Both the position numbers and the translations under genes were made by a program. A stretch of 64,000 nt of DNA from a virus. The stretch lies in the IMG/VR virus record IMGVR_UViG_3300017788_002882, positions 37,717 through 101,716 of that record. One strand, given 5' to 3'. Positions 1-64,000 of this stretch are shown one piece after another. The notes under the pieces are model-generated. The model saw only the letters and a list, made by a program, of their open reading frames with translations, was not told the origin of the DNA and did not search any database. Position 1 is the first letter of the stretch, and the number at the start of each line of letters is the position of its first letter.

Positions 1-862
1 AGGTACTACTGAATAGACCTGCTGGACTTTCTGTCCACGGAATGTTCATATTCCAAATGGGAGTATTTTCTCTATTAGATACATCACAAGGGGATTCAAA
101 ATTCAATGTATCTGTTTGCCAATATGGTGCTGGTGTAACAAAGTCATAGAGTTCTGTCATCCCCGAAGGATAAACATACATTCTTGCAAAGTTAGTTTGA
201 ATCGGTAAGAAATCGTAGGTAGGTAAAGCTCTATCTAACGTCAAAGTGAAAGTACTTCCTGTAGTCCCCGTAACAGGACTCATGTTTTGGATTCTATACG
301 TTAGGATTTGATTCGTTCCAAAAGTTCCACACCCACCATTACCATCATATACAATAGTCACAAAGTCATTAATGGATGGTGTCCCTGAGAATAAACAGCT
401 TGTTGGTGAATTGTCAAATTCAATTTGCATTGAGGTTTGGCCTGAAAGGGTTGACATATCAACCCAATAACTTGAGGTCAATGTGTAAGCCGTTGTTGTC
501 TGAATTTGAGTTGTACCCGTAGTGAAAAATCCCTTCACTCCCGCTGAGTTATAAACCTGTTGGAAGTTACTATCCATGAACGGAATACCATAAGTATTAC
601 CAGTTGTACCTTGAACGTAGTATGGATACTTAATGTTCTGTTTGTTTGACTGCGGAGAACCTGTGTCGTTTTGTGCGTTGAACGCTGGCATCAATATATT
701 ATTATTGGTTTGGTTGTAATTCGGAACTGCAGTATAACTTACCTCACTATCACCAATTTGAAAATAAGATATGTTGAAATTTCCCTGAGACAAATTTCTC
801 CTTCCTACATCAGTTAGACGAGTGTTAATCAATCCTGCAGTATTTTTAATAATATATGCCAT
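1..862 (-). CDS. Probable virion structural protein, truncated at window start (MAYIIKNTAGLINTRLTDVGRRNLSQGNFNISYFQIGDSE...)
   Basis: Manual translation from ATG at 862; missing from the ORF track because it runs off the edge. The N-terminal LTxxGR...GD pattern resembles phage tail-collar/baseplate-attachment N-termini. A TATTTATA motif lies just upstream. Confidence 0.6.
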   Translation of the reverse strand, partial: MAYIIKNTAGLINTRLTDVGRRNLSQGNFNISYFQIGDSEVSYTAVPNYNQTNNNILMPAFNAQNDTGSPQSNKQNIKYPYYVQGTTGNTYGIPFMDSNFQQVYNSAGVKGFFTTGTTQIQTTTAYTLTSSYWVDMSTLSGQTSMQIEFDNSPTSCLFSGTPSINDFVTIVYDGNGGCGTFGTNQILTYRIQNMSPVTGTTGSTFTLTLDRALPTYDFLPIQTNFARMYVYPSGMTELYDFVTPAPYWQTDTLNFESPCDVSNRENTPIWNMNIPWTESPAGLFSST

Positions 863-866
863 TTTC

Positions 867-874
867 TATAAATA
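867..874 (-). promoter_or_regulatory. TATTTATA motif, putative late promoter
   Basis: The same octamer occurs on the sense strand upstream of the genes starting at 862, 7506, 15197 and 62935. Confidence 0.45.
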
Positions 875-888
875 GTTGTTCTGTTTTT

Positions 889-3384
889 TTATGATATAGG
901 TCCGAAGTCACAATTTACCACCACAGTGAGACAAGTCACATTTGATGGGTTGTTAGTATCTCTCAATCCAAGATAAACTGTACCATTAGGTACGTAAAGA
1001 TAATCTTTTGTATCTCCTGGTAATGTGTTGAATACTCCATTCAACGCATCATTACAAGTTAGATAATATGTGTCAGTCATATCGTATTGTCCTGACCCAC
1101 CAACTATTCCTGTTACGAATACCGAATTAATTCCCTCGAATCCACAAAGTACCGTTGTGTTTGCAAATAATGGTTTGGATGGAACATTACCCGTTGAACT
1201 AAATGTTACAGAATTACTGTTGATTGAGTTAGTTCTTGAATCCGCAACAACTGTACAACATTGACATCCATTAACACTTACTTGAGTAAACTGTGCAAAT
1301 ATTTCTTGTGTCAAGTTAGTAATACAATTACTTTGGGAATTGGTCTGTCCACTTGTTATTGACAACACTGAGGTGTCAGTAATTAAGACAGGACTGTTGT
1401 TAGAAATTTGTAATTGGTAAGTGTCAGCTTCTGTAACAGCAGTGAAAGTTTCAGGACTACAATTAGGTCTGCTTCCAAACTGAGTCGCAGTTTGTGTAGT
1501 TGATGGTGTTTTTGTCACCCCACCCTGTGTGATGTTAAATGTATCAGTAATCAATCCAGTACCAGGACCATTGTAAGTCTTGATAGATGATATTGTAAGA
1601 TTGAAGGACACCGTAACACCTGGTGGTAATGGAGGAGTACTTACAACTTGATAGTAAGTTGTACGTGAATTATAGTTACTCAACGAAATCGATTGGGTCG
1701 CCAAAGTATTTGCGCTCAATGAAAGTTGATAAGTAATTGGTTGTTGGTTGAAACCAACAGTAGCAGTTACTATTTGTGTATTCCCCGCTGAGTCTCTTAC
1801 AGTTATGTTGTAAGTGCCAGCACAAAGATCTTCAAACACATTGGTCGATTGATAAGTTGAACCTCCATTGATGGAGAAAAGGTATGGTGCATTTCCGAAC
1901 CGAACATTTACGGTTATGTCTCCATTACAGTCGGAAACAGTGTCACATGAGTTATTATTTACTGAAAGATTCACTTGCATTGGGATTACTGCAGGACACA
2001 CCCCTTGAGTCATTGTTACACTATAAGTGTTCAATCCACCAGCTATTACCCATCCTGACAATGGTACTGATGCAGAGGAAGTGGAAATAAATAAACCTCC
2101 TCCAACAGGATTGAACGCCACATTCGGGTCAGATCCTCTAACTTCCCATCTCGATTGAGAAGGATTCCATACTATGTTGTATTGACCGTCGCTTGTGGTC
2201 CACGTAGTTCTTCCATTTCTCATTCCGTTGCAAAGGAACTGTAAAGGTCCATATGCTGTTGATGTACTTACTGCAATCAAACATAGTTGAGGACAAACTC
2301 CTGAAGGTGTTACAGTCGGTGTCACAGTTGGGCTTGGTGTAATGCTTGGGGTTGGTGGGAACAAACTACATACAGTTGACGCAGTGTAATCACCATAATA
2401 ATCTACAACTGTCACTTGATAATTACCCTGTGGAATTCCTACTAATGTTTGAGTTCTTTGACCACCCTCCCAATAAATAGAATATGGTGTTGTACCACCA
2501 GTTATTGTTAATGACAACACCCCATTTAATGAATTCGGGGAACTTGGAATTGTAATTGGATTACATCTTACTCCCATATCAAATAAAGTGAAAACTTCAC
2601 AATCATTTTTCAACCTAACAACCGCACTGTTACTTGGAGTTGGACTAGAAGATAAAGTTGGTGTCGGAGTTTTTGTGGTTGTAGGAGTAAATGTTGGAGT
2701 GGTAGTATTGGTCGGAGTTAATGTAGGAGTCTGAGTCGGAGATGGGGTCGGGCAACTAACTGATGCGACAACATTTAATTTTACAACACCATTCGATGGT
2801 TTTGTATAATCCAATGTAACAGACAATCCACTCTGAGTTCCACTTTGAACTACACCACAACAATCAGTATAGAAATAACTTGAACCAGGATTGACTGAAG
2901 TAAAACCTTGGCCACATAATATAGGGGTCGGACTTGGAGTCGCATTAGGTGTTCTTGTTTGAGTCTGAGTTTGAGTTGGGGATGTAGTAACGGTAGGTGT
3001 GGCTCTTGGGGTTTTGGTCGGAGTTACTGTCGCTGTTTGAGTCTGTGTATTTGTCGGTGTAACTGTAGGTGTGGCAGTTGAAGTTGGAGTAATCGCAGGA
3101 TAGCAAGATGAATTATCAGTACATGGATTACCAGTATCAGTTACTATGATTCCCTCAATCAGAAGTGTGTCACCGAAAAATCCATACTTGAACGTAGGAG
3201 TACCTAATGCAGATGAACAGATGTAAAAAGCAAAAGAACTTCCTAAATTTGTACTTGGTAAATTGAGGGCAATACTACTATCAGCTTGACCATTACAGTC
3301 AGTATAAACCACATATAAATCTTGACCTTCACTAGTGGCTAATGAATAGGGTACTTCAATATAATAACAGGTACAAACCGACAT
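889..3384 (-). CDS. Thr/Pro-rich, Cys-rich virion/fibre-associated protein with SprB-like repeats
   Basis: TPTPT tracts; two SprB-type repeats (GVLSLTITGGTTPYSIYW...GNYQVTVVD and GDITVNVRFGNAPYLFSINGG...AGTYNITVRD). Confidence 0.65.
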   Translation of the reverse strand: MSVCTCYYIEVPYSLATSEGQDLYVVYTDCNGQADSSIALNLPSTNLGSSFAFYICSSALGTPTFKYGFFGDTLLIEGIIVTDTGNPCTDNSSCYPAITPTSTATPTVTPTNTQTQTATVTPTKTPRATPTVTTSPTQTQTQTRTPNATPSPTPILCGQGFTSVNPGSSYFYTDCCGVVQSGTQSGLSVTLDYTKPSNGVVKLNVVASVSCPTPSPTQTPTLTPTNTTTPTFTPTTTKTPTPTLSSSPTPSNSAVVRLKNDCEVFTLFDMGVRCNPITIPSSPNSLNGVLSLTITGGTTPYSIYWEGGQRTQTLVGIPQGNYQVTVVDYYGDYTASTVCSLFPPTPSITPSPTVTPTVTPSGVCPQLCLIAVSTSTAYGPLQFLCNGMRNGRTTWTTSDGQYNIVWNPSQSRWEVRGSDPNVAFNPVGGGLFISTSSASVPLSGWVIAGGLNTYSVTMTQGVCPAVIPMQVNLSVNNNSCDTVSDCNGDITVNVRFGNAPYLFSINGGSTYQSTNVFEDLCAGTYNITVRDSAGNTQIVTATVGFNQQPITYQLSLSANTLATQSISLSNYNSRTTYYQVVSTPPLPPGVTVSFNLTISSIKTYNGPGTGLITDTFNITQGGVTKTPSTTQTATQFGSRPNCSPETFTAVTEADTYQLQISNNSPVLITDTSVLSITSGQTNSQSNCITNLTQEIFAQFTQVSVNGCQCCTVVADSRTNSINSNSVTFSSTGNVPSKPLFANTTVLCGFEGINSVFVTGIVGGSGQYDMTDTYYLTCNDALNGVFNTLPGDTKDYLYVPNGTVYLGLRDTNNPSNVTCLTVVVNCDFGPIS

Positions 3385-3411
3385 TTATAAATTAATTATT
3401 TTCTATAATTA

Positions 3412-4056
3412 TTAACATGTTACGAAATTAAGTATGGTTCCAGATGTATCAACTTGAACCCCGTAATCATTTCCTCCGAATTTGAATTTAGTGAATTGAT
3501 TATTTCCGTTGTATGGATTAAATAAAGTACCTCCAAAGGCATTTTGATATATTTTCACACCAATCACGGGTATTGCATCAGCTTCATTCAAGTAAGTATA
3601 ATAATACAAGAATGTATAATTGTCACTACAAACATTGTCCGAAGTTTCGAACATACTCTGTCCTCTCTGATGAAGTGAGAACACCTGAGTTTGAGTTGGA
3701 CTTGGAGTATTGGTTGTCGTATTGGTTGGGGTTTGAGTTACTGTTGGAGTCACTGTAGATGTTGGCGAAGGGGTCCTTGTTGTAGTCTGAGTCACAGTTG
3801 GAGTTTGCGTTACAGTTGCCGTAATACTTGGGGTTGGGGTCGGTGTTATACCGATTACCTCCCCATCAATACATCCATTAACGTCTTCAATCTTTATGAC
3901 AATACTCGAATTACTATAAGGTGGAGGCACATCAAATGTGTACGGGAAAACTGCCACAGTTGCAACATAAACACAACTTGCACTCAATGAATCACAATAG
4001 TATATTTCAACAGGTGTGTTTGCGGTTACGGAAGTTATTGTGACTTGTTGACTCAT
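3412..4056 (-). CDS. Thr/Pro-rich virion-associated protein
   Basis: N-terminal Cys domain paralogous to 4053-4280, a TPT linker, and a C-terminal module ending SGTILNFVTC. Confidence 0.6.
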   Translation of the reverse strand: MSQQVTITSVTANTPVEIYYCDSLSASCVYVATVAVFPYTFDVPPPYSNSSIVIKIEDVNGCIDGEVIGITPTPTPSITATVTQTPTVTQTTTRTPSPTSTVTPTVTQTPTNTTTNTPSPTQTQVFSLHQRGQSMFETSDNVCSDNYTFLYYYTYLNEADAIPVIGVKIYQNAFGGTLFNPYNGNNQFTKFKFGGNDYGVQVDTSGTILNFVTC

Positions 4057-4280
4057 GATACTACAGCGCTTGTTCCTGATATAACACAGTTATTATTATC
4101 AATTGCCTTAATCATATAATTCGGTGAGGAATTATATGGTGCAGGAATATCGAAAATATATGGAAACGAAGAGTTTGTAATCGTTGAAATATAAAAACAT
4201 CCCGAACCATCCACCTGACAAACATAAATGTCAAATGGAGTTTGTCCTGTAATGTTGGTAATTGTTACTTGTACTTCCAT
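4053..4280 (-). CDS. Small Cys-containing beta-rich protein, paralogue of the N-terminal domain of 3412-4056
   Basis: VTITNITGQTPFDIYVC...C...FPYIFDIPAPY...IKAIDNNNC aligns with VTITSVTANTPVEIYYC...C...FPYTFDVPPPY...IKIEDVNGC. Confidence 0.7.
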   Translation of the reverse strand: MEVQVTITNITGQTPFDIYVCQVDGSGCFYISTITNSSFPYIFDIPAPYNSSPNYMIKAIDNNNCVISGTSAVVS

Positions 4281-4293
4281 ATCTATATTTTAT

Positions 4294-7200
4294 TTAACAT
4301 TGAGTTGATGATAGTCCGATTACAACACCTGACCCATTCAAGTCCCAGTTTGCTCCTTGATGGAACACGTAAGTTTGACTTACCACGTTTAATAATGTTG
4401 AGTCAACATACAATATACATCCTGAAGCAATTTCTTGGCAGTTGGAAAATAAGGTTTTAGGGTCGATTATTGCGTCAGAACAAGCATCAAATACGCTTAT
4501 ATCACTCACACCACTATTCCCAAACGTGCCAATATTTGCTGTGGCACAAGTCACACAGTCCGTATAAGTTTGAGTCGGAACTCCCGTAAAATAATTACCA
4601 CCAAAGTTTATTGGTGTAACTTTTGCCGAAGGGATATAAGAGGTATTGAATCTTCCAACGTAATACCAACAATTTGCGTCATTGTCCTTGAATACTTCAT
4701 TAACTGCTATTGGGAAAGATACTGGTTGTGTTTGAATTACTTGAATAATCGTTCCTCTTCCTCCACCGATACGATTACAGGATTGGTAAACATATAGGAA
4801 ATTAGGTGTCACGGAAGGTGACGGTGTAATTGTTTGAGTTGGCGTGTTAGTTGCGGTTGGAGATTTAGTTTGAGACGGTGTTGGTGGAGGTGTAGTTCCA
4901 TTGGTCGCAGTTTGTGAAGGAGTTGCGGTTGCAGATGGAGTTACAGTTGGTGTGACTCCCCCTGTAGCTGATGGTGTATTTGTTGGTGTCGTAGTTGTAG
5001 TTGGTGTCGCGGTAGGGATTGTAGTACAACCTCCACAACTTCCATAAAGCTGAATTATGTTTCCGATATTAGTGTTCGATGACAAATTACTATCATCTCT
5101 TGTATAAGTAACACAACGAATTTGTCCATTAACATTCGCTGAAATAGTCATACCAGTTGTGACTGGAATTCCTGAGAATGATAATGAGTCAGAAGTATAA
5201 TACTCTTGACCATCTTGACAGTCAGTAAATACTTTAACGGAAACACAACTGAATGTCTCATCCAACATTTCAAATGTAACATTACCTCCAATTGCAACTG
5301 TCTTTGTCAAAGTTACTGAAGGAGTCAATGTCACCGTAGGAGTTGACGCATTGTATCCGCTAAGGCTAAAAGATATACCAACCCCTGAACAGAAATTACC
5401 TGTAGGAGATGGTGTCGGGGTGACACCAATTGAATTTAGAAGGAAATTTACATCGTCACAATCAACACTTGGTGTAGGTGTAGGAATTGGTTCCCAATCA
5501 CAATCGAAGTAAGCATTGAAATCAAATGTCGAACAATCGATTGGAGTTGGTGTAGGTGTAGGACAAATTCCTCCCGTGAAATCAGTTGCTGAAATGTCAG
5601 GACATTGTGACCTACAAGGGTAGGCTCCTCTCAACAAACAACTTCCTCCCAATGAGGTACTTAGACACCAATATTCGGAGGTGTAATAAATTACCGCATA
5701 AGTTGTACCATCTCCCGAATAATAATTTTTGGAATTGTAAGTACCCGCTAAGCTATAATTTCCATTGTACCCTGAAAATGCAGGAAGGGTAGTGTACAAA
5801 CAAAAATCAGAATATGTACAAGCTGAAGGTGATGCGGATACTGTTGGAGTATTCGTTGGAGTTGGTTGTGGTGTATTGGTTGGTGTAGGAGTTGGAACAC
5901 ATAATATACAATTATCAAAATCAGGTTCTCCGAAATCTGGCCCACCTGGTCCTGAGAATTCCACAAAACTGTAACACTCCCCATTGTACAAATATGCCGC
6001 ACCAACGAAGGCGGTGTCTTCATCTACGTTTGCGTATAAAACTTCACCATTGGAACATTTCGTCAATAATGCCGCAGTCAAAGCTGTTCTTGGACATAAA
6101 GAATCCGCACAAGTTGGAACTTGAGTGAATGTTACTCCAAGCGAATTATATAATGTTCCAACGGTGAATCCACTTACAATTGTAGCACATCCTTCAAACT
6201 CAGTACTTCCTGTAATATAGTATGTGTTTCCGAGTACATCAGGAATACCTGGTCCTCCGAATCTAAAAATATTGGACCCATTTGTACAATCTTGGAACTG
6301 TACGACTTTACTATTTGTTGGACTTGGACTTTGTGTTGGAGTCTGAGTTTGTGTCTGAGTTTGTGTCGGAGTTTCCGTAGGAGTTGAGGTGTTTGTTGCT
6401 GTTTGAGTTGGAGTCTCCGTTTGGGTTGGTGTCTGAGTTTGTGTCGGAGTTTCCGTAGGAGTTGAGGTGTTTGTCGCTGTTTGAGTTGGAGTTTCTGTAG
6501 GAGTACTTGTGTTCGTTGCAGTTTGTGTAGGGGTCTCAGTTGGTGTTTGTGTAGGAGTTTCAGTCGGCGTGTTAGTCGGTGTTTCAGTTGGTGTTTGTGT
6601 TGGAGTTTCTGTAGGTGTTGATGTATTAGTTGGAGTTTGAGTTGAGGTTTCTGTGGGAGTTTGAGTAGGCGTTTCTGTTGGAGTCTGAGTCGGAGTTTCC
6701 GTAGGTGTTGATGTATTAGTTGGAGTTTGAGTAAGCGTTTGTGTTGAAGTCTGAGTAGGGGTTTCTGTAGGTGTTGATGTGTTTGTTGTAGTCTGAGTCG
6801 GAGTTTCTGTATTTGTTGGAGTTGGAGTCGGTGTTAGTACTTCAAAACAACCTCCACAAAAACTTTCATCAACTTGAACAATTGTTAAACCTGCAGTCGC
6901 AGATACACTTCCAAGAATTGCACAAAAATATCCTGTTCCACCAGGGTAGGGTACATTGTTTATTGATTGAGAAACGTGGCTGCAATCTAAATAACTTATT
7001 GTATTAATCCCACTCGGATCTCCATCATTAGTATATTGAAAACAAACACATCCGTCACCAGATGGAGTTATAGTAGGAGTTGGTGTTAGAGTGGGGGTTT
7101 CTGTAGGAGTGGTTGTTTCTGTGGGCGTTGGTGTTTCGGTATTAGTTGGAGTTGGAGTTGGTGTTTGGTTAGTAGGTGTTTGTGATGGGGTTGGATTTGG

Positions 7201-7506
7201 AGTTGGAGTCACTGGAGCCGCACAACACTCGGTCAAAGTCTGACTTATAGAAGATATAGGCCCAATTATTTGTGTATTATTCTTGTAATAATATATGTTT
7301 GGTGATGGTGTCCCTGTCGTATCGATACAAAGGTCGTTCAAGAATGTACCTGAAAGTGTGTATAAATCTTGTTGAGAGTTTCCACTACAATCTATGTAAT
7401 CAACGTATACGGTATTGTCAAACTTACCAGGGTCGGTATTACCAATTGCATCATCTAAATCGACTTGGTCGATGACTACATCATAATAAAAACACGTACA
7501 CGCCAT
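4294..7506 (-). CDS. Mucin-like Thr/Pro-repeat, Cys-rich virion/fibre-associated protein (1070 aa)
   Basis: Long [16 protein letters not shown] repeats separate small Cys-rich modules. Confidence 0.65.
6316..6836 (-). repeat. Coding tandem repeat ([12 protein letters not shown] units, ~12-nt period)
   Basis: Visible degenerate repeats such as gtttccgtaggagttgaggtgtttg; boundaries approximate. Confidence 0.85.
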
Positions 7507-7524
7507 AAAAACTTTTTTGTATAA

Positions 7525-7547
7525 TATAAATAACCTGATTACAGGTT
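7525..7547 (-). promoter_or_regulatory. TATTTATA motif (7525-7532) abutting a perfect hairpin AACCTG-ATTA-CAGGTT, in the divergent intergenic region
   Basis: Read directly from the sequence. Confidence 0.45.
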
Positions 7548-7617
7548 TTTACACATTAGGTAATATAGTTTTATCAAAAAACAAATAAAGTGGAGACATC
7601 AGAATATTTATTGTTGT

Positions 7618-7791
7618 ATGAAACTTCTAAAGACAATACAAAACATTATTAAGGAAGCTGAGGAACAATATCATCTTGCTTGTGAATCTTGTGTCCCGAT
7701 TGAAGAAATAGACAAATTAGAAAAACAATACAAAGATTCTTTAAAACTGATGAAATTGTATCAATCAGAGGAAAAAAAGAAAAGTAAATAA
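7618..7791 (+). CDS. Small hypothetical protein, 57 aa (MKLLKTIQNIIKEAEEQYHLACESCVPIEEIDKLEKQYKDSLKLMKLYQSEEKKKSK)
   Basis: Manual translation; below the ORF-track length cut-off; preceded by TATTTATT at 7605-7612; contains CxxC. Confidence 0.6.
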   Translation: MKLLKTIQNIIKEAEEQYHLACESCVPIEEIDKLEKQYKDSLKLMKLYQSEEKKKSK

Positions 7792-7827
7792 TAGATTTTC
7801 CAACAGTCTTTTGTATATTTCTCCAAT

Positions 7828-8781
7828 ATGAAAGACCCATTATTGGATTTACATTTGTCTAAAGGACTTGGAGATACAATTTCATCTACCCCTGTACTTC
7901 GTAAATTATTTTTTGCATACGGAAAAAAAATATCAGTACTCACAGACCATCCAGACATTTTTAAAAACAACAACTACGTTGACAAAATTTTCAACACTTC
8001 CGAAGTAAGTCGTGAAGATTTGGCAGAAAATTATGAATTGTTGGTGAGTTTTGCTCCGAATTTGGAAAACCAATACAAATTAGGATTACGTCATAATACA
8101 ATGGACATCCGACAGTTTCATGCATCGGGATTGGGATTTTCACTATTACCTGAGGAATGTCACACGGACTTTATTCCTGACGAATGGGAACCGATTCAGG
8201 ATTTACCTGAAAAATTTGTTGTGATTCATCCTGTTCAAAGTTGGGCATCAAGGACTTGGGATATTGAAAAATGGAAATTATTAACCTCAATGTTGAATGA
8301 CAATGGAATTGCGGTTGTATCTGTTGGGAAGTCTTCGAGCGAAATAGGATTTCATATGGTACAAAAACCCATTTTTGATTTTCCTATAAAATTTGGTCTG
8401 AATCTCATGAATCAAACATCCATATCTCAAACTTGGTGGTTAATCCAAAAAAGTTTGGCAATTATTACGATGGATTCAGGACTTTTACATTTGGCAGGAA
8501 CCACAGATGCTCAAATCATTCAATTGGGTAGTTCAATTAATTGGAAATTGAGAGCCCCTTTCCGACACGGAAGACAAGATTATAAATATAATTATGTCGA
8601 TGGTGATTGTAAAATCGCTTGCGCTTCTGACATGAGATATGGTGTCAGAGAATGGAATTCAATACGTGGAATCCCACCACTTGTTGGTTGTTTGGAAAAT
8701 AAATCAGAATTTGTTTGTCACCCCAATGTGCCACAAGTTTTCAATAAAGTTTTAGAAATTCTGAAAATAATAAACCAATAA
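7828..8781 (+). CDS. GT9-family (heptosyltransferase-like) glycosyltransferase
   Basis: GLGDTI, VIHP...RTW and MDSGLLHLAG motifs; C-terminal Cys cluster. Confidence 0.8.
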   Translation: MKDPLLDLHLSKGLGDTISSTPVLRKLFFAYGKKISVLTDHPDIFKNNNYVDKIFNTSEVSREDLAENYELLVSFAPNLENQYKLGLRHNTMDIRQFHASGLGFSLLPEECHTDFIPDEWEPIQDLPEKFVVIHPVQSWASRTWDIEKWKLLTSMLNDNGIAVVSVGKSSSEIGFHMVQKPIFDFPIKFGLNLMNQTSISQTWWLIQKSLAIITMDSGLLHLAGTTDAQIIQLGSSINWKLRAPFRHGRQDYKYNYVDGDCKIACASDMRYGVREWNSIRGIPPLVGCLENKSEFVCHPNVPQVFNKVLEILKIINQ

Positions 8782-8801
8782 ATTATAAAATAGTCAAATA
8801 T

Positions 8802-9422
8802 ATGAAAAATAGAACCAAATCTCGTATTGATTTGATTATGGAAATGGGAAAAAAATTTCCGATTGGTAAAGGTATTGAAATTGGTACATTCAAAGGGGAA
8901 TTTTCTAAGAAAATTGTAGAAAATTGGGGTGGGACATTGTACATGGTAGATGTTTGGAGACCCCTTCCGAATGAGGAGTACTTGGATTCGAGTAATCACG
9001 GTAATTATGAAAATGAAATTTATGTCGAGGCAATGAATAACATAAATGGATTTGAAGATAGAGCAATTATGATAAGGGCTTCGTCGGAAATTGCTTCGAA
9101 CATTTTTGAAGATTACTCGTTAGATTTCGTTTACATAGATGCAAACCATGCATATGATTATGTTGTCCGAGACATTGAGTTATGGTTTCCAAAAGTAAAA
9201 AAAGGTGGTTATTTGTGTGGTCATGATTATATTGATATGGATTGGTATAATGACCCTAATTTTTGCGAAAATGGAAAAGACAAACACATCTACAGTTCTA
9301 ACTTTCAGTTTTATCACGGAGTGTTCGGAGTTAATCCTGCTGTTGATGAATTTTGTGAAAAATATAAATATGATTTTCAAATCACAAATGAGTGGTTTGG
9401 GACATGGTGGTTAGAAAAATAA
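8802..9422 (+). CDS. Class I SAM methyltransferase (Methyltransf_24-like)
   Basis: IEIGTFKG, DFVYIDANHAY and GGYLCGHDY motifs. Confidence 0.85.
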   Translation: MKNRTKSRIDLIMEMGKKFPIGKGIEIGTFKGEFSKKIVENWGGTLYMVDVWRPLPNEEYLDSSNHGNYENEIYVEAMNNINGFEDRAIMIRASSEIASNIFEDYSLDFVYIDANHAYDYVVRDIELWFPKVKKGGYLCGHDYIDMDWYNDPNFCENGKDKHIYSSNFQFYHGVFGVNPAVDEFCEKYKYDFQITNEWFGTWWLEK

Positions 9423-9424
9423 AT

Positions 9425-10147
9425 ATGAAACTTTCAGTTATTGTTTTGTGTTATAATTTCGAAAAATACATTGAACAATGTTTATTATCTATTTTGGCTC
9501 AGAGGACTACCTTTGATTTCGAAATTTTAATTAGGGATGATTTTTCGTCCGACAAGTCATCATCCATTATAAAACGAATTGCATTTTGGAATCCAAATAT
9601 TAAATTCATCGAAGGAACCGAAAATATTGGGTTTGCAAAAAGTTATAAACAACTTTTAGATTTATCACAAGGTGAATATATTGCATATACCGACGGTGAT
9701 GACTATTGGACTAATTTGTATAAATTACAAAAACAATGTGATTTTTTAGATTTCAATCCTGATTACGTTTTAACTTGTACGGGCTATTGGCAAAAGGACG
9801 AAAATGAAAATTTTATCCCGTCAGAACCAAATTTATGGCTCTGCCCACTCAAACGTGATGTCGATAATAACATTCTTTCTGAATATATGTTAGAAGCGAA
9901 TCACTCACATTATGGAAAGTTATATCGTAATGTACCACATTTTTTTGAATATATGTACGATTTACCTTTGTTGGACTGGCCGATGAATTTTGAACTTTCG
10001 TTATTGGGTAAAATTAAATTCTTAGACTACCCAACAGGAGTTTATAGGAAACATTCTCAAGGACTAATGAAGTCCGTAAGTTCCCAAATAAATGCAGGAG
10101 AACAAATTATAACTATCTTGAAAAAAAGGTGGAATGAAATAAATTAA
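9425..10147 (+). CDS. GT2-family glycosyltransferase
   Basis: LSVIVLCYN, DDFSSD and YTDGDDYW motifs; ATG at 9425 preferred over the track start at 9392. Confidence 0.85.
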   Translation: MKLSVIVLCYNFEKYIEQCLLSILAQRTTFDFEILIRDDFSSDKSSSIIKRIAFWNPNIKFIEGTENIGFAKSYKQLLDLSQGEYIAYTDGDDYWTNLYKLQKQCDFLDFNPDYVLTCTGYWQKDENENFIPSEPNLWLCPLKRDVDNNILSEYMLEANHSHYGKLYRNVPHFFEYMYDLPLLDWPMNFELSLLGKIKFLDYPTGVYRKHSQGLMKSVSSQINAGEQIITILKKRWNEIN

Positions 10148-10152
10148 TAAAA

Positions 10153-10794
10153 ATGGCTAATGGAATTTACAAAATAACTGAGGATTTTGAAAAAGCACTT
10201 TCGGACTACACTGGGTCTCCGTATGTGGTGACTTTAGATAATATGAGTAACGGGCTTTTCCTTGCGTTATATTATGAACATAAAATTAAAGGCAGAACTG
10301 AAAAGATAATTACCATCCCATCACGAACTTACCCATCGGTCCCTTGTGAAATTATTCATGCGGGGTTAAAAGTTGGGTTTGAATCCGTAGAAGGTAAAAC
10401 GATAAAAGGAGTATATCAACTTAAAGGCTCTAATGTTTGGGATTCCGCCTTAAGATTCACTGCAGATATGTATATACCAAACACTCACATGTGTATATCA
10501 TTTACTGGTCCATACAAACATTTCAAATTATCCAAGGGCGGTGCAATTTTGACGGATGACCATGAAGCATATCTTTGGTTTAAAAGAGCAAGATATAGTG
10601 GTAGAAGAGAAACTTCATACCATGATGACCATTTTGATATGTTAGGTTGGAACTTTTATATGATGCCAGAGTTAGCTGCTAGAGGAATATTATTAATGAA
10701 CCAATTTTATAATTTGGATGGCACTAAAAAACACAATCAAGATTTAGAATTACCATATCCTGATTTAAGTAAATTTGAAATTTATACAAAATGA
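10153..10794 (+). CDS. Short DegT/DnrJ/EryC1/StrS-type PLP aminotransferase
   Basis: DFEKALSDYTG, WDSA, SFTGPYKHFKLSKGGAILTD (catalytic Lys retained) and GWNFYM motifs; only 213 aa. Confidence 0.75.
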   Translation: MANGIYKITEDFEKALSDYTGSPYVVTLDNMSNGLFLALYYEHKIKGRTEKIITIPSRTYPSVPCEIIHAGLKVGFESVEGKTIKGVYQLKGSNVWDSALRFTADMYIPNTHMCISFTGPYKHFKLSKGGAILTDDHEAYLWFKRARYSGRRETSYHDDHFDMLGWNFYMMPELAARGILLMNQFYNLDGTKKHNQDLELPYPDLSKFEIYTK

Positions 10795-11378
10795 AAAAGG
10801 CATTAATCGGCGCAGGAGGGTTTGCAGATGAGATAAAGGCTCAGATGAATGAGTTTGATATGATTTGTTTTGTTGATGATTTTTATTACAAAGAAAATAA
10901 TAAAAATATCCTACCTCTATCAGAATTTAATCCTGCCGAATATGAAGTTTTGGTCGCAGTGGGCGATAGTTTTTTACGAAAAGATTTAATTAATAGATTG
11001 CCAAAAGAAACTAAGTATTTTACATTCATACATAGTTCTGCACAAATATTAGGAAATGATGTGGAAATTGGCGAAGGTAGTGTTGTATGTGCGGGAACAA
11101 TAATAACTACAAATTGTATAATAGGAAAGCATACGCATTTAAACTTACATACAACAATTGGGCACGATTGTAGAATAGATGATTACTTTACTACTGCTCC
11201 TGGTGCAAAAATATCTGGAAATAATCAAATAGGTGAGTGTGTGTACATAGGAACAAATGCATCAACTAAACAAAAGTTAAAAATATCAGATAATGTAGTG
11301 GTTGGGATGAACGCAGCAGTTGTAAAAGATATTTCTGAACCAGGAACCTATGTAGGAGTTCCATCAAGAAAAATATAA
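10791..11378 (+). CDS. NeuD/PglD-type sugar acetyltransferase (left-handed beta-helix)
   Basis: IGAGG Rossmann-like start, hexapeptide repeats, IGHDC and GTYVGVP motifs. Confidence 0.85.
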   Translation: MKKALIGAGGFADEIKAQMNEFDMICFVDDFYYKENNKNILPLSEFNPAEYEVLVAVGDSFLRKDLINRLPKETKYFTFIHSSAQILGNDVEIGEGSVVCAGTIITTNCIIGKHTHLNLHTTIGHDCRIDDYFTTAPGAKISGNNQIGECVYIGTNASTKQKLKISDNVVVGMNAAVVKDISEPGTYVGVPSRKI

Positions 11379-11387
11379 TTTACACAT

Positions 11388-14300
11388 ATGAAGTCATTCA
11401 TTACTCACACAACCGAAAATTATGAACATATAACATTGAATTTGGTTAAAAGTATTAACAAATATTCTGACTATAAAATTATTGTTTACACAATAGACTA
11501 TGATGGTTCTGAAACCCTAAAAAAAGAAACTGAATGTATTAGATTGGATTTGAATCTTCCAAATTTGGACGATTCTAGTTTCGTTTCAGATTTGAATGGT
11601 AATTTATATGTGAATCGAGGACAATTAAGGACTTATCTAACCTTAGGGGCTAAAATTGACGTTATGTTGTCAGCATCGTCGATTGTTGACGAATGGATTT
11701 ATATTGACTCAGATAGTATTGTCAATACAAATATTGATGAGTTATTCTATTATTGTGAAAAAATTACAGATTTTCCTTTAGCAAGTTTAGGGCCCCAACA
11801 ATACGTTTTAATTGTTGATTCTGATGGTAAAGTGAGGGGAAACCCTTATTGGAAAGAAAACGGAACTATTGATAATGAAAATACTTTAGAGTGGCCATTA
11901 ATGAGATTTATGGGTATGAATCCGAATCAGAGAAGTGATTATAGAACCACAAATTTGATTGTAGGAAATTTCAAAACTAAAGAGTTTTTGAGGACATGGA
12001 AAGAACTCAAAGATTTTTTACCGAAATTTGTATCACTAAAGACCATTGTTCCTTATCACGAAGAAACACTATACAATGTATTAACTTGGAAAATTAACCC
12101 GAATCATGAAGGGTTGCCTATTTCATACATAAATGTTGATAGTTCCTCCACATTAAACCACTTTTTTTCGTTTGAATCAAAAAAATTAACGAGATTAGGA
12201 GCCTTTTACACCATACCAGAAAATAAAAATGAAATCAAGATTTTCCACGGAGAAAAACGACAATCAGAAATTGATAAGATGTTTGAAATAATTGATAGTC
12301 AGAAAAAAATCAGAGTATTATTTCTATCCCCCCATCTTTCAACGGGTGGGATGCCATCTTATCTATTAAAGAGAATCGAATCTTTAATTTCATTGTATTC
12401 TGACGTTGAAATTTATGTTGCGGAGTTTTGTGAATATTCAACTCTCTATACAGTCCAAAGGGACAGGATAAAACAACTCATACCTGAAAATAGATTTTGG
12501 ACAATTAATACTCTGAGTAATCACACTGTTGAAAATTCAATGAAGGTTATAGACATCATCAAGGAAAATCAAATAGATGTTGTCCATATTGATGAAATGG
12601 TGGAGGGATTCGATTCATTCAATAAAATGCCAAATGAGTTGAAAAACGCTCTATATACTGATGATAGAACATGGAGAGTTGTCGAGACTTGTCATAATAT
12701 TTGGTTTGACCCCAACACTTCCAAATCGTTTCATCCCGATGCTTATGCTTTTTGTACTCCATACCATAAGGAAGTTTCTTTCAAAAACATGCCGTCTCGG
12801 AAAGAGGTTTTCGAATTTCCTATCGAAAACCGATTCAGAACTCGTGAAGAACAAGTCCGTTGTTTGGAAACTTTGGGATTGGATACTTTGAAGGTTCACG
12901 TTCTTAATGTTGGACTTTGGACTTCAGGGAAAAATCAGAAAGAAGGTCTCGAAATTGCAAGACATTTCCAAAATTACAATGTAGAATTCCATTTTGTTGG
13001 TAATCAAGCATCCAACTTTGAAAGCTATTGGGGACCGTTGATGAACGATTTACCTTCAAACGTCAAAGTTTGGGGTGAAAGAAGTGATGTTGAAACTTTC
13101 ATGAAAGCTTCAGATGTTTTGATGTTCAATTCCACTTGGGAATGTAATCCTTTAGTAATCAGAGAAGCTGCTTCATTTGGTCTTAAGATTATTGCTCGAG
13201 ATCTGCCGCAATATGTTGGAATGTTCAAGGGACTTATTTGCCCACTCGAGAATGATATACTATCGAATGTCCATTTGTTGAAAAGGCTCATTTCATCAAC
13301 ACGAAATTATAAAGTTTTGGATGGAATGACCTCGGAATTTGCTAAAAAACATTATGACTTATATAAATCAATTATTACTCAATCACCAACGAAGAACGTG
13401 AAAAAAAATTCGAATGTGAAAATCAAAAAATACTTCATCACCCAACCTTTCTTAGAAATAATTGGAGAAAGTGATAGTGAGTTCGAAGTCAAATTTTTCG
13501 ATGAAAAAGGTATTTGCCATTATAAAAACAAAATAAAGTCAAACCACTGGGTCAGATTGAATAGACAATACTTTACTAAATGGAATACAAAGATTTATGA
13601 AAATGGTCTTTTGATATATGATAAAACTTTGAATTATAGTGATAAAAGGGTTTTTATTAACTTCGATAGTAAATCTTTGGGTGATACTGTTTCTTGGATT
13701 CCTTATGCACTCGAATTTAAAAAAGCTCACAACTGTGATGTAGTTGTTTCAACGTTTTGGAACCATCTATTTAAGGAAGTTTATCCTGAATTAGAATTTG
13801 TCCAACCAGGAACTGTAGTACACAATATTTTTGGGCAATATAATCTTGGGTGGTTTTGGGACGAAAGTAAGGAACCTGAATTACCTAATACAATCCCATT
13901 ACAAAAAGCCGCATCGAATATATTGGGTCTACCTTTTAGTGAAATCAAACCAAGAATCCATTATAAAATAGGTGAAAGACCATACTCCGAGAAGTACATT
14001 ACAATTGCAACAAATTCCACAGCGGGATGTAAATTTTGGACTAAAGAAGGTTGGCAACAATTGATAAATTATCTAAACTCAATAGGATATAAAGTTGTCA
14101 ATGTCTCGAAAGAAAATAATCCGTTCGACAACTGTGTAAAATTGCAAGATACTTCTATTGAAAATACAATCAATGTTATTCACCACAGTGAATTTTTTAT
14201 TGGACTCTCAAGTGGATTGTCTTGGTTGTCATGGGGAATTGGAAAACATGTGGTTATGATTAGTAACTTTACAGAAGCCGACCACGAATTCACATCGAAT

Positions 14301-14480
14301 TGCACAAGAATTACGAATCCAAGTGTTTGTAACAGTTGCTGGAATAACCCTAACTACAAGTTTGATAAAGGAGATTGGAATTGGTGCCCAGTTCATAAAG
14401 GAACAACTCGCCAATTTGAATGTCACACATCAATAACATCTGAAATGGTGATAAATAAAATACAACACTTATTAAAATGA
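11388..14480 (+). CDS. Three-domain glycosyltransferase: GT-A-like, GT4-like, and TibC/Aah-like autotransporter heptosyltransferase domain
   Basis: YIDSDS in the N-terminal domain; PHLSTGGMP, KNQ and ECNPLVIREA in the middle; SLGDTVSW, FIGLSSGLSWL and VCNSCW...WCP.H.GT.RQFEC at the C-terminus. Confidence 0.8.
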   Translation: MKSFITHTTENYEHITLNLVKSINKYSDYKIIVYTIDYDGSETLKKETECIRLDLNLPNLDDSSFVSDLNGNLYVNRGQLRTYLTLGAKIDVMLSASSIVDEWIYIDSDSIVNTNIDELFYYCEKITDFPLASLGPQQYVLIVDSDGKVRGNPYWKENGTIDNENTLEWPLMRFMGMNPNQRSDYRTTNLIVGNFKTKEFLRTWKELKDFLPKFVSLKTIVPYHEETLYNVLTWKINPNHEGLPISYINVDSSSTLNHFFSFESKKLTRLGAFYTIPENKNEIKIFHGEKRQSEIDKMFEIIDSQKKIRVLFLSPHLSTGGMPSYLLKRIESLISLYSDVEIYVAEFCEYSTLYTVQRDRIKQLIPENRFWTINTLSNHTVENSMKVIDIIKENQIDVVHIDEMVEGFDSFNKMPNELKNALYTDDRTWRVVETCHNIWFDPNTSKSFHPDAYAFCTPYHKEVSFKNMPSRKEVFEFPIENRFRTREEQVRCLETLGLDTLKVHVLNVGLWTSGKNQKEGLEIARHFQNYNVEFHFVGNQASNFESYWGPLMNDLPSNVKVWGERSDVETFMKASDVLMFNSTWECNPLVIREAASFGLKIIARDLPQYVGMFKGLICPLENDILSNVHLLKRLISSTRNYKVLDGMTSEFAKKHYDLYKSIITQSPTKNVKKNSNVKIKKYFITQPFLEIIGESDSEFEVKFFDEKGICHYKNKIKSNHWVRLNRQYFTKWNTKIYENGLLIYDKTLNYSDKRVFINFDSKSLGDTVSWIPYALEFKKAHNCDVVVSTFWNHLFKEVYPELEFVQPGTVVHNIFGQYNLGWFWDESKEPELPNTIPLQKAASNILGLPFSEIKPRIHYKIGERPYSEKYITIATNSTAGCKFWTKEGWQQLINYLNSIGYKVVNVSKENNPFDNCVKLQDTSIENTINVIHHSEFFIGLSSGLSWLSWGIGKHVVMISNFTEADHEFTSNCTRITNPSVCNSCWNNPNYKFDKGDWNWCPVHKGTTRQFECHTSITSEMVINKIQHLLK

Positions 14481-15148
14481 ACTTAGACCAATTTGTATGG
14501 GAACCAAAATGTTATAATGGATTCCGCGAAACCGTAGAACAAGAAATTTTTATTGATAAAATTTATGAAAGACATGTTCGAGTTGAAGAAGGTGATGTAG
14601 TTTTTGACATTGGAGCAAGTTTGGGGCCATTCACATTTTCTATATTAGATAAATCCCCGTCACAAGTTTTTGCTTTCGAACCAAGTTACGAAGAATTCAA
14701 AACATTGGTCCTTAACACAAGACATGGGAACGTAACTCATATCAATAAGGGCATTAGTAACATTGTAGGAGAATTTAATTTTACAGACGTATTCGATTTG
14801 ACAGGGAATCACAAACTATATTCAACATCATTTAAAAAAGTTATTGAAGATTATGGAATCAAAAAAATTGATTTTTTGAAAACGGATTGTGAAAGTGGTG
14901 AGTATGAGATTTTCACTTTAGATAATTTGTTTTGGATTAAAAACAACGTAAAAAAAATATCAGGTGAGTGGCACTTGAGAACTCCTGAACTTAAGGAAAA
15001 ATTTAAGATTTTTAGAGATGTTTACCTACGATTTTTCCCAAACTTCAAAATATTTTCTTTCGATGGAGTTGATATTACTTGGTCAATTTGGAATGAGGAT
15101 TTTATTCCGTACTATAATGAAGTTATGATATACATTGATAATAGATAA
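14477..15148 (+). CDS. FkbM-family methyltransferase
   Basis: VFDIGASLG, AFEP and IDFLKTDCESGEY motifs. Confidence 0.85.
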   Translation: MNLDQFVWEPKCYNGFRETVEQEIFIDKIYERHVRVEEGDVVFDIGASLGPFTFSILDKSPSQVFAFEPSYEEFKTLVLNTRHGNVTHINKGISNIVGEFNFTDVFDLTGNHKLYSTSFKKVIEDYGIKKIDFLKTDCESGEYEIFTLDNLFWIKNNVKKISGEWHLRTPELKEKFKIFRDVYLRFFPNFKIFSFDGVDITWSIWNEDFIPYYNEVMIYIDNR

Positions 15149-15166
15149 AGACTTTGAGTTGCACTA

Positions 15167-15174
15167 TATTTATA
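15167..15174 (+). promoter_or_regulatory. TATTTATA motif upstream of the ATP-grasp/Hint gene
   Basis: Exact match 22 nt before the ATG at 15197. Confidence 0.45.
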
Positions 15175-15196
15175 CTTAAGGAAAAAACAAAAAAAT

Positions 15197-17935
15197 ATGA
15201 AAGGAACAGTATTCTCAGCCGATTTTGTCAAAGACTCTAACGGAAACTTAAGATTATTAGAACTGAACACGGATACAGGGTTTATAGATCAGGAATTAGT
15301 AAATTTTGATTTCAATGGATTCTTGACTGTATTGTCTTCTAATAACATCACAACATTAGACATTATTTATAAACCATTTTTGCACATTGATTTTGTTAAT
15401 AAATTGATAGAAGAGGTGAATAATACCTTACCACTTATTTCAATCACCTTACATGATGAAAACATTAATTCAATCTATCCGACATCAGTTCCTGATGCCG
15501 CAGATAAATTTGTGTTGAGATTAGCTTACGACGAAACTGCAATATTTGATAGTGTTTACTGTAAAAATAGATTGAATGTTTATAATTTGTTCACTGAAGG
15601 TTCAATTACAGACAACTGTGTTGGTTATTACCATTCTTCATCTTTGGGAACTTTTGACACCTTAACAAAAGAGGTAAATGCCTCTAATATACCAGATGCC
15701 GCGATAAAAGACATTTACGAATCATTCAATCCAATTGATTTTTACAAAATAAATGTTGACAATGGAACAGTTGAAGAAAATTGGGATAATTTTATTCAAG
15801 ATAAATCTGCAGAAGATATTCTGATTGAACAATACCATTTTCATTCGTCAACTCTCGATGAGAATAACCACGTTACGTCTATCAGATTTTTTGCAATAGT
15901 ATATGGCCCTAATTTAGACATTCTTCCTTTACATAGTTACAAAATAAGTTCAATATTCGAACTACCCACTTCGATTGATTTGGAAGAAAACTCAAATAAA
16001 GTGAAAGATTATCATTTTTATGAATTTGCAACTAATATGTTCAAAAAAGATTCTGCTGGAATCTTATCTTCACACGAAGTTTTAATGGGGGACCAAACTT
16101 GGGAAGAAATATCCGAGATTCAGGTTGGAGATAGTATTCAATCTTATTTAATTAGTGGTTCACCACAAAGTGAATCTGATTTAAATTCTTTGAGTTGGAA
16201 CTATGAAGGTGACGAATTTCCTGAAGGGTCTTATCTAACAACCTCCAATGTAGTATTCAAAGATGTTGCCAATTTAAAATATAATTCTATGATGGAAATG
16301 GTAATAGATAGTGATTCATTATTTTCAGGCATTAATAAAAAATATTTAGTCTATGATAGTTTAACTAATAAAAGTAGTTATAAATTTATCTCAGAAATCA
16401 ATGCAATTACAGACTACCTTTATGACATAAATGGACAACTAATTCAAGTTGATGAACTAAATTTTTATGTATCTTCAGAAAATGGGTTGTCGTTTGTAGA
16501 ACTTGATGTTGAAGATTCGGACACTTATATTATAAATGGATCTACAGCGTTTCATAGTGTAGTTTCTCATAACGCTCCTTGTTTTGTAGCAGGAACTCCG
16601 ATTTTGATGGCAGATGGAAGTCAGTTGAACATTGAAGATGTAAAAATTGGTGACAAAATTTTATCATTCGATTTTAAAAATAATGATTCAAAAATTGGAC
16701 AAGTGCTCAATATATTTTCAAGAAAGGTTAATAAAATTGTCGAATATGAATTTTCTAATGGTGGAATACTCAAATCTACATTGGACCATCCATTATATGC
16801 TTTAGACAAAGGATGGTCATCATATTCTGAAACCTTATCAAATAATTTGTACAGTTTAGAAGAGTCTGTTAAAAAAATTGAAGTCGGTGATACTATAAAG
16901 TTTTACGATAGTACTTCAACTATTACTCAAATGCAAGTTTTTGATGGAGATTTTACGGTTTACAACTTATCAGAAATCGAAAAATACCATAATTACTACG
17001 CTAATAATGTCTTAGTCCATAATCGATTTTGTTTTGTAAAAGGTACAATGATTGAAATGGCAGATGGGACATCAAAAAAAATTGAAGATGTTAAAATAGA
17101 TGATTTAGTAATTTCTTTTAATGAAGAAACAAAAACTAAGGAATCTCAAAAAGTTACAAAAATAGTTTCCCCAATTCACAACGATTTAGTAATTTATCAT
17201 TTCGAAAACGGTAAAAATATTACTTGTACATTTGACCATCCATTCTATGTAAATGGTTTAGAACTAGCTTCATATAAACCTTCTTTGACAAACGACAGAT
17301 ATAAACTTGGTGTCGATGTTTCCCAAATAAAAATCGGTGATGTTGTCAACTTAATTGATGATACGTTTACTACAATAACTTCATTCGAGGAATTAGAAAA
17401 GTCTCAGACTGAAACTTTTATATTTGAAGTAGAAAATAATCATAATTTTTATGCAAACGGTATTCTTACTCACAACAAATTCTGTTTCATAGCAGGAACA
17501 AAAATTTTGTTAGAAGACGATATCGAAAAAAACATAGAAGAAATACAAATCGGTGATGTAGTTTTATCATATAACGAAGAAAAAAAAACCATCGAACCCA
17601 AAAAGGTTACAAACACTTCTTCACCAATACATGATGATTTAGTAGAATATACTTTATCGAATGGGATTAAAATAACTTCAACTTTTGACCACCCGTATTA
17701 TGTTAATGGTTTGGAACTTGCGTCTTACAAACCAGAGTGGACCAATGAAAGATACATTTTACCTTCCAATGTGATTGAAATTAGAGTTGGAGATTTTGTA
17801 AATCTGTCTGACAATGAAACTGTAAAAATTGAATCTATAATGGAATTAAGTCGAATTAACACTCGGACGTATATCATTTCTGTGGAAGACAATCACAATT
17901 TTTACGCAAATAAAATTTTAGTACATAACAAATAA
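15197..17935 (+). CDS. Circularly permuted ATP-grasp-like domain fused to four tandem Hint (intein-like/BIL) domains
   Basis: N-terminal SADFVKDSNGNLRLLELNTDT resembles the D-F...LLE-x-N-x-D-T motif of glutathionylspermidine-synthetase-type ATP-grasps. Hint domains: G288-N459 (degenerate), C462-N609, C612-N760 and C763-N911. Hint 2-4 have CFxxGT starts and TxDHP; all four end in HN. Confidence 0.8.
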   Translation: MKGTVFSADFVKDSNGNLRLLELNTDTGFIDQELVNFDFNGFLTVLSSNNITTLDIIYKPFLHIDFVNKLIEEVNNTLPLISITLHDENINSIYPTSVPDAADKFVLRLAYDETAIFDSVYCKNRLNVYNLFTEGSITDNCVGYYHSSSLGTFDTLTKEVNASNIPDAAIKDIYESFNPIDFYKINVDNGTVEENWDNFIQDKSAEDILIEQYHFHSSTLDENNHVTSIRFFAIVYGPNLDILPLHSYKISSIFELPTSIDLEENSNKVKDYHFYEFATNMFKKDSAGILSSHEVLMGDQTWEEISEIQVGDSIQSYLISGSPQSESDLNSLSWNYEGDEFPEGSYLTTSNVVFKDVANLKYNSMMEMVIDSDSLFSGINKKYLVYDSLTNKSSYKFISEINAITDYLYDINGQLIQVDELNFYVSSENGLSFVELDVEDSDTYIINGSTAFHSVVSHNAPCFVAGTPILMADGSQLNIEDVKIGDKILSFDFKNNDSKIGQVLNIFSRKVNKIVEYEFSNGGILKSTLDHPLYALDKGWSSYSETLSNNLYSLEESVKKIEVGDTIKFYDSTSTITQMQVFDGDFTVYNLSEIEKYHNYYANNVLVHNRFCFVKGTMIEMADGTSKKIEDVKIDDLVISFNEETKTKESQKVTKIVSPIHNDLVIYHFENGKNITCTFDHPFYVNGLELASYKPSLTNDRYKLGVDVSQIKIGDVVNLIDDTFTTITSFEELEKSQTETFIFEVENNHNFYANGILTHNKFCFIAGTKILLEDDIEKNIEEIQIGDVVLSYNEEKKTIEPKKVTNTSSPIHDDLVEYTLSNGIKITSTFDHPYYVNGLELASYKPEWTNERYILPSNVIEIRVGDFVNLSDNETVKIESIMELSRINTRTYIISVEDNHNFYANKILVHNK

Positions 17936-17938
17936 ACT

Positions 17939-18091
17939 ATGGATATTACAAAACACCCAAATCTATATAAAAAGAAACCACTAAGCGAAGTAAAGAATAG
18001 AACAACTTCATATTTGTCTAATACTGAAAAAGCTAGATTAGACAGTGTAATCAACAAGTTTTTTGAATTATTCATCGCTAAACATTTGTAA
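17939..18091 (+). CDS. 50-aa Lys-rich peptide (MDITKHPNLYKKKPLSEVKNRTTSYLSNTEKARLDSVINKFFELFIAKHL)
   Basis: Manual translation; fills the gap exactly, starting 3 nt after the Hint gene stop and overlapping the next gene as TAATG. Confidence 0.7.
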   Translation: MDITKHPNLYKKKPLSEVKNRTTSYLSNTEKARLDSVINKFFELFIAKHL

Positions 18092-18546
18092 TGGATGCAT
18101 ACAATTACATAAAAAATCATGTTTTTGTAAAACTTAAACCAAGCAAAATTTCGGGTGTAGGAGTCTTTGCGATTAAGGAAATTCCAATGGATACAGAATT
18201 GTTTCATGTGTGGGAAGGTAAAACTGGATTCTATCCCATTTCACAGACCGAATTGAATGATTTGGATTCTGATTTACAAAATCACATTCATGATTTATTT
18301 TTATTATCTACTCAATTTCCATTAGACACTAATATCTATGTTAAGTTGACTAAAGGTTGTCATTGGATTTACACAAATCCATACTATTTTGTTAATAGTG
18401 GGTTTTATACTAAAAATGCAAACATTGATAAAGAAAGTATGAAATCAATCGAACATATTAGGAAAGGTGAAGAACTTTTGAGTAATTACCAAAGACATGA
18501 AAAAATAGATACACAATTTTATGGTTCAGTTAATAAAATTATCTGA
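18091..18546 (+). CDS. SET-domain methyltransferase
   Basis: PSKISGVGVFAIKEI, FVNSG and IRKGEELLSNY motifs. Confidence 0.8.
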   Translation: MDAYNYIKNHVFVKLKPSKISGVGVFAIKEIPMDTELFHVWEGKTGFYPISQTELNDLDSDLQNHIHDLFLLSTQFPLDTNIYVKLTKGCHWIYTNPYYFVNSGFYTKNANIDKESMKSIEHIRKGEELLSNYQRHEKIDTQFYGSVNKII

Positions 18547-19120
18547 TAAATTCACAATTTACAAATCTCACGACGAGAATTTTTCTAATATCAAAAACGA
18601 TTGCATCAAATATGTGAAATTAAATGATTCATTAGTTATTCACCCAACTCCACAAAATAAAAACAATTCAATTTGGGTAGAAATAAAATCTGAATGTTTT
18701 TTAACCATTAACAACTTAATCAAAAGTCATGTGGAAAAAATTTCTGGTGAAAAATTTAAAAATTACGCTGAACATTTTTGGATATATACCCAAACTAAAG
18801 GGTTTAATTTAGAATGGATGCATCAACATCTATTAGTTCATCCACCTGGAGTATCATTTATTAAAACAGATTATACTTTCACATACTATTTTCAAACCCC
18901 AACTGATATAAGTGGAGATGAGGGTCACATAGTATTTGAAACTGAGGATGGTGTAAGACATAAGTTTTTACCTGAAGAGGGAGATTTTTTTATTTTTCCA
19001 GCAGACATACGACATACTGCAATACCGACTCCTAACTCTGAGATAGATAGAATCGTTTACGCAGGAAACCTATGTTTAAACATTGAAAATCAACGAGAAA
19101 TTGGGACAACTTTAATTTAA
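18521..19120 (+). CDS. Putative 2OG-Fe(II) oxygenase (TIGR02466-like)
   Basis: HQH, TFTYYFQTP, EGDFFIFPADIRH and RIVYAGN motifs. Confidence 0.75.
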   Translation: MVQLIKLSDKFTIYKSHDENFSNIKNDCIKYVKLNDSLVIHPTPQNKNNSIWVEIKSECFLTINNLIKSHVEKISGEKFKNYAEHFWIYTQTKGFNLEWMHQHLLVHPPGVSFIKTDYTFTYYFQTPTDISGDEGHIVFETEDGVRHKFLPEEGDFFIFPADIRHTAIPTPNSEIDRIVYAGNLCLNIENQREIGTTLI

Positions 19121-19128
19121 TAAAAATC

Positions 19129-19602
19129 ATGACACCATTTGAATATATAAAAAACTATGTAGTGAGTGCACTAAAGCCAAGTCGTATTCACGGAGTTGGA
19201 TTTTTTGCAATCAGAGATATTGAAATTGGTGAATCAATATTTAATCCTTGGTTTGGTGAAAGTGGGATATATTCTATCGACCACGATGAATTATTTCAAT
19301 TACCAACGGAATTACAAAAAACAATGTTAGAAACTTTTGACAATAAAATATTCTATATTAACAAAGAAAACCAAGAACAATACATAGAAAAAGAGTATGG
19401 TAAAATTTTCTTCCCATTAGAAAAAGGGTTTCATTGGATTTATATTTGGCCGAAAACTTTTATTAATAGTGGATTAAATAACGCGAATGTCGATACAATT
19501 AATCATGTTAATCCAATTGCATTAAGAAAGATATACAGTGGCGAAGAACTATTAGCGAACTACGGCTCAGAATTTAAGACTACTCCGAAAAACTTTATAT
19601 AG
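19129..19602 (+). CDS. SET-domain methyltransferase (paralogue of 18091)
   Basis: PSRIHGVGFFAIRDI, FINSG and IYSGEELLANY motifs. Confidence 0.8.
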   Translation: MTPFEYIKNYVVSALKPSRIHGVGFFAIRDIEIGESIFNPWFGESGIYSIDHDELFQLPTELQKTMLETFDNKIFYINKENQEQYIEKEYGKIFFPLEKGFHWIYIWPKTFINSGLNNANVDTINHVNPIALRKIYSGEELLANYGSEFKTTPKNFI

Positions 19603-19619
19603 AAACCCCTATAAAAAAA

Positions 19620-20174
19620 ATGACACATAATGTAAAATACAATTGGGAGTTCAATAAAGAAGACATACTTCGAAAAGTCTATAAAAATAAATCCCTACTG
19701 AAACAACCAAATGGTAATACATCACAAAACACAGATGAATTAATGTTTTGTTGTAGAGAATTTGACTCCATCAAAAATTTTGTTGTTAATCAGTATTTTG
19801 AATTAAAAAAAACTCAACATGTAGATTATGCGGTCAGTATGTGGTCTTACATCCAAACAAAAGATTTGCCTCCATCGAATTATATATGGCACACACACTC
19901 AAAATTAGATGGAGGTAGAACCCAACTTAAAACTGATTACACATTTGTTTTCTATGTACAAATACCCCCAAATTTGGAGAATGGGGAAGGTGACTTATTG
20001 ATTAAAGATAAAAACAATCATATTCATAGGATTACACCAAAGGAGGGTGAAATCATTTTTTTCCCTGGATATTTATGGCATGTTCCAACACACACACCAA
20101 CATCTACTATTGATAGGGTTGTTATTGCGGGAAATATTTCTTCTGAATTTTTATTAAATACCGTTTTAATATAA
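19620..20174 (+). CDS. Putative 2OG-Fe(II) oxygenase (paralogue of 18521)
   Basis: WHTH, KTDYTFVFYVQIP, EGEIIFFPGYLWH and RVVIAGN motifs. Confidence 0.75.
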   Translation: MTHNVKYNWEFNKEDILRKVYKNKSLLKQPNGNTSQNTDELMFCCREFDSIKNFVVNQYFELKKTQHVDYAVSMWSYIQTKDLPPSNYIWHTHSKLDGGRTQLKTDYTFVFYVQIPPNLENGEGDLLIKDKNNHIHRITPKEGEIIFFPGYLWHVPTHTPTSTIDRVVIAGNISSEFLLNTVLI

Positions 20175-20179
20175 TAAAT

Positions 20180-20656
20180 ATGATCACTTACATACCCAAC
20201 TTCCTAAGTAATTATGAATGTGAATATTATATTAATTTGTTCAAATCAAATGATATAGAGTTTATGGAATGGATTCAAAAAAAAAATAGACTTGGTGATA
20301 ATGATGTACTAAAATTTTATTACACAGATATAACAGATAATAAATTTGAGACCGACAAGTTTCCCAATTATATTTTCAAAAAGTTAAGAATACAAATGGT
20401 GAACGAATCAATAGACCAATGTAAAGCTCCACATACTCATGTGAATCCATGGTCGTTTGTCATTTTCCTGAATGAAAATTTCATTGGGGGAGAATTAGTT
20501 TTCGATAATATCGAATATGAACCAAAAACAGGAGATATGGTTTATTTTTCTGGAGAAGAGAGGCACAAACTTAACAATTGTGTCGGTGATAGATATACTC
20601 TCATTGGAGGGATGCAAAATAATCCTTTAAACGTGAAAACAGGAAAATTAATTTGA
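20180..20656 (+). CDS. 2OG-Fe(II) oxygenase, prolyl-hydroxylase-like
   Basis: PNFLS..EC, HTH, FLNENFIGGEL, PKTGD, distal H and RY motifs. Confidence 0.75.
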   Translation: MITYIPNFLSNYECEYYINLFKSNDIEFMEWIQKKNRLGDNDVLKFYYTDITDNKFETDKFPNYIFKKLRIQMVNESIDQCKAPHTHVNPWSFVIFLNENFIGGELVFDNIEYEPKTGDMVYFSGEERHKLNNCVGDRYTLIGGMQNNPLNVKTGKLI

Positions 20657-20663
20657 ATGTGGA

Positions 20664-21110
20664 ATGATTGTTTATTATGAAAATTTTTTGAATTCATCAG
20701 AATGTGAGTACTTTACGAATTTATATAAAATAGAAAACGACCAGTATTGCGATGATGATATTTACAAATTTTATTTTATTAATTTAATAGGAAGAGAATT
20801 AATTACCGATAGGTTTTCAACCTTTATATTCAAGAAGTTTAGAGTTCAAATGCTCAACGAATCAATAAATCAGTCTACTATCCCACATCGGCACGTAAAT
20901 CCTTGGTCTTTCATTATTTTTCTTAACGATAATTTTACAGGAGGTGAAGTAATTTTTGACAAAATAAGCTATACCCCCAAAACAGGAGATATGATTTATT
21001 TTTCAGGTGAAGAAAACCACAAAGTCAATAATTGTATTGGAAATAGATATACCTTAGTTGGATTTATGCACAATAACCCAATGAATGTAAAAAAAAACAC
21101 TCTTATATGA
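20664..21110 (+). CDS. 2OG-Fe(II) oxygenase, tandem paralogue of 20180
   Basis: Near-identical core (HVNPWSF..FLN.NF.GGE..FD...Y.PKTGDM.YFSGEE.HK.NNC.G.RYTL). Confidence 0.75.
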   Translation: MIVYYENFLNSSECEYFTNLYKIENDQYCDDDIYKFYFINLIGRELITDRFSTFIFKKFRVQMLNESINQSTIPHRHVNPWSFIIFLNDNFTGGEVIFDKISYTPKTGDMIYFSGEENHKVNNCIGNRYTLVGFMHNNPMNVKKNTLI

Positions 21111-21931
21111 AAAAAAAACTTCTATTAACAATGGGATGTTCCTTCACAGAGGGAGTAGGATGTTATGACCCTGAAGTTGTCTCATACAAAGTTGGTGATA
21201 AAACAAAGTATAAAAAAACAGAAGAAGTTTATTACATTAGTAAAGAAAGATTTCACAAATATTCTTGGCCATCACATCTTCAAAAACAACTCAATTATGA
21301 TACTCTAATCAATTTAGGGTTTGGTGGGTCATCCACCTCAGGTAATGTAAAAGTTTGGTTCGAAAAATACTATAATAAAAATTTTTCTGACGAGTTTGAC
21401 GTTTTGGTTCTTTGGTTATTACCATCTCCAACTAGATTTTCATTCTACAGAGATTCCACACTGATGAATATAAACCCACTGATGGAAAAAAACATTTACA
21501 ATGTTCATAGTTACGAAATCGGAAAAGAATATTTAAAATTCATAAATGATTTAGATATGGACCCAATTCTTGAACAAATTTTTTATGTCAAAATTATGGA
21601 AGAACATTGTATTTCTAAGAAATACAAATTTCTGTATACTCCAATTGATTACCGTCAAAATACTTTTTTTGAAAAATTTCACAATATAAATAATATGATG
21701 AAATTTAATCAATCTATTTTCCCTAACTTCGAAGAAAACTCAAATATGAAATCACTTGTTTGTAGTCATCCAAATGAACTTGGTTATCAATATATCTCTA
21801 ATAATTTATATAATTGGATTAAAACAAATAATCCCGAAATTATTTCAGATAAAAAACCAAACAAATTTGAATCCAAATGGGATGGTTATCCAATTTTTAA
21901 CCATTCACGTGAAGTCAAAATACCTATCTAA
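21107..21931 (+). CDS. SGNH/GDSL-like hydrolase or acyltransferase
   Basis: GCSFTEG, NLGFGGSS and HPNELGY motifs. Confidence 0.7.
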   Translation: MKKKLLLTMGCSFTEGVGCYDPEVVSYKVGDKTKYKKTEEVYYISKERFHKYSWPSHLQKQLNYDTLINLGFGGSSTSGNVKVWFEKYYNKNFSDEFDVLVLWLLPSPTRFSFYRDSTLMNINPLMEKNIYNVHSYEIGKEYLKFINDLDMDPILEQIFYVKIMEEHCISKKYKFLYTPIDYRQNTFFEKFHNINNMMKFNQSIFPNFEENSNMKSLVCSHPNELGYQYISNNLYNWIKTNNPEIISDKKPNKFESKWDGYPIFNHSREVKIPI

Positions 21932-21967
21932 TAATGATAAAAAAAAAATTTTTGTTATTATATATCT

Positions 21968-23017
21968 ATGAACTCAGAGGTAGACTTAAAAAAATATTTT
22001 TGTACAGTACCATTCAAAAACTTGGAGATTCACACTAATGTCTGTTTTGCATGCTGTCCATCTTGGTTGCCAAACAAAATAGAAACCTCAGAAATTCCTT
22101 TGAAGGAAGTTTGGAATAGTACTCCAATGACTGACATTCGGGAATCAATAATTGATGGATCCTTCAAATACTGTGATAAAGAATTATGTCCTTATTTGAG
22201 TAAACTTATCAACTTTGGTGAAACATCTGGCCCCGTCCAATTGAAAACTGAATCTACACCTAAATCTCCATTTTTGAATGAAGGACCAAAAGTCTTGGTA
22301 ATGAATTTCGATAGGACTTGTAATTATAAATGTCCATCTTGTAGAGTAGATTTGATTGTAGAGGATAAAAAAGGAATACAACGAGTAGAAAAAACAATAG
22401 AGGAAATAGATTCCTTTTACTCCAAGGACGTTAAGACATTATATATAACAGGTTCAGGGGACCCATTTATATCCGTAGGTTTCAGAAACTACTTGCGTAA
22501 TTTTGACCCCAAGAAATATCCTAAACTGAAGTCGATTCATTTTCATACTAATGCATCGATGTGGAATAAAGAAATGTGGGATAGTATGCCAAATGTTCAC
22601 AAATACGTCAAAAGTTGTGAGATAAGTATAGATGCTGGGACAAAAGATACTTACGAAAACAAAACAAGATTAGGAGGAAAGTGGGATAATCTCATAGAAA
22701 ATTTAAATTTCATAAATACAATTCCGAGTTTGAAATATGTCAAAACATCATTTGTAGTACAAGATTCGAACTACAGGGAGATGGAATTATTCTACAATAT
22801 AATGTACTCAATTTTCGGAAAAAAAGTTGGGGTGTTCTTTGGAAAAATAACTAACTGGGGAACATTCGGTGAAGATGAATTTAAATCGAAACAAGTATGG
22901 GATAATTCGCATCCCGAACATGAATTATTCAAAGAAGAATTCAATAAAATTAGTAAGAACAAATATATGTTCCATAACTTACACGAATTTACAGATAAAA
23001 CCAAAACTTTGATATAA
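21968..23017 (+). CDS. Radical SAM protein with N-terminal Cys-rich (SPASM/twitch-like) region
   Basis: CNYKCPSC, GSGDPF and ISIDAG motifs; N-terminal C..PF...ACC...C...CP. Confidence 0.85.
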   Translation: MNSEVDLKKYFCTVPFKNLEIHTNVCFACCPSWLPNKIETSEIPLKEVWNSTPMTDIRESIIDGSFKYCDKELCPYLSKLINFGETSGPVQLKTESTPKSPFLNEGPKVLVMNFDRTCNYKCPSCRVDLIVEDKKGIQRVEKTIEEIDSFYSKDVKTLYITGSGDPFISVGFRNYLRNFDPKKYPKLKSIHFHTNASMWNKEMWDSMPNVHKYVKSCEISIDAGTKDTYENKTRLGGKWDNLIENLNFINTIPSLKYVKTSFVVQDSNYREMELFYNIMYSIFGKKVGVFFGKITNWGTFGEDEFKSKQVWDNSHPEHELFKEEFNKISKNKYMFHNLHEFTDKTKTLI

Positions 23018-23577
23018 TGAAAATATTGGTATTATCTCATACTAGAAGTGGTTCTACTACCTTATGTAAATGGATTTCGAGGGAGATGAAGATTGAGTTG
23101 GATGAAACTCCATATAATAAAAAAACTTTCTATTCAGTTTTTGATAAGAAAGATATAGTTAGAAAAATAGTCATTGAGGAATTCGCACCTCCGAACCATG
23201 TAATTCTTAAATTTGATAAAGTAATTTGTTTGACCCGTGATGATAGTGTTGAAACTGCGATAAGTTTCATCATGGCAAAAAAAACTGATAAATGGCATGT
23301 CGAATATGATATTACTAATGATTGGATTATTGAAAATAAAAATGAAATAATACGGAGGAAAAATTGGTATGATAGTATGAAATCAGTCCTAAAAAAATAT
23401 GATGTACTACAATTAAAATATGAAAACATTTATATCAATAAAACAGAATTGAAATTATTAACTGACTACCTGAATATTACAAGCCCCCAACATTTACATT
23501 TACTTGATTACACTAAAAAATATAGAAAAGATAGATTCCAATTGATTCATGATTTTGAAAGAAAAGATATTATTTAG
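23017..23577 (+). CDS. Sulfotransferase-like P-loop protein (Stf0-like)
   Basis: SHTRSGSTTL 5'-PSB loop, LTR...AIS 3'-PB motif and YE. Confidence 0.7.
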   Translation: MKILVLSHTRSGSTTLCKWISREMKIELDETPYNKKTFYSVFDKKDIVRKIVIEEFAPPNHVILKFDKVICLTRDDSVETAISFIMAKKTDKWHVEYDITNDWIIENKNEIIRRKNWYDSMKSVLKKYDVLQLKYENIYINKTELKLLTDYLNITSPQHLHLLDYTKKYRKDRFQLIHDFERKDII

Positions 23578-24046
23578 TGCGAAGGAATGCCAATCCATAA
23601 TTTGGGACGAAACCAAAAATATAAATAATCATTCCTATGTAAGTGATAGAAGATACAACTCACAGCCAATAAAGTATGATGAAAATACTAAATGGATATT
23701 CGAAAAACTTTCCGAGTTTTTCCAAGAAGAAACTAAGTTGAAAATCACTGCGATCAAAAATAAAATCCACTTTCATAAATTCGTTGCAGGAGATTGGTTT
23801 GGAAAACATAATGACGCAATTGACAACAGAGTTTATGCGGTTGGGGTTCTATTGAATGAAAATTTTGAGGGGGGTGACTTCAAGTTGTATAACCCCAACG
23901 AATATACATTGAATAAAACCGTTGGCAACGCTTACATATTTGAAGTAAATATAGACCATGAAATCACACCAATTTTAAGTGGAGAAAGATATTCTTTGTT
24001 ATGGTTTTTACAGAAAGATAATTTGATTACAAAAACAATAATTTAA
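23549..24046 (+). CDS. 2OG-Fe(II) oxygenase, prolyl-4-hydroxylase-like
   Basis: HND, LNENFEGGDF and HEITPILSGERYSL motifs. Confidence 0.85.
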   Translation: MILKEKILFSAKECQSIIWDETKNINNHSYVSDRRYNSQPIKYDENTKWIFEKLSEFFQEETKLKITAIKNKIHFHKFVAGDWFGKHNDAIDNRVYAVGVLLNENFEGGDFKLYNPNEYTLNKTVGNAYIFEVNIDHEITPILSGERYSLLWFLQKDNLITKTII

Positions 24047-25213
24047 ATGGAAATAGATTTTTGGTTTACAGATATATTCAAAGGGTCAGGTATTCAAGAA
24101 ATGCTCGAAAAAATAGACAGAAATATTTCATTCAAAAATGTTGATACAGACGTAATTGATTCAAATAAATTGAACCTATTAGTTTTTGTTTGGGAAACAA
24201 GTCCAAAACTTCCATACACAACATACACTACTTCGGATGAATTTATAGATTTACTCAAAAAACTTCAGGATAAAAAGTTTTACTTTATGGCAGATTTTTC
24301 AAGAGAAGCCCACAACAGAGTAGATGAACTTAGTTTATCTTTTTTGAATAAATTGAAATCCAACGGAATAGACATCAACCGATTGGTTCTTGTTAAAAAT
24401 GACTCCTTGAAAATCGGTTTACACAAAATGAAATATGAGAATTTCACATTAAATACATTTTTCTTTCCCCACTTTTTCTTATCAACATATAACCATCTCA
24501 AACAATATATTAACCCCGAAAACGAAAGAACAAAAATAGAACCAGATAAAAAATTTCTGTGTTTAAATCGGAGGGTATTTTATCACAAGTATCAAATTAT
24601 TGAAGAGTTGTTCAAAAGAGGTTTATTGGATGAAACACGGCTAACTTGGGTAGACAATTATACCCCTCTCAAAATGATCGATTTAGATTTGGCACATAAA
24701 CTAAAATTAAATGGTCTCGAGTTCAAATCCATACAATTAGAAGGCGATGTTATGTACGGTAGTAGACTATCATATCACGACGAATTCTTATTTACAATTA
24801 ATCCAGATTGGTATTATAATAGTAAAGTAGATATAATTACTGAAACCATGTTATATGACGAGGCGATACATATCACCGAGAAAACTTACAAATCAATTTA
24901 TTTAGGATTACCGTTTGTTGTATCCGCAACCAAAGGACATCTAAAACACCTACGAGACATGGGGTTCAAAACGTTCAATTCAATCATAAATGAGGATTAT
25001 GATGAAATGAATGGTAAAAATAAAGTGAAACACGTTATAGATGCTGCTATAGAATTATCGAACGTATATGATAATCCTGAAGTGATAGAAATTTGTAAGT
25101 TCAACAGAGAACTCTATTTCGATTCTGAATTTCGGAAGAAAATTTGTAAAAAATTTTTTTTGGATAAATTACATGAAATCAAAGATAAATCACACCCTAA
25201 CTCATTAATCTAA
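24047..25213 (+). CDS. GT10-like (putative GT-B) protein, phage paralogue family
   Basis: KKFLCLNR, IITET, ITEKTYK, PF and GFKTF...I.E.YD motifs shared with 5 paralogues. Confidence 0.5.
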   Translation: MEIDFWFTDIFKGSGIQEMLEKIDRNISFKNVDTDVIDSNKLNLLVFVWETSPKLPYTTYTTSDEFIDLLKKLQDKKFYFMADFSREAHNRVDELSLSFLNKLKSNGIDINRLVLVKNDSLKIGLHKMKYENFTLNTFFFPHFFLSTYNHLKQYINPENERTKIEPDKKFLCLNRRVFYHKYQIIEELFKRGLLDETRLTWVDNYTPLKMIDLDLAHKLKLNGLEFKSIQLEGDVMYGSRLSYHDEFLFTINPDWYYNSKVDIITETMLYDEAIHITEKTYKSIYLGLPFVVSATKGHLKHLRDMGFKTFNSIINEDYDEMNGKNKVKHVIDAAIELSNVYDNPEVIEICKFNRELYFDSEFRKKICKKFFLDKLHEIKDKSHPNSLI

Positions 25214-25217
25214 ATTT

Positions 25218-26030
25218 ATGGAATCATTAAAATACTGGTCTCCCAATGATTTTGAAATTTCATCATTAAGATATAAACTTAATGGTCAAAAAAGAGTTAA
25301 AGAGTTCAGAACTCCAACAAGCACTGAAACTAAATCCTGTACCTATACCTATAATGATTTAGGATATAGAGGAGACTCAATGCATAAAAATGGCTTTCGT
25401 ATTATGTCAATTGGATGTTCATTGACTGAAGGAGTTGGTATTAATGATGATGAAACATGGCCTAATCAATTTACGAAAATGGTTACTAATGGTGTGGATT
25501 TAAACTTTGGTTGTGGAGGAAGGAGTAATGATTATATTAGTAGGTGTTTATTAAGTTATTATGATTTAATTAAACCCGATTTAGTTTTAATCATGTACAC
25601 TTCTTTGGAAAGACGGGAAGTGTGGACTAAAAGTAATGGTGTGAAACCATTTATGCCCCCTTGTTGGGGCTATTTGCGAGACTCTGATGAAGGAAGAAAC
25701 ACCTGTAATAATTTGGTTGATTTACAAAACGATAATTCTGATTTCATAAATTGGTATAAAAATCATTTGTTAATAAAATTATTCTTGGAATCGAAAAAAT
25801 GTAATTGGATTTGGAATGGTTCGTTTGGAGTTCATAAAGAGTTCAAGGAATATAATAGATTTGACGGAGATTATATGAGTGATTCATTTATTGACTTAGC
25901 ATCTGATGAGTCCCATCCAGGCTCAAAACATAATAAAGAATACGTTATTAAATTATTCAATCATTTGAAACAAAACTTTCCGAATTATTTATCGAATGAT
26001 TACCATTCTATTAACCAAAAATTATTTTGA
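25218..26030 (+). CDS. SGNH-like protein
   Basis: YTYNDLGYRGD, GCSLTEGVG, GGRSND and DESHPG motifs. Confidence 0.7.
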   Translation: MESLKYWSPNDFEISSLRYKLNGQKRVKEFRTPTSTETKSCTYTYNDLGYRGDSMHKNGFRIMSIGCSLTEGVGINDDETWPNQFTKMVTNGVDLNFGCGGRSNDYISRCLLSYYDLIKPDLVLIMYTSLERREVWTKSNGVKPFMPPCWGYLRDSDEGRNTCNNLVDLQNDNSDFINWYKNHLLIKLFLESKKCNWIWNGSFGVHKEFKEYNRFDGDYMSDSFIDLASDESHPGSKHNKEYVIKLFNHLKQNFPNYLSNDYHSINQKLF

Positions 26031-26821
26031 AAATGAAATCACTTCAATTTTGGAAACCTGAGACATTCGAAATTTCTTCATACAAATATCACCTTGACGG
26101 TAGGAAAAATAAATCCTTTAGTACATCAGGAAGTGATAATACAGGATTGTGTACATATACATATAATGAATTAGGATTTAGGGGAGATTCAATCAATAAA
26201 TCTGGATTCAAAGTAATGTCAATCGGGTGTTCATTAACCGAAGGAGTCGGTGTAAATGACGATGAAACTTGGCCTTACCAATTTACCCAACTCATACCCG
26301 ACAGTGTGAATCTAAATTTTGGGTGTGGTGGTAGGAGTAATGATTATATACTGAGATGCTTAGTCACCCACTATGATTTAATTAATCCTGATTTGGTATT
26401 AATAATGTATACCTCTCCTCAGAGAAGAGAAATATATACAGATAATGGTGGGATTGAACCATTTATCCCAACATTATCTTGGGGTTATATGGATGAAACT
26501 GAAAGAGGAAGAGAAATCCAAAACTGCTTAATAGAATTACAGAATGAAAATGAAGATTTTATCAATTGGTATAAAAATCACATAACCATAAAATTATTTT
26601 TGGAATCAAAAAATTGTAATTGGTTATGGAATGGATCATTCGGTATACCTAAAAAATATTCGGAATTTAATAGGTTTGATGGTGATTATATGAATGAACC
26701 ATTTTTGGATTTGAGTGTTGAAGGTTTACATCCAGGTCCACTTCATAATAAACTTTATGCGGAAAATTTGATGAATCACATGAAAATCAATTTTCCTGAT
26801 TATTTATCGAGTACTTCATGA
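26027..26821 (+). CDS. SGNH-like protein (paralogue of 25218; likely start ATG 26033)
   Basis: GCSLTEGVG, GGRSND and EGLHPG motifs. Confidence 0.7.
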   Translation: MKMKSLQFWKPETFEISSYKYHLDGRKNKSFSTSGSDNTGLCTYTYNELGFRGDSINKSGFKVMSIGCSLTEGVGVNDDETWPYQFTQLIPDSVNLNFGCGGRSNDYILRCLVTHYDLINPDLVLIMYTSPQRREIYTDNGGIEPFIPTLSWGYMDETERGREIQNCLIELQNENEDFINWYKNHITIKLFLESKNCNWLWNGSFGIPKKYSEFNRFDGDYMNEPFLDLSVEGLHPGPLHNKLYAENLMNHMKINFPDYLSSTS

Positions 26822-27429
26822 AAAGAACAAAAATGGTGATTGGATTACACACTTCTATGGAATTCTTGGAAGAAACGAAAGATGATAAATCATTAACGGT
26901 TTTTGCATTTGAACCCAACAAAGATATAGTATCCAAAATTTATAACGAATTTGAAATCCCACCAAATTATGTGATAATCGACAAAGCAGTATCAAATATT
27001 GATGGTAAAGTACCTTTTTATATTTGTTCATTGGATTCATGTTCAAGTTTGATGAATTGGGGTAATGGCCCAAAGTTAGGTGAAATGAGAGAAGTTGAGG
27101 TTGAATGTATAAGAATGGACAATTTTATAATAGATAATGAAATTGAAAATATCGAATTTATAATAATTGATACACAAGGGAATGACCTTAACGTCCTGTA
27201 CGGTTTTGGAGAAAAATTTCAAATAGTAGAAAAAGGAACATGCGAGAGTCTTTCCGAAGAGACAAATTGGAAACTTTATGAAAATCAACCATCATTCTCA
27301 GACTTTGCAAAATTTTTCAAAAAAAACAATTACACAATATCATGGGATTGGAATTGGGGGGGAGCAATTCAATTCAACGAAATAAACATCGAATTTGAAA
27401 AATTAAAAAAACTAAATAAGTTAATATAA
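26818..27429 (+). CDS. FkbM-family methyltransferase
   Basis: FAFEPN, AVSN, SSL and IDTQGNDL motifs. Confidence 0.75.
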   Translation: MKRTKMVIGLHTSMEFLEETKDDKSLTVFAFEPNKDIVSKIYNEFEIPPNYVIIDKAVSNIDGKVPFYICSLDSCSSLMNWGNGPKLGEMREVEVECIRMDNFIIDNEIENIEFIIIDTQGNDLNVLYGFGEKFQIVEKGTCESLSEETNWKLYENQPSFSDFAKFFKKNNYTISWDWNWGGAIQFNEINIEFEKLKKLNKLI

Positions 27430-27431
27430 TT

Positions 27432-28226
27432 ATGAACGCTTTGAAATTTTGGTCTCCGAACAATTTCGAATTTTCTTCCTTAAGAAGTTTACTTACGAGG
27501 AAAAAAGTTAAACTTGGAACAGACAACACAGGATTATGCACTTACTCCTATAATGAGCTTGGATTCAGGAGTGATTCAATCTACAGTAAAGGATTCAAAA
27601 TCATGTCAATAGGTTGTTCAAACACTGAAGGAATAGGTGTGAATGATAATCAAACTTGGCCTCATCAATTTTCTAGATTGATTTCCAATGGAATAGATTT
27701 AAATTTCGGTGCATCGGGTCGAAGTAACGATTATATTTCAAGATGTTTGTTAAGTTATTATGACTTGATAAAACCTGATTTAATTTTGATAATGTACACT
27801 TCACCTCGAAGACGCGAGGTATATACAAAAAATTCAGGAGTGAAACCTTTTCTATATGAAGATTCTTGGGGATTTTTGCGTGAAACCGAAGAAGGTAAAA
27901 TGATTCAAAATAATTTACTTCTATTACAAAATGACAATGAAGATTTTATGAATTGGTATAAAAATCATTTATTGATTAAATTATTTTTGGAATCGAAAAA
28001 AAGTAATTGGATATGGAATGGTTGGTTTAATATACCTTCTGAATATTTGGAATTTAATCGATTTGATGGATTATACGGAAAGTTTGTTGATTACGGTGCT
28101 GATGGAGGCCATCCTGGCCCCCAACACAATAAAATCTACGCAGAAACCTTACTCAAACACATAGAAAGTAACTTCCCGAATTATTTGCCAACTGAAAACC
28201 AAACTTATGAAAGTAAGTTAATTTAA
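27432..28226 (+). CDS. SGNH-like protein (paralogue of 25218)
   Basis: GCSNTEGIG, SGRSND and DGGHPG motifs. Confidence 0.7.
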   Translation: MNALKFWSPNNFEFSSLRSLLTRKKVKLGTDNTGLCTYSYNELGFRSDSIYSKGFKIMSIGCSNTEGIGVNDNQTWPHQFSRLISNGIDLNFGASGRSNDYISRCLLSYYDLIKPDLILIMYTSPRRREVYTKNSGVKPFLYEDSWGFLRETEEGKMIQNNLLLLQNDNEDFMNWYKNHLLIKLFLESKKSNWIWNGWFNIPSEYLEFNRFDGLYGKFVDYGADGGHPGPQHNKIYAETLLKHIESNFPNYLPTENQTYESKLI

Positions 28227-28339
28227 TGATTGTAAATAAAAGGGTCTCTTTTTCTCAACTCTTCAAGTTTCTTTTTCAATTCTTTTTTTCTTTTACGTTC
28301 CTTAATTTTTTTAAGAAACCAATCTATAATTTTTTTCAT
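28223..28339 (-). CDS. 38-aa basic peptide ending RDPFIYNH, coupled to the carbamoyltransferase
   Basis: Manual translation MKKIIDWFLKKIKERKRKKELKKKLEELRKRDPFIYNH; ATGA overlap with the carbamoyltransferase stop. Confidence 0.6.
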   Translation of the reverse strand: MKKIIDWFLKKIKERKRKKELKKKLEELRKRDPFIYNH

Positions 28340-30003
28340 AGTATTTTGTATATAATATAATTATCCAAAACTAACAAGTCCAAATCAGTGTCCCTGAAGG
28401 TTTCTATCGCGTCAGATGGTGTGAGTACCATTGTTTTATCTTTAACATTGAATGATGTATTTAAAATAATTGGAAATCCACTTAACTTTTCGAATTCGAT
28501 AAGTAAGTCATGTATGATAGAATTTTTATATACGGTCTGAATTCTTGATGTTCCATCAACATGTACAACTGCAGATAGTTTATCAGCATACTCTTCTCTA
28601 ACTTTCACAATTTGGTTCATGTATGGTATGTCATCATTAACATGAAAAAATTGGTTTTGTTTTTCCTTGATGACCATTGGGGCGAAAGGTCGGAATCCTT
28701 CCCTTTTCTTAATCAACTTATTAATCCTTGATTTCATATTAGGAATGGTAGGGTCCGCTAAAATGGACCGATGTCCTAATGCTCTTGCCCCAAATTCGAT
28801 TTTATCTGTGTACCACCCAACAACTTTACCTTCGTGAATTTTTGCTGCAACGTAGTTTATCAATCTGTCATAATCGTGAATTTGTATAAAGTTCATATTT
28901 TTAATATTGCCTAAATAAAATTCGACATCATATTTCGGGCCTAAAAAAGGGTCTTGTGTAACTCTAGTGAGTAATTTTTTATTCTCTACTAAGTAATGAA
29001 TACAAGCTCCAACACAGGAACCCGCATCCGATGGAGCAACTGGAATCCATATTTTTTCAAAATCTGAACTAGTAGTAATTTTCCCGTTTGCAGTCCCATT
29101 GTATGCACATCCACCACCTAAACAAAGGTTTTTCCCTTCAAATTTCTTCAAGTTATTAACTATGTCAAATAGAACTTCTTCATAACGTAATTGAACCGCT
29201 GCTGCTAAATTTTGATGTGTAGATGTTATTTCTTCTTCAGTTAATCTTGGTAAAATTCCTATATGTTCAATCAATTTCTCATTGAACATAATTCTTTCTG
29301 ACCTATTCCAACAAAACTTATCCATGTCACAAACAAGTTTACCTCCTTTGAATTCTACGAGACTTCTGATTTTTTCGATATATTCTTCAGGATTACCGTA
29401 TGATGCCAATCCCATCAATTTGTATTCACCTTCGTTAGGTTTAAATCCCAAATACGAAGTCATTGTTGAATAATATAGACCTAATGAATGCGGATATTCT
29501 CCTAAACTATAATATCCAATACCATTATCGGATGCCAATCCAAAAGACAGAGTATCAATTTCACCAACCCCGTCGATTGATAAACAAATTGCATTATCAA
29601 AGTTAGAGGTAAAAAATGAATAGTATTGATGAGATAAATGGTGTTCTGAGTAAAATACCCTCCCTTTGAATGGTTTTAAATGTTCTCTAACTTCCCAAAT
29701 ATTTCTGAAGATTTTAAATAATGATTTTATGGAATGTTTTGGTGAATTAAAAAAATTAGTTTTTGAATTCATCAAAACTCTTTTTAACTTAAGATTTAGG
29801 TCTTCATAATAACAAACTAATTCTATATCATCATAAGAAATATTATACTTTTCGAAAATGTATTGGATTGTGTTTTTGGGGAAAGAACTATCATGTTTAA
29901 TACCTGTAAATTTTTCTTCTTCACAAGCAAAAACTAACTCACCGTCCTTAAATAAACATGCAGAAGAATCGTGGTAAAATGATGAAACACCTAATATATA
30001 CAT
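28336..30003 (-). CDS. Carbamoyltransferase (NodU/CmcH/TobZ family)
   Basis: HDSSA, EEEKF, HHLSH, DGVGE, EYKLMGLASYG, EFGARALGHRS, FRPFAP, HVDGTSRIQ and LNTSFN motifs. Confidence 0.95.
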   Translation of the reverse strand: MYILGVSSFYHDSSACLFKDGELVFACEEEKFTGIKHDSSFPKNTIQYIFEKYNISYDDIELVCYYEDLNLKLKRVLMNSKTNFFNSPKHSIKSLFKIFRNIWEVREHLKPFKGRVFYSEHHLSHQYYSFFTSNFDNAICLSIDGVGEIDTLSFGLASDNGIGYYSLGEYPHSLGLYYSTMTSYLGFKPNEGEYKLMGLASYGNPEEYIEKIRSLVEFKGGKLVCDMDKFCWNRSERIMFNEKLIEHIGILPRLTEEEITSTHQNLAAAVQLRYEEVLFDIVNNLKKFEGKNLCLGGGCAYNGTANGKITTSSDFEKIWIPVAPSDAGSCVGACIHYLVENKKLLTRVTQDPFLGPKYDVEFYLGNIKNMNFIQIHDYDRLINYVAAKIHEGKVVGWYTDKIEFGARALGHRSILADPTIPNMKSRINKLIKKREGFRPFAPMVIKEKQNQFFHVNDDIPYMNQIVKVREEYADKLSAVVHVDGTSRIQTVYKNSIIHDLLIEFEKLSGFPIILNTSFNVKDKTMVLTPSDAIETFRDTDLDLLVLDNYIIYKIL

Positions 30004-31232
30004 TATAAATTATTTTTACCGATTATTTCGAACTTTGGACATGGTACGATAAATTTACCTCCACGTTCTAAGAATTCATGTTCTCTTTCGATAAATTCAG
30101 AAATAAAGTGCCAAGGTAAAACCAGCAAATAGTCAGGCTCCATTTTTCTGACATCTTCCTCAGATAATATCGGAATGTTTGTACCTATTGTTTTGTGTCC
30201 GTACTTGTAAGGACTTCGTTCTGCAATTACCTCGATTAATGTATCATCTATTCCGAAATACTGTAATAAGGTATTTCCTTTACTTGAAGCTCCATACCCA
30301 CAAATTTTCTTCCCTTTTGCCTTCTCTTCTTTCAGAAAATCCAATGTTTGTTTTTTTAGGTCCTGTACTTTTTCGTAGAAATCCATCCATGTTTCTTCTG
30401 AGTCTAAATTTTGTGTTTTTTCCCAATTTAATATCGATTCAACTCTAACATCACAAACATCACGATAAGGTCTTGTTGCAAATTTAGTCTCATCAGAATT
30501 TTTCTTCTTGATGTAAATTCTAAAACTTCCTCCATTTACATCATTCAATTGACAATCAACTATTTTGAGGTCAGCCTCGATCATCAATTTGTTGAGTGAT
30601 GATAATGACCAATAATAAACATGTTCGTGAGTTATGTTGTCAAACGCTAATTGTTTTATCATCAGAGGAGTATAACTCATTTGAATTACGAACAAACCAT
30701 CATCATCAAGAACTTCATTAATATCTTTAAGAAAATCTATAGGTTCATCCAAATCATAAAACATGGCAATACATGTGATTACCTTAGCCTTTTTTTCCGC
30801 AAACTGTGACCTTTTGTAGGATTCTAAAGTGAAATAATCTTCAATTATTTCATCTGCAAATTGTCTTGATTCAACTGTGAAGGTTTCATCTGTTGGGTCA
30901 ATCCCTAACTTTTTGATTTGCTGAGGTACGTAACCTAATAATGTACCATCATTACATGCTATATCCAACCATAAATCATCTCTCTCTAATTTTTGGACTT
31001 TTAATATACTTGAAACTATGTTGAGTAATTCTTTTCGCATAGTTGTATTTGTTCCACTTCTATACCAATATTTTCCAAACATGGAATGAATTGGAGTACA
31101 CTTTTCTAATCGTGCCGCCCCATATCTTTCATCGATTGTCAGGGTCAAATCATGTTTTCCCGCTCTTCCTTCTTCATCTTGTTTGATGAAATCAGAAACA
31201 TATAAATCACCGAAACTAAATAATTTTTTCAT
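30003..31232 (-). CDS. NDP-hexose C-methyltransferase-like protein
   Basis: DIACNDGTLL, HEHVYY, NGGSFR, GYGASSKGNTLL and PDYLLVLPWHF motifs. Confidence 0.85.
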   Translation of the reverse strand: MKKLFSFGDLYVSDFIKQDEEGRAGKHDLTLTIDERYGAARLEKCTPIHSMFGKYWYRSGTNTTMRKELLNIVSSILKVQKLERDDLWLDIACNDGTLLGYVPQQIKKLGIDPTDETFTVESRQFADEIIEDYFTLESYKRSQFAEKKAKVITCIAMFYDLDEPIDFLKDINEVLDDDGLFVIQMSYTPLMIKQLAFDNITHEHVYYWSLSSLNKLMIEADLKIVDCQLNDVNGGSFRIYIKKKNSDETKFATRPYRDVCDVRVESILNWEKTQNLDSEETWMDFYEKVQDLKKQTLDFLKEEKAKGKKICGYGASSKGNTLLQYFGIDDTLIEVIAERSPYKYGHKTIGTNIPILSEEDVRKMEPDYLLVLPWHFISEFIEREHEFLERGGKFIVPCPKFEIIGKNNL

Positions 31233-31978
31233 ATCAAACTTTTATCTCTTTTAAAACCTTCATTTTGCCCCCAATCCATGAACTTATTGAAAACTGAAAA
31301 ACTATTTATTTCAGAACTTTTCAAATCTCTAACATTCGGTCTTATCAATTTCAAATCAAAATCGGGTAATTGAACCACATAATAATCTAATTTTAAAATT
31401 TCTCGGGCGAATTCTGTATGAATATTTCCAGACATTTTTGTTGGAAGACTATCAATTACGTTAAACAAGGTTTCGAAATGACCCATAAAATAATACTCAA
31501 CCAAATAATATTCTTGTGTTGAAGGTCTACCTGTTATGTATATTGGGGTCAGCCCATAAATGACACCTTCTTTGATTAAACTATGATAGAAATCAGGAGT
31601 GTAATTATAAAATGAATAATTATCTGGTCTTGTCATGATTAACATGTCATATTCAATACCACTTTCTTTAATCATGTTCAATGAACTTTTCATCAAAAAA
31701 AGATGTTTCTCATTATGAAACGCCCTATCTCCTGAAAAATCATAATCGTTCACATCATAAATTTTGATTTTTGCACTTGGAATATGTTCCAAAATTGTGT
31801 CTTCAGTAATGTCTTCTTCAATGTGAACATTCAATACTTTACTTGATTGAACCGACTTTTTCCAAGTGGAAAAATAAACATCACAATCAAGGTCATTCAA
31901 AAACTTCCATGATTTGACTGCAATGTCAAATTGTCTACACATTCCTGAAACTAAAACAGCGGTTTTCATCATATTCAA
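31229..31978 (-). CDS. Hypothetical glycan-modifying/GT-like protein
   Basis: AVLVSG..R, DVYFSTW and YD.LI.TRPD pattern common in polysaccharide loci. Confidence 0.45.
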   Translation of the reverse strand: MNMMKTAVLVSGMCRQFDIAVKSWKFLNDLDCDVYFSTWKKSVQSSKVLNVHIEEDITEDTILEHIPSAKIKIYDVNDYDFSGDRAFHNEKHLFLMKSSLNMIKESGIEYDMLIMTRPDNYSFYNYTPDFYHSLIKEGVIYGLTPIYITGRPSTQEYYLVEYYFMGHFETLFNVIDSLPTKMSGNIHTEFAREILKLDYYVVQLPDFDLKLIRPNVRDLKSSEINSFSVFNKFMDWGQNEGFKRDKSLI

Positions 31979-31997
31979 TGTAGTTGAAAAACTTAAA

Positions 31998-32435
31998 TTA
32001 TGAATTAACTTTGAGGTTTTTTTTTATGATAGTCGTAGACACATCTTCGGTATAGGGGATGTAAAGTAAAACAAACCCATTATCATCCAACCATTTTTGT
32101 GTAAAATTCATTTGTTTGTAATAGTCCTTTTTTGCCCAATCACTTCCGATTACTATAAACTTTGGATTTACAGAAAGAACTGTCGGTTTTGAATCTTCCC
32201 CTTCAGTGTTTGGAATTACTTCATCAACGTATTTACAACTTAAGAGTACTTCTTTCCTACCTTCATAACTGATAGTTGGATATTCCCCTTTATATCGGTA
32301 TATGAATTCATCTGTATTCAAAGAAACAACAACATAATCTCCAATTTCTTTACATTGACGTAAAAAATTCACATGACCTCTGTGAAATAAATCAAATGTC
32401 CCTCCAGTGTAAACTTTGCGATTACTCAAACACAT
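31998..32435 (-). CDS. Cytidylyltransferase/nucleotidyltransferase (TagD/RfaE-II-like)
   Basis: GGTFDLFHRGH (HxGH), GSDW and VSTT motifs. Confidence 0.9.
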   Translation of the reverse strand: MCLSNRKVYTGGTFDLFHRGHVNFLRQCKEIGDYVVVSLNTDEFIYRYKGEYPTISYEGRKEVLLSCKYVDEVIPNTEGEDSKPTVLSVNPKFIVIGSDWAKKDYYKQMNFTQKWLDDNGFVLLYIPYTEDVSTTIIKKNLKVNS

Positions 32436-33217
32436 CTTAAAACATCATTCAATATCAACCACACACGTTCAACAGCTTTATTTGCTGTGTCCTGTACTTC
32501 ATTATGGTTTACACCCGACTTCCCAACAATATTTGTAACCACGGACATAGAAAATATTTTCATCCCTAATTGTTTTCCAACAATCACTTCAGGTATGGTT
32601 GACATCCCAACAGCGTCAGATCCTATTAATTTCAAAAATCTACGTTCAGCAGGCGTTTCATATGTTGGTCCAGATAATGCAGTGAGAACTCCTTGTTTGA
32701 CTCTAAAATTATTTTTATCACCAGTGAATAATCCTACATCTATCAAATCTTTATCATAAACAGATGACATATCAATAAATCTTTCACCTTCGAGTTTTCC
32801 AATCAATGGGTTGGTTCCCATCAAATTTATGTGGTCATTGATTAACATGATGTCTCCGACTTCGAAAGATTCATTTATACCTCCGACCGCATTTGTGGTA
32901 ATCAAAGTTTCAACTCCCAAAGATTTCATAACTCTTATGGGATATGTAATTTCCTGCATCGTATGACCCTCATAATAATGATTCCTACCCTGCATCAAAA
33001 CTAAATTGATTTCACCTATTTGACCGAATACTAAATTACCACTATGTCCTTCAATACCTGTATTCAAAAAATGAGGAATTTCTCGATAATTTATTATGAT
33101 TGGGTCACTTACTTTTTCTACAATTTCACCTAAACCAGACCCCAATATAATTCCAACAGTTGGATGTAAACCAACTCTATTATCAAGGAATTCTATGGAA
33201 TCTCTCAGTTTTTTCAT
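32426..33217 (-). CDS. punA: Purine nucleoside phosphorylase (trimeric PNP-I)
   Basis: IILGSGLG, GRNHYYEG, TNAVGG, GPTYETPAE, VGMSTIPE and VTN motifs. Confidence 0.9.
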   Translation of the reverse strand: MKKLRDSIEFLDNRVGLHPTVGIILGSGLGEIVEKVSDPIIINYREIPHFLNTGIEGHSGNLVFGQIGEINLVLMQGRNHYYEGHTMQEITYPIRVMKSLGVETLITTNAVGGINESFEVGDIMLINDHINLMGTNPLIGKLEGERFIDMSSVYDKDLIDVGLFTGDKNNFRVKQGVLTALSGPTYETPAERRFLKLIGSDAVGMSTIPEVIVGKQLGMKIFSMSVVTNIVGKSGVNHNEVQDTANKAVERVWLILNDVLRCV

Positions 33218-33753
33218 TTTGTGTATAATTGGGGATATTCAACAATAACATGAATTCCTCCTTCATTGTAAGCTTCTTTGTACTTATCTTCAATTAATTC
33301 ATGAGATAATAGATTATGAAATGTAATATTTTTACAAAGTGACTGATACTCAGTGAAATAATCCCCTTTGTGTTGATGTCCTGGGTCTATCGGATAATCC
33401 GACCCTTTACCTAATCTGACAATTATATTGGGATTGAATTGATTATTGCTCATCAATTTTATTTTGTCCAAATGATTCAATAATTGATTTGTAGCACAAA
33501 TCAAAAAATCCCATCTGGGGTAAAAAGTAATCACGAAATGTCCAGTCATCGCCATTCCCAAAGACATACCCATTTGTGAATCCTCCATTACTGGTAATTC
33601 AATAATTTTATTTTTTGGAACATTTCCCAACGTTGTACTCATTGGGTTTCCTGGATAAAGAGTTTGTTGTCCAATAAAAATTGTATCGGATTGTTCGGCT
33701 AAAAAAGTCATTGCATTTGTCAATGCATCCTTATAACTTGTATCTTGATTCAT
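33214..33753 (-). CDS. ThDP enzyme beta/pyrimidine-binding subunit (E1-beta/transketolase-like, short)
   Basis: ELPVMEDSQMGMSLGMAM, ATNQLLN and GHQH motifs. Confidence 0.8.
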   Translation of the reverse strand: MNQDTSYKDALTNAMTFLAEQSDTIFIGQQTLYPGNPMSTTLGNVPKNKIIELPVMEDSQMGMSLGMAMTGHFVITFYPRWDFLICATNQLLNHLDKIKLMSNNQFNPNIIVRLGKGSDYPIDPGHQHKGDYFTEYQSLCKNITFHNLLSHELIEDKYKEAYNEGGIHVIVEYPQLYTK

Positions 33754-34991
33754 ATTAAACTATTGTAGAAATTAAAGTCTGTTTTGTCATTTTTGATGTC
33801 TTCGAAAATTTGAATATTTTTATCGAAACGATTTTTATTATTCTTGAAAAAACTTATTATATCTTGTTTTTTGGTGTTCAATCTTAAGATTTCATTGATA
33901 ATCATTTCAAATCTTTTTTTTGCATTTGGTTCATTGTCATAACTATGATCGACAATATCATCGAAAAAATCAAAATTATACCTATCCTTCATTTTTTTAA
34001 TATGATTTGCACTTGCCATTATAATTGGAATTTGAGAAAAATATAAAGGTATAAAAGATTTTTCACTCAGGATTATAATATCATTTTTTTCAAAATTGGT
34101 TTCAGTAACTATGTTAATGTATGAATTTTTGTATGGATTGTTTGAATAAGAGGCAACTGTGTCGAATGTATGAGGAGGATAATCAACTTGATAATTTTTT
34201 TCGTAAATGCTATTATGTATTTGAACATCAAGAAGTTTGATAATTTCTTTTTCATATATCAAAACCTCACTTTCAGTAAAGAATTGACTCAAATATGGTT
34301 TGAAATTTGAAAGACTGCCCGAATTGATGAAAAGTTCTCTCATTTCATATCCCCTTATCCAACTCCAATCTGTATCGTCAACTATGTTATGGTACATCAA
34401 ATAAACTAATAGAGCGAACCGATGTATTTTCACCTTTCGATTATATGACATGAATAAAAAATTTCTCTCTTTTTTGTAATTGTAAGGAAATCTGGTCAAT
34501 TCATTAGCAATTGCGAACTTTCCATTATTAGTTGTATGAGTAATCAAATCAACATCAAACTTTGTTTTTACATCATGATTGATTTCATTACAATTAATTA
34601 CTACAAATTTTTTGGTAGGAATACCCATTTTTTTCAATAGGGCATCGAGACTATTGATTAAATTATCATCATCAGATTCAGCATCGTTCTTAACTATCAC
34701 ATAAAAATTCGGATTGAATTTTAATAAGTCAATTACCTTTTCACTGAAGGGTAAATCTTGTTTTGAAACAATTTCTGCCGCTAAATAATATCGATATTCA
34801 TAAAAATAATAATACTTTTGATTATCGTTAGGAATTTCATTGATGTTGAAAACTTTGAATTTGAACCCTTCAGGATTACGCATTCCTACATAACAATCAA
34901 AATAATTGATTACATCCTGTTTGAATACATCGACCTCATCATAAACTAAATTCAAAAAATTACCCATTTTCCAGTTCCGTAGTGCGGCCAC
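33750..34991 (-). CDS. GT10-like paralogue (likely start ATG 34967)
   Basis: FLFMSYNR...HR, INIVTET, LSEKSF and FFDDIVDHSYD motifs. Confidence 0.5.
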   Translation of the reverse strand: MAALRNWKMGNFLNLVYDEVDVFKQDVINYFDCYVGMRNPEGFKFKVFNINEIPNDNQKYYYFYEYRYYLAAEIVSKQDLPFSEKVIDLLKFNPNFYVIVKNDAESDDDNLINSLDALLKKMGIPTKKFVVINCNEINHDVKTKFDVDLITHTTNNGKFAIANELTRFPYNYKKERNFLFMSYNRKVKIHRFALLVYLMYHNIVDDTDWSWIRGYEMRELFINSGSLSNFKPYLSQFFTESEVLIYEKEIIKLLDVQIHNSIYEKNYQVDYPPHTFDTVASYSNNPYKNSYINIVTETNFEKNDIIILSEKSFIPLYFSQIPIIMASANHIKKMKDRYNFDFFDDIVDHSYDNEPNAKKRFEMIINEILRLNTKKQDIISFFKNNKNRFDKNIQIFEDIKNDKTDFNFYNSLI

Positions 34992-35581
34992 TCTTTTTTA
35001 TATTTATACCAAATAACATCTTCAGGAATTTCGGTTTTCTTAGCCCATGTTTCAATAGTTGGTGTATTAGTTGAAACTTCATTATCTTCCACAACAAATC
35101 TAATAGGTAAATCGAAATTTTTAGCGTACTTATAATTTTCCATGAAAGTACCAGTTTCGAATGTCATGTCTCCAACGAAACACCACACCATTTCATCAAT
35201 ACCTTTTCGTTTGTTTGCCATCGCAACACCAACCGCTATTGGTATTATACCACCAACAATTGCCGAACTATAAAACTTCTCGTCTTTATTGACGATTGTA
35301 ATCGACCTACCTTCCAATATTTCTTTTTCCAACCATTCAGGAGATATTCCTTTCAGTAAAGCATGATAATGTGACCTCCACGTTGAAAATACCCAGTCTT
35401 TCCTTGAAATTCTTTTGAATATTTCAACAAGATGTTTTTCATTACCTCCACTCAAATGAACAGGGCCTCGTATTTTACCTGACTCCCAATGTTCAACTAT
35501 TTTATTTTCAAAATGAATAAGTTCCTCTTCATTCCAGTTGTGTTCTCTAACTATTGGATATTGCTCTAAATTTTTTGTCAT
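34952..35581 (-). CDS. ThDP enzyme alpha subunit (E1-alpha-like, short)
   Basis: VHLSGGNE, WRSHYHAL, SAIVGG and GDMTFETG...VVEDN (GDx...N ThDP motif). Confidence 0.85.
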   Translation of the reverse strand: MTKNLEQYPIVREHNWNEEELIHFENKIVEHWESGKIRGPVHLSGGNEKHLVEIFKRISRKDWVFSTWRSHYHALLKGISPEWLEKEILEGRSITIVNKDEKFYSSAIVGGIIPIAVGVAMANKRKGIDEMVWCFVGDMTFETGTFMENYKYAKNFDLPIRFVVEDNEVSTNTPTIETWAKKTEIPEDVIWYKYKKEWPHYGTGKWVIF

Positions 35582-35584
35582 AAC

Positions 35585-36196
35585 TTATTTATTAAAAGAT
35601 ACAATTGAGTACCTCGAATTTTTGGCAAATTCCTCAACTGAAGAAACAAAATGAGGAGACCTGAAGACTTTATTGTTCAATAATGTCACTCGATTAAATT
35701 TGGGTAAAATTTGTTTGTTAAATTCGTAATCATTATCGTCTGTAATGTTGAGAATACCTCCCCAATCCCAAATCCATTCTTCATTAACATAATATATTAA
35801 ATTGATATTACCAGCATAATCATCAACATGAGTTCTAAAGTAATCCCCTTTATCTGATTTGTGGCATCTTATGTCAAATTCGGTTAAATCAAAGGGAGAA
35901 ACTTTTTTGAGGAAAGGAACGAAAAATTCATTATAGATATTTTTCAAGTCCTCGTTTTTTTCCAAAATGAATGACCTACTAAATCTTGTTGAATAAACTT
36001 CGTCTTTCTTTGGTAAATAGGGTGATTTCGTTTTGAACACATGTTCATAATGATTTTCTCTCACCTGATGTATTTTTTCCCAAGAATTTTCTGAAGTGAA
36101 CAAATCTTGTATATTTTTTGCAACATCGATTGGTAAAAAGTTGTCAATTATTGAATATCCGATTTCACCTAATTCGTATCTAACCTTATCTAACAT
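35585..36196 (-). CDS. 2OG-Fe(II) oxygenase, prolyl-hydroxylase-like
   Basis: IIDNFLP, HVD, YYVNEEW..DWGG, PKFNR, HFVS and RYSI motifs. Confidence 0.85.
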
Positions 36197-36205
36197 ATGA
36201 ACGAT

Positions 36206-36613
36206 TTATTCCCAACTTATACCCCAATCTTTGAACTCCGCAGCCAAACAATCAGTTTTATAATCTTTTCTGCCACCTACAATTTCTTGTATTCTATTTT
36301 TTGCTGTGTTACGAACTCCATTCAATCCATGAGTCAGTTCCAAATTATTTCCCTCTTTAATTCCTTTTCTGTAATTAGATTCATTGTGCCATATATGTAA
36401 ATTAGTCTGAGCTAAAACTACAATCGATCTTAAAGTCTTTGCGTCAATCACCACATTTTTTTCTTTAAGAATCAAATCAATATCATGTTCAATGTCTCTA
36501 ATTTCTTGTGCGTATTCCTCTTTATGTTCGGGAATAAAAACTTCTTTCAACTGAGAAATACTTAATCTGTCAATCAGTTCCGCTAATGTTGGTAGGTACT
36601 TTCTTTTTTCCAT
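36206..36613 (-). CDS. Conserved hypothetical helical protein
   Basis: TLAELIDRLSI.QLK...N..IW..E...R pattern; sits in the operon after gmd. Confidence 0.6.
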   Translation of the reverse strand: MEKRKYLPTLAELIDRLSISQLKEVFIPEHKEEYAQEIRDIEHDIDLILKEKNVVIDAKTLRSIVVLAQTNLHIWHNESNYRKGIKEGNNLELTHGLNGVRNTAKNRIQEIVGGRKDYKTDCLAAEFKDWGISWE

Positions 36614-36614
36614 T

Positions 36615-37622
36615 TTATCTATTTAAAAATTTTCTTCCTTTATTAATTCTATCTCTCCAATATTCCAATAAATCATCCATTGTTTGATTGAAGTTTATTG
36701 TCGGCTCCCACCCTGTCATCTCTCTAAATTTTGTTGTATCAGGTATTTGTAAATCTGCGTCAATAGGTCTAAGACGACTTTTATCAACAACAATATCTAT
36801 ATCTTTCACTGTAGATTTAGAAATAAGATAATTCAAAGTATCTCCCACTTTACATGTATGAGTACCACCAATATTATAATATGCACCAGGTGATGGATTG
36901 ATGTTCAATAACATCCAATATGCTCTCACTGCGTCTCTAACATCGGCATAAGTTCGAAGGGAGTCTAAATTACCCACAAATATTTGCGGTTGTTGTAACC
37001 CATGTTCAATCATTGCAATTTGTTTTGCGAAAGTTGATTCGTGAAAAACATCACCTCTCCTTGGACCTGTATGTGTAAACATTCTAGTCGTCATTACCAT
37101 CATTTTGTATGCTTCTCCGTAATACCTTCCGATTAAATCAGTTCCAACTTTTGAAATCGCATATGGTGATGCTGGGTGTAAGGAACATTCCTCATTGATG
37201 GGTAATTTTTCTTTTGGAACTCTCCCGAAAATTTCGCTCGATGCACAAACATGAATGTAAGCGTTTTTATGTGGGGATTTTCTGATGGCTTCTAATAAAT
37301 TTGCAGTCCCAATTATGTTCGTCTGCAAAGTTTCAATCGGGGAATCAAAACTTGTTTGCGGGTATGATTGAGCCCCAAGGTGAAAAACATAATCAGGTTT
37401 GGAAATTTCTATTGCATTAACAATTGAACTGTAATCATTTAAATCTCCATAAATCAGTTTTATCCTGTCCGTAGTGTTAATCACCTCAGTTAAATGTTCA
37501 ATGTTGTCCATTGATTCATTCCATCTACAAAATCCATATATTTTCATATCAGTTTTCTCTAATAAGAAATCCAACATATGTGATCCCACCATTCCTAAAA
37601 CACCAGTTATTAATATATTCAT
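36615..37622 (-). CDS. gmd: GDP-mannose 4,6-dehydratase-like SDR
   Basis: ITGVLGMVGSH, HLGAQSYPQTSFDSP, SSEIFG, SPYAISK, HTGPRRG, GNLDSLR and RLRPID motifs. Confidence 0.8.
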   Translation of the reverse strand: MNILITGVLGMVGSHMLDFLLEKTDMKIYGFCRWNESMDNIEHLTEVINTTDRIKLIYGDLNDYSSIVNAIEISKPDYVFHLGAQSYPQTSFDSPIETLQTNIIGTANLLEAIRKSPHKNAYIHVCASSEIFGRVPKEKLPINEECSLHPASPYAISKVGTDLIGRYYGEAYKMMVMTTRMFTHTGPRRGDVFHESTFAKQIAMIEHGLQQPQIFVGNLDSLRTYADVRDAVRAYWMLLNINPSPGAYYNIGGTHTCKVGDTLNYLISKSTVKDIDIVVDKSRLRPIDADLQIPDTTKFREMTGWEPTINFNQTMDDLLEYWRDRINKGRKFLNR

Positions 37623-37635
37623 AATTTAATTTTTT

Positions 37636-38802
37636 TTAAGCATTTTCATATATCTCTCTGAAAATATTTGCCGTCAAACTCCAATTATAATCAATTCCAA
37701 ATGCATCACAATATCCGATATCAAAATCTTTAAGTATAATTCTGTAGGTTTCTTTATTTTCTTTTATCAATAATTTTAATTTTTCGGGAATAAACAAATC
37801 GTTATAAACGATATTGGTTAGTGTAATCACGTTAGACCAAGCAATACTTCCAACAGAATCTTTTACTTCATTGTAATTTTTATCTCTAATCCCAATTAAG
37901 TTATCTATAATACCTAAACACCTTAATTTCATAGAATCGGTGTTATCGAAATCATAGTTGAATATTGGGCCATATAAACCTAATCCATATTTTGACAAAT
38001 TTTTATTTTGCCCTTTGTTACCCAATATTAAAAAAGGGTTTCCTAATAAAACCCCTCGGAATGTTTTTTCAGTATGAAAAATAAATTCATTTGGTTTGTC
38101 ATCAATACCGAATGATTCCAAACGTGGTGCGGTTTCGGTTACAACATCGATTAAATTGTTTACGTTTAGTAACTCATATGAATAAACTTTATGAGGTTTG
38201 TTATAGTCCCGACTTTCTTCAAGAGTTAATTTTCTTTCCTTAAAATATTCATAGGGCCAATTATCTTGAACATGTGCCCACGTATTAACCCCATAATCGA
38301 ATAATCCAAATTTACATAAATAATCCATAAACTCGGCTCGGTGACTTCTTACATGATTATTCAAATTCAAGTAGAGTTTTTTTATTATCTTGTTTGGATT
38401 GTATAATTCCATTGGGGTCTTCCCATAATTTTCAATCAAGGCATAGAAAGTGTAATGTAATAGTGCGGTAGGCCAAAAAAGTACTTCGAAATTTTTGATT
38501 GGGTTTGTATTCAGATTCGAGTAAGCCTCACTGAAATCACAACCGACAAGAAGGAAGCACCTTATATCGTATTTTGTTAAAATATTTTCAAAATTACTCA
38601 CATCTTCCAAATGACTCGGGTTAGAAATATAATCATGCCTCAAGTAATCATGAAACCTGTTATCCGATTCTTCCCATGGTTGCCAAATTATTACATGGTT
38701 ACTCGGTTTTATTTTTTCTATAACATGAGTAATATCTGAGAGATTTTTGGATAAATTCGGGAAAATGATGAGTACATCTTTTATAAACTTATATGAAACC
38801 AT
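37636..38802 (-). CDS. GT10-like paralogue
   Basis: LYLNLNN..R.HR, VVTET, HTEKTFR and PFLILG motifs. Confidence 0.5.
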   Translation of the reverse strand: MVSYKFIKDVLIIFPNLSKNLSDITHVIEKIKPSNHVIIWQPWEESDNRFHDYLRHDYISNPSHLEDVSNFENILTKYDIRCFLLVGCDFSEAYSNLNTNPIKNFEVLFWPTALLHYTFYALIENYGKTPMELYNPNKIIKKLYLNLNNHVRSHRAEFMDYLCKFGLFDYGVNTWAHVQDNWPYEYFKERKLTLEESRDYNKPHKVYSYELLNVNNLIDVVTETAPRLESFGIDDKPNEFIFHTEKTFRGVLLGNPFLILGNKGQNKNLSKYGLGLYGPIFNYDFDNTDSMKLRCLGIIDNLIGIRDKNYNEVKDSVGSIAWSNVITLTNIVYNDLFIPEKLKLLIKENKETYRIILKDFDIGYCDAFGIDYNWSLTANIFREIYENA

Positions 38803-38820
38803 TTTTTTTCCAATAATAAA

Positions 38821-39777
38821 TCAAACTTTATGAAGTTTGAACCATTCAATTGTTTCTTTTATTCCTTGTTCAAAAAAGTATGATGGTTCAAATTCTAATT
38901 CATTTTTTATTCGTTCAATACTCACCGCTCTAAATGGAATTGTTGTGGGTTTGGAATCATCCCAAACAACTTCAGGATTTAGTTCACTAACTTTAACAAT
39001 TGTATCCACAATTTGACCAATAGATATTCCACCACCATATCCCAAATTATATGGTCTCATAGATTCTCCTTTTTCCAAAATCAATAAACAACCTTTAACA
39101 ACGTCCTTTACATAAAGAAAGTCCCTAACAACATCAGGTGACCCCCATACTACAAATGGGTTCTCACCGCTCAATAATCGTTTTATTAATGCGGGTACAA
39201 CATGGCAAGTTTTTAAATCAAAATTATCATAAGGTCCAAAAATTGCAGTCCCTCTTGCAATACAGATTTCCATTTCACCCAAACGTGATACGTGTTCCAT
39301 GAGTTTTTCTCTATATCTTCTCATCCACCCATACCCATAATAAGATTTATAAGGTTCATCAATCCAAAACTCATCTTCGGTCAATGGTCTTCTTATGTCG
39401 GGATAGCCAGTGGAACTATTTAAATCTAAGAATCTTTTTACTTTTGATTTGTAAGATGCTTCTAACACATTTCCAATTATTTGTATTTGATTCAGAGAAA
39501 TTTGTACGTCTGTTGGAACTGTCGATGGATGTGCTATTTGTCCTGCACAATGAATTACGTAATCTGACCCTTCAACAAGTTTGAAACAATCTTTCAGTTT
39601 TGTTAAGTCCAAATTTTCATGAACGAAAATATCATCATGACTATACTGTAATGGAGATTTGTGAGTATGTGTTACAACTTTTGCTCCTTGATTTACAAGT
39701 TCAATCAAATAATGAGTACCAATGAATCCTGACCCACCTGTGACTACAACTTTTTTATTTTTAAAAAAATCTTTCAT
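38821..39777 (-). CDS. NAD(P)-dependent epimerase/reductase (GDP-fucose synthase-like)
   Basis: TGGSGFIG, FGPYDNFD...HVVPALI and RDFLYVKD motifs. Confidence 0.85.
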   Translation of the reverse strand: MKDFFKNKKVVVTGGSGFIGTHYLIELVNQGAKVVTHTHKSPLQYSHDDIFVHENLDLTKLKDCFKLVEGSDYVIHCAGQIAHPSTVPTDVQISLNQIQIIGNVLEASYKSKVKRFLDLNSSTGYPDIRRPLTEDEFWIDEPYKSYYGYGWMRRYREKLMEHVSRLGEMEICIARGTAIFGPYDNFDLKTCHVVPALIKRLLSGENPFVVWGSPDVVRDFLYVKDVVKGCLLILEKGESMRPYNLGYGGGISIGQIVDTIVKVSELNPEVVWDDSKPTTIPFRAVSIERIKNELEFEPSYFFEQGIKETIEWFKLHKV

Positions 39778-40445
39778 ATCAATTTATTTGTTTCGATATA
39801 TCTTTTGTATGAAATTTCACGTTTTCCTATTCCTATTGCGTCATCCAAAAATAAATCACATGGGTCATTGTGAATATAATTTGACAATGAACTACCATAT
39901 AATAATTCATTTTTCACAAAAATTAAGTTTCCCGTCATACAAACTAACGAATAATCCTTAGTTTTAGCTAAATCAACAGTCGACTTGAAACTACTACTGA
40001 AAGTTTTACCATCATAGACATGTACAGTCTGACAATCGAAAAAGGGATTTATTTCTATAACAACAACATTAGGAGTATAATCATTAAGACTATTCCATAT
40101 ATAATAGTCATTTCCGTCAATATCAATACTAAGTATGTCAAAATTTAATTCCAAACCAGTTTTTTTCAAAACATTATCCAATCGACTATCTCCAAGTGGA
40201 GTTATTTCTTCGTAAATAATTATACCCCCCTCTAACTGTGGTAAATGAAAAGGATTTTTATCAATATAAACTCCATACCATCCGTAGTTTTGAACTAAAT
40301 TATATGTATTGGAGAAAATAAGATGATTCATTCCTACCTCACAACACTGTTTGTTATTCAACTTTAACTCATCGATTAAAAATTGCAAAACTCCATCTTC
40401 TCCATACTGAGAATATATTGAATATGAATTGTCAATTATTTTCAA
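39774..40445 (-). CDS. FkbM-related methyltransferase
   Basis: YSQYGEDG, DILSIDIDGNDY and VIEIN motifs. Confidence 0.7.
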   Translation of the reverse strand: MKIIDNSYSIYSQYGEDGVLQFLIDELKLNNKQCCEVGMNHLIFSNTYNLVQNYGWYGVYIDKNPFHLPQLEGGIIIYEEITPLGDSRLDNVLKKTGLELNFDILSIDIDGNDYYIWNSLNDYTPNVVVIEINPFFDCQTVHVYDGKTFSSSFKSTVDLAKTKDYSLVCMTGNLIFVKNELLYGSSLSNYIHNDPCDLFLDDAIGIGKREISYKRYIETNKLI

Positions 40446-41413
40446 TGATTTACAAAAGGGTTGTAACGCTTATCTAAAATGTCTTTATTATTAAGGAACC
40501 AATCTGTAGTTTTTTGAATACCATCTTCCAAAGAAATTTGATTTTTGAAACCATATTTCTTCATTTTATTCATACTCATCAATCTTTTTTTATCACCACT
40601 TGGTATATCTGTGTGCCACTTTACATCAATTTTTCTACCAGAGTGTTTAATGACTAATTCAACTAATTCCTTTATTGAATTTCCTTCTCCTGAACCCAAA
40701 TTGACTGGTTCGGTAATTTTATTTTCAACCGCGAATATCATACCATCAGCAACATCTTCAGCGTGAATGAAATCACGGATTTGAGACCCATCTCCAAAAA
40801 CGTCTAAAACTTCGTTCTCTTGAACTTTGCGTATCAAAGAAGGCACAACCATTGCATTCGCTGGATTAAAGTTGTCATAGGGTCCGTAAACGTTTGCAGG
40901 CCTTACTATCGACACTCGGTTCCAACCATATTGTTTGGAGTAGGTTTCAGTCTGTAATTCCCCGATTCTTTTTGCCCATCCAGCATACATGTCGTTCGGT
41001 GATGGAAATGTACCCCACACACTTTCTTCATAAAAAATTTCAGAAGGAGCATAAACTCCAACTGAACTTGTAAACATATACCATTTGACATCAGACTCAA
41101 ATGCCGCCTGAGTCATATTGGTATTGAACTGTAACATTGGAACCATAAAATCAACAGGTTGATTCATACACATTACTGGAGAACCTTTCACTCCTGCTAA
41201 ATGAAAAATATAGTCTTTGCCCTTACAAATTTCCAAACAGTTATTGAAATGTCTTAGATCAGTTTTAACAAACTCTACATTATCAGGTAAATCTATCGGG
41301 TCGGTTAAATCTGCAATAGTAACCTGAGCCCCTCTATTCATTAATTTCTTGACAAGTTGTCTTCCTATCATTCCAGATCCGCCAGTCACTAATACTTTTT
41401 GATTTTCAAACAT
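40442..41413 (-). CDS. NAD(P)-dependent epimerase/reductase (Fcl/ColC-like)
   Basis: TGGSGMIG, WAKR, RPANVYGPYDNF and RDFIHAED motifs. Confidence 0.85.
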   Translation of the reverse strand: MFENQKVLVTGGSGMIGRQLVKKLMNRGAQVTIADLTDPIDLPDNVEFVKTDLRHFNNCLEICKGKDYIFHLAGVKGSPVMCMNQPVDFMVPMLQFNTNMTQAAFESDVKWYMFTSSVGVYAPSEIFYEESVWGTFPSPNDMYAGWAKRIGELQTETYSKQYGWNRVSIVRPANVYGPYDNFNPANAMVVPSLIRKVQENEVLDVFGDGSQIRDFIHAEDVADGMIFAVENKITEPVNLGSGEGNSIKELVELVIKHSGRKIDVKWHTDIPSGDKKRLMSMNKMKKYGFKNQISLEDGIQKTTDWFLNNKDILDKRYNPFVNH

Positions 41414-42593
41414 CGTTTAATATTTTAGTAAGGTTTATAATTTGTTCATCAGTAAGGTCGATATGATTACCAATATAAAGTGAGTTATTGTGAACATAAT
41501 TTACAAAATCTAAATCTCCCACCACCTTGAAAGGAAAATTATCCAAATATGGTTGGTTTGCTTGATTTCCTCCACCAGCAGTTCCCAGTCTGTACTCTAT
41601 ACCTCTCAAATCCAAACTATCACAAACACTGTCAAAATCATCATTGATATGGAATCTATCTTTATAGAGAGGACGAATTATGAGAGGTAAAGCAAAACTA
41701 CTATTACCGTCGACATTGAATTCAGTAAAGTACTTTTCATTATCCAAATTTTGTAACCAAATTGACAAATTGTGTCTTCGTTTTTCAACGTAACTATCAA
41801 TTCTTTTCATCTGTTCAATCCCCAAAACAGCATTTAACTCCGTACTTCTCATATTGAATCCTGCAACTGCAAAAGTGAACAAAGGGTTAAGTTCAGGATA
41901 ATTTTGTTTATAATAATTTTGAGTTTCTTCAGACACTTCCCTTGTCATACCGTGAGACCTGAACAACTTTGACAACTCATCAATCTTTTCATTGTTTGTA
42001 CAAATCATACCACCCTCAATTGTTGTAATGTGGTGTCCGAAGTAGAATGAAAAAATGGAAATATCTCCGAAAGTTCCAACTTTTTTACCATCATAAGTCG
42101 CCCCATGAGCCTCACAACAATCCTCTATTAACAATATATCATTCTCTTTAGCAATTCTGATAATTTCTTCATTAATCCCGTTGAACCCCAAACAATGAAC
42201 CAAAACTATCGCCTTAGTTTTCTTGGTAATTGCTTTCTTAATATTTTCTGAAGTAATTGCCAAATTATCCAAAGAAATATCAACAAACACGGGAGTCATT
42301 CCCAATTGAACCACGGAAGAAATGTCTGACACCCAGCCCAATGGGGGCACAATGACTTCACCAATTCCTTTGAGTTCTTTGACAATTGCGATTGACAGAA
42401 AATTTCCAGAGTTTCCTGAGTTCAACATTGTACTATGTTTAACCCCCAACCAATTACTCCAAATTTTCTCAAATTCTTGTACTTTGACTCCGTTTGTTAA
42501 TCTTTGATTTGATAAAATAAAACTCGACAAAACTTCTCTGTCTTCCCGACTAACATTGTCATTAATCAAAGGCCAATTATAAGTCTTTCCCAT
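41406..42593 (-). CDS. colD: ColD-like PLP-dependent GDP-4-keto-6-deoxymannose 3-dehydratase
   Basis: DegT fold with EDCCEAHGA; SFYFGHHITTIEGG has His where aminotransferases have the PLP Lys; lacks the RfbH/E1 Fe-S Cys cluster. Confidence 0.7.
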   Translation of the reverse strand: MGKTYNWPLINDNVSREDREVLSSFILSNQRLTNGVKVQEFEKIWSNWLGVKHSTMLNSGNSGNFLSIAIVKELKGIGEVIVPPLGWVSDISSVVQLGMTPVFVDISLDNLAITSENIKKAITKKTKAIVLVHCLGFNGINEEIIRIAKENDILLIEDCCEAHGATYDGKKVGTFGDISIFSFYFGHHITTIEGGMICTNNEKIDELSKLFRSHGMTREVSEETQNYYKQNYPELNPLFTFAVAGFNMRSTELNAVLGIEQMKRIDSYVEKRRHNLSIWLQNLDNEKYFTEFNVDGNSSFALPLIIRPLYKDRFHINDDFDSVCDSLDLRGIEYRLGTAGGGNQANQPYLDNFPFKVVGDLDFVNYVHNNSLYIGNHIDLTDEQIINLTKILNDV

Positions 42594-42610
42594 AATAAGA
42601 AAAATAAAAT

Positions 42611-43345
42611 TTATTTGATTGAAGTCAAAGACTTATCTAATATTAATTTCAATAGATGAATAGGAATATTAATTGGATTATGTACCCCGATTGGATTCGG
42701 ATAAAAAATATCTTCGACACTAAATTTCATAGCTGTTAATATATCAGGAAGTTGATTGTCTCGTAAATGTTTCACAAAAAAAATGTCCTCCCAAACTCCT
42801 TCTTCGATTTCATGTTGCTTCAGGTATTTGATGGTTTTTGACTTTTTTCTAATAGACAATCCTCCATTCCCAATGAATTTACCCTCTTTAGGTTTGGACC
42901 AAGGAGCTCCAATAAAATCATATTTGAGAAAACTTTTAGGGATTTCTCTCAACAATAATGAATCTATTTGGAAATTGAGTATTGTTTCACCTTCAACCAA
43001 CTTCCAAAAATCCAAACTTTTCAATAACTCAGTATGCGATGTTTTGTCAATATCTTCAATGTCCAATTCAGTTAGAACAATATTTTTCCAATCACCAACA
43101 ATTTGTTCTATAAAATTTTTATTGCTCTTACTGTGAAAAATTTGTAACCCCCATTTAACTTCTTGGTTGTTCCTGTTTAAAAAATAAATGTGATTTTTTA
43201 AAATTTGTTCAAAATTAATAACTGTTCTATTCTCAATTATTATTGAATTAAATTTTGATTTTTTTTTCAATACAGGTATAAATCCTTTCGTTTTTTTTTC
43301 AAAATTTGTCAGAAATTCATTAAGTAATGAATGTTGGGGGGTCAT
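42611..43345 (-). CDS. DUF5672-like putative glycosyltransferase
   Basis: FQID, YDFIGAPW, GNGGLSIR, EDIFF, FSVE and GVH motifs. Confidence 0.75.
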   Translation of the reverse strand: MTPQHSLLNEFLTNFEKKTKGFIPVLKKKSKFNSIIIENRTVINFEQILKNHIYFLNRNNQEVKWGLQIFHSKSNKNFIEQIVGDWKNIVLTELDIEDIDKTSHTELLKSLDFWKLVEGETILNFQIDSLLLREIPKSFLKYDFIGAPWSKPKEGKFIGNGGLSIRKKSKTIKYLKQHEIEEGVWEDIFFVKHLRDNQLPDILTAMKFSVEDIFYPNPIGVHNPINIPIHLLKLILDKSLTSIK

Positions 43346-43349
43346 ATTT

Positions 43350-44123
43350 TTATATTAACTTATTTCCAATTATGTGTTTGTAAAATAATTCGTATTGAAC
43401 AAGGTGCGCTTTTTCTCCCATATGTGTATCAATTATTTCAAAATTAGTTTCTTCCGCAACTGTAACTCCTCCGAACTCGTAAAAAACGTCAAATATTGTT
43501 CTTTTCATACTAGCTCGATGTATCTGTATATGTTTTTCATATGGGATTTGGGGAGGCAAATTATTTATCATATCACCCAAAATATACTTTCTGTCAATTA
43601 ATCGTTCTGTTGGTAAATCATTTATTATGTCTACGTCTGCCGACCAAAAAAAAACTTCAAACCCTTTTGATTTTGAATATTCGAATATTAAATTTTCATT
43701 TTCATAAATTTCTTCGATACAAGGAGGAAGAAGTTTATGTAAAGCAATATCGTTTCTAGTGTCTTCTGAAATTACAGTTCCATCATGAGGATTACCTCCT
43801 AATCTCACCCATTTATAATTTCGGTCATCATCTGACCAAGTAACCCAACGAAACCTACTTGGATAGGTCCAATTTATAATCACTATATCATCTTTTTTAA
43901 ATTCATGAGAGTGTCTACAAATTGTTTGGAAAATTTCGGAATTAGACATACCACCAACTGCGTTATTAACCATTTCCATACCCAATTTTTCTGAAAGTAA
44001 TTCACCCCAACATGGAGGAAATTCTCCCCCACGATATTTTTTCCATTCTTTAAATGGTGGAAACGTTAAATCAAGTTTATGACCTTCGGTAAAACTATCT
44101 CCAAATAAATGTAACTTTTTCAT
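43350..44123 (-). CDS. SGNH-like protein
   Basis: FGDSFTEG, GGMSN and DTH motifs. Confidence 0.7.
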   Translation of the reverse strand: MKKLHLFGDSFTEGHKLDLTFPPFKEWKKYRGGEFPPCWGELLSEKLGMEMVNNAVGGMSNSEIFQTICRHSHEFKKDDIVIINWTYPSRFRWVTWSDDDRNYKWVRLGGNPHDGTVISEDTRNDIALHKLLPPCIEEIYENENLIFEYSKSKGFEVFFWSADVDIINDLPTERLIDRKYILGDMINNLPPQIPYEKHIQIHRASMKRTIFDVFYEFGGVTVAEETNFEIIDTHMGEKAHLVQYELFYKHIIGNKLI

Positions 44124-44134
44124 TTTTTTGTATT

Positions 44135-44773
44135 CTAAATTTTATATTGAATTTTTTTGAAAATTTCTTCGGCAATCAATTTATAACCTAAAATATTCGG
44201 ATGATAATCTCCCCAAAAAAGATTCTCCTCATTTTTCCAAACACTTCTACTTTCATATTCCCAAACCGAAACATCGTTAGTAACTTCATATTCTCTTAAA
44301 ATATCCACCATAGTACCATTCGGATTTATAAAATAGTTAGGAAGTGTTGTTACATCGAAATCATTTTCATCTTTAAACGTAGGATAAAAACTATTAAAAT
44401 AAAATCGTTTATGTGAGTTTAGTAACTTTTCTAATTTTTTGAAAATTTCGACGGGGTTATTCTCAGGTTTTTTTACTCTGTATCTATGGGGATATGAAAA
44501 CATAATAATGAAAACATCTTCATCTTCAACCATTTTATCATCGAACAATATTTTTACTTCATTGTAAATGTCATGATTACCTGCCCCACAATACCCATTG
44601 TTCACAAATGGACAATTCAATTTTTCAGCGACATATCTCGGCCAAGAATTAAACTTTCTTAGATTGACAATGAAATTTTTTCCCTGAGTTGGATGTGGAT
44701 TTTCCTTATATTTGAGATTTGACTCAACTCCATGTCCTGCCGTCCAACTATCTCCAAACGCCAACAATCTCAT
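44135..44773 (-). CDS. SGNH-like protein
   Basis: FGDSWTAG, GAGN and DYHPNILGY motifs. Confidence 0.75.
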   Translation of the reverse strand: MRLLAFGDSWTAGHGVESNLKYKENPHPTQGKNFIVNLRKFNSWPRYVAEKLNCPFVNNGYCGAGNHDIYNEVKILFDDKMVEDEDVFIIMFSYPHRYRVKKPENNPVEIFKKLEKLLNSHKRFYFNSFYPTFKDENDFDVTTLPNYFINPNGTMVDILREYEVTNDVSVWEYESRSVWKNEENLFWGDYHPNILGYKLIAEEIFKKIQYKI

Positions 44774-45504
44774 AATTTTTCATTTATGAATTTGATTATG
44801 TTTTCATGAAGATACTTTTCGTAAATAATTTTTTGTGCATCGGACCCATAATGAAAATTTGTTTCACTTATTGGTTTCAAATTTATTTTTTTCGCAAATG
44901 ACTCAACAGACCCATCTATAATATCCATAGAGTCTAGTATTTTCTCATATCCAACTTCTTTCGCAAGTTCCTTGATGTCAACGGCCCATGAAAAAAACAA
45001 AACTTTCTTTTTAAAAAAATTAAATAAGTTTTGAACTGCCATCATTGTATGAAATACTTTAATTTTCATGTTAAAGTCAGAAGTTATTATGTGATTTGTC
45101 ATAAATTCGGATACATCATAATTTCCATCGATAAGTTTATTTATATCATCATTTGCAAATGAATGTTGAAAAGTAAAATACGAAATACCTTTCGTTTGTC
45201 TCCAACAACAAATTTTATTTTCATTATATTCCAAACCTTTAAAATATTTTTGATATTCATCCTTAGGGTCATTTCCATTTAAACCTAAAACTAACCTTGA
45301 TGGTTCAATTATTTGGAATACATAAAAATCTAAAGTGTGAGTATCTAAAGTTAATTTTATTTTTTCTACCATCATTTCATTTCCAACACCAGGTGCAGTC
45401 ACATCAATAATATTACATCCTAAATTTTCAGACATGTAATAAGACCACGGTTTACCAAAACTACCTCCCGAATGTGAACATCCTGCGACTCCAATATTTA
45501 ACAT
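44770..45504 (-). CDS. SGNH-like protein
   Basis: AGCSHS, PGVGN and FHY motifs. Confidence 0.6.
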   Translation of the reverse strand: MLNIGVAGCSHSGGSFGKPWSYYMSENLGCNIIDVTAPGVGNEMMVEKIKLTLDTHTLDFYVFQIIEPSRLVLGLNGNDPKDEYQKYFKGLEYNENKICCWRQTKGISYFTFQHSFANDDINKLIDGNYDVSEFMTNHIITSDFNMKIKVFHTMMAVQNLFNFFKKKVLFFSWAVDIKELAKEVGYEKILDSMDIIDGSVESFAKKINLKPISETNFHYGSDAQKIIYEKYLHENIIKFINEKL

Positions 45505-46235
45505 TTTTTGTGTTTTTGTATGAATTTATAAAAAAAATCAGCCTGTGCTATGTGACCAAATTCACCAAAATGTCCATCGTTTACTACATTGTTAGTTTCG
45601 TGAACAATACGAGCATGAGTTCCAGTCTCTTCCCAACAGATTTCTGAAATACGCTCCATTAAACCCAATCCTCTATTTTCAGAATCCAAAACACTTATGA
45701 TTTTTTCATCATCAATTTTATTGAAATCCGATGTAATGTCGTAATCACTTGTCCAATGATGAATTTTAACTTTTTTCATATCACAAATAAGATTAATTAT
45801 TTTCATCCATCCATAAATCTCTTTATGCCATATTGGATGGGTTCTATTATAAAAAATCTCATCTATAGTATTCTTCGAAAGTAATGTATCAGGAAAATCA
45901 CTATCACACGGTAAAATATTGTTTAAGTTATTATCCCTAAAATTTGCGGCAATAAATCTTTTATTATTTGCCCATCCAACTATTACTCTATCATTTTCTT
46001 CGAATTGGTCACAAACGTCTGTAATACTGATGAAAATATTCGCATTGGATGACCCTCCGACTGCAAGATTTACCACTTCGAATCCAAGTTTTTTAGCCAA
46101 AATTGTTGGCCAAACATCGGGTAATGAACCACCCTTGTATTTTTTATAATGGTCATAATTACTGACAACAAAACTTTCCCCAACAGGATAATATTCTGCA
46201 GTATAACTGTCCCCGAAAACCCATAATTTACTCAT
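45498..46235 (-). CDS. SGNH-like protein
   Basis: FGDSYT, NLAVGGSSN and DGHFGEFGH motifs. Confidence 0.7.
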   Translation of the reverse strand: MSKLWVFGDSYTAEYYPVGESFVVSNYDHYKKYKGGSLPDVWPTILAKKLGFEVVNLAVGGSSNANIFISITDVCDQFEENDRVIVGWANNKRFIAANFRDNNLNNILPCDSDFPDTLLSKNTIDEIFYNRTHPIWHKEIYGWMKIINLICDMKKVKIHHWTSDYDITSDFNKIDDEKIISVLDSENRGLGLMERISEICWEETGTHARIVHETNNVVNDGHFGEFGHIAQADFFYKFIQKHKKC

Positions 46236-46237
46236 AA

Positions 46238-47578
46238 TTAAATTAAACTTCTGAAAAATTTATAATCATCTGTATTTCTTAAAATATTCAAAATAATATT
46301 TTTATTTTTTTCGAATCTATCGTAGTTACTTTTATAAAACTCTCTAACTTTTTCTTTATTTCCACTCAGTCTTTTTATCTCATTCAAAATTTCAAATAAT
46401 CTATCCCTGTCATTCACAATATTGTCATAAGAATGGTCTATTATATCTTCAAACATGTCAAATCCGTAAATTTCTTTCAAATGTTTAACATGATGGTGCG
46501 ATGCAACAAAAATCGGTAGTTGATAAAAATAGAATGGACGGAATGATTTTTCAGTAATATGTACTATCAATTCACTATCAAGATAAGATGATTCAGTTAC
46601 AATATTAATATAAGAGTTCTCAAATGTTTCTACTTTTTCAGGAACTCTCATCCAAATAGGTAAACCTTCCACATTTATTTCATGAGAATTCGGTTTGAAC
46701 CAATCTTCTTCAATTTCAAAATCACTTTTTTTAATCTCTATTGACATGAAATAATCTATATCACTTTTGTATTTCTTCATTTCATCTTTAGTAAAAATTT
46801 GAGAGAAAAAAAGTTCATTTTTGCATTGGAAACCTGAAACCAAAGACCAATTAACATCATCAATTAAATTTTCATTTTTCATCAAAATCAAAATTGAATA
46901 TCTGTGTGGTTTAGGTGATCTGTTATGACACAAGAAAAATTTCCCTTTTTTGTTTTCATTAAACCGACTTTCAATTTTTACTAATGAGTTATTTGATGTG
47001 TTAGGTATAAACTTTATGGAGTGAACGTTCAATTCAGGTATGAAAGTATGTTTCAACTCATTCAACTTACTATTATTATTTACAACAAAAATTTTTTTTG
47101 GGTTGATACGGTGTTTTTCGATAAACTGTTTCAAACATTTAAACGCTTTGACTCCCTCAGGTTCATGGGCGGTTAGTAACATAAGAAAAAAATTATCATA
47201 ATTTCTTAAAAATTCCAAGACATTTTCAGGGATTGGTGGGGTTCCCCTCAAAACCGCTTCGATTTGTTCATGGTGGTTAATCGACCCGCAAGATAAAGTT
47301 TTACATAAATCAAATTGATAATAATCCAAAATATAATAATATTTTTCTTTGGGATTTTTTTCTATATCTTCTAACTTACAATTAACAGTATCAAATCTAT
47401 CAGATAGATTAGGAAATTGGTCTTCGTAGAATCCGAATGCTAATCCCCTATTTGTATAGTTCATTATCAATCTACTCCCATCCCAAAAAACGTCCCCGTA
47501 TATTTTTACCCCGTTTGCAACAGGTACATCGCTTCCCTCAATCCAATGGTCATAAATTAAATTTAGTTTTCTTATCAT
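46238..47578 (-). CDS. GT10-like paralogue
   Basis: FFLCHNRSPKPHR, INIVTES, ITEKSFRPF and DIIDHSYD motifs. Confidence 0.5.
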   Translation of the reverse strand: MIRKLNLIYDHWIEGSDVPVANGVKIYGDVFWDGSRLIMNYTNRGLAFGFYEDQFPNLSDRFDTVNCKLEDIEKNPKEKYYYILDYYQFDLCKTLSCGSINHHEQIEAVLRGTPPIPENVLEFLRNYDNFFLMLLTAHEPEGVKAFKCLKQFIEKHRINPKKIFVVNNNSKLNELKHTFIPELNVHSIKFIPNTSNNSLVKIESRFNENKKGKFFLCHNRSPKPHRYSILILMKNENLIDDVNWSLVSGFQCKNELFFSQIFTKDEMKKYKSDIDYFMSIEIKKSDFEIEEDWFKPNSHEINVEGLPIWMRVPEKVETFENSYINIVTESSYLDSELIVHITEKSFRPFYFYQLPIFVASHHHVKHLKEIYGFDMFEDIIDHSYDNIVNDRDRLFEILNEIKRLSGNKEKVREFYKSNYDRFEKNKNIILNILRNTDDYKFFRSLI

Positions 47579-48738
47579 GAAATCCGTGTGTTTCCGTATT
47601 GAATAATTCTAACATTTTCATCTTCCGATTTGAATTCTCTCCAAACATCTAAAACAACACTACCCTTCGGAAATGGAAAGTCATAAAACTTTCCTCTATG
47701 TGCTAATAAATAAACCGCAATTTTAGGATTAGAGTCGAATTCGAAGTCGACACCTTTCTTCTGTAAATAGTATCCTGTCAAAATCGATGTCGACCCTTCA
47801 GTGTAATCAACATTCGGTTTATAAGATTTACCCAAAATGACAATCGGAAGTTGGAATTTTTCAGATAATGTCACTAATTTGTCAGCCAAATTTTCCGCTT
47901 GCTTTTCTCTGGCTTTCATAATTGTATCGAATATGTCATAACCCAACTCGTTTGATAGGGTTCTTAAAGCAATATTGTCCCTCGGGTGACATCCTCCTCC
48001 ATCACCCATACCAGCTTTCATGTAGTATGGGCTTACAATTCTTTTAGTACTTCTTTCTAATGCCCCAGTAACAACATCTGTATTGATATTTCCTTTTTTT
48101 TCCGAAACATCTTGAATCATATTAACTAATGCGATTTTCGTGGAAATGAATGTGTTGTAAAATATTTTTATTGCTTCAGCTTCATCCCAAGTTCCCACTT
48201 CGAATCTAGCTTCAGGATTAACAAACGTTTTATAAAAATCAATCAACAAATTTGCATCTCCTGTAAAAGTACCATCTTCTGTTCCAATAATAACCATTTC
48301 GGGATTAACCATGTCTTCCTTGACAGTCCCCATTGCAATGAGATATGGATTATAAATGAACCTGAAATTAGTACATAAATCAATGAATTCTTTTCTTATT
48401 GTACCAGGAAGCACTGTAGAAATTAGAACAACTAATTGGGTTCTATTTGTGTGATTATTTACGTCAGTCAGTACTTCTTTAACGATACTATAGTCAAAAT
48501 CTTTTGGTTCAAGGTGTGAAGTTGGATATTTTCCATCATATAGTGGGTCATGTGGTGTTGGAACCGCGATAAAAATAATTTCTCTTTCAAAACAAACTTC
48601 TTTTATGGTTGTTTTCATTTCAAAGTTTAACCCTAACCTTTCATGTGTGTCGTACCCAAAAACTTCATGTCCAGCATCACTCATGACCTCTGAGGCATCT
48701 CTTCCCAATTTTCCAATTCCAATAAAACCTACTTTCAT
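47575..48738 (-). CDS. ugd: UDP-glucose/GDP-mannose 6-dehydrogenase
   Basis: GIGKLG, IAVPTP, STVLPGT, AEAIKIFYN and GDGGGCHPRD (catalytic Cys) motifs. Confidence 0.85.
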   Translation of the reverse strand: MKVGFIGIGKLGRDASEVMSDAGHEVFGYDTHERLGLNFEMKTTIKEVCFEREIIFIAVPTPHDPLYDGKYPTSHLEPKDFDYSIVKEVLTDVNNHTNRTQLVVLISTVLPGTIRKEFIDLCTNFRFIYNPYLIAMGTVKEDMVNPEMVIIGTEDGTFTGDANLLIDFYKTFVNPEARFEVGTWDEAEAIKIFYNTFISTKIALVNMIQDVSEKKGNINTDVVTGALERSTKRIVSPYYMKAGMGDGGGCHPRDNIALRTLSNELGYDIFDTIMKAREKQAENLADKLVTLSEKFQLPIVILGKSYKPNVDYTEGSTSILTGYYLQKKGVDFEFDSNPKIAVYLLAHRGKFYDFPFPKGSVVLDVWREFKSEDENVRIIQYGNTRIS

Positions 48739-50028
48739 TTAGATAATTTTTTTAGTGTTTGAACAAATTTCAATAATTTTATTATATGCGTACGGATATT
48801 TTTTTGTCACATTCCGTCTCAAGATTTCATAATTATGTTTCAAAACTTCCTCCATGCTTTTGAACCACTCAAACTTATTCTCAATTTTATTAATATCATT
48901 TAATACTTTTACAATTGCGTCCATTCTTTGTAAATTGTCCAACTCATCATAACTTTCATCAATCCAATTCGAGAACGTTTTATAACCTAATTTTTTTAGC
49001 TCTTTTAAACTATGTTTGTTTCCCATGACTATAAAAGGGTGATGAGATGTTATAGGTTTAAAAACTTTTTCACTCAAAAAAACTGTTCCTTCCTCATCTT
49101 CAAATCTCGCCTCACTAATTACCGAAATCCAACTGTCATCACAAACTTTATGATTTATTCTATTGATGTAAAAACCTGTGTCTTCAATTTCATTCGATAC
49201 TCCATAAATTAATGATGGCAAAGTTTTTGCAAAGTTTTCAACAGATTGTTGTTCCATAAATTCACCACAATACAGCCTTTGTGAAATGGGAATTTTATTC
49301 ATACTTACCAATCCTTTATCTAATAAATTATTGTAAAATAATCTACTGTAAAACCAAATTCTATGTTCCCTTGGTTTTTTATTCAAGTTGTTATAAAGTT
49401 TTATATTATCAATATTATTTTTTTTATATAACAGTTGTTCTTCAAACGAAGGTAAATCATTACTCTGTATCATTTCTTGAGATTTAAGGAAAACATCATT
49501 TTCAAAATGAGAGTAAGGTAAAGGATTTATCTTTATTTCCTTAGGGTTTGTTTTCAACCATTCCTCATATCTTTGTTCAACGATTGAATTTCCTGTAACG
49601 AAAATAATTTTATTTGCAGGTATATTCCTTTTTTCACATTCTTTATGGAAAAAATTGAAAACCCAATCACTATGGTAGCCTTCAAAACTAGAATCGATAA
49701 GTAAAAAAGCCCCCCCACTAATCAAGTCATTGAGATAAATTTCATTCAGAAATTCAAAAAAACTCACTACGTTGGGATTGGAGGAAAATTCTCCTCCAGC
49801 CCACCAATGTGGGTCATTATTAACCCCGATAGGAATTACGTAAACCTCTGGTCTATCATTAATGTCGATTATTTCGATGTTAGGGTTCAAGTCTTTCACC
49901 GCAAACCGAATTACATTCATTCGATTGAAAAGTGGACAAACCGTAAATCTATATGCACCTATACCATTAAGTTCCCAATTGTCAACAAAATTTCTATGGG
50001 ACGAAACTTCTTCAAAAACAAAGTTCAT
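48739..50028 (-). CDS. GT10-like paralogue
   Basis: LYNNLNKKPREHR, VISEA, LSEKVFKP, HPF and GYKTF..WIDESYD motifs. Confidence 0.5.
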   Translation of the reverse strand: MNFVFEEVSSHRNFVDNWELNGIGAYRFTVCPLFNRMNVIRFAVKDLNPNIEIIDINDRPEVYVIPIGVNNDPHWWAGGEFSSNPNVVSFFEFLNEIYLNDLISGGAFLLIDSSFEGYHSDWVFNFFHKECEKRNIPANKIIFVTGNSIVEQRYEEWLKTNPKEIKINPLPYSHFENDVFLKSQEMIQSNDLPSFEEQLLYKKNNIDNIKLYNNLNKKPREHRIWFYSRLFYNNLLDKGLVSMNKIPISQRLYCGEFMEQQSVENFAKTLPSLIYGVSNEIEDTGFYINRINHKVCDDSWISVISEARFEDEEGTVFLSEKVFKPITSHHPFIVMGNKHSLKELKKLGYKTFSNWIDESYDELDNLQRMDAIVKVLNDINKIENKFEWFKSMEEVLKHNYEILRRNVTKKYPYAYNKIIEICSNTKKII

Positions 50029-51314
50029 TATTGAAAACTATTATTAATTTCTTTGAAAATCTTTATCAAAGGCTTTTTATTGTTACTCCAACCCATACCA
50101 TCATAATCGTACTTATCTTTAATAATTTCAATGAATCTATTTCTATTGAAGACACATATTTCTTTCATTTCCTCCCTAATTAACTTCAATTCCTCAATTG
50201 ATTTATCTCTGAATTTGTTGATTTCCTTCACAATAATGTCGACCCTCTTATGATGAATTGGTTCATTATCGTAACTTTCATCAAACCATTTATCGAAAGT
50301 TTTAAACCCTAAATCTTTAATATATTTCAAAGTATTGACATTACCTAAAATCATGAATGGATGCCCAACTACTATTGGTTTCCATATTTTTTCAGAAATA
50401 AATAAAACTGATTCATCAATCAATGTCTCAGTGACTATTGACATGAATGTAGCCTTGTGATCGGATAATTCAAGATTACCCGCCCAATTGATGTCCAATG
50501 TCCTGTCGATCATTATGGGGGTCATTTCCGACAATTTAGATATTGATTCTGTTTCTTTACTTTCAAACTTACCAATACTCAATCTACCTTTTTCTAGTAA
50601 GTTTAGTCTTAGTAATTCTGAGACTAAATAAATTCTATGAGGTCTTGGATTTCGGTTATAGGATAAAAAAAGGAACTGATTATCAACAGGTTCAAAATCA
50701 GCCATGTCATCGTTAAAAATTCTATAATCTATCCAAGAATCAAAAATCGAAATAGGAATACAATTGAACTTGAATCCCTTTTCTTTTCTTACCTCATCAA
50801 TAAGTAAATTACCATGTATATAATAAATCGATTCTTCAGGTAAATCCAACTCTTTTATCCAAGAATCTATAATCCCCAAATCATCGTTTTCGGATGACGA
50901 GGCACTATACCCTTCGAATTGATGTATCATTACTATCTTACAATTTCCATTTCTTATATCGTTGATATATTGTTCGGAAATACACTTGAACCCAATCTTT
51001 TCATTTTTTTTGAAAAACCAATTATCAAAAATATTAATTATATACAAATGGTCTTTCCCATTTATTTCTTCTTTGGTTTGAAAAACTATATCATCATTAT
51101 ATCTCGGAGTAATGTTTTCAACAATTACATCGTGACCAAATGGTTTATTTCCATTTTCTATATCGAATAAATTCCAAACCCCCCACATTTTGGGGTAATC
51201 GAATACTCCAGTCTCTCTCAAATACCAAGATTTTGATGCTCCATTTGGTCTATAATAATCTAAAACAGTGTCCCAGTCTTCAAGAGAACAATATACTTTA
51301 TGATTTGTCTCCAT
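50028..51314 (-). CDS. GT10-like paralogue
   Basis: FLSYNRNPRPHR, IVTET, ISEKIWKP, HPF and GFKTFDKWFDESYD motifs. Confidence 0.5.
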   Translation of the reverse strand: METNHKVYCSLEDWDTVLDYYRPNGASKSWYLRETGVFDYPKMWGVWNLFDIENGNKPFGHDVIVENITPRYNDDIVFQTKEEINGKDHLYIINIFDNWFFKKNEKIGFKCISEQYINDIRNGNCKIVMIHQFEGYSASSSENDDLGIIDSWIKELDLPEESIYYIHGNLLIDEVRKEKGFKFNCIPISIFDSWIDYRIFNDDMADFEPVDNQFLFLSYNRNPRPHRIYLVSELLRLNLLEKGRLSIGKFESKETESISKLSEMTPIMIDRTLDINWAGNLELSDHKATFMSIVTETLIDESVLFISEKIWKPIVVGHPFMILGNVNTLKYIKDLGFKTFDKWFDESYDNEPIHHKRVDIIVKEINKFRDKSIEELKLIREEMKEICVFNRNRFIEIIKDKYDYDGMGWSNNKKPLIKIFKEINNSFQ

Positions 51315-52761
51315 CTAAATTGTAATTTTGTTTATCTGAAACGTATTCACCAGGTTCGAAGTGTGTGATTCTCCCGTCTGTCATTCTTACGTCAGGTATT
51401 GATTGGTCAACTTTAATCGAATTATACCATTCTTCCAACTCAGGAAAGGTTTTAACGAAATTTTTGTTTCTCCTTTTATCATGTTGACTGTAAAAACTTT
51501 TAAAATCGTGGAATTGTAATTCCAAATCCATTTCAGTGGTATTATGACCCCTGTTGACAACTTCGATGTAATCAACAAGTCTTTGGATTTGTGCTCCTTC
51601 GTACATGTTGATTAATGGATTTTTTTTATTTTTTCTCCACCACATTGATAATTTACCATGTAAATCTTGTTTGATGTCATCAGGTAAAGTTAATGGAGAC
51701 ATAAACGCAGGCCATCTTAGAATATTGAAATCAACAATTGGTTTATTCCATCCATACTTTGCTTTGAGTGTCAACATATCATCCAAAAATTCAGTGATAC
51801 TGAACAAACATAAACTATTGATTGTCATCATTATAACAACTTGTCTTATATTCGCCTTTTCGATTACTTGTACCAAATTGTTTCTCCAAACTTCGTAATT
51901 CAAACCATCACGAATATATTCTGCCTGTGCTCCATACGCTTCGCAGCTAGTGTATATATCAAACTCTTTGACCTTGATTTCATGAGTCACATTTATCAAC
52001 TTATCAATAGTTTCTTGACTTACCCCCAAATTAGAATTGATTGCAACTCTTAAACTAAGTGATGGATATTTTTTAACTTCCTCCATAAACTGCCAAAAGT
52101 TACGACTCAGAGTCGGTTCCCCTCCAGTAACTCTAATTTCCTGTAGGGTTTTGGTTAGTTCAGGCCACCATTCTAAGAAAGCGGCAACGTATGGGTTATT
52201 TTCATTATGTTTACCATAAATTTCAGACCATGATCCATCAGCATAATACGCGCCAGCGCTACTAGTTTTGAATTTTTGATAAGGTCCATTCTTTTTTATG
52301 TCTTTACCCCACGTAGTTGAATAACCTGAATTACAGTAAGAACAAGCAAAATTGCATGTTCGGTCAAAACTCACCTCGATTGTTTTTGGTGTAATATCCG
52401 CATCCCATGGTAAGTCTTTCAATGCAGCAATTTCTTTTTCGGTATATATTTGGCTTTTATAGACACGGTCAGAAATGTTATTTCTACCGATGTCTTCAAT
52501 TTTCCAACAATAAGAACATTCTGCAGGTTTTGCGCCTTCCAACATCATTTTTCTGATTTCTTTTTTGAAGTCAGTATTGTGTAACGCTGAAGGATTTGTT
52601 TTTATTTTTTCCAAATCAATTGGATGTGGTAATGGTAGATGACAAGAATTTGTAAACCCGTGACCCAAGTGTAGACTGACGTTGTACCATTTTGCGGCAC
52701 AAAAACTACAGCTAATAGAATTTAAATTTTTATCTCTCCAATTTGCTAATTGCTCTGACAT
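51298..52761 (-). CDS. Radical SAM protein with N-terminal Cys-rich (twitch/SPASM-like) region
   Basis: FCAAKW...SCH...ECSYCW, CNFACSYC and GGEP motifs. Confidence 0.85.
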   Translation of the reverse strand: MSEQLANWRDKNLNSISCSFCAAKWYNVSLHLGHGFTNSCHLPLPHPIDLEKIKTNPSALHNTDFKKEIRKMMLEGAKPAECSYCWKIEDIGRNNISDRVYKSQIYTEKEIAALKDLPWDADITPKTIEVSFDRTCNFACSYCNSGYSTTWGKDIKKNGPYQKFKTSSAGAYYADGSWSEIYGKHNENNPYVAAFLEWWPELTKTLQEIRVTGGEPTLSRNFWQFMEEVKKYPSLSLRVAINSNLGVSQETIDKLINVTHEIKVKEFDIYTSCEAYGAQAEYIRDGLNYEVWRNNLVQVIEKANIRQVVIMMTINSLCLFSITEFLDDMLTLKAKYGWNKPIVDFNILRWPAFMSPLTLPDDIKQDLHGKLSMWWRKNKKNPLINMYEGAQIQRLVDYIEVVNRGHNTTEMDLELQFHDFKSFYSQHDKRRNKNFVKTFPELEEWYNSIKVDQSIPDVRMTDGRITHFEPGEYVSDKQNYNLDGDKS

Positions 52762-52775
52762 TTTTTTTTGTTTGA

Positions 52776-53528
52776 TTATAAAATAAACTCGTTAGGTACT
52801 CGTTCTAAAAAATTAGTGTTTTTGGAATCGTCATACACTATCCCAATATTATTGATTGTTTTGAAATTATATAGACAAAGAATATTACTATAGTAATTAC
52901 TGTTTATTAACTTTTCATTTTCAGAATTGTGAATCAATTTCACTTCTTCGATATTACTTAAATTCTTTACCATGGTAAAAAAATTATAATCAACTTCACA
53001 GAAATATCTATGTTTTTTTTCCCACGCTTGAGGGCTAGCACATCCTAAAAACAGTTCAGGAATTTTATAGTCCTCAACAAAATCACCCTCTATTTCCATC
53101 TTATTTACCTCTTTAAAATTTTTGTAAGCAAATAACATATTTTTTTTCTTGATAATCGTTATTGTCACTCCATTTTCAACATCTTCAAATCCAACATTTT
53201 TTACATGGAAGTATTTGAATTCATCATTTCCTTTGTTTGTGACCCAATATTCAAATGCACAGCTTCCGTTCGAAGCATTATATGTAAGACCCATGGGTTT
53301 TCCAGGTTTCCCATAAACCATCGATATTTCATCTTTTTTGTATTCTTTTTCAATTTTGAAATTACAACTGATTACAAATGATTTGTTATGAAAAAAGTCG
53401 ACAAATTCATTGTTGGTGTGTTTATTATAATTGGTTACGAACTGATTGTCCGTATGTTCCTTAACATCCCATTCAAACTTAATCCAATATGGTTCTCTAT
53501 AGTTAATTTTCATTTTCAATTTGTTCAA
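52776..53528 (-). CDS. Concanavalin A/LamG-like beta-sandwich protein, paralogue of the N-terminus of 53503-55596
   Basis: Shared G.PGK..G..Y, FE.W, DY....L..GC and LC...F pattern. Confidence 0.5.
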   Translation of the reverse strand: MNKLKMKINYREPYWIKFEWDVKEHTDNQFVTNYNKHTNNEFVDFFHNKSFVISCNFKIEKEYKKDEISMVYGKPGKPMGLTYNASNGSCAFEYWVTNKGNDEFKYFHVKNVGFEDVENGVTITIIKKKNMLFAYKNFKEVNKMEIEGDFVEDYKIPELFLGCASPQAWEKKHRYFCEVDYNFFTMVKNLSNIEEVKLIHNSENEKLINSNYYSNILCLYNFKTINNIGIVYDDSKNTNFLERVPNEFIL

Positions 53529-55596
53529 AAAAAGACTTCATTTCAGGATAAATTTCTAAAACTTTCAACCCCCTTCGTTTTTCATATTGTTTAACAAAAT
53601 TGTTTAAATCTTCTTTATGTTGTGTAAAAGTAGAATCATCCACATTTTTGTCTGAGATAAAAATATCTCGTAATCTAGAAACTTTTTCAATTTCCTGTAT
53701 AGAAAATCCAACATCAGTTACAGTTTGAACTTGTAAAAAATTTAAACTTCTATAGGTTGAATTGAATTTCATGAATTTTATCCATCTATCAAAATATTCT
53801 TCACTGATATATCCTTTTAACAATCTGAAACTCATAAAAGATGGTTGTCTTAGATATGAAGTATCTAAAATTAATGCCGAACTCCAATATCTGTCGGGAT
53901 TGTAATGTTTTATTTTCAACTCATAAACTTTTTTTATCAGTGATTCATAAGAAAAAACGCTGAAAATATTAAAAGTCGACATTATTACAATAGTGACTGT
54001 CGGTAGTTTACCCAGTATTTTATCAATATTTTGGAATAACTTTTCAAAATTCATCCCATAACGAGTATATTCAGATTGTATTCCATACCCATCACATGAA
54101 GTGAATATGATTATTTCTTTAACCAAATTTTGATTAATTATTTTATCTAATTTTTCTATTAGTTTATCAATCAAATTATCTGGTACACCTAAATTACTAT
54201 TTATCGAAAATTTTAGGTTTCTATTCGGTTCTTTACTTTCCAAAATAAAATCCAAAACTTTCCATGTATCTTTTGACAATAAAGGTTCTCCTCCAGTGAT
54301 TCTAAAAGTATCCATACTTTGGTAAAGATCGGGAAACCACTCCCAAAAACTTTCTACATAAGGGTTATTTTCAGAATTTTTATATGGTTTAGAATCACGT
54401 TCCTCCATCCTTTTTGTCCCATTGTATTCGAAGGTTGAAAGTTGGTATGGACCATAATCATTAATCTCTTCCATCCACTTGGACGAATACTCTGGCCCAC
54501 AATAGGCACATTTGAAATTACAAGTGTTTGAAAAACTAACTTCTACGTACTTAGGGTTGTAGTCCGCATCCCAATCTGACTTTGAAATCTCATCGAAGAA
54601 TGGTTCAGACCAAGGCTCTGAAGATTTGAAAACTCTGTCGGAAAATGAATTAGAATTGTCCTCAACGTTCCAACAATACGAACACTCGCTCGGACGTTCG
54701 TTTTCCAACATTTCTTTTCGAGCTTGTTTTTTGATTTTACTATTATGAAGTGCAGTAGGATTAGTCGCTATTTCATCTAAAGAGACTTTATGTGGTTCGG
54801 GATGGTGGCAAGAATGGGTCGTACCATTATGTAAATGCATGGTCACCTGAGTCCATTTTGCCAGACAAAAACCACATCCTACATTATCTAATTTATTTTT
54901 AACATCTTCAAATCCTTGAGCTGAACTTGTATTTTTTTTCTTCAGAAAATACTTTTTCTTATATTCATCATGTATTATGTGCTCCGATCCAGTTTTGTCT
55001 TCAAAATCAAAAACACACAAAAGGGTGTCATCGAACAGTTCAGAATCACGATTTGTTTGGGTTACAAAAGTTTTGATTAAATTTATCGGGAAAGTTGTTT
55101 CGAAAACTGAGAAATGAAATACATCCATTTCAGTCAATTTTCTGTGGTCAACATTGACGCTGTCAATGTTCTGACACCCAATGTATAAAGGTTCATTAAT
55201 GTAATCATCCACTAAAGGATAATCACATTTGATTGACCCCAAGTGTTTAAAGTTGAAGAAAATTCTATACTCTGAACCATTATAACTTAATGTAATATTA
55301 ATTTCCTTACCGAAAATATTTTCGAAGTAAACTTCATAAGTTTGATGATTGAACACAGGATTACCTTCATAATCTTTTGTCCAAAATTCAAAAAGTAATA
55401 GTTGTTTTGTACAATCGTAACTCACTCCGAAATTTTTACCTGGTACTCCAAAAAACCCTACTTTATCATCTTTTTTATAATCTTCACCAATGGAGAATGA
55501 TAAACTAATAGTATATGATGAATTCATTATAATATTAGCCGAAGATTGCCCGATTTTAGGGTTTAAAAACCAAGGTTGTTCATATTCTATTTTCAT
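53503..55596 (-). CDS. LamG-like domain fused to a radical SAM enzyme (paralogue of 51298)
   Basis: FCLAKW...SCHHP...ECSYCW, CNFKCAYC and GGEPLL motifs. Confidence 0.8.
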   Translation of the reverse strand: MKIEYEQPWFLNPKIGQSSANIIMNSSYTISLSFSIGEDYKKDDKVGFFGVPGKNFGVSYDCTKQLLLFEFWTKDYEGNPVFNHQTYEVYFENIFGKEINITLSYNGSEYRIFFNFKHLGSIKCDYPLVDDYINEPLYIGCQNIDSVNVDHRKLTEMDVFHFSVFETTFPINLIKTFVTQTNRDSELFDDTLLCVFDFEDKTGSEHIIHDEYKKKYFLKKKNTSSAQGFEDVKNKLDNVGCGFCLAKWTQVTMHLHNGTTHSCHHPEPHKVSLDEIATNPTALHNSKIKKQARKEMLENERPSECSYCWNVEDNSNSFSDRVFKSSEPWSEPFFDEISKSDWDADYNPKYVEVSFSNTCNFKCAYCGPEYSSKWMEEINDYGPYQLSTFEYNGTKRMEERDSKPYKNSENNPYVESFWEWFPDLYQSMDTFRITGGEPLLSKDTWKVLDFILESKEPNRNLKFSINSNLGVPDNLIDKLIEKLDKIINQNLVKEIIIFTSCDGYGIQSEYTRYGMNFEKLFQNIDKILGKLPTVTIVIMSTFNIFSVFSYESLIKKVYELKIKHYNPDRYWSSALILDTSYLRQPSFMSFRLLKGYISEEYFDRWIKFMKFNSTYRSLNFLQVQTVTDVGFSIQEIEKVSRLRDIFISDKNVDDSTFTQHKEDLNNFVKQYEKRRGLKVLEIYPEMKSFFEQIENEN

Positions 55597-57020
55597 TACT
55601 TCATTTTTACATTTATAAACCTTGTGTTCGGGTATAATGATTCATTAATATCAATCAACTCAGTAACATCCATTATTTTATTATATCCTTCTTCTTTGTG
55701 CTCAATTTTATTTTGTTGCATTTCAGTTACAAACCGTTTCTCGTTTCTTGCAGTGGTTTCTCCTTTTGCCCATTTACCGTTCACAAAACCTTCATCAACA
55801 TGGTAGATACAATCAAATGATCCTTCTCTACGATAAGGGAGAATAATGTCCTTAACTTCAATATCTTCAGTTACAAATATAGTATTATTGTTATAGAATT
55901 CATAATCATTTACCAAATCTTTGTCTGACAAATCGAAATTATAATGAAGAACCAAATCATCATTACTTTCGAAAACTTCATTTATATTTGTTGAAAACTT
56001 TTTGGAAATTTTAACCTCAGCTATTTTTCCTTTCAGAAAAATTGCAGTATGACTACAAACACCTAGTAGAATTGGTTTGATTGAATCGTGTGTTTTTAAT
56101 TTTTTTTCAATATGTAAGGGTTTGTTTTCTTTAACTCCATTCATATTGTAATTCAATTCATCATTAACATATAGATAATAATCCCCATTCTCTGAATCAT
56201 AAGTTAGAGTAACCCATGTCCATTCATTTTCATATCGTTTAGCGTAATTGTAGTGATGATTACTGTCTCTATCATAAACTATGGATGAAATCGCTCTGGA
56301 ATTGTTGAATGAAATTCCCCAATTGAAACTACCATCTTTTCTCAATAATGGGTATTCTACGAATTTTCGTTCTTCGTCTCCGACCAACCAAATCGGAACT
56401 TTATCGGGTTGTTGTTCAGCATTAAATAATATAGATATTGTATGGTCTTGATGAAGACATGAACTTATTTCTCTATTTGACTTGAAAGCTAAATAGGAAT
56501 CATTTCCATTGAATTGGGCAACCTTTCTGTTTTCATATTTATTGAAAATTTTATAAGTTGTTAATCCTTCGAAATAAGCTCTCCAAAATAAATCATCGTC
56601 TTCTTGACCCCAATCCCAATAGTCGTTTGAATAACCATTGGTTTTTAAGACTTGGTCTTTTGTGAAGAGTACCACTCCACCAAAATATTGCTCATATCCG
56701 AGTTTATACCCATACTTGGACAACTTTGTTGCAATATGAATAGGAAACTCAGTTGGGTAAGAATAATCACAACTATCATCATGAGGAACCATATCAACGT
56801 CATGCCAAGCGATGTAATCACAACCATCCTCGAAGGCATGGTAAGCTGCGATGTTTTTCATCGCACCTCTATTAAAAAGTTTTTTATCCACTTGATGACC
56901 CACATAAAATTTATGAGGAATATCAAGTTTATTTAAATGTTCGGTCAATCGAGGTATTAACTCCTCGAGATGTTCTTTTCTATTTCTATATGGTATACAA
57001 ATCCCCAATTTTGGTTTCAT
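55596..57020 (-). CDS. GT7 (beta-1,4-galactosyltransferase-like) with inserted LamG-like domain
   Basis: IPYRNR, FNRG, HDVD, YFGGV and NGYSN.YW.WGQEDDD, followed by a LamG-like region starting FNGNDSY. Confidence 0.85.
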   Translation of the reverse strand: MKPKLGICIPYRNRKEHLEELIPRLTEHLNKLDIPHKFYVGHQVDKKLFNRGAMKNIAAYHAFEDGCDYIAWHDVDMVPHDDSCDYSYPTEFPIHIATKLSKYGYKLGYEQYFGGVVLFTKDQVLKTNGYSNDYWDWGQEDDDLFWRAYFEGLTTYKIFNKYENRKVAQFNGNDSYLAFKSNREISSCLHQDHTISILFNAEQQPDKVPIWLVGDEERKFVEYPLLRKDGSFNWGISFNNSRAISSIVYDRDSNHHYNYAKRYENEWTWVTLTYDSENGDYYLYVNDELNYNMNGVKENKPLHIEKKLKTHDSIKPILLGVCSHTAIFLKGKIAEVKISKKFSTNINEVFESNDDLVLHYNFDLSDKDLVNDYEFYNNNTIFVTEDIEVKDIILPYRREGSFDCIYHVDEGFVNGKWAKGETTARNEKRFVTEMQQNKIEHKEEGYNKIMDVTELIDINESLYPNTRFINVKMK

Positions 57021-58459
57021 ATTCCTACGTTTATATGAATGATATTATCAACGGTTTCTTTACCGAATTCTCTAAATTTGCATGTTGAAAGCCCATCACT
57101 TTCGATTTTTGCCCCTTCAGTCAAAACTTCATTGTGGAACCTTAACTGATTAAACCTCGTGGTTTGGTTTTTCCATCCTCCATTCTCATAACCATTCTCC
57201 TCATGTGGAAGTAATTTGAAAGTAGATTCTCTGCGATAAGGTACTTTAATTTCTTTATACTCATCGAAAGTATATCCTACAATTTCACAATTATAAATTA
57301 CCGCATTGTTTTTATTTTCTGTCAAATCAATTAGTTGATATCCTTTTATAAATTTTGCATCATAATATAAAACTAATTTATAATCTGATTTATAACTTCC
57401 AAAATTTTGAGTGAGCCCAAAAAACTTATTTTTAGATATTTCTTCAATTTCATCTTCCTCTAAAATGTCATTATATACCGCAAAAGAACTAATACAACCC
57501 TTGAAAAAATAATTATTTTTTTTGTTCGGGTTAGTACATCCCAAATAAAAAAAAGGTTCTTTACCATAATCAAAAAAAGACACTATCCTTTTAGAATCTA
57601 CAAGTTTTCCATCCTGATATAATGAAATTACTTTCTCATGCTTATCAATTGTTACAGTTAAGCTTGTTTTATAGTTTGGAAGAATATCACTATGTATAAA
57701 AATAATTTTCTTATTTTCAGTAAATATTTGAAAAGTATATCTTCTATAAGAATTATACGAAATGCTGCATTCATATCCAGGTATTGAAAATACTGGCATT
57801 ATATCCTCACTTTTATTCTCGTCTAATTCTAAGTCTTCAGGACTAAAGGAAACAAATATTGTTATTTTTCCGTTAGGATTATATGTGGTTTGATTATTAA
57901 AATCAAATATATTTTTTGATTTAATATATGCGTTTTGACCATTAAACTTTAATGCTGCAGTATTTCCACCATCTAGTTTTAATTGTTTAATGTCTAATGG
58001 GATATGAAAATGTTTACATCTATATAACAAATCATCATCTTCATAACCCCATCCCCAATAGTTATTAGAGTATCCATTAATTTTTTCAAATAGATAAAGT
58101 GGAAAAAGTGTAACCCCCCCAAAGTATTGGTCAAAAACAATTCTTTTAAAATCTTTGGTCCCTATTAAATCAGTAGCCAAATGGAGAGGTACTTCACTGT
58201 ATGAATAATCTACATTTTCAGGAAGCATGTCCAAGTCATGAAACACAACGTAATCACACCCTAACTTTTTAGCATAGACTACGCCAATATTTAATAACTT
58301 CCCTCTATTAAAACTTTTTTCATTATCTTGTTCCACAATAATTAGAAAATAATTAATACCAGAGTTCGATAGATATTCTGTAATCCGACTTTTAAATTCA
58401 ATCAAATCAAAATATCTATCTCTATAAGGCACAATTATTCCTAATTTGTGGTTACTCAT
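57017..58459 (-). CDS. GT7 (beta-1,4-galactosyltransferase-like) with inserted LamG-like domain
   Basis: VPYRDR, FNRGKLLN, HDLD, YFGGV and WGWGYEDDD; then ALKFNGQNAY...LYQDG...FKGCI. Confidence 0.85.
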   Translation of the reverse strand: MSNHKLGIIVPYRDRYFDLIEFKSRITEYLSNSGINYFLIIVEQDNEKSFNRGKLLNIGVVYAKKLGCDYVVFHDLDMLPENVDYSYSEVPLHLATDLIGTKDFKRIVFDQYFGGVTLFPLYLFEKINGYSNNYWGWGYEDDDLLYRCKHFHIPLDIKQLKLDGGNTAALKFNGQNAYIKSKNIFDFNNQTTYNPNGKITIFVSFSPEDLELDENKSEDIMPVFSIPGYECSISYNSYRRYTFQIFTENKKIIFIHSDILPNYKTSLTVTIDKHEKVISLYQDGKLVDSKRIVSFFDYGKEPFFYLGCTNPNKKNNYFFKGCISSFAVYNDILEEDEIEEISKNKFFGLTQNFGSYKSDYKLVLYYDAKFIKGYQLIDLTENKNNAVIYNCEIVGYTFDEYKEIKVPYRRESTFKLLPHEENGYENGGWKNQTTRFNQLRFHNEVLTEGAKIESDGLSTCKFREFGKETVDNIIHINVGI

Positions 58460-58655
58460 CTATGGTAGGTTCTTTTGGTTTGATTGTATTATGCCACTCC
58501 GCTAAATAATATTGGATACGGTCGCTCCACTCTTGTTTTTCAATTTCTTCGACCCAAACTGTTAAAGCGTCCAAAGTATTCGCAATTTTTTCTAAAGCTT
58601 TAACTTTTCGTTGCTCGAGCAACATTTTTTCTTTTTCTTTATCTAATTCTGTCAT
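58452..58655 (-). CDS. Hypothetical protein (67 aa)
   Basis: Overlaps both neighbours in the operon. Confidence 0.6.
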   Translation of the reverse strand: MTELDKEKEKMLLEQRKVKALEKIANTLDALTVWVEEIEKQEWSDRIQYYLAEWHNTIKPKEPTIDE

Positions 58656-59518
58656 ATCAAAACTATTTTTTTTATTAAATTATTCCATTTTCTATATCTT
58701 TTGAACTCATCAATTCCTGAGGATTCTTCAATCATAAATTCTTCTTTATTCAAATCTATTAAAAAATTTGATTTTTCCAACTCTTGATACATTTTCATAT
58801 ACTCCTCTGAGTAAGAATAATCCTTGTTTACATCCGCAACTTTTTTTATTCTTTCAACTGATGTTGAATCCCACTTAAAATGGTGAACTTGAACTGAATG
58901 TGTGTTATATGGGGCAATCAATGGGTGGCTCCATCCTTGCCATTTCCAAGTTGTGTGACCATCAATCGATGCATAATGTTGTCCATTTGTTAAAGTAACC
59001 CAACCCCTTGAAACACAAATTTTATTCGGACAGGCGTAACTCATTGGATACCGAAAAAAACCCATCACAGGAAATTGTTTCCAAATACTTTCTTTTTCTT
59101 GGATTTTAGGAAAATTACCTCCTTCACCTATTCGGTCGATAAATCCCCCTCTTACTATTTCCCATCCATTCAAGTCACAATCCAAAACGAGGCGTCTCAG
59201 GTCATCTTTTGGATATAAATGAAACTCATCTATATCTGCAACAACCCACCAATCATTTTTATGAGTTGATTTGACTTCATTGTAAAGTTTTGTCACCATT
59301 TCCCAATCAAAAACTTTGTGATAAACTTTTTTTACAATGTTTATATTTTCATACTCAAATATGATTTTTTTTACGTCTTTATCAATTTTGGGATGTAACT
59401 CTGAATTATAACAAACAATTTGAATTTCATCCACATATTTTCGATAATGATTTATAAAATGTGGGAGTAAGTTGACTCCATGTCCTATGACTGTGACTAA
59501 TCTTATCATTTTTTCCAA
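58652..59518 (-). CDS. GT-A fold glycosyltransferase (GT2_4-like)
   Basis: LLPHFINHY, WWVVADIDEF, GQH and VHHFKW motifs. Confidence 0.7.
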   Translation of the reverse strand: MEKMIRLVTVIGHGVNLLPHFINHYRKYVDEIQIVCYNSELHPKIDKDVKKIIFEYENINIVKKVYHKVFDWEMVTKLYNEVKSTHKNDWWVVADIDEFHLYPKDDLRRLVLDCDLNGWEIVRGGFIDRIGEGGNFPKIQEKESIWKQFPVMGFFRYPMSYACPNKICVSRGWVTLTNGQHYASIDGHTTWKWQGWSHPLIAPYNTHSVQVHHFKWDSTSVERIKKVADVNKDYSYSEEYMKMYQELEKSNFLIDLNKEEFMIEESSGIDEFKRYRKWNNLIKKIVLI

Positions 59519-60498
59519 AAACTATAAATTCCCTTATCTATTTCATATTCACTCCACACAAATCTTTCTCTAATTGGTTGTTTTTGTGCCCACTCCCACA
59601 TAATTGTGAGACCCTCTTTCATAGACGTTTTGTATTCGAATCCTAATATATCGATTGATTTTTGATATGTTGGGATTGAATGTTTTACTTCATGTCTTCC
59701 TTCCAAATAAACAACTTCACCTGCCCCAATCACTTCTCTCATAATTTCGGAAGCTTCTTTGATTGAAATTTCTTCAATTCCACCCAAGTTAATGATTTGT
59801 TTTGATGCTTCAGGTCGGATTGCTGCATTCCACAATGGTTTCAAAGAATCATCAATGAATGAAAAAGCTCTTGTCTGTTCTCCATCCCCAAAAATAGTCA
59901 TAGGTAATCCATTGAGATGTTGATACATCCAAATCCCAAGAACATTTCTGTATTTATCCCAAATGTTCTGTTTTATCCCATAAACATTATGGGGGCGTAT
60001 AATTGTCCAATCTAATCCGTGTTGTTCTCCTGCAATTTGAATATCCATTTCACATCCATACTTTGCTACACCGTAAGGATCGATTGGTTTTGGTGTTTGA
60101 ATTTCATCAAAAAGACCAATATATCCATGTCCATAAACTGCTAAAGTTGATGTAAATATTAATCTTTTGACATCATTTTTGATACATTCATTGATTACAT
60201 TTGCGGTAGAAACTAAATTGTTTTCATAGTTATACTTTCTTATAAATGGAGACAATCCTTCAGCAGCATAAGCTGCAAGATGATACACATAATCGGGTTT
60301 GTATTTTTGGAATATATCTTTCAGTTCATCAGATTTACAATCAATTTGATAAAACTTCACTAAATCATTAATATTTTCTTTATATCCACCTGATAAATCA
60401 TCAACACCAATAACTTCAACATCTTTTATATTATCGATTATCCAATCGGCAAGTCTTGAACCTAAAAGACCAGCAACTCCTGTAATTAATACTTTCAT
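59506..60498 (-). CDS. NAD-dependent nucleotide-sugar epimerase/dehydratase
   Basis: TGVAGLLGS, DDLSGG, PYGVAK, RPHNVYG and GDGEQTRAF motifs. Confidence 0.9.
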   Translation of the reverse strand: MKVLITGVAGLLGSRLADWIIDNIKDVEVIGVDDLSGGYKENINDLVKFYQIDCKSDELKDIFQKYKPDYVYHLAAYAAEGLSPFIRKYNYENNLVSTANVINECIKNDVKRLIFTSTLAVYGHGYIGLFDEIQTPKPIDPYGVAKYGCEMDIQIAGEQHGLDWTIIRPHNVYGIKQNIWDKYRNVLGIWMYQHLNGLPMTIFGDGEQTRAFSFIDDSLKPLWNAAIRPEASKQIINLGGIEEISIKEASEIMREVIGAGEVVYLEGRHEVKHSIPTYQKSIDILGFEYKTSMKEGLTIMWEWAQKQPIRERFVWSEYEIDKGIYSFWKK

Positions 60499-61223
60499 TT
60501 TTTTTTATTAATAATTGTAATCCCACTCGAAGAAGGTTTATCCTTCAATATACGAAAATTATGTAATTTTATCAAGTTCCATTCTTGGCTTTGCTCCAAT
60601 TCTGAAACGAGTTTCGATGGTCCATCGAACCGATGATAATCTTTTTTTGAGTCTTCTGATACAATCAAAGTTTTCTCGTATTCATCATCAGTATCATGTA
60701 AAACAATAACCCCATTCTCTGTTAAGAGTTGAGAATAAAGTTCAAAGTCTTTTTTTACCCCTTCGTATGAATGGTCCCCATCTATAAACAATAAATCTAT
60801 TTTTATATCTTGTCGTACAAAAAAATCGTAATAGGCATCAACCGAAGTTGATTTTATTAAACGGGGATAAAATTTATTTCTGAATAATGAAGTTTCATCT
60901 TCGAGGTCATTTGGTCCTCCAACACCGTTACAAGCGTCAACCAAGTATGTTGTTCCAATATCCCCCCAATTGAAATCAGGATTTCCATCGAAAATTTTTT
61001 GATTGTATAAATCAACTCTTGCTTGAGTCATTATTCTAGGAATAAATCCTCCTCCAGACCCAATACAAACACATACTTTTGACCTCATGTGTTGTATTAA
61101 TGAATATACAATTATACCATCCCCTAAATGAAATTTGGTCGCACCATGGGACCAAAGATAAGGTACTACTTCGCCATTATTTGTTGTAATGAACTTTTCA
61201 ATAAACTCCTGATTTGTAATCAT
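60495..61223 (-). CDS. Class I SAM methyltransferase (Methyltransf_24-like)
   Basis: IGSGGG, DLLFIDGDHSYEGV and GVIVLHD motifs. Confidence 0.8.
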   Translation of the reverse strand: MITNQEFIEKFITTNNGEVVPYLWSHGATKFHLGDGIIVYSLIQHMRSKVCVCIGSGGGFIPRIMTQARVDLYNQKIFDGNPDFNWGDIGTTYLVDACNGVGGPNDLEDETSLFRNKFYPRLIKSTSVDAYYDFFVRQDIKIDLLFIDGDHSYEGVKKDFELYSQLLTENGVIVLHDTDDEYEKTLIVSEDSKKDYHRFDGPSKLVSELEQSQEWNLIKLHNFRILKDKPSSSGITIINKKK

Positions 61224-61235
61224 ATAAAAGATTAT

Positions 61236-61907
61236 CTATTTATTATTTTTCTTTTCAATATTTGCGGGGGTATTTTTACCAAAAGCGTAACTTCCGATGT
61301 GATAAATTTCGTTACTCAAATTTGTATCAACTTTAACCTCATAACCTAAATGATTTATTTTTTTGAACAACGTAAAATCTTCTCCTACCCAATCCTGAGT
61401 TTTATTATCATAGGTGTATTCAAAATAAGGTTTTTTGAGTTGGTTGAATATTTCGGTTTTCATTAGTGCACAACCCATACCAATTGCTTCAACGGTCAAT
61501 AACTCATCTTGTTTTTGTAATGGAACCCAACTTTCCCAATCCGTTATATCCATGAACGCAACTGATTTCATAGGGTTCGACCGTTTCATGTAATTACAAG
61601 CAACGATGTTTTGATTATGTGATAACAGCCTAAGTAATGTTGTGGATGGAAATACCATATCACTATCTAACCACAACACCCAATCAGACTTGATTTGGAT
61701 AGCTTGGTCAATAAGTTGTTCTCTTTGATTTATAAGAATTGTTGATGCATTAAAAAATAAATGAACATCTAAACCCATTTGAGTTGATGTTTTCATTAAA
61801 TTAGTTAAGGAGTATGAAAAATGAGAATAAACCGTATCTCTTGTAGGGACTAATATTGATACAGAAGTTGAAGTACCATCCCATATTGTACTCTTAAAAA
61901 CACTCAT
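61236..61907 (-). CDS. GT-A fold glycosyltransferase
   Basis: LWLDSDM, GMGCALMK, GEDF and HIG motifs. Confidence 0.7.
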   Translation of the reverse strand: MSVFKSTIWDGTSTSVSILVPTRDTVYSHFSYSLTNLMKTSTQMGLDVHLFFNASTILINQREQLIDQAIQIKSDWVLWLDSDMVFPSTTLLRLLSHNQNIVACNYMKRSNPMKSVAFMDITDWESWVPLQKQDELLTVEAIGMGCALMKTEIFNQLKKPYFEYTYDNKTQDWVGEDFTLFKKINHLGYEVKVDTNLSNEIYHIGSYAFGKNTPANIEKKNNK

Positions 61908-62350
61908 TTTACACCAGGTATTTTTGACATATCCATTTCAGCTTCATTTGCAGCCTCATTAATATTTCTAATGAGTTCTTTTGTTCTATTCATAACAAGC
62001 TTGAAATCGACTACAGGTAAATTACTAATAGTTGTGAATGTTTCTTTGGAGTATTTCCCATCCAAAAGTATTTCAACAGATGCTTTCCTTGAAAGGTTTT
62101 CTATCGTCGCCCATCGACAATACTCGAAATCATTACTCAATAATTTTTGTAGATTTTCGACATTATGTTTTTCCAAAATTCTATCCATAATACTAATTTC
62201 TTCTTTAACATCATTAGTACTTGTTAGTCTTTTTAACTCATCATATCTATCCAAAAATTTGATTAATTTTTCTTTGTCAAACTCAATACCAACCCAAGTA
62301 ATATTTTTGAGTTCATACTCTGACAAAAATTTCTTGTAATTATTTTTCAT
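61904..62350 (-). CDS. Hypothetical protein
   Basis: First gene of the minus-strand arm, ATGA-coupled to the next gene. Confidence 0.65.
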   Translation of the reverse strand: MKNNYKKFLSEYELKNITWVGIEFDKEKLIKFLDRYDELKRLTSTNDVKEEISIMDRILEKHNVENLQKLLSNDFEYCRWATIENLSRKASVEILLDGKYSKETFTTISNLPVVDFKLVMNRTKELIRNINEAANEAEMDMSKIPGVK

Positions 62351-62431
62351 ATGATGAATATTCAGATAGTAAAAATATAAATGAAAAAATACTATATCTA
62401 AATATTATCTATGGGAATATTAAATCATCTA

Positions 62432-62935
62432 TTATAGAGGACATGTGGTCACACCGATTACTACACCTGATGAATTAATTTGAGGGGAGTAAACTGAGGT
62501 ACTCGTACCATCAGATTTATAATACTCACTATTTCCATTAAATACAGTCGTAAGTTGTGAATTTGTGTACACAGTTTTTCCATTAGCAGCTGCCCAATCT
62601 GCGGTAGCAGTACTGAAATAAACTGCCAAATTGAAACTTGTGGTCGCACTACAAGCGTTGTTTGATGTCGCGTATCCCGCATTTGAAACATTACTAGTGA
62701 ATAAAACCAAACTATTACAGTAATTTTGTGGAGTATCCAAACCTCCCATATCAGATGAAAGGGTGGTTACAGCACCTGCAGAAATAGCGGTTACACCAAG
62801 GGCTTGAGGTGGTTGGCGGTTAACACCCAAAGTTGAATTCAATCCTATGTTAGATCCAGGTATTGGTGTCAATCCAAAAGCTGTATATACGCATCCTATA
62901 GAAATTTCCTGTCCTGTATTTGGTGTGTAGCCCAT
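62432..62935 (-). CDS. Probable virion/fibre-associated protein
   Basis: Follows the tail fibre gene; C-terminal module (VYTNSQL...FNG...INSSGVVIGVTTC) resembles the ends of 3412-4056 and 4294-7506. Confidence 0.6.
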   Translation of the reverse strand: MGYTPNTGQEISIGCVYTAFGLTPIPGSNIGLNSTLGVNRQPPQALGVTAISAGAVTTLSSDMGGLDTPQNYCNSLVLFTSNVSNAGYATSNNACSATTSFNLAVYFSTATADWAAANGKTVYTNSQLTTVFNGNSEYYKSDGTSTSVYSPQINSSGVVIGVTTCPL

Positions 62936-62956
62936 TTTATATAATTAACTTATAGA

Positions 62957-63007
62957 CCCCCGAACAAAATTTATTTAGTTTTTTTTATAAATAAATATGT
63001 TCGGGGG
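62957..63007. promoter_or_regulatory. Long intergenic inverted repeat enclosing a TATTTATA motif (62986-62993, minus strand)
   Basis: CCCCCGAACA (62957-62966) pairs with TGTTCGGGGG (62998-63007); inner ATTTATTTA pairs with TAAATAAAT. Confidence 0.65.
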
Positions 63008-63018
63008 GTGAATCTGTA

Positions 63019-64000
63019 TTATTGTATATTATCCAATTTATTCTTCAACTCGTCGATTTGATTTTGTTGGTCTTTAACACATTCAATCAGAAGAGCTACA
63101 ATTCTTTCATACTTGACAGCCAAATACCCATTTTCTCTCCTTGTAACAATTTCAGGTAAGATTTTTTCAATTTCTTGAGCAATTACACCGACATCATGAC
63201 CTTCATTTTCGTGAATACCTTCCATTGGAATCCAATCATATTCGTATCCTCCGATTTGTTTGATTTTCTCGATTGAGTTGTTTATCGGTTTGATATTCTC
63301 TTTCAATCTTCTATCTGAACCATAGAACGCAACAACATCATTTGTAGCTCTAATTAATCCGACTGTTGTAGGAGTATTAGTTCCAACACCAAGTGCTCCG
63401 TTGATGTATGCAGTGGTTCCATCGAAAGTGAAATTAGCTTCACCATTTATGGTTCCCGCAGTACCTGTAGCGGTTAATACAAAGTTGTTTGTATTATTGT
63501 TGATCGTTCCAAGTCCAGATGAACCACTAGATCCTGAGCTTCCACTAGATCCTGATGTTCCTGAGCTTCCACTAGATCCTGAAGAACCACTTGAACCTGA
63601 ACTTCCACTTGTGCCAGATGTTCCTGAACTTCCACTAGATCCTGAAGAACCTGAAGTACCCGACGTACCGTTGGTTCCTGAAGAACCACTAGATCCTGAG
63701 CTTCCACTCGATCCTGATGTTCCTGATGTTCCTGAACTTCCACTAGACCCTGATGAACCACTTGAACCTGAAGTACCCGACGTACCTGAACTTCCGCTAG
63801 AACCTGAAGATCCACTAGATCCAGAAGTACCTGATGTTCCAGAACTTCCACTAGACCCTGATGAACCACTCGATCCAGATGTTCCTGATGTTCCAGAACT
63901 TCCACTAGACCCTGATGAACCACTCGATCCAGATGTTCCTGATGTTCCTGAACTTCCGCTAGAACCTGAAGATCCACTAGATCCCGAAGTACCTGAAGTG
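63019..64000 (-). CDS. Tail fibre with Gly/Ser/Thr repeats and C-terminal peptidase S74 intramolecular chaperone (5' end outside the window)
   Basis: Manual translation ...GSSGSSGTS...NGEANFTFDG...IRATNDVVAFYGSDRRLKENI...GVIAQEIE...VKYERIVALLIECVK; the track's 95-aa ORF is only the C-terminal end. Confidence 0.9.
   Translation of the reverse strand, partial: TSGTSGSSGSSGSSGSSGTSGTSGSSGSSGSSGSSGTSGTSGSSGSSGSSGSSGTSGTSGSSGSSGSSGSSGTSGTSGSSGSSGSSGSSGTSGTSGSSGSSGSSGSSGTNGTSGTSGSSGSSGSSGTSGTSGSSGSSGSSGSSGSSGTSGSSGSSGSSGSSGLGTINNNTNNFVLTATGTAGTINGEANFTFDGTTAYINGALGVGTNTPTTVGLIRATNDVVAFYGSDRRLKENIKPINNSIEKIKQIGGYEYDWIPMEGIHENEGHDVGVIAQEIEKILPEIVTRRENGYLAVKYERIVALLIECVKDQQNQIDELKNKLDNIQ
63510..64000 (-). 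repeat. Coding 9-nt-period repeat encoding GSS/GTS
   Basis: Recurrent ccactagatcc and gatgttcct units. Confidence 0.9.

Follow-up and report, generated by a model that had tools for sequence, protein, structure and literature searches.

A phage ATP-grasp-like ligase with three tandem BIL-type Hint domains as a putative self-maturing enzyme

Hint domains of the BIL type are familiar, and so are ATP-grasp ligases. The locus studied here raises the question of what three intact Hint domains, set apart by dipeptides and followed by a single lysine, are doing behind a ligase-like domain in one viral protein. The 64-kb window, which is the whole stretch of DNA that was analyzed, encodes them in a single open reading frame of 912 amino acids with a precursor mass of 103.8 kDa (Table 1). 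The initial annotation had proposed that the array releases the dipeptides AP, RF and KF, or peptides made from them, as its possible products. The evidence collected below tips, by a little more than even chances, toward a self-maturing enzyme: an ATP-grasp amide ligase made of two pieces, of which this protein would be the large subunit, with a BIL array that cuts itself away.

Table 1. Coordinates of the ligase gene, its parts and its downstream context in the window.
Feature	Position	Strand	Basis
Whole ORF: ATP-grasp, degenerate Hint, three BIL-type Hints, terminal Lys, stop	15197..17935	+	sequence
Residues 1-285, predicted ATP-grasp-like ligase domain of the GS/GspS/YgiC kind	15197..16051	+	predicted structure
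Residues 288-459, degenerate Hint (psi-Hint); Gly288 for Cys1, no TxxH, H458-N459 kept	16058..16573	+	hhalign, AF2 model
Linker Ala-Pro, psi-Hint to first BIL	16574..16579	+	sequence
BIL-a, residues 462-609, 16.8 kDa; Cys462, TLDH, H608-N609	16580..17023	+	Pfam, PDB profile search
Linker Arg-Phe	17024..17029	+	sequence
BIL-b (middle Hint), residues 612-760, 17.0 kDa; Cys612, TFDH, H759-N760	17030..17476	+	Pfam, Hint tree
Linker Lys-Phe	17477..17482	+	sequence
BIL-c, residues 763-911, 17.2 kDa; Cys763, TFDH, H910-N911	17483..17929	+	Pfam, Hint tree
Single terminal Lys after the last Asn, one-residue C-extein	17930..17932	+	sequence
50-aa partner gene, 3 nt after the ligase stop	17939..18091	+	locus comparison, complex model
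Co-directional tailoring-enzyme module, context outside the protein	18091..28226	+	neighbourhood clustering, 81 loci

Domains of the protein

The conserved N-terminus MKGT... is the start common to every relative. A longer ATP-grasp domain extending upstream was considered and rejected, since all relatives share this start Met and the upstream ORF encodes an FkbM methyltransferase in another frame. Residues 1–288 gave no match in Pfam or PHROGs, a PDB profile search with the alignment of the N-terminal domain returned nothing useful, and Pfam on ten Hint-less homologues produced only a sub-threshold GSP_synth match (E 0.11). The AF2 model of residues 1–285 has a pLDDT of 94.1 and a pTM of 0.88. 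Comparison of this model with the PDB by VIA gave Z 10.4 to 5oeu (214 aa, rmsd 4.5), 9.6 to YgiC 7uka (202 aa) and 9.3 to GspS 2io7 (208 aa), with Z ranging over 8–10.4 for glutathione synthetase, GspS and YgiC. Foldseek matched 7uk6 (E 3e-5), and the language-model neighbours of the head are ATP-grasp clusters. The head had been called ATP-grasp-like at first sight, and both the structural comparisons and the language-model neighbours bear this out; the assignment to an ATP-grasp fold of the GS/GspS/YgiC kind is one of predicted structure. An MdnB/C-like chain of the graspetide/microviridin kind was absent among the listed structural matches, the nearest of which are GS/GspS/YgiC, and a test for a graspetide-type RiPP identified no precursor peptide.

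The alignments point to possible active-site residues. D9 and E22 never vary in any of alignments A1, A3 and A5; N24 is likewise fixed in A1 and A3 and reaches at least 90% conservation in A5. The three occur with the classical 13/2 spacing in an N-terminal hairpin formed by strands 2–12 and 18–24 of the model, and may constitute the Mg-ligand set. K59, R108, D118, K171 and R230 are, like these three, invariant in A3; K59, R108, K171 and R230 are candidate phosphate-binding residues.

Residues 288–460 likewise gave no Pfam or PHROGs match. By hhalign, the psi-Hint aligns with canonical Hints with a probability of 90% (E 1.5e-6), and its AF2 model superposes on the C. thermocellum BIL 2lwy with Z 19.8 and an rmsd of 1.5 over 138 residues, and on 6tmm with Z 18.9. 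The position of Cys1 is held by G288, which is invariant in A5, and DSDS stands in place of TxxH; read by eye, the block-F His-Asn is apparently lost as well. N459 never varies, and H458 is conserved to at least 90%, Hint-less members included. The early description of a first Hint that lacks Cys1 and TxxH yet ends in HN thus holds good. Such a domain could at most cut downstream, and even this is doubtful in view of the lost residues.

Across the ORF, Pfam detected Intein_splicing (3.4e-24), Hint (4.1e-19) and PT-HINT (3.3e-14), each in three stretches. A PDB profile search gave BUBL BIL2 (6tmm) as the best match (1e-24) and the Cth BIL (2lwy) at 2e-22. All three Hints carry Cys1, T-x-D-H and a terminal His-Asn, and the residue after the Asn is R, K and K (HN-R, HN-K and HN-K), never Cys, Ser or Thr. 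This full catalytic set without a +1 nucleophile of that type makes the three Hints BIL-type, and by these sequence features BIL-a, -b and -c are A-type BIL domains. They depart from a classical class 1 intein in having R, K and K at +1, in lying in a variable C-terminal tail and in varying in number. The initial annotation had described these residues correctly, and its four junctions, SHN-AP-CFVAGT, VHN-RF-CFVKGT, THN-KF-CFIAGT and VHN-K-stop, are found in the sequence at the positions it had given. In the full-length AF2 model each domain is confident; most 10-residue blocks of the three BIL-type Hints have a pLDDT of 72–96 and the loop or junction blocks 58–70. Junctions 449–460, 609–614 and 760–764 fall below 50, giving an appearance of beads on a string.

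Hints, linkers and tails among the relatives

An exhaustive search yielded a family of 265 clusters at 50% identity, with a relative encoded at 184 IMG/VR loci. The family is almost confined to aquatic jumbo myophages and always lies beside the same set of tagged tailoring enzymes. Searches of cultured phage records, by near-identical DNA and by protein, found no whole-protein relative and only Hint-level matches in helicase and terminase genes; the BFVD viral fold library likewise gave Hint-level matches only, with no full-length look-alike. A giant eukaryotic virus was considered as the source and rejected for an uncultured jumbo myophage, because Terminase_6N and a tail sheath were found. 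The NCLDV capsid, T4 gp23 and Terminase_6C families were not found in the record or in the complete relatives, and PHROGs on the large ORFs in the rest of the record was uninformative.

The catalytic residues are nearly invariant over the canonical Hints of the family, with Cys1 in 419/420, TxxH in 415/420 and His-Asn in 409/409. Lys or Arg follows the Asn in 385/409 (94%; K 223, R 162) and Thr in only 2. The +1 residue is K, R, F, Y, L or W in 404/409 Hints; N-termini of these six kinds are destabilizing in the bacterial Leu/N-degron pathway, and a possible N-degron role for the +1 residue was considered. The residue preceding the first BIL is Pro, as it is in 167/420 Hints, and in inteins Pro at -1 is unfavourable for the N–S acyl shift. 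Some relatives end in a Vint/Hog-type Hint without His-Asn, for which only an N-terminal reaction appears possible.

As the initial annotation had proposed, homologues were collected and their Hint number and linkers tabulated, here for 286 full-length relatives. The number ranges from 0 to 3; 253 relatives (~88%) have at least one detected canonical Hint and 33 have none detected. In 30 of these 253 the core runs into the first Hint without a linker (0 aa). The linker has 1 aa in 8, 2 aa in 156 and 3–13 aa in 39, and was not delimited in 20; it reads AP or SP in 144. Hint-to-Hint linkers are 1–11 aa long, apart from two of 29–30 aa. A 93%-identical relative has RT where the window protein has RF, and three-Hint relatives of 58–93% identity show RF, RT, RA, RV or R alone, and KF, KA, KS or KT. 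Judged from these sequences, the second linker residue is free and the linker Arg is conserved. AP, RF and KF as defined products are not supported by linkers so variable in length and sequence, nor by the 33 relatives without a detected Hint. Linkers of random length combined with decayed catalytic residues had been named as a sign against the initial reading; the random lengths are there, whereas the decay is not.

The tail is exactly K in 149 of the 188 relatives with 22–39 aa or fewer after the last His-Asn. The summed linker length has a median of 7, 8 and 7 aa in proteins with 1, 2 and 3 Hints, a constancy that is confounded by relatedness and fails in some sister pairs (P0019 vs P0059: 6 vs 12 aa). 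Summed tails end in Lys in 32/54, 82/88 and 26/28 of these proteins, respectively, and in 21/31 Hint-less members, where the tail after His-Asn is either short or a Cys-rich stretch of 30–190 aa. Apart from the final Lys and the residue that opens each linker, tail sequences are scarcely conserved.

The Hints have a history of their own. On a core tree of 169 taxa, the Hint number changes at least 37 times. In the Hint tree, BIL-a and its positional orthologues form a clade (95% support), and BIL-c groups with the last Hint of two-Hint relatives (97% support). The second Hint of the window protein is only 40% identical to that of P0019, and the middle Hint has arisen independently in different lineages. 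Hints can be 80–89% identical between proteins with cores only 25–46% identical, and in 95 pairs the Hint identity exceeds the core identity by more than 30 points. In the closest pairs, identical codons amount to 84 vs 65%, 74 vs 60% and 66 vs 55% for Hint vs core, and the lower synonymous divergence of the Hints indicates that Hint DNA has been exchanged. One observation counts against an array that only removes itself: modules of that kind, placed in a dispensable tail, would be expected to disappear readily, but conservation of the terminal Hint type is extreme. This suggests that the Hints do more than leave.

A proposed maturation and its alternatives

The ligase gene heads a conserved module. 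A gene for a 50-aa partner is present in 78/80 loci, usually 0–32 nt downstream of the ligase gene, and the partner family (alignment A4) is marked by a K-H-[LSTM] C-terminus and by two residues, Y10 and H49, that never vary. The model of the core with the partner reached an ipSAE of 0.88, compared with 0.02 for the best control; this mark was attained by 58/80 solved complexes and 2/110 mismatched pairs. The partner has a pLDDT of at least 87 in the complex, and the runs agree in at least 92% of contacts. The model supports the 50-aa protein as a predicted second subunit of the ligase core. Clustering of 81 loci placed genes for SET, small 2OG oxygenase, radical SAM and sulfotransferase enzymes after the partner, and most module enzymes end in K-x-[LI]-[IL]-COOH, with a conserved Lys at -4. 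A scan for promoters and terminators around the ligase gene gave signals at or below chance.

In the self-maturing ligase that we propose, a ligase domain is welded to the psi-Hint and is followed by a short Lys-terminated tail that three intact BIL-type Hints would interrupt. The predicted fold is that of enzymes joining the C-terminal carboxylate of a peptide to an amine. From established BIL chemistry, the BILs would after translation turn the P461-C462, F611-C612 and F762-C763 bonds into thioesters, and cyclization of N609, N760 and N911 would break the bonds to R610, K761 and K912. Since no Cys, Ser or Thr follows the Asn, the thioesters would be resolved by water, giving plain cleavage, or by an amine. 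The latter could be the alpha-amine freed by Asn cyclization or, on the example of Tetrahymena BUBL BIL2, the epsilon-amine that a +1 Lys carries. BILs are capable of N- and C-cleavage, and ligation is possible for them without a side-chain nucleophile (PMC7664689, PMC7765530); BUBL BIL2 forms a Lys isopeptide (PMC8616854). The net products would be three free Hints, each of ~17 kDa, and a mature ~52-kDa core that either retains or lacks a Lys-ended tail of ~7 residues. AP, RF and KF would be linkers left between self-removing modules rather than products. The 50-aa partner would hold the mature core, which would then act within the adjacent module of C-terminally tagged tailoring enzymes. We infer autoprocessing from the conserved residues; that cleavage occurs at all, its order, any rejoining of the flanks and the target chemistry of the ligase are likewise deduced. 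For the basic residue found almost everywhere at +1, and for the lone Lys at the C-terminus, the scheme offers only a tentative account.

Other readings draw on the same features. Asn cyclization and the Cys1 thioester could release AP, RF, KF and K as activated dipeptides or diketopiperazines for the ATP-grasp domain, as first suggested, and an intact His-Asn and an intact Cys1 do flank every linker, while the nearest folds act on small peptides (glutathione synthetase, GspS, YgiC/YjfC; PMC12568646). However, this release has become highly improbable: the first linker has no residue in 30 proteins and linkers otherwise measure 1–13 aa, with two of 29–30 aa, RF gives way to RT at 93% identity and elsewhere among close relatives to a lone R, no canonical Hint was detected in 33 members, and a molecule of 104 kDa would deliver no more than three dipeptides. 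Alternatively, the Hints may be selfish or neutral insertions, intein-like passengers that recombination carries from one co-infecting jumbo phage to another and that remove themselves without benefit to the phage. The frequent changes of Hint number, the independent origins of the middle Hint, and the 95 pairs with excess Hint identity, together with the lower synonymous divergence in the closest pairs, all speak for passengers. Nevertheless, we consider them quite unlikely, as there is no homing endonuclease, the site is a tail and not a conserved active site, so that imprecise deletion would go unpunished, and in 253/286 relatives one or more detected Hints persist with their catalytic residues complete.

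The BIL thioesters might also pass upstream segments to lysines or amines of targets without ATP, in the manner of BUBL. The segments could be the core with AP at its end, BIL-a with RF and BIL-b with KF, and they might be passed to the partner, to the tagged enzymes or to virion proteins. BUBL BIL2, which by sequence is the nearest relative of solved structure (E 1e-24), conjugates its N-extein to lysines of other proteins (PMC8616854); Lys is at +1 in 223/409 Hints and at -4 of the enzymes' tag, and the relatives ending in a Vint/Hog-type Hint would perform the N-terminal reaction only. A transfer of this kind is nonetheless unlikely, given that no ubiquitin-like or other cargo lies between the Hints, that Arg, a poor nucleophile, occupies +1 in 162/409, that no target has been identified, and that the Hint-less members L079 and L085 lie in the same kind of module. 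It is also conceivable that the BILs splice out and the linkers rejoin as a Lys-ended peptide (APRFKFK), freed or presented by Asn459, and that this peptide is tailored by the SET, 2OG, radical SAM, sulfotransferase and ATP-grasp enzymes, in a RiPP-like system with a self-cleaving carrier. Joining of the flanks by aminolysis, an option that the initial annotation had named, may be reflected in a summed linker length near 7–8 aa whatever the Hint number. Conservation of H458-N459 even in Hint-less members, the short or Cys-rich tails that follow it there, the Lys-ended tail and the conserved enzyme neighbourhood fit such a precursor. But the tails are hardly conserved beyond the first linker residues and the final Lys, the psi-Hint is a doubtful cutter, and the tailoring enzymes could equally decorate virion proteins encoded nearby or glycans; taken as a whole, such a peptide-precursor system is very doubtful. 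More broadly, there is a modest chance that core, partner, BIL array and tagged enzymes work together as a single, so far undescribed phage machine that conjugates proteins or peptides covalently. In it the Hint thioesters, independently of ATP, and/or the ATP-grasp domain, acting with ATP on C-terminal carboxylates, would attach the Lys-ended tail or the ligase to tagged enzymes or virion proteins.

Comparison with known systems

No paper was found on an ATP-grasp/BIL fusion, on head-to-tail BIL arrays with spacers of 0–2 residues, or on the tightly coupled 50-aa subunit. If the Hints serve as a maturation switch or as thioester handles, they would represent a new viral way to control or deploy a ligase and a natural multi-intein-like processing useful for protein engineering. 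If a conjugation machine is at work, it would be a virus-encoded tagging system free of E1 and E2.

Residues 1–280 of the head superpose on GS/GspS/YgiC/YjfC ligases (7uka, 7uk6, 2io7, 5oeu) with Z 9.3–10.4 over 200–226 aligned residues. Model residues 1–279 match YgiC 94–377, and RimK/LysX residues 1–215 match model 50–281. The acidic hairpin D-x12-E-x-N comes early in the chain, as it does in the permuted GS/GspS/YgiC branch. The first ~90 residues of YgiC have no counterpart in the phage head. Compared with the YgiC kind, the head has no detectable sequence similarity, is fused to a Hint fold, and is predicted to have a separate 50-aa protein packed behind the hairpin. Peptide-spermidine ligases of this kind include YgiC and YjfC of E. 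coli (Pederick 2023, cited in PMC12568646).

The phage Hints resemble A-type BILs such as Cth BIL (2lwy) in being ~140–150 aa long, in having Cys1, TxxH and His-Asn without a +1 Cys, Ser or Thr or a homing endonuclease, and in lying where a protein that is itself not conserved varies (Amitai 2003; Dassa 2004; Aranko 2013; cited in PMC7664689 and PMC7765530). They differ in standing three head to tail, 1–2 residues apart, behind a degenerate fourth copy, at the C-terminus of an ATP-grasp enzyme, with Lys or Arg almost always at +1 and a single Lys last. Similarly, Hedgehog/Hog and Vint proteins have C-terminal Hints that process their own protein, and some relatives of the phage protein end in a Vint-type Hint; the three phage Hints, by contrast, keep His-Asn and could cut at both ends, and there is no sterol-recognition region. 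The BUBL of Tetrahymena thermophila, whose BIL2 (6tmm/6y75) resolves its thioester by a lysine amine with no need of ATP (Dassa 2004, Chiarini 2021, via PMC8616854), is like the phage array in repeating BIL domains within one polyprotein. In BUBL, however, the BILs alternate with transferred ubiquitin-like cargo, whereas in the phage the linkers and the terminal extension have only 2, 2, 2 and 1 residues, with no Ubl in Pfam, and the array is borne by a bacteriophage and fused to a predicted ATP-dependent ligase.

The predicted ligase core and its putative partner

The Hint gene is a single ORF of 912 aa, in which a core (residues 1–459) is followed by three canonical Hints (residues 462–609, 612–760 and 763–911). 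We favour, with slightly better than even confidence, the reading that it encodes a self-maturing, two-piece ATP-grasp ligase. All relatives share a common start Met, which rules out a longer ATP-grasp domain upstream. When the sequence was re-read, the four junctions described in the initial annotation (SHN-AP-CFVAGT, VHN-RF-CFVKGT, THN-KF-CFIAGT and VHN-K-stop) were all found in place. Pfam detects three Hint/intein-splicing stretches (E 1e-14 to 1e-24), each with a Cys at the start, T-x-D-H within and His-Asn at the end; residues 1–288 and 288–460 match no Pfam or PHROG family, even with E allowed up to 10. In the full-length model (mean pLDDT 83, pTM 0.52) every domain is confident, and the array appears as beads on a string since the junctions 449–460, 609–614 and 760–764 fall below pLDDT 50.

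The fold model of residues 1–459 has a mean pLDDT of 94.1 and a pTM of 0.88. Over residues 1–280 it aligns structurally with ATP-grasp enzymes of the glutathione synthetase and glutathionylspermidine synthetase kind, with 5oeu (Z 10.4, 214 residues), E. coli YgiC (7uka, Z 9.6, chain 94–377 under model 1–279) and GspS (2io7, Z 9.3) as the top matches. In contrast, residues 1–215 of the classical ATP-grasps RimK, LysX/ArgX and TTLL match only model residues 50–281 (Z 5.4–6.6). Foldseek returns YjfC (E 3e-5) and YgiC (about 5e-5) for the head, and its language-model neighbours lie in ATP-grasp and GshA clusters. YgiC and YjfC belong to the peptide-spermidine ligases (Pederick 2023, as cited in PMC12568646). 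An exhaustive HMMER search gathered 265 cluster representatives of relatives, 102 with E < 1e-30, and 87 were aligned (A1). D9 and E22 are invariant in this alignment, in that of the N-domain (A3) and in the full-length one (A5), while N24, invariant in A1 and A3, is conserved to at least 90% in A5. The three residues sit on a modelled N-terminal hairpin (strands 2–12 and 18–24) at spacings of 13 and 2, which are those of the ATP-grasp Mg ligands; K59, R108, D118, K171 and R230 are also invariant in A3. Predicted structure and motif thus speak for the ATP-grasp-like ligase that the initial annotation had placed at the N-terminus.

The rest of the core is a degenerate Hint. Residues 285–459 of the model adopt a Hint fold, superposing on the C. 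thermocellum BIL (bacterial intein-like) domain 2lwy (Z 19.8; rmsd 1.5 across 138 residues) and on Tetrahymena BUBL BIL2 (6tmm; Z 18.9). When its profile is compared with that of the family's canonical Hints (probability 90%, E 1.5e-6), Gly288 aligns with Cys1 and DSDS with TxxH, and H458-N459 is retained. N459 is invariant in A1 and G288 in A5.

The 50-aa ORF behind the Hint gene is a real, conserved gene. It was found in 78 of 80 loci, mostly 0–32 nt past the Hint gene stop, and is absent only from the Hint-less loci L079 and L085. Its product has two invariant residues, Y10 and H49, ends in K-H-[LSTM] and has no Pfam family. Against 0.02 for the best control, the modelled complex of core and partner scores 0.88. 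Solved complexes attained that mark in 58 of 80 cases and mismatched pairs in 2 of 110, counts that are rough because custom alignments were used. Partner pLDDT in the complex is at least 87, with at least 92% contact agreement between runs. The model supports, but does not show, binding of the partner to the core. In the predicted complex, partner strand 9–14 pairs with degenerate-Hint residues 420–428, and helix 33–50 packs on residues 8, 10, 17–20 and 23 and on helices 116–141, contacting the hairpin side opposite D9, E22 and N24. From this model the partner is read as a putative second subunit and not a substrate.

The neighbouring module and its carriers

The Hint gene heads a co-directional module conserved over 81 loci. 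Small P4H-like 2OG oxygenases occur in 76 loci (178 copies), together with radical SAM, Stf0-type sulfotransferase, SET, further 2OG enzymes, APS kinase, DUF6734 and carbamoyltransferase genes. In eight module families 78–100% of members end in K-x-[LI]-[IL]-COOH, against 0–8% in thirteen other neighbouring families and 2% in the Hint protein. The tagged families are mutually unrelated enzymes: small 2OG oxygenases, radical SAM, sulfotransferase, SET, DUF6734 and two unknown families. ORFs ending in Ile make up 28.6% of all ORFs in these loci, and Ile makes up 8.5% of residues. In the alignment of the small oxygenases, PH-x-H-x-NP stands at the expected position of the HxD/E facial triad. Further genes beyond include a carbamoyltransferase, a C-methyltransferase and several radical SAM genes, which with the upstream GT4/GT9 and FkbM genes form a large glycan or protein-decoration island.

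Features of the Hint locus (window positions)
Feature	Position	Strand	Remark
GT4 + GT9 (heptosyltransferase-like) protein, 1030 aa, and FkbM methyltransferase	11388-15148	+	directly upstream of Hint gene
Hint gene, 912 aa	15197-17935	+	
Partner gene, 50 aa	17939-18091	+	3 nt past Hint gene stop; overlaps next start; conserved family
Tagged enzymes	18091-28226; further genes to about 59518	+; minus for the further genes	C-terminal tag; loci L015-L094
Small 2OG-FeII_Oxy_3 oxygenases, 148-165 aa	20180-20656, 20664-21110, 23549-24046	+	several paralogues per locus

The record is a 101.7-kb fragment, 33% complete by CheckV. Complete relatives of 245–326 kb carry Terminase_6N and a tail sheath, no NCLDV capsid was found in them, and the carriers of the Hint protein are jumbo myophages. 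Among 185,579 species genomes, the sole encoder of a relative is one 2.8-kb contig (CAYNGR010000277.1, locus L099), binned with a Cyanobium MAG. The contig is short and of high coverage. It is probably phage DNA, and its binning gives a weak hint of a picocyanobacterial host.

The Hint array, its proposed chemistry and alternative readings

Among solved structures, the canonical Hints come nearest in sequence to BUBL BIL2 (E 1e-24), followed by the C. thermocellum BIL (E 2e-22). As the Hints lack both a +1 Cys, Ser or Thr and an endonuclease, they are A-type BILs by sequence. Across the family Cys1 is kept in 419/420 canonical Hints, TxxH in 415/420 and His-Asn in 409/409. The residue after the Asn is Lys in 223 and Arg in 162 of 409 Hints, and K, R, F, Y, L or W in 404. 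These six are exactly the N-terminal residues that the bacterial Leu/N-degron pathway treats as destabilising; C-terminal cleavage would therefore expose a degron on the downstream part. The Pfam AXH model (the ataxin-1/HBP1 module) outscores all intein models on the Hints at window 16580–17929 (+) with 3.2e-35, and the Hint family profile matches AXH structures of ataxin-1 and HBP1 (4j2j, 1e-7; 1v06, 1e-3) along two thirds of the Hint, counted from its N-terminal end. The similarity suggests a relationship between AXH and the N-terminal portion of BIL-type Hints.

The chemistry proposed here is inferred from established BIL behaviour. Each BIL would form a thioester at its own Cys1 and cut at its own Asn, and the array would thereby remove itself. 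From the 103.8-kDa precursor this would leave three free Hints of about 17 kDa (16.8, 17.0 and 17.2 kDa) and a core of about 52 kDa, to which a short tail ending in Lys may or may not remain attached; the calculated core mass is 52.2 kDa for residues 1–461, and about 0.7 kDa higher with RF, KF and K rejoined. BIL domains undergo N- and C-cleavage, and their flanks can be rejoined without a side-chain nucleophile (PMC7664689; PMC7765530); BUBL BIL2 works through the epsilon-amine of a Lys (PMC8616854). An amine-resolved reaction is compatible with, though not proven by, the conserved +1 Lys/Arg and the extein of a single Lys. The array may serve as a timing or activation switch, provide thioester handles, or consist of passengers. 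A BUBL-like dispensing platform, in which the BIL thioesters would pass the upstream segments on to amines of target proteins, is judged unlikely.

The initial annotation had read the array as a micro-peptide system releasing AP, RF and KF, and proposed that random-length linkers together with decayed catalytic residues would speak against it. Linker length is indeed variable, while the catalytic residues are nearly perfectly kept. Between core and first Hint, 30 proteins have no linker at all (0 aa), 8 have one of 1 aa, 156 one of 2 aa (AP 96, SP 48) and 39 one of 3–13 aa, and in the remaining 20 its limits could not be set; linkers between Hints span 1–11 aa, plus two of 29–30 aa. By this linker-length test the micro-peptide reading fails, and we regard it as the least probable of all. 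In three-Hint relatives (58–93% identity) the second linker residue varies (RF/RT/RA/RV/R; KF/KA/KS/KT), and what is kept is the first residue after each Asn and the single terminal Lys. In 149 of 188 members with a short tail past the last His-Asn, this tail consists of K alone. A RiPP-like precursor of a tail peptide is judged improbable. The summed linkers, nearly always Lys-terminated, reach a median length of 7 aa with one Hint, 8 aa with two and 7 aa with three, a near-constancy that is weak evidence, being confounded by relatedness. The Hints themselves also vary in number. Among 286 full-length members, canonical Hints were not detected in 33, and one, two and three were present in 116, 107 and 30. 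At least 37 changes in number fall on a tree of 169 non-redundant cores, a count that leans upward because some one-Hint rows are truncated proteins. The first and last Hints of the window's clade are positional orthologues (support 95 and 97%), and the origin of the middle Hint differs between lineages. Hints can be 80–89% identical between proteins whose cores are only 25–46% identical, and the excess is above 30 points in 95 pairs. In the closest high-excess pairs for which DNA was compared, identical amino acids more often have identical codons in the Hint (84, 74 and 66%) than in the core (65, 60 and 55%, pairs in the same order). These phages have therefore exchanged Hint DNA among themselves, and slow evolution alone does not account for the pattern. 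Selfish Hints are judged unlikely, and self-maturation of a ligase remains our preferred reading.

Other C-termini occur on the same core. Some relatives finish with a Vint-type Hint without His-Asn. P0251 (647 aa) bears a C-terminal Peptidase_S74 domain in place of Hints. Peptidase_S74 is a self-cleaving intramolecular chaperone of phage tailspikes, which makes it another type of self-removing module at the C-terminus of this core. In Hint-less members the His-Asn is followed by a short tail or by a Cys-rich one of about 30–190 aa; the Cys-rich tails directly follow the degenerate-Hint His-Asn in P0245, P0252, P0259, P0253, P0239 and P0256, and are possibly released mini-proteins.

A full-text search of the literature found no description of a fusion of BIL Hints with an ATP-grasp, of a degenerate Hint welded to a ligase, of head-to-tail BILs with 0–2-residue spacers, of the coupled 50-aa subunit, or of the tagged-enzyme module. 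Both building blocks, BIL-type Hints and ATP-grasp ligases, are of known kinds.

Follow-up and report, generated by a model that had tools for sequence, protein, structure and literature searches.

A short C-terminal tag shared by unrelated enzymes of a jumbo-phage cassette, with an ATP-grasp-like/Hint protein as its candidate reader

In an uncultured giant freshwater phage, and in its many relatives with the same tag, unrelated enzymes of a single cassette end in one short linear motif, a Lys-rich stretch followed by K/N, T/K/S/N, L/I and I/L-COOH (about Lys-Thr-Leu-Ile), which follows a variable, unstructured linker, forms the free C-terminus and is selected as protein. The cassette is built around one gene, HEAD, which encodes an ATP-grasp-like ligase joined to Hint domains. 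Since the ending is kept as a peptide by selection, it is probably an address or docking label, and we suggest HEAD as its most likely reader; taken whole, this reading seems to us about evenly balanced between right and wrong. The tight link between the tag and the ATP-grasp/Hint gene upstream is the new element here, and we found no published description of the tag in the literature.

The window (the whole stretch of 64,000 nucleotides analyzed) holds HEAD at 15197-17935 on the plus strand. HEAD ends VHNK and is untagged, as is the 50-aa ORF that lies between it and the first tagged gene (17939-18091, plus strand, ending AKHL); a 46-aa ORF occupies the matching position in L069 (36% identity over 42 aa, E 2e-8). 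Fifteen consecutive plus-strand genes follow (18091-28226), tagged unless otherwise stated. In order, they encode a SET-like protein (18091-18546, ending NKII), a 2OG-Fe(II) oxygenase-like protein (18521-19120, TTLI), a SET domain protein with a variant tag (19129-19602, KNFI), another 2OG-Fe(II) oxygenase-like protein (19620-20174, TVLI), a 2OG-Fe(II) oxygenase (20180-20656, GKLI) and its paralogue (20664-21110, NTLI), a protein without family assignment whose Ile-terminal tag is atypical (21107-21931, KIPI), a radical SAM enzyme with the consensus tag (21968-23017, KTLI), an Stf0-like sulfotransferase (23017-23577, KDII), a further 2OG-Fe(II) oxygenase (23549-24046, KTII), a glycosyltransferase-like protein of 388 aa whose GT-B fold is assigned from a model and Foldseek (24047-25213, NSLI), two SGNH-like paralogues (25218-26030, variant tag QKLF; 26027-26821, SSTS directly after NFPDYL, with neither linker nor tag), an FkbM methyltransferase (26818-27429, NKLI) and a third SGNH-like paralogue (27432-28226, SKLI), the last of the run, with no plus-strand gene downstream. 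These are the endings listed in the first-pass annotation, and re-reading the C-termini reproduces its counts of 13 of 15 in Ile and 11 of 15 in [LI]I, together with its remark that the Leu and Ile codons vary and that all three stops are used. Its fold assignments fared unevenly: 2OG, radical SAM and FkbM stand at or near the Pfam cut-offs, whereas the SET, Stf0 and GDSL matches are weak. Both exceptions, the QKLF and SSTS genes, are paralogous to the SKLI gene, and the three have a common best match, one relative's gene ending QNLI.

With the genes' own composition as reference (Ile 8.4%, [LI]I dipeptide 1.5%), the binomial probabilities of these endings are 9e-13 and 8e-18, respectively. 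Across the 101.7-kb contig, [LI]I ends occur in 0 of 61 core genes, 0 of 9 in the left island, 11 of 15 in the cluster and 7 of 36 in the right arm, that is, 18 of 51 in the island versus 0 of 70 in the rest of the contig. The seven further genes all lie on the minus arm: two without family assignment (31229-31972, KSLI; 46238-47578, RSLI, with an orthologue ending ESLI in the complete relative G001), two GT-B-like paralogues (33750-34967, NSLI; 48739-50028, KKII, whose G001 orthologue ends KSLI), an FkbM-like protein with a weak match (39774-40331, NKLI), a GDSL/SGNH-like protein (43350-44123, NKLI) and a GT2-like protein with a tag-like ending (58652-59509, IVLI). As a control matched for composition and stop context, we took the 2365 out-of-frame stop triplets inside island genes; an [LI]I-coding hexamer precedes 2.0% of them (2.2% in the cluster). 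The first-pass annotation had named two ways in which its reading could fail, loss of the enrichment under controls for AT content and stop/start overlap, and absence of the tail from orthologues in related phages; the enrichment survives the controls, and the orthologues keep the tail. The enrichment is not accounted for by AT content, by the context of the stops, by overlap between genes, by paralogy or by a DNA motif. More than 15 BLAST-unrelated families are tagged (the lineage-wide figure is 20 or more unrelated families), including 2OG/Asp-hydroxylase-type oxygenases, SET, radical SAM, sulfotransferase, FkbM, SGNH, GT-B and GT2 proteins.

A logo of 283 tagged non-redundant proteins gives I72/L24 at P0, L75/I19 at P-1, T31/K18/S18/N13 at P-2 and K50/N21 at P-3, and the logo of untagged genes from the same loci is flat. 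About 2.5 bits fall at exactly the last two positions, in strict register to the C-terminus, which points to a pocket reading the free end. The proposal that selection acts on the protein rather than on a DNA motif is borne out by the codons: in the tags of 190 non-redundant genes, the choice of codons for Leu, Ser, Thr, Lys and Asn follows internal usage (chi-square p 0.08-0.87), with CTN supplying 16% of Leu and TCN 59% of Ser, and within orthologue families every synonymous codon is represented, as is each of the three stops. The radical SAM enzyme keeps its tag in 44 tagged orthologue sequences with varied codons, and its gene retains xLI ahead of eight different downstream families; a gap of at least 10 nt follows 28% of tagged genes, and for 19 the next gene is on the opposite strand. 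The tag thus goes with the gene, independent of neighbor and junction. An appended signal behind a variable linker, as first suggested for the SGNH paralogues, is seen in orthologues: 107 of 112 orthologues of the GT-B-like protein (54-91% identity) end [LI]I behind such a linker, and the model of this protein (pLDDT 89.6) places the last seven residues in coil past the final helix. Homologues in other phages at 26-36% identity are without the tag.

The cluster had been described as lying downstream of a Hint gene; that position holds, but the Hint gene is more than a landmark, being tightly linked to the tag. At 41 distinct HEAD loci, the genes at +1 to +4 after HEAD are tagged in 98, 97, 92 and 89% of cases, and the tagged share falls to about 10% by +15, a profile that is biased because the loci were gathered through homologues of the radical SAM and GT-B proteins, which lie near HEAD. 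G003, reached by a HEAD search alone, is free of this collection bias, and there 10 of 10 genes flanking HEAD are tagged. In G001, the tag is present on 9 of the 13 genes within 10 kb downstream of HEAD versus 34 of 413 genome-wide. One copy of HEAD is present per genome in G001-G003, and the tag consensus is unchanged across five HEAD clades that are less than 25% identical. The tagged enzymes, then, belong to a single cassette centered on HEAD. Neither HEAD nor the radical SAM enzyme has a match among 50,697 deposited phage genomes. Tag status is not the same in both members of every orthologue pair, and on the other arm tagged genes are found as far as 40 kb from HEAD; both observations count against the favored reading.

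HEAD consists of an ATP-grasp-like ligase part (aa 1-284), a Hint/BIL domain (aa 285-452) and three more Hint domains. The ligase part has no Pfam match; the AF2 model (pLDDT 80.5) finds GspS, YjfC/YgiC and glutathione synthetase in Foldseek (E 6e-5 to 1e-3, TM about 0.3), the Atlas score for ATP-grasp is 0.77, and E22, N24, T25, K171 and R230 are invariant, with an E-x-N-T motif and a conserved acidic stretch. The assignment of this part to the ATP-grasp fold is tentative, with no more than moderate confidence. Its net charge is -11 to -25 across clades; HEAD is acidic, though not extremely so (rank 6 of 91 in G000 and 27 of 238 in G001). Residues 285-452 align with a BIL domain of C. thermocellum (VIA Z 17.4, rmsd 1.8 over 134 residues); HEAD has Pfam Hint/intein family matches, and the Hint fold is accompanied by a C-terminal H-N that is nearly invariant in 24 sequences. 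Hint domain 1 is without Cys1 and keeps His-Asn. In most relatives HEAD carries a hypervariable Cys-rich peptide of 35-40 aa. In this window it has no such peptide and four Hint domains, so a simple picture in which the enzymes tailor a HEAD-borne peptide would need changing to apply here.

Within one lineage of uncultured jumbo phages, the tag has been placed on unrelated small tailoring enzymes. We suspect that it would plug these interchangeable enzymes, themselves presumably lacking a recognition domain, into a common reader, and that all of them could thereby act on one shared substrate. The acidic HEAD would most likely be that reader, binding the tag non-covalently, a proposal drawn from where the gene lies and from what is generally known of the fold: its ligase fold is that of enzymes gripping peptide C-terminal carboxylates. 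The first-pass annotation had put forward several candidate functions for the tag, namely a PDZ/TPR ligand, a scaffold, a packaging signal, a degron and a conjugation site.

If the ending is not a docking label, the next candidate, though an unlikely one, is a C-degron, whereby a Clp-type unfoldase (a phage ClpC-like/ClpP pair or the host ClpXP/ClpAP) would read the basic-then-aliphatic end and remove the enzymes on schedule. The tag resembles the MuA-type ClpX signal RRKKAI-COOH and, like ssrA, would depend on a free C-terminus. G001 encodes ClpP (E 4e-58) among its replication genes rather than its capsid genes, along with a two-ring ClpC-like AAA+ protein with a VGF ClpP-docking loop, and ClpP is also present in G002. 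Neither ClpP nor AAA_2 was found, however, in the 101.7 kb of this genome (33% complete), and a general timing degron would not predict a tag that is limited to one biosynthetic cassette, tracks distance from HEAD and is missing from the precursor-supply enzymes of the same operons.

Somewhat less probable still is a ligation handle, in which the terminal Ile carboxylate of a tagged enzyme, once activated by the HEAD ligase, would be linked covalently to an amine (such as that at the N-terminus of a Hint-freed peptide) or to another acceptor. Glutathione synthetase and GspS, the nearest folds to HEAD, are ligases that activate a peptide C-terminal carboxylate, and HEAD keeps the E-x-N-T motif invariant; the tag is the only conserved free C-terminus nearby, the ends of HEAD's own peptide being hypervariable, and a Hint domain 1 with His-Asn and no Cys1 fits a C-terminal cleavage that frees an amine. 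The scheme is conjecture, however, and each ligation would use up a molecule of HEAD if HEAD is the source of the peptide; the HEAD of this window has none. We know of no other case in which a complete set of enzymes bears such a ligation handle. If true, this would be a phage-encoded, ubiquitin-independent protein ligation in which an enzyme set shares one C-terminal handle.

We consider it improbable that the ending is a non-specific membrane- or polyanion-binding tail, in which Lys and two aliphatic residues hold the enzymes with no dedicated reader. Lys does make up 26-50% of residues at P-3 to P-6 ahead of the two aliphatics, and the cassette in relatives includes a small membrane protein, DUF2061; but C-terminal Lys enrichment is general, extending to untagged genes, and such a tail sits poorly with the information that falls at exactly the last two positions, in strict C-terminal register.

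A nucleic-acid or translation signal, whether AAnAnnTTRATWTRA as a DNA/RNA motif for coupling, for termination or for the shuffling of cassettes, or an influence of the nascent peptide on termination, is very improbable, even though a DNA logo is apparent from -12 to the stop, junctions are often tight (median gap 1 nt), and the last Ile codon is shifted toward ATA (59% versus 44%, p 4e-4), accompanying ATATGA stop/start overlaps. Synonymous codons appear with background frequency, those for Leu (CTN) and Ser (TCN) break the motif, nothing is conserved 3' of the stop, and the motif occurs 45 times in the contig with only 13 of the 45 at gene ends; the tag is moreover retained on last-in-operon genes and ahead of any neighbor, whatever the gap. 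Chance, AT-rich composition or common ancestry of paralogues can be dismissed, since the frequency of K, N, I and L codons in a genome of about 30% GC and the paralogy of several tagged genes (2OG, SET, SGNH, GT-B) are set against P ~1e-17 relative to the genes' own composition, 2% in the matched control, 0 of 70 among other contig genes, and tags on more than 15 BLAST-unrelated families.

Short C-terminal signals shared by unrelated enzymes have parallels elsewhere. Marquez et al. (PMC10245660) describe the tripeptide [LIM]-[DES]-[WF]-COO- of eukaryotic cytosolic Fe-S proteins as necessary and sufficient for recruitment to one machinery, the CIA targeting complex. It is, like the phage tag, a free C-terminal signal of 3-4 residues common to unrelated client enzymes; it differs in being acidic then aromatic, where the phage tag is polar then aliphatic-aliphatic, and in belonging to a eukaryotic system with a known reader, where the phage tag belongs to a biosynthetic cassette with a candidate reader. 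The phage ending, K/N-T/K/S/N-L/I-I/L, is not a CIA tripeptide.

Free-carboxylate tripeptides on unrelated enzymes also include PTS1, S-K-L-COOH, read by the TPR domain of Pex5, and the class I PDZ ligand, [S/T]-x-hydrophobic-COOH. The tag is not a PTS1 end ([SAC]-[KRH]-[LM]), its SKL or NKL being followed by Ile in a system that PHROG primase and SbcC matches identify as prokaryotic, and TPR_16 has no match in three related genomes. About half of the tags would suit a class I PDZ ligand, with T/S at P-2 in 49% of tags (K/N in 31%) and I/L at P0 in 96%; PDZ_2 (PF13180), the single PDZ model searched, has no match in G000, the complete G001 or G002. The cargo-loading peptides of encapsulins and the encapsulation peptides of microcompartments likewise extend unrelated enzymes at one end by a short stretch behind a flexible linker, and those enzymes are encoded beside a partner gene. 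Such peptides are longer, at about 10-20 aa, and attach to a shell protein, whereas the candidate partner here is a ligase/Hint protein, and no shell-like gene was noticed among the annotated cassette families. ClpX signals (LAA-COOH in ssrA, RRKKAI-COOH in MuA) share with the tag basic residues followed by small or aliphatic ones at a free C-terminus; to our knowledge, degrons do not mark the whole enzyme set of one pathway. Tandem dioxygenases also form an array in cyanophage Syn9 (Iyer et al. 2010, PMC2938197). The Syn9 array is without the tag. The RiPP leader/RRE systems, finally, resemble the phage cassette in setting small peptide-modifying enzymes (here 2OG oxygenases, radical SAM, sulfotransferase and methyltransferases) next to a ligase of the ATP-grasp type and a Cys-rich peptide that is hypervariable. 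The logic would be reversed in the phage: it is the enzymes that bear the tag, and the reader would sit on the precursor-like protein.

The first-pass annotation proposed that unrelated enzymes of one gene run share a C-terminal tag, and the C-termini it listed for the 15 consecutive plus-strand ORFs at 18091-28226 are all correct: 13 of 15 end in Ile and 11 of 15 in [LI]I. Seven further genes with [LI]I ends lie in the convergent minus arm (28-60 kb), and such ends occur in 0 of 61 core genes and 0 of 9 genes left of the cluster. Set against the cluster genes' own composition, the binomial probability is 9e-13 for Ile (8.4%) and 8e-18 for the [LI]I dipeptide (1.5%). The enrichment also persists when AT content and stop/start overlap are controlled for: [LI]I-coding hexamers precede 2.0% of 2365 out-of-frame stop triplets inside genes of the island, a composition- and stop-matched control, versus 73% of the cluster's true ends; nine of the 15 cluster genes are free of overlap with the gene after them, and all nine end in Ile. 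The SKLI gene is the final one of the run and has no same-strand downstream partner, yet it is tagged. That these endings came together by chance is scarcely credible.

Nor does paralogy explain them, because more than 15 unrelated families are mostly tagged when 1604 distinct proteins, drawn from this genome and 128 related loci, are clustered by all-against-all BLAST. The tagged families are small, mostly poorly annotated tailoring enzymes: 2OG and Asp/Asn-hydroxylase-type oxygenases, SET domain proteins, radical SAM enzymes, Stf0-like sulfotransferases, FkbM methyltransferases, SGNH/GDSL proteins, and GT-B and GT2 glycosyltransferases. A carbamoyltransferase, a sugar C-methyltransferase and APS kinase carry no tag. 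The exceptions in the window are two paralogues of the SKLI gene, one ending QKLF and the other terminating directly at its domain end, with neither linker nor tag.

A signal in the nucleic acid, or one acting at termination, could draw on the DNA logo A A n A n n T T R A T W T R A, which is present, with no conservation beyond the stop. In 190 non-redundant [LI]I-ending genes of the lineage, tag Leu codons (TTA 73%, TTG 11%, CTN 16%) are used as they are internally in those genes, the codons for Ser, Thr, Lys and Asn two residues before the last also match internal usage (p 0.08-0.87), and every synonymous codon and all three stops are found inside single orthologue families. The sole deviation, over-use of ATA for the final Ile (59% vs 44%), follows from ATATGA stop/start overlaps: in many tagged genes ATA-TGA closes the reading frame and also contains the ATG of the next gene (window 21107-21110; minus-arm gene ends 31229, 33750, 39774, 57017 and 58652). 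Of 45 occurrences of the 9-nt DNA motif on the contig, only 13 are at gene ends. The radical SAM gene retains xLI ahead of eight different downstream families, a gap of at least 10 nt follows 28% of tagged genes, and 19 tagged genes precede an opposite-strand gene. Since synonymous codons are at background, the DNA motif is not specific to gene ends, and the tag travels with its gene whatever the junction, selection acts on the peptide, as the first-pass annotation held; a nucleic-acid or termination-level signal seems to us highly improbable.

Among 283 tagged non-redundant proteins, the residue logo gives I 72% and L 24% at the last position (P0), L 75% and I 19% at P-1, T 31%, K 18%, S 18% and N 13% at P-2, K 50% and N 21% at P-3, and K 26-31% from P-4 to P-6; the logo for untagged genes from the same loci is flat. 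Such a profile could be read as a basic and hydrophobic tail of no particular specificity, although we consider that very unlikely. The best-sampled case is the GT-B-like protein (24047-25213), which model comparison assigns to the GT-B fold: of 112 full-length orthologues sharing 54-91% identity with it, 107 end in [LI]I, and the 6-8 residues preceding the tag vary freely. Its AlphaFold model (pLDDT 89.6, pTM 0.89) closes with seven residues of coil past the last helix. Conservation of the tail in related phages and its character as a signal appended past a variable linker, the one set as a test and the other inferred in the first-pass annotation, are thus borne out. In other phage groups, GT-B-like homologues (26-36% identity) show unrelated ends and untagged neighbours. 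The tag is likewise absent from the tandem dioxygenase array of cyanophage Syn9 pointed out by Iyer et al. 2010 (PMC2938197).

The tag tracks one gene, 15197-17935 (+), here called HEAD, which encodes an ATP-grasp-like ligase with Hint domains. Across 41 loci with distinct HEADs, gathered via radical SAM and GT-B homologues and biased in their positional profile to that extent, the tagged share is 98, 97, 92 and 89% at positions +1 to +4 of HEAD and ~10% by +15; upstream, from -1 to -5, it is 33-53%. In a complete relative (G001, 335,630 bp), [LI][LI] ends occur in 34 of 413 ORFs overall versus 9 of 13 within 10 kb after HEAD. A prospective test, in which another related genome (G003) was searched with the HEAD profile alone, found a single HEAD and xLI ends in 10 of 10 flanking genes. 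We rejected the idea of genome-specific flavours of tag co-evolving with HEAD, since five HEAD clades share one consensus; the only clade difference, a rarer P0 Leu in the window's clade (1/29 vs 52/214), is too weak for use.

The HEAD model (pLDDT 80.5) has two parts, residues 1-284 and 285-452. The second is a Hint/BIL fold (VIA Z 17.4, rmsd 1.8 over 134 residues); the first matches GspS-like YjfC/YgiC, glutathionylspermidine synthetase and glutathione synthetases in Foldseek, with E values of 6e-5 to 1e-3 and TM only ~0.3. In 24 HEAD sequences, often less than 25% identical, E22-x-N24-T25, R108, K171, R230 and the acidic stretch R-x-A-Y-D-T-T-A-L-V-D-D-x-Y-C are invariant or nearly so. In ATP-grasp enzymes E-x-N is a Mg-binding motif, and its N-terminal place in HEAD would presumably fit a permuted fold, as in eukaryotic glutathione synthetase. 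A scan of 185,579 species genomes with one peptide pattern found no HEAD relative.

In most relatives HEAD terminates, past His-Asn, in a 35-40-residue Cys-rich peptide that is hypervariable; in this window and two small clades extra Hint domains take its place. The window's HEAD has four Hint domains at its end, with dipeptides between them; Hint 1 lacks Cys1 in the family consensus (M-A-D-G-T) and keeps His-Asn. The tag is retained here, where HEAD has no Cys-rich peptide. HEADs of this kind have a conserved ORF of 46-50 aa directly downstream; the 50-aa ORF at 17939-18091 (+) is 36% identical over 42 aa (E 2e-8) to a 46-aa ORF in the same position in a distant relative (L069:7949-8089). Because both HEADs lack the Cys-rich terminal peptide, the small protein may stand in for that peptide, whether as substrate or as adaptor.

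We favor the reading, to which we would give an even chance, that the tag is a C-terminal address or docking label that brings small, interchangeable enzymes to a shared reader. The likeliest candidate for that reader is HEAD, because of its positional link to the tag, its ligase fold and its acidity opposite the Lys-rich tail; ligase folds like that of HEAD hold the C-terminal carboxylate of a peptide. The ligase part carries a net charge of -11 to -25, an acidity that is real but not extreme, and we do not take it as evidence of complementarity to the tail. The tag could also serve as a covalent ligation handle for the HEAD ATP-grasp, which we regard as quite unlikely.

Somewhat better placed, if still unlikely, is a Clp degron. 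G001 (loci L138, L143) has a ClpP gene that lies among replication genes, not capsid genes (212530-213207, +) and a two-ring ClpC-like AAA+ protein with a VGF ClpP-docking loop and no N-domain (109705-111717, -). An Hsp20 gene (111874-112230, +) adjoins the ClpC-like gene, and this relative encodes its own proteostasis set of ClpC-like, Hsp20 and ClpP. An Hsp20 gene also lies downstream of the tagged run in 26 loci. We rejected Hsp20 as the reader: in the complete relative it stands ~170 kb from the cassette, beside the ClpC-like gene, and the sHSP groove motif is I-x-I, the tag x-L-I. Searches of this contig, G001 and a further relative (G002) for PDZ_2 and TPR_16 gave no match.

Other features of these genomes deserve mention. 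In relatives, APS kinase, a 127-aa protein without assigned function and a DUF2061 membrane protein lie just upstream of HEAD (e.g., L014:3949-4986); here the kinase and the 127-aa protein are ~50 kb away, at the left end of the contig (1522-2353, locus L001). They probably supply PAPS for the tagged sulfotransferases. At L059:12482-20201 and G003:71578-79914 a giant protein (1642-1811 aa, ending SGRVVVVR) lies downstream of the tagged run, followed by two to three paralogues of ~370 aa that all end SGHCGWR[T/A/G], a second conserved C-terminus.

The window covers the right-hand 64 kb of an IMG/VR virus record of 101,716 bp (GC 33%, CheckV completeness 33%) and contains the ~50-kb island with glycan- and peptide-modifying genes; replication genes lie in the left part, including a primase (PHROG 47, E 9e-44) and an SbcC-like protein (PHROG 77, E 5e-41) whose best matches in deposited phage genomes are at most 28% identical. 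HEAD and the radical SAM enzyme gave zero tblastn matches among 50,697 deposited phage genomes. Left of the island, 889-7506 (-) encodes large proteins with no PHROG function, and its DNA has no match among deposited phages.

The tag provides a simple sequence rule by which to spot, across hundreds of uncultured jumbo phages, the members of a pathway that otherwise defies annotation, and it turns the role of long-noted phage dioxygenase arrays into a testable question. At least 20 unrelated enzyme families appear, from their sequences, to have gained one four-residue tag independently. In the literature searched we found no description of this tag, and no phage in which at least 20 unrelated enzyme families share a four-residue tag that is linked to one ligase/self-cleaving protein. 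The general concept of a C-terminal address peptide is known; this tag is without precedent that we could find. Very short C-terminal address tags serve eukaryotic sorting (PTS1, KDEL, the CIA tripeptide), bacterial degrons and encapsulin cargo. For a terminal tri- or tetrapeptide address on unrelated clients, the CIA tripeptide (PMC10245660) is a precedent; PTS1, degrons and encapsulin cargo peptides are likewise short terminal addresses on unrelated clients. Should the tag prove to be a docking label, it would offer a new, highly compact means of recruiting interchangeable tailoring enzymes to one substrate, one that could be reused in engineering by adding ~4-7 residues, and it would reverse the leader/RRE logic of RiPPs.
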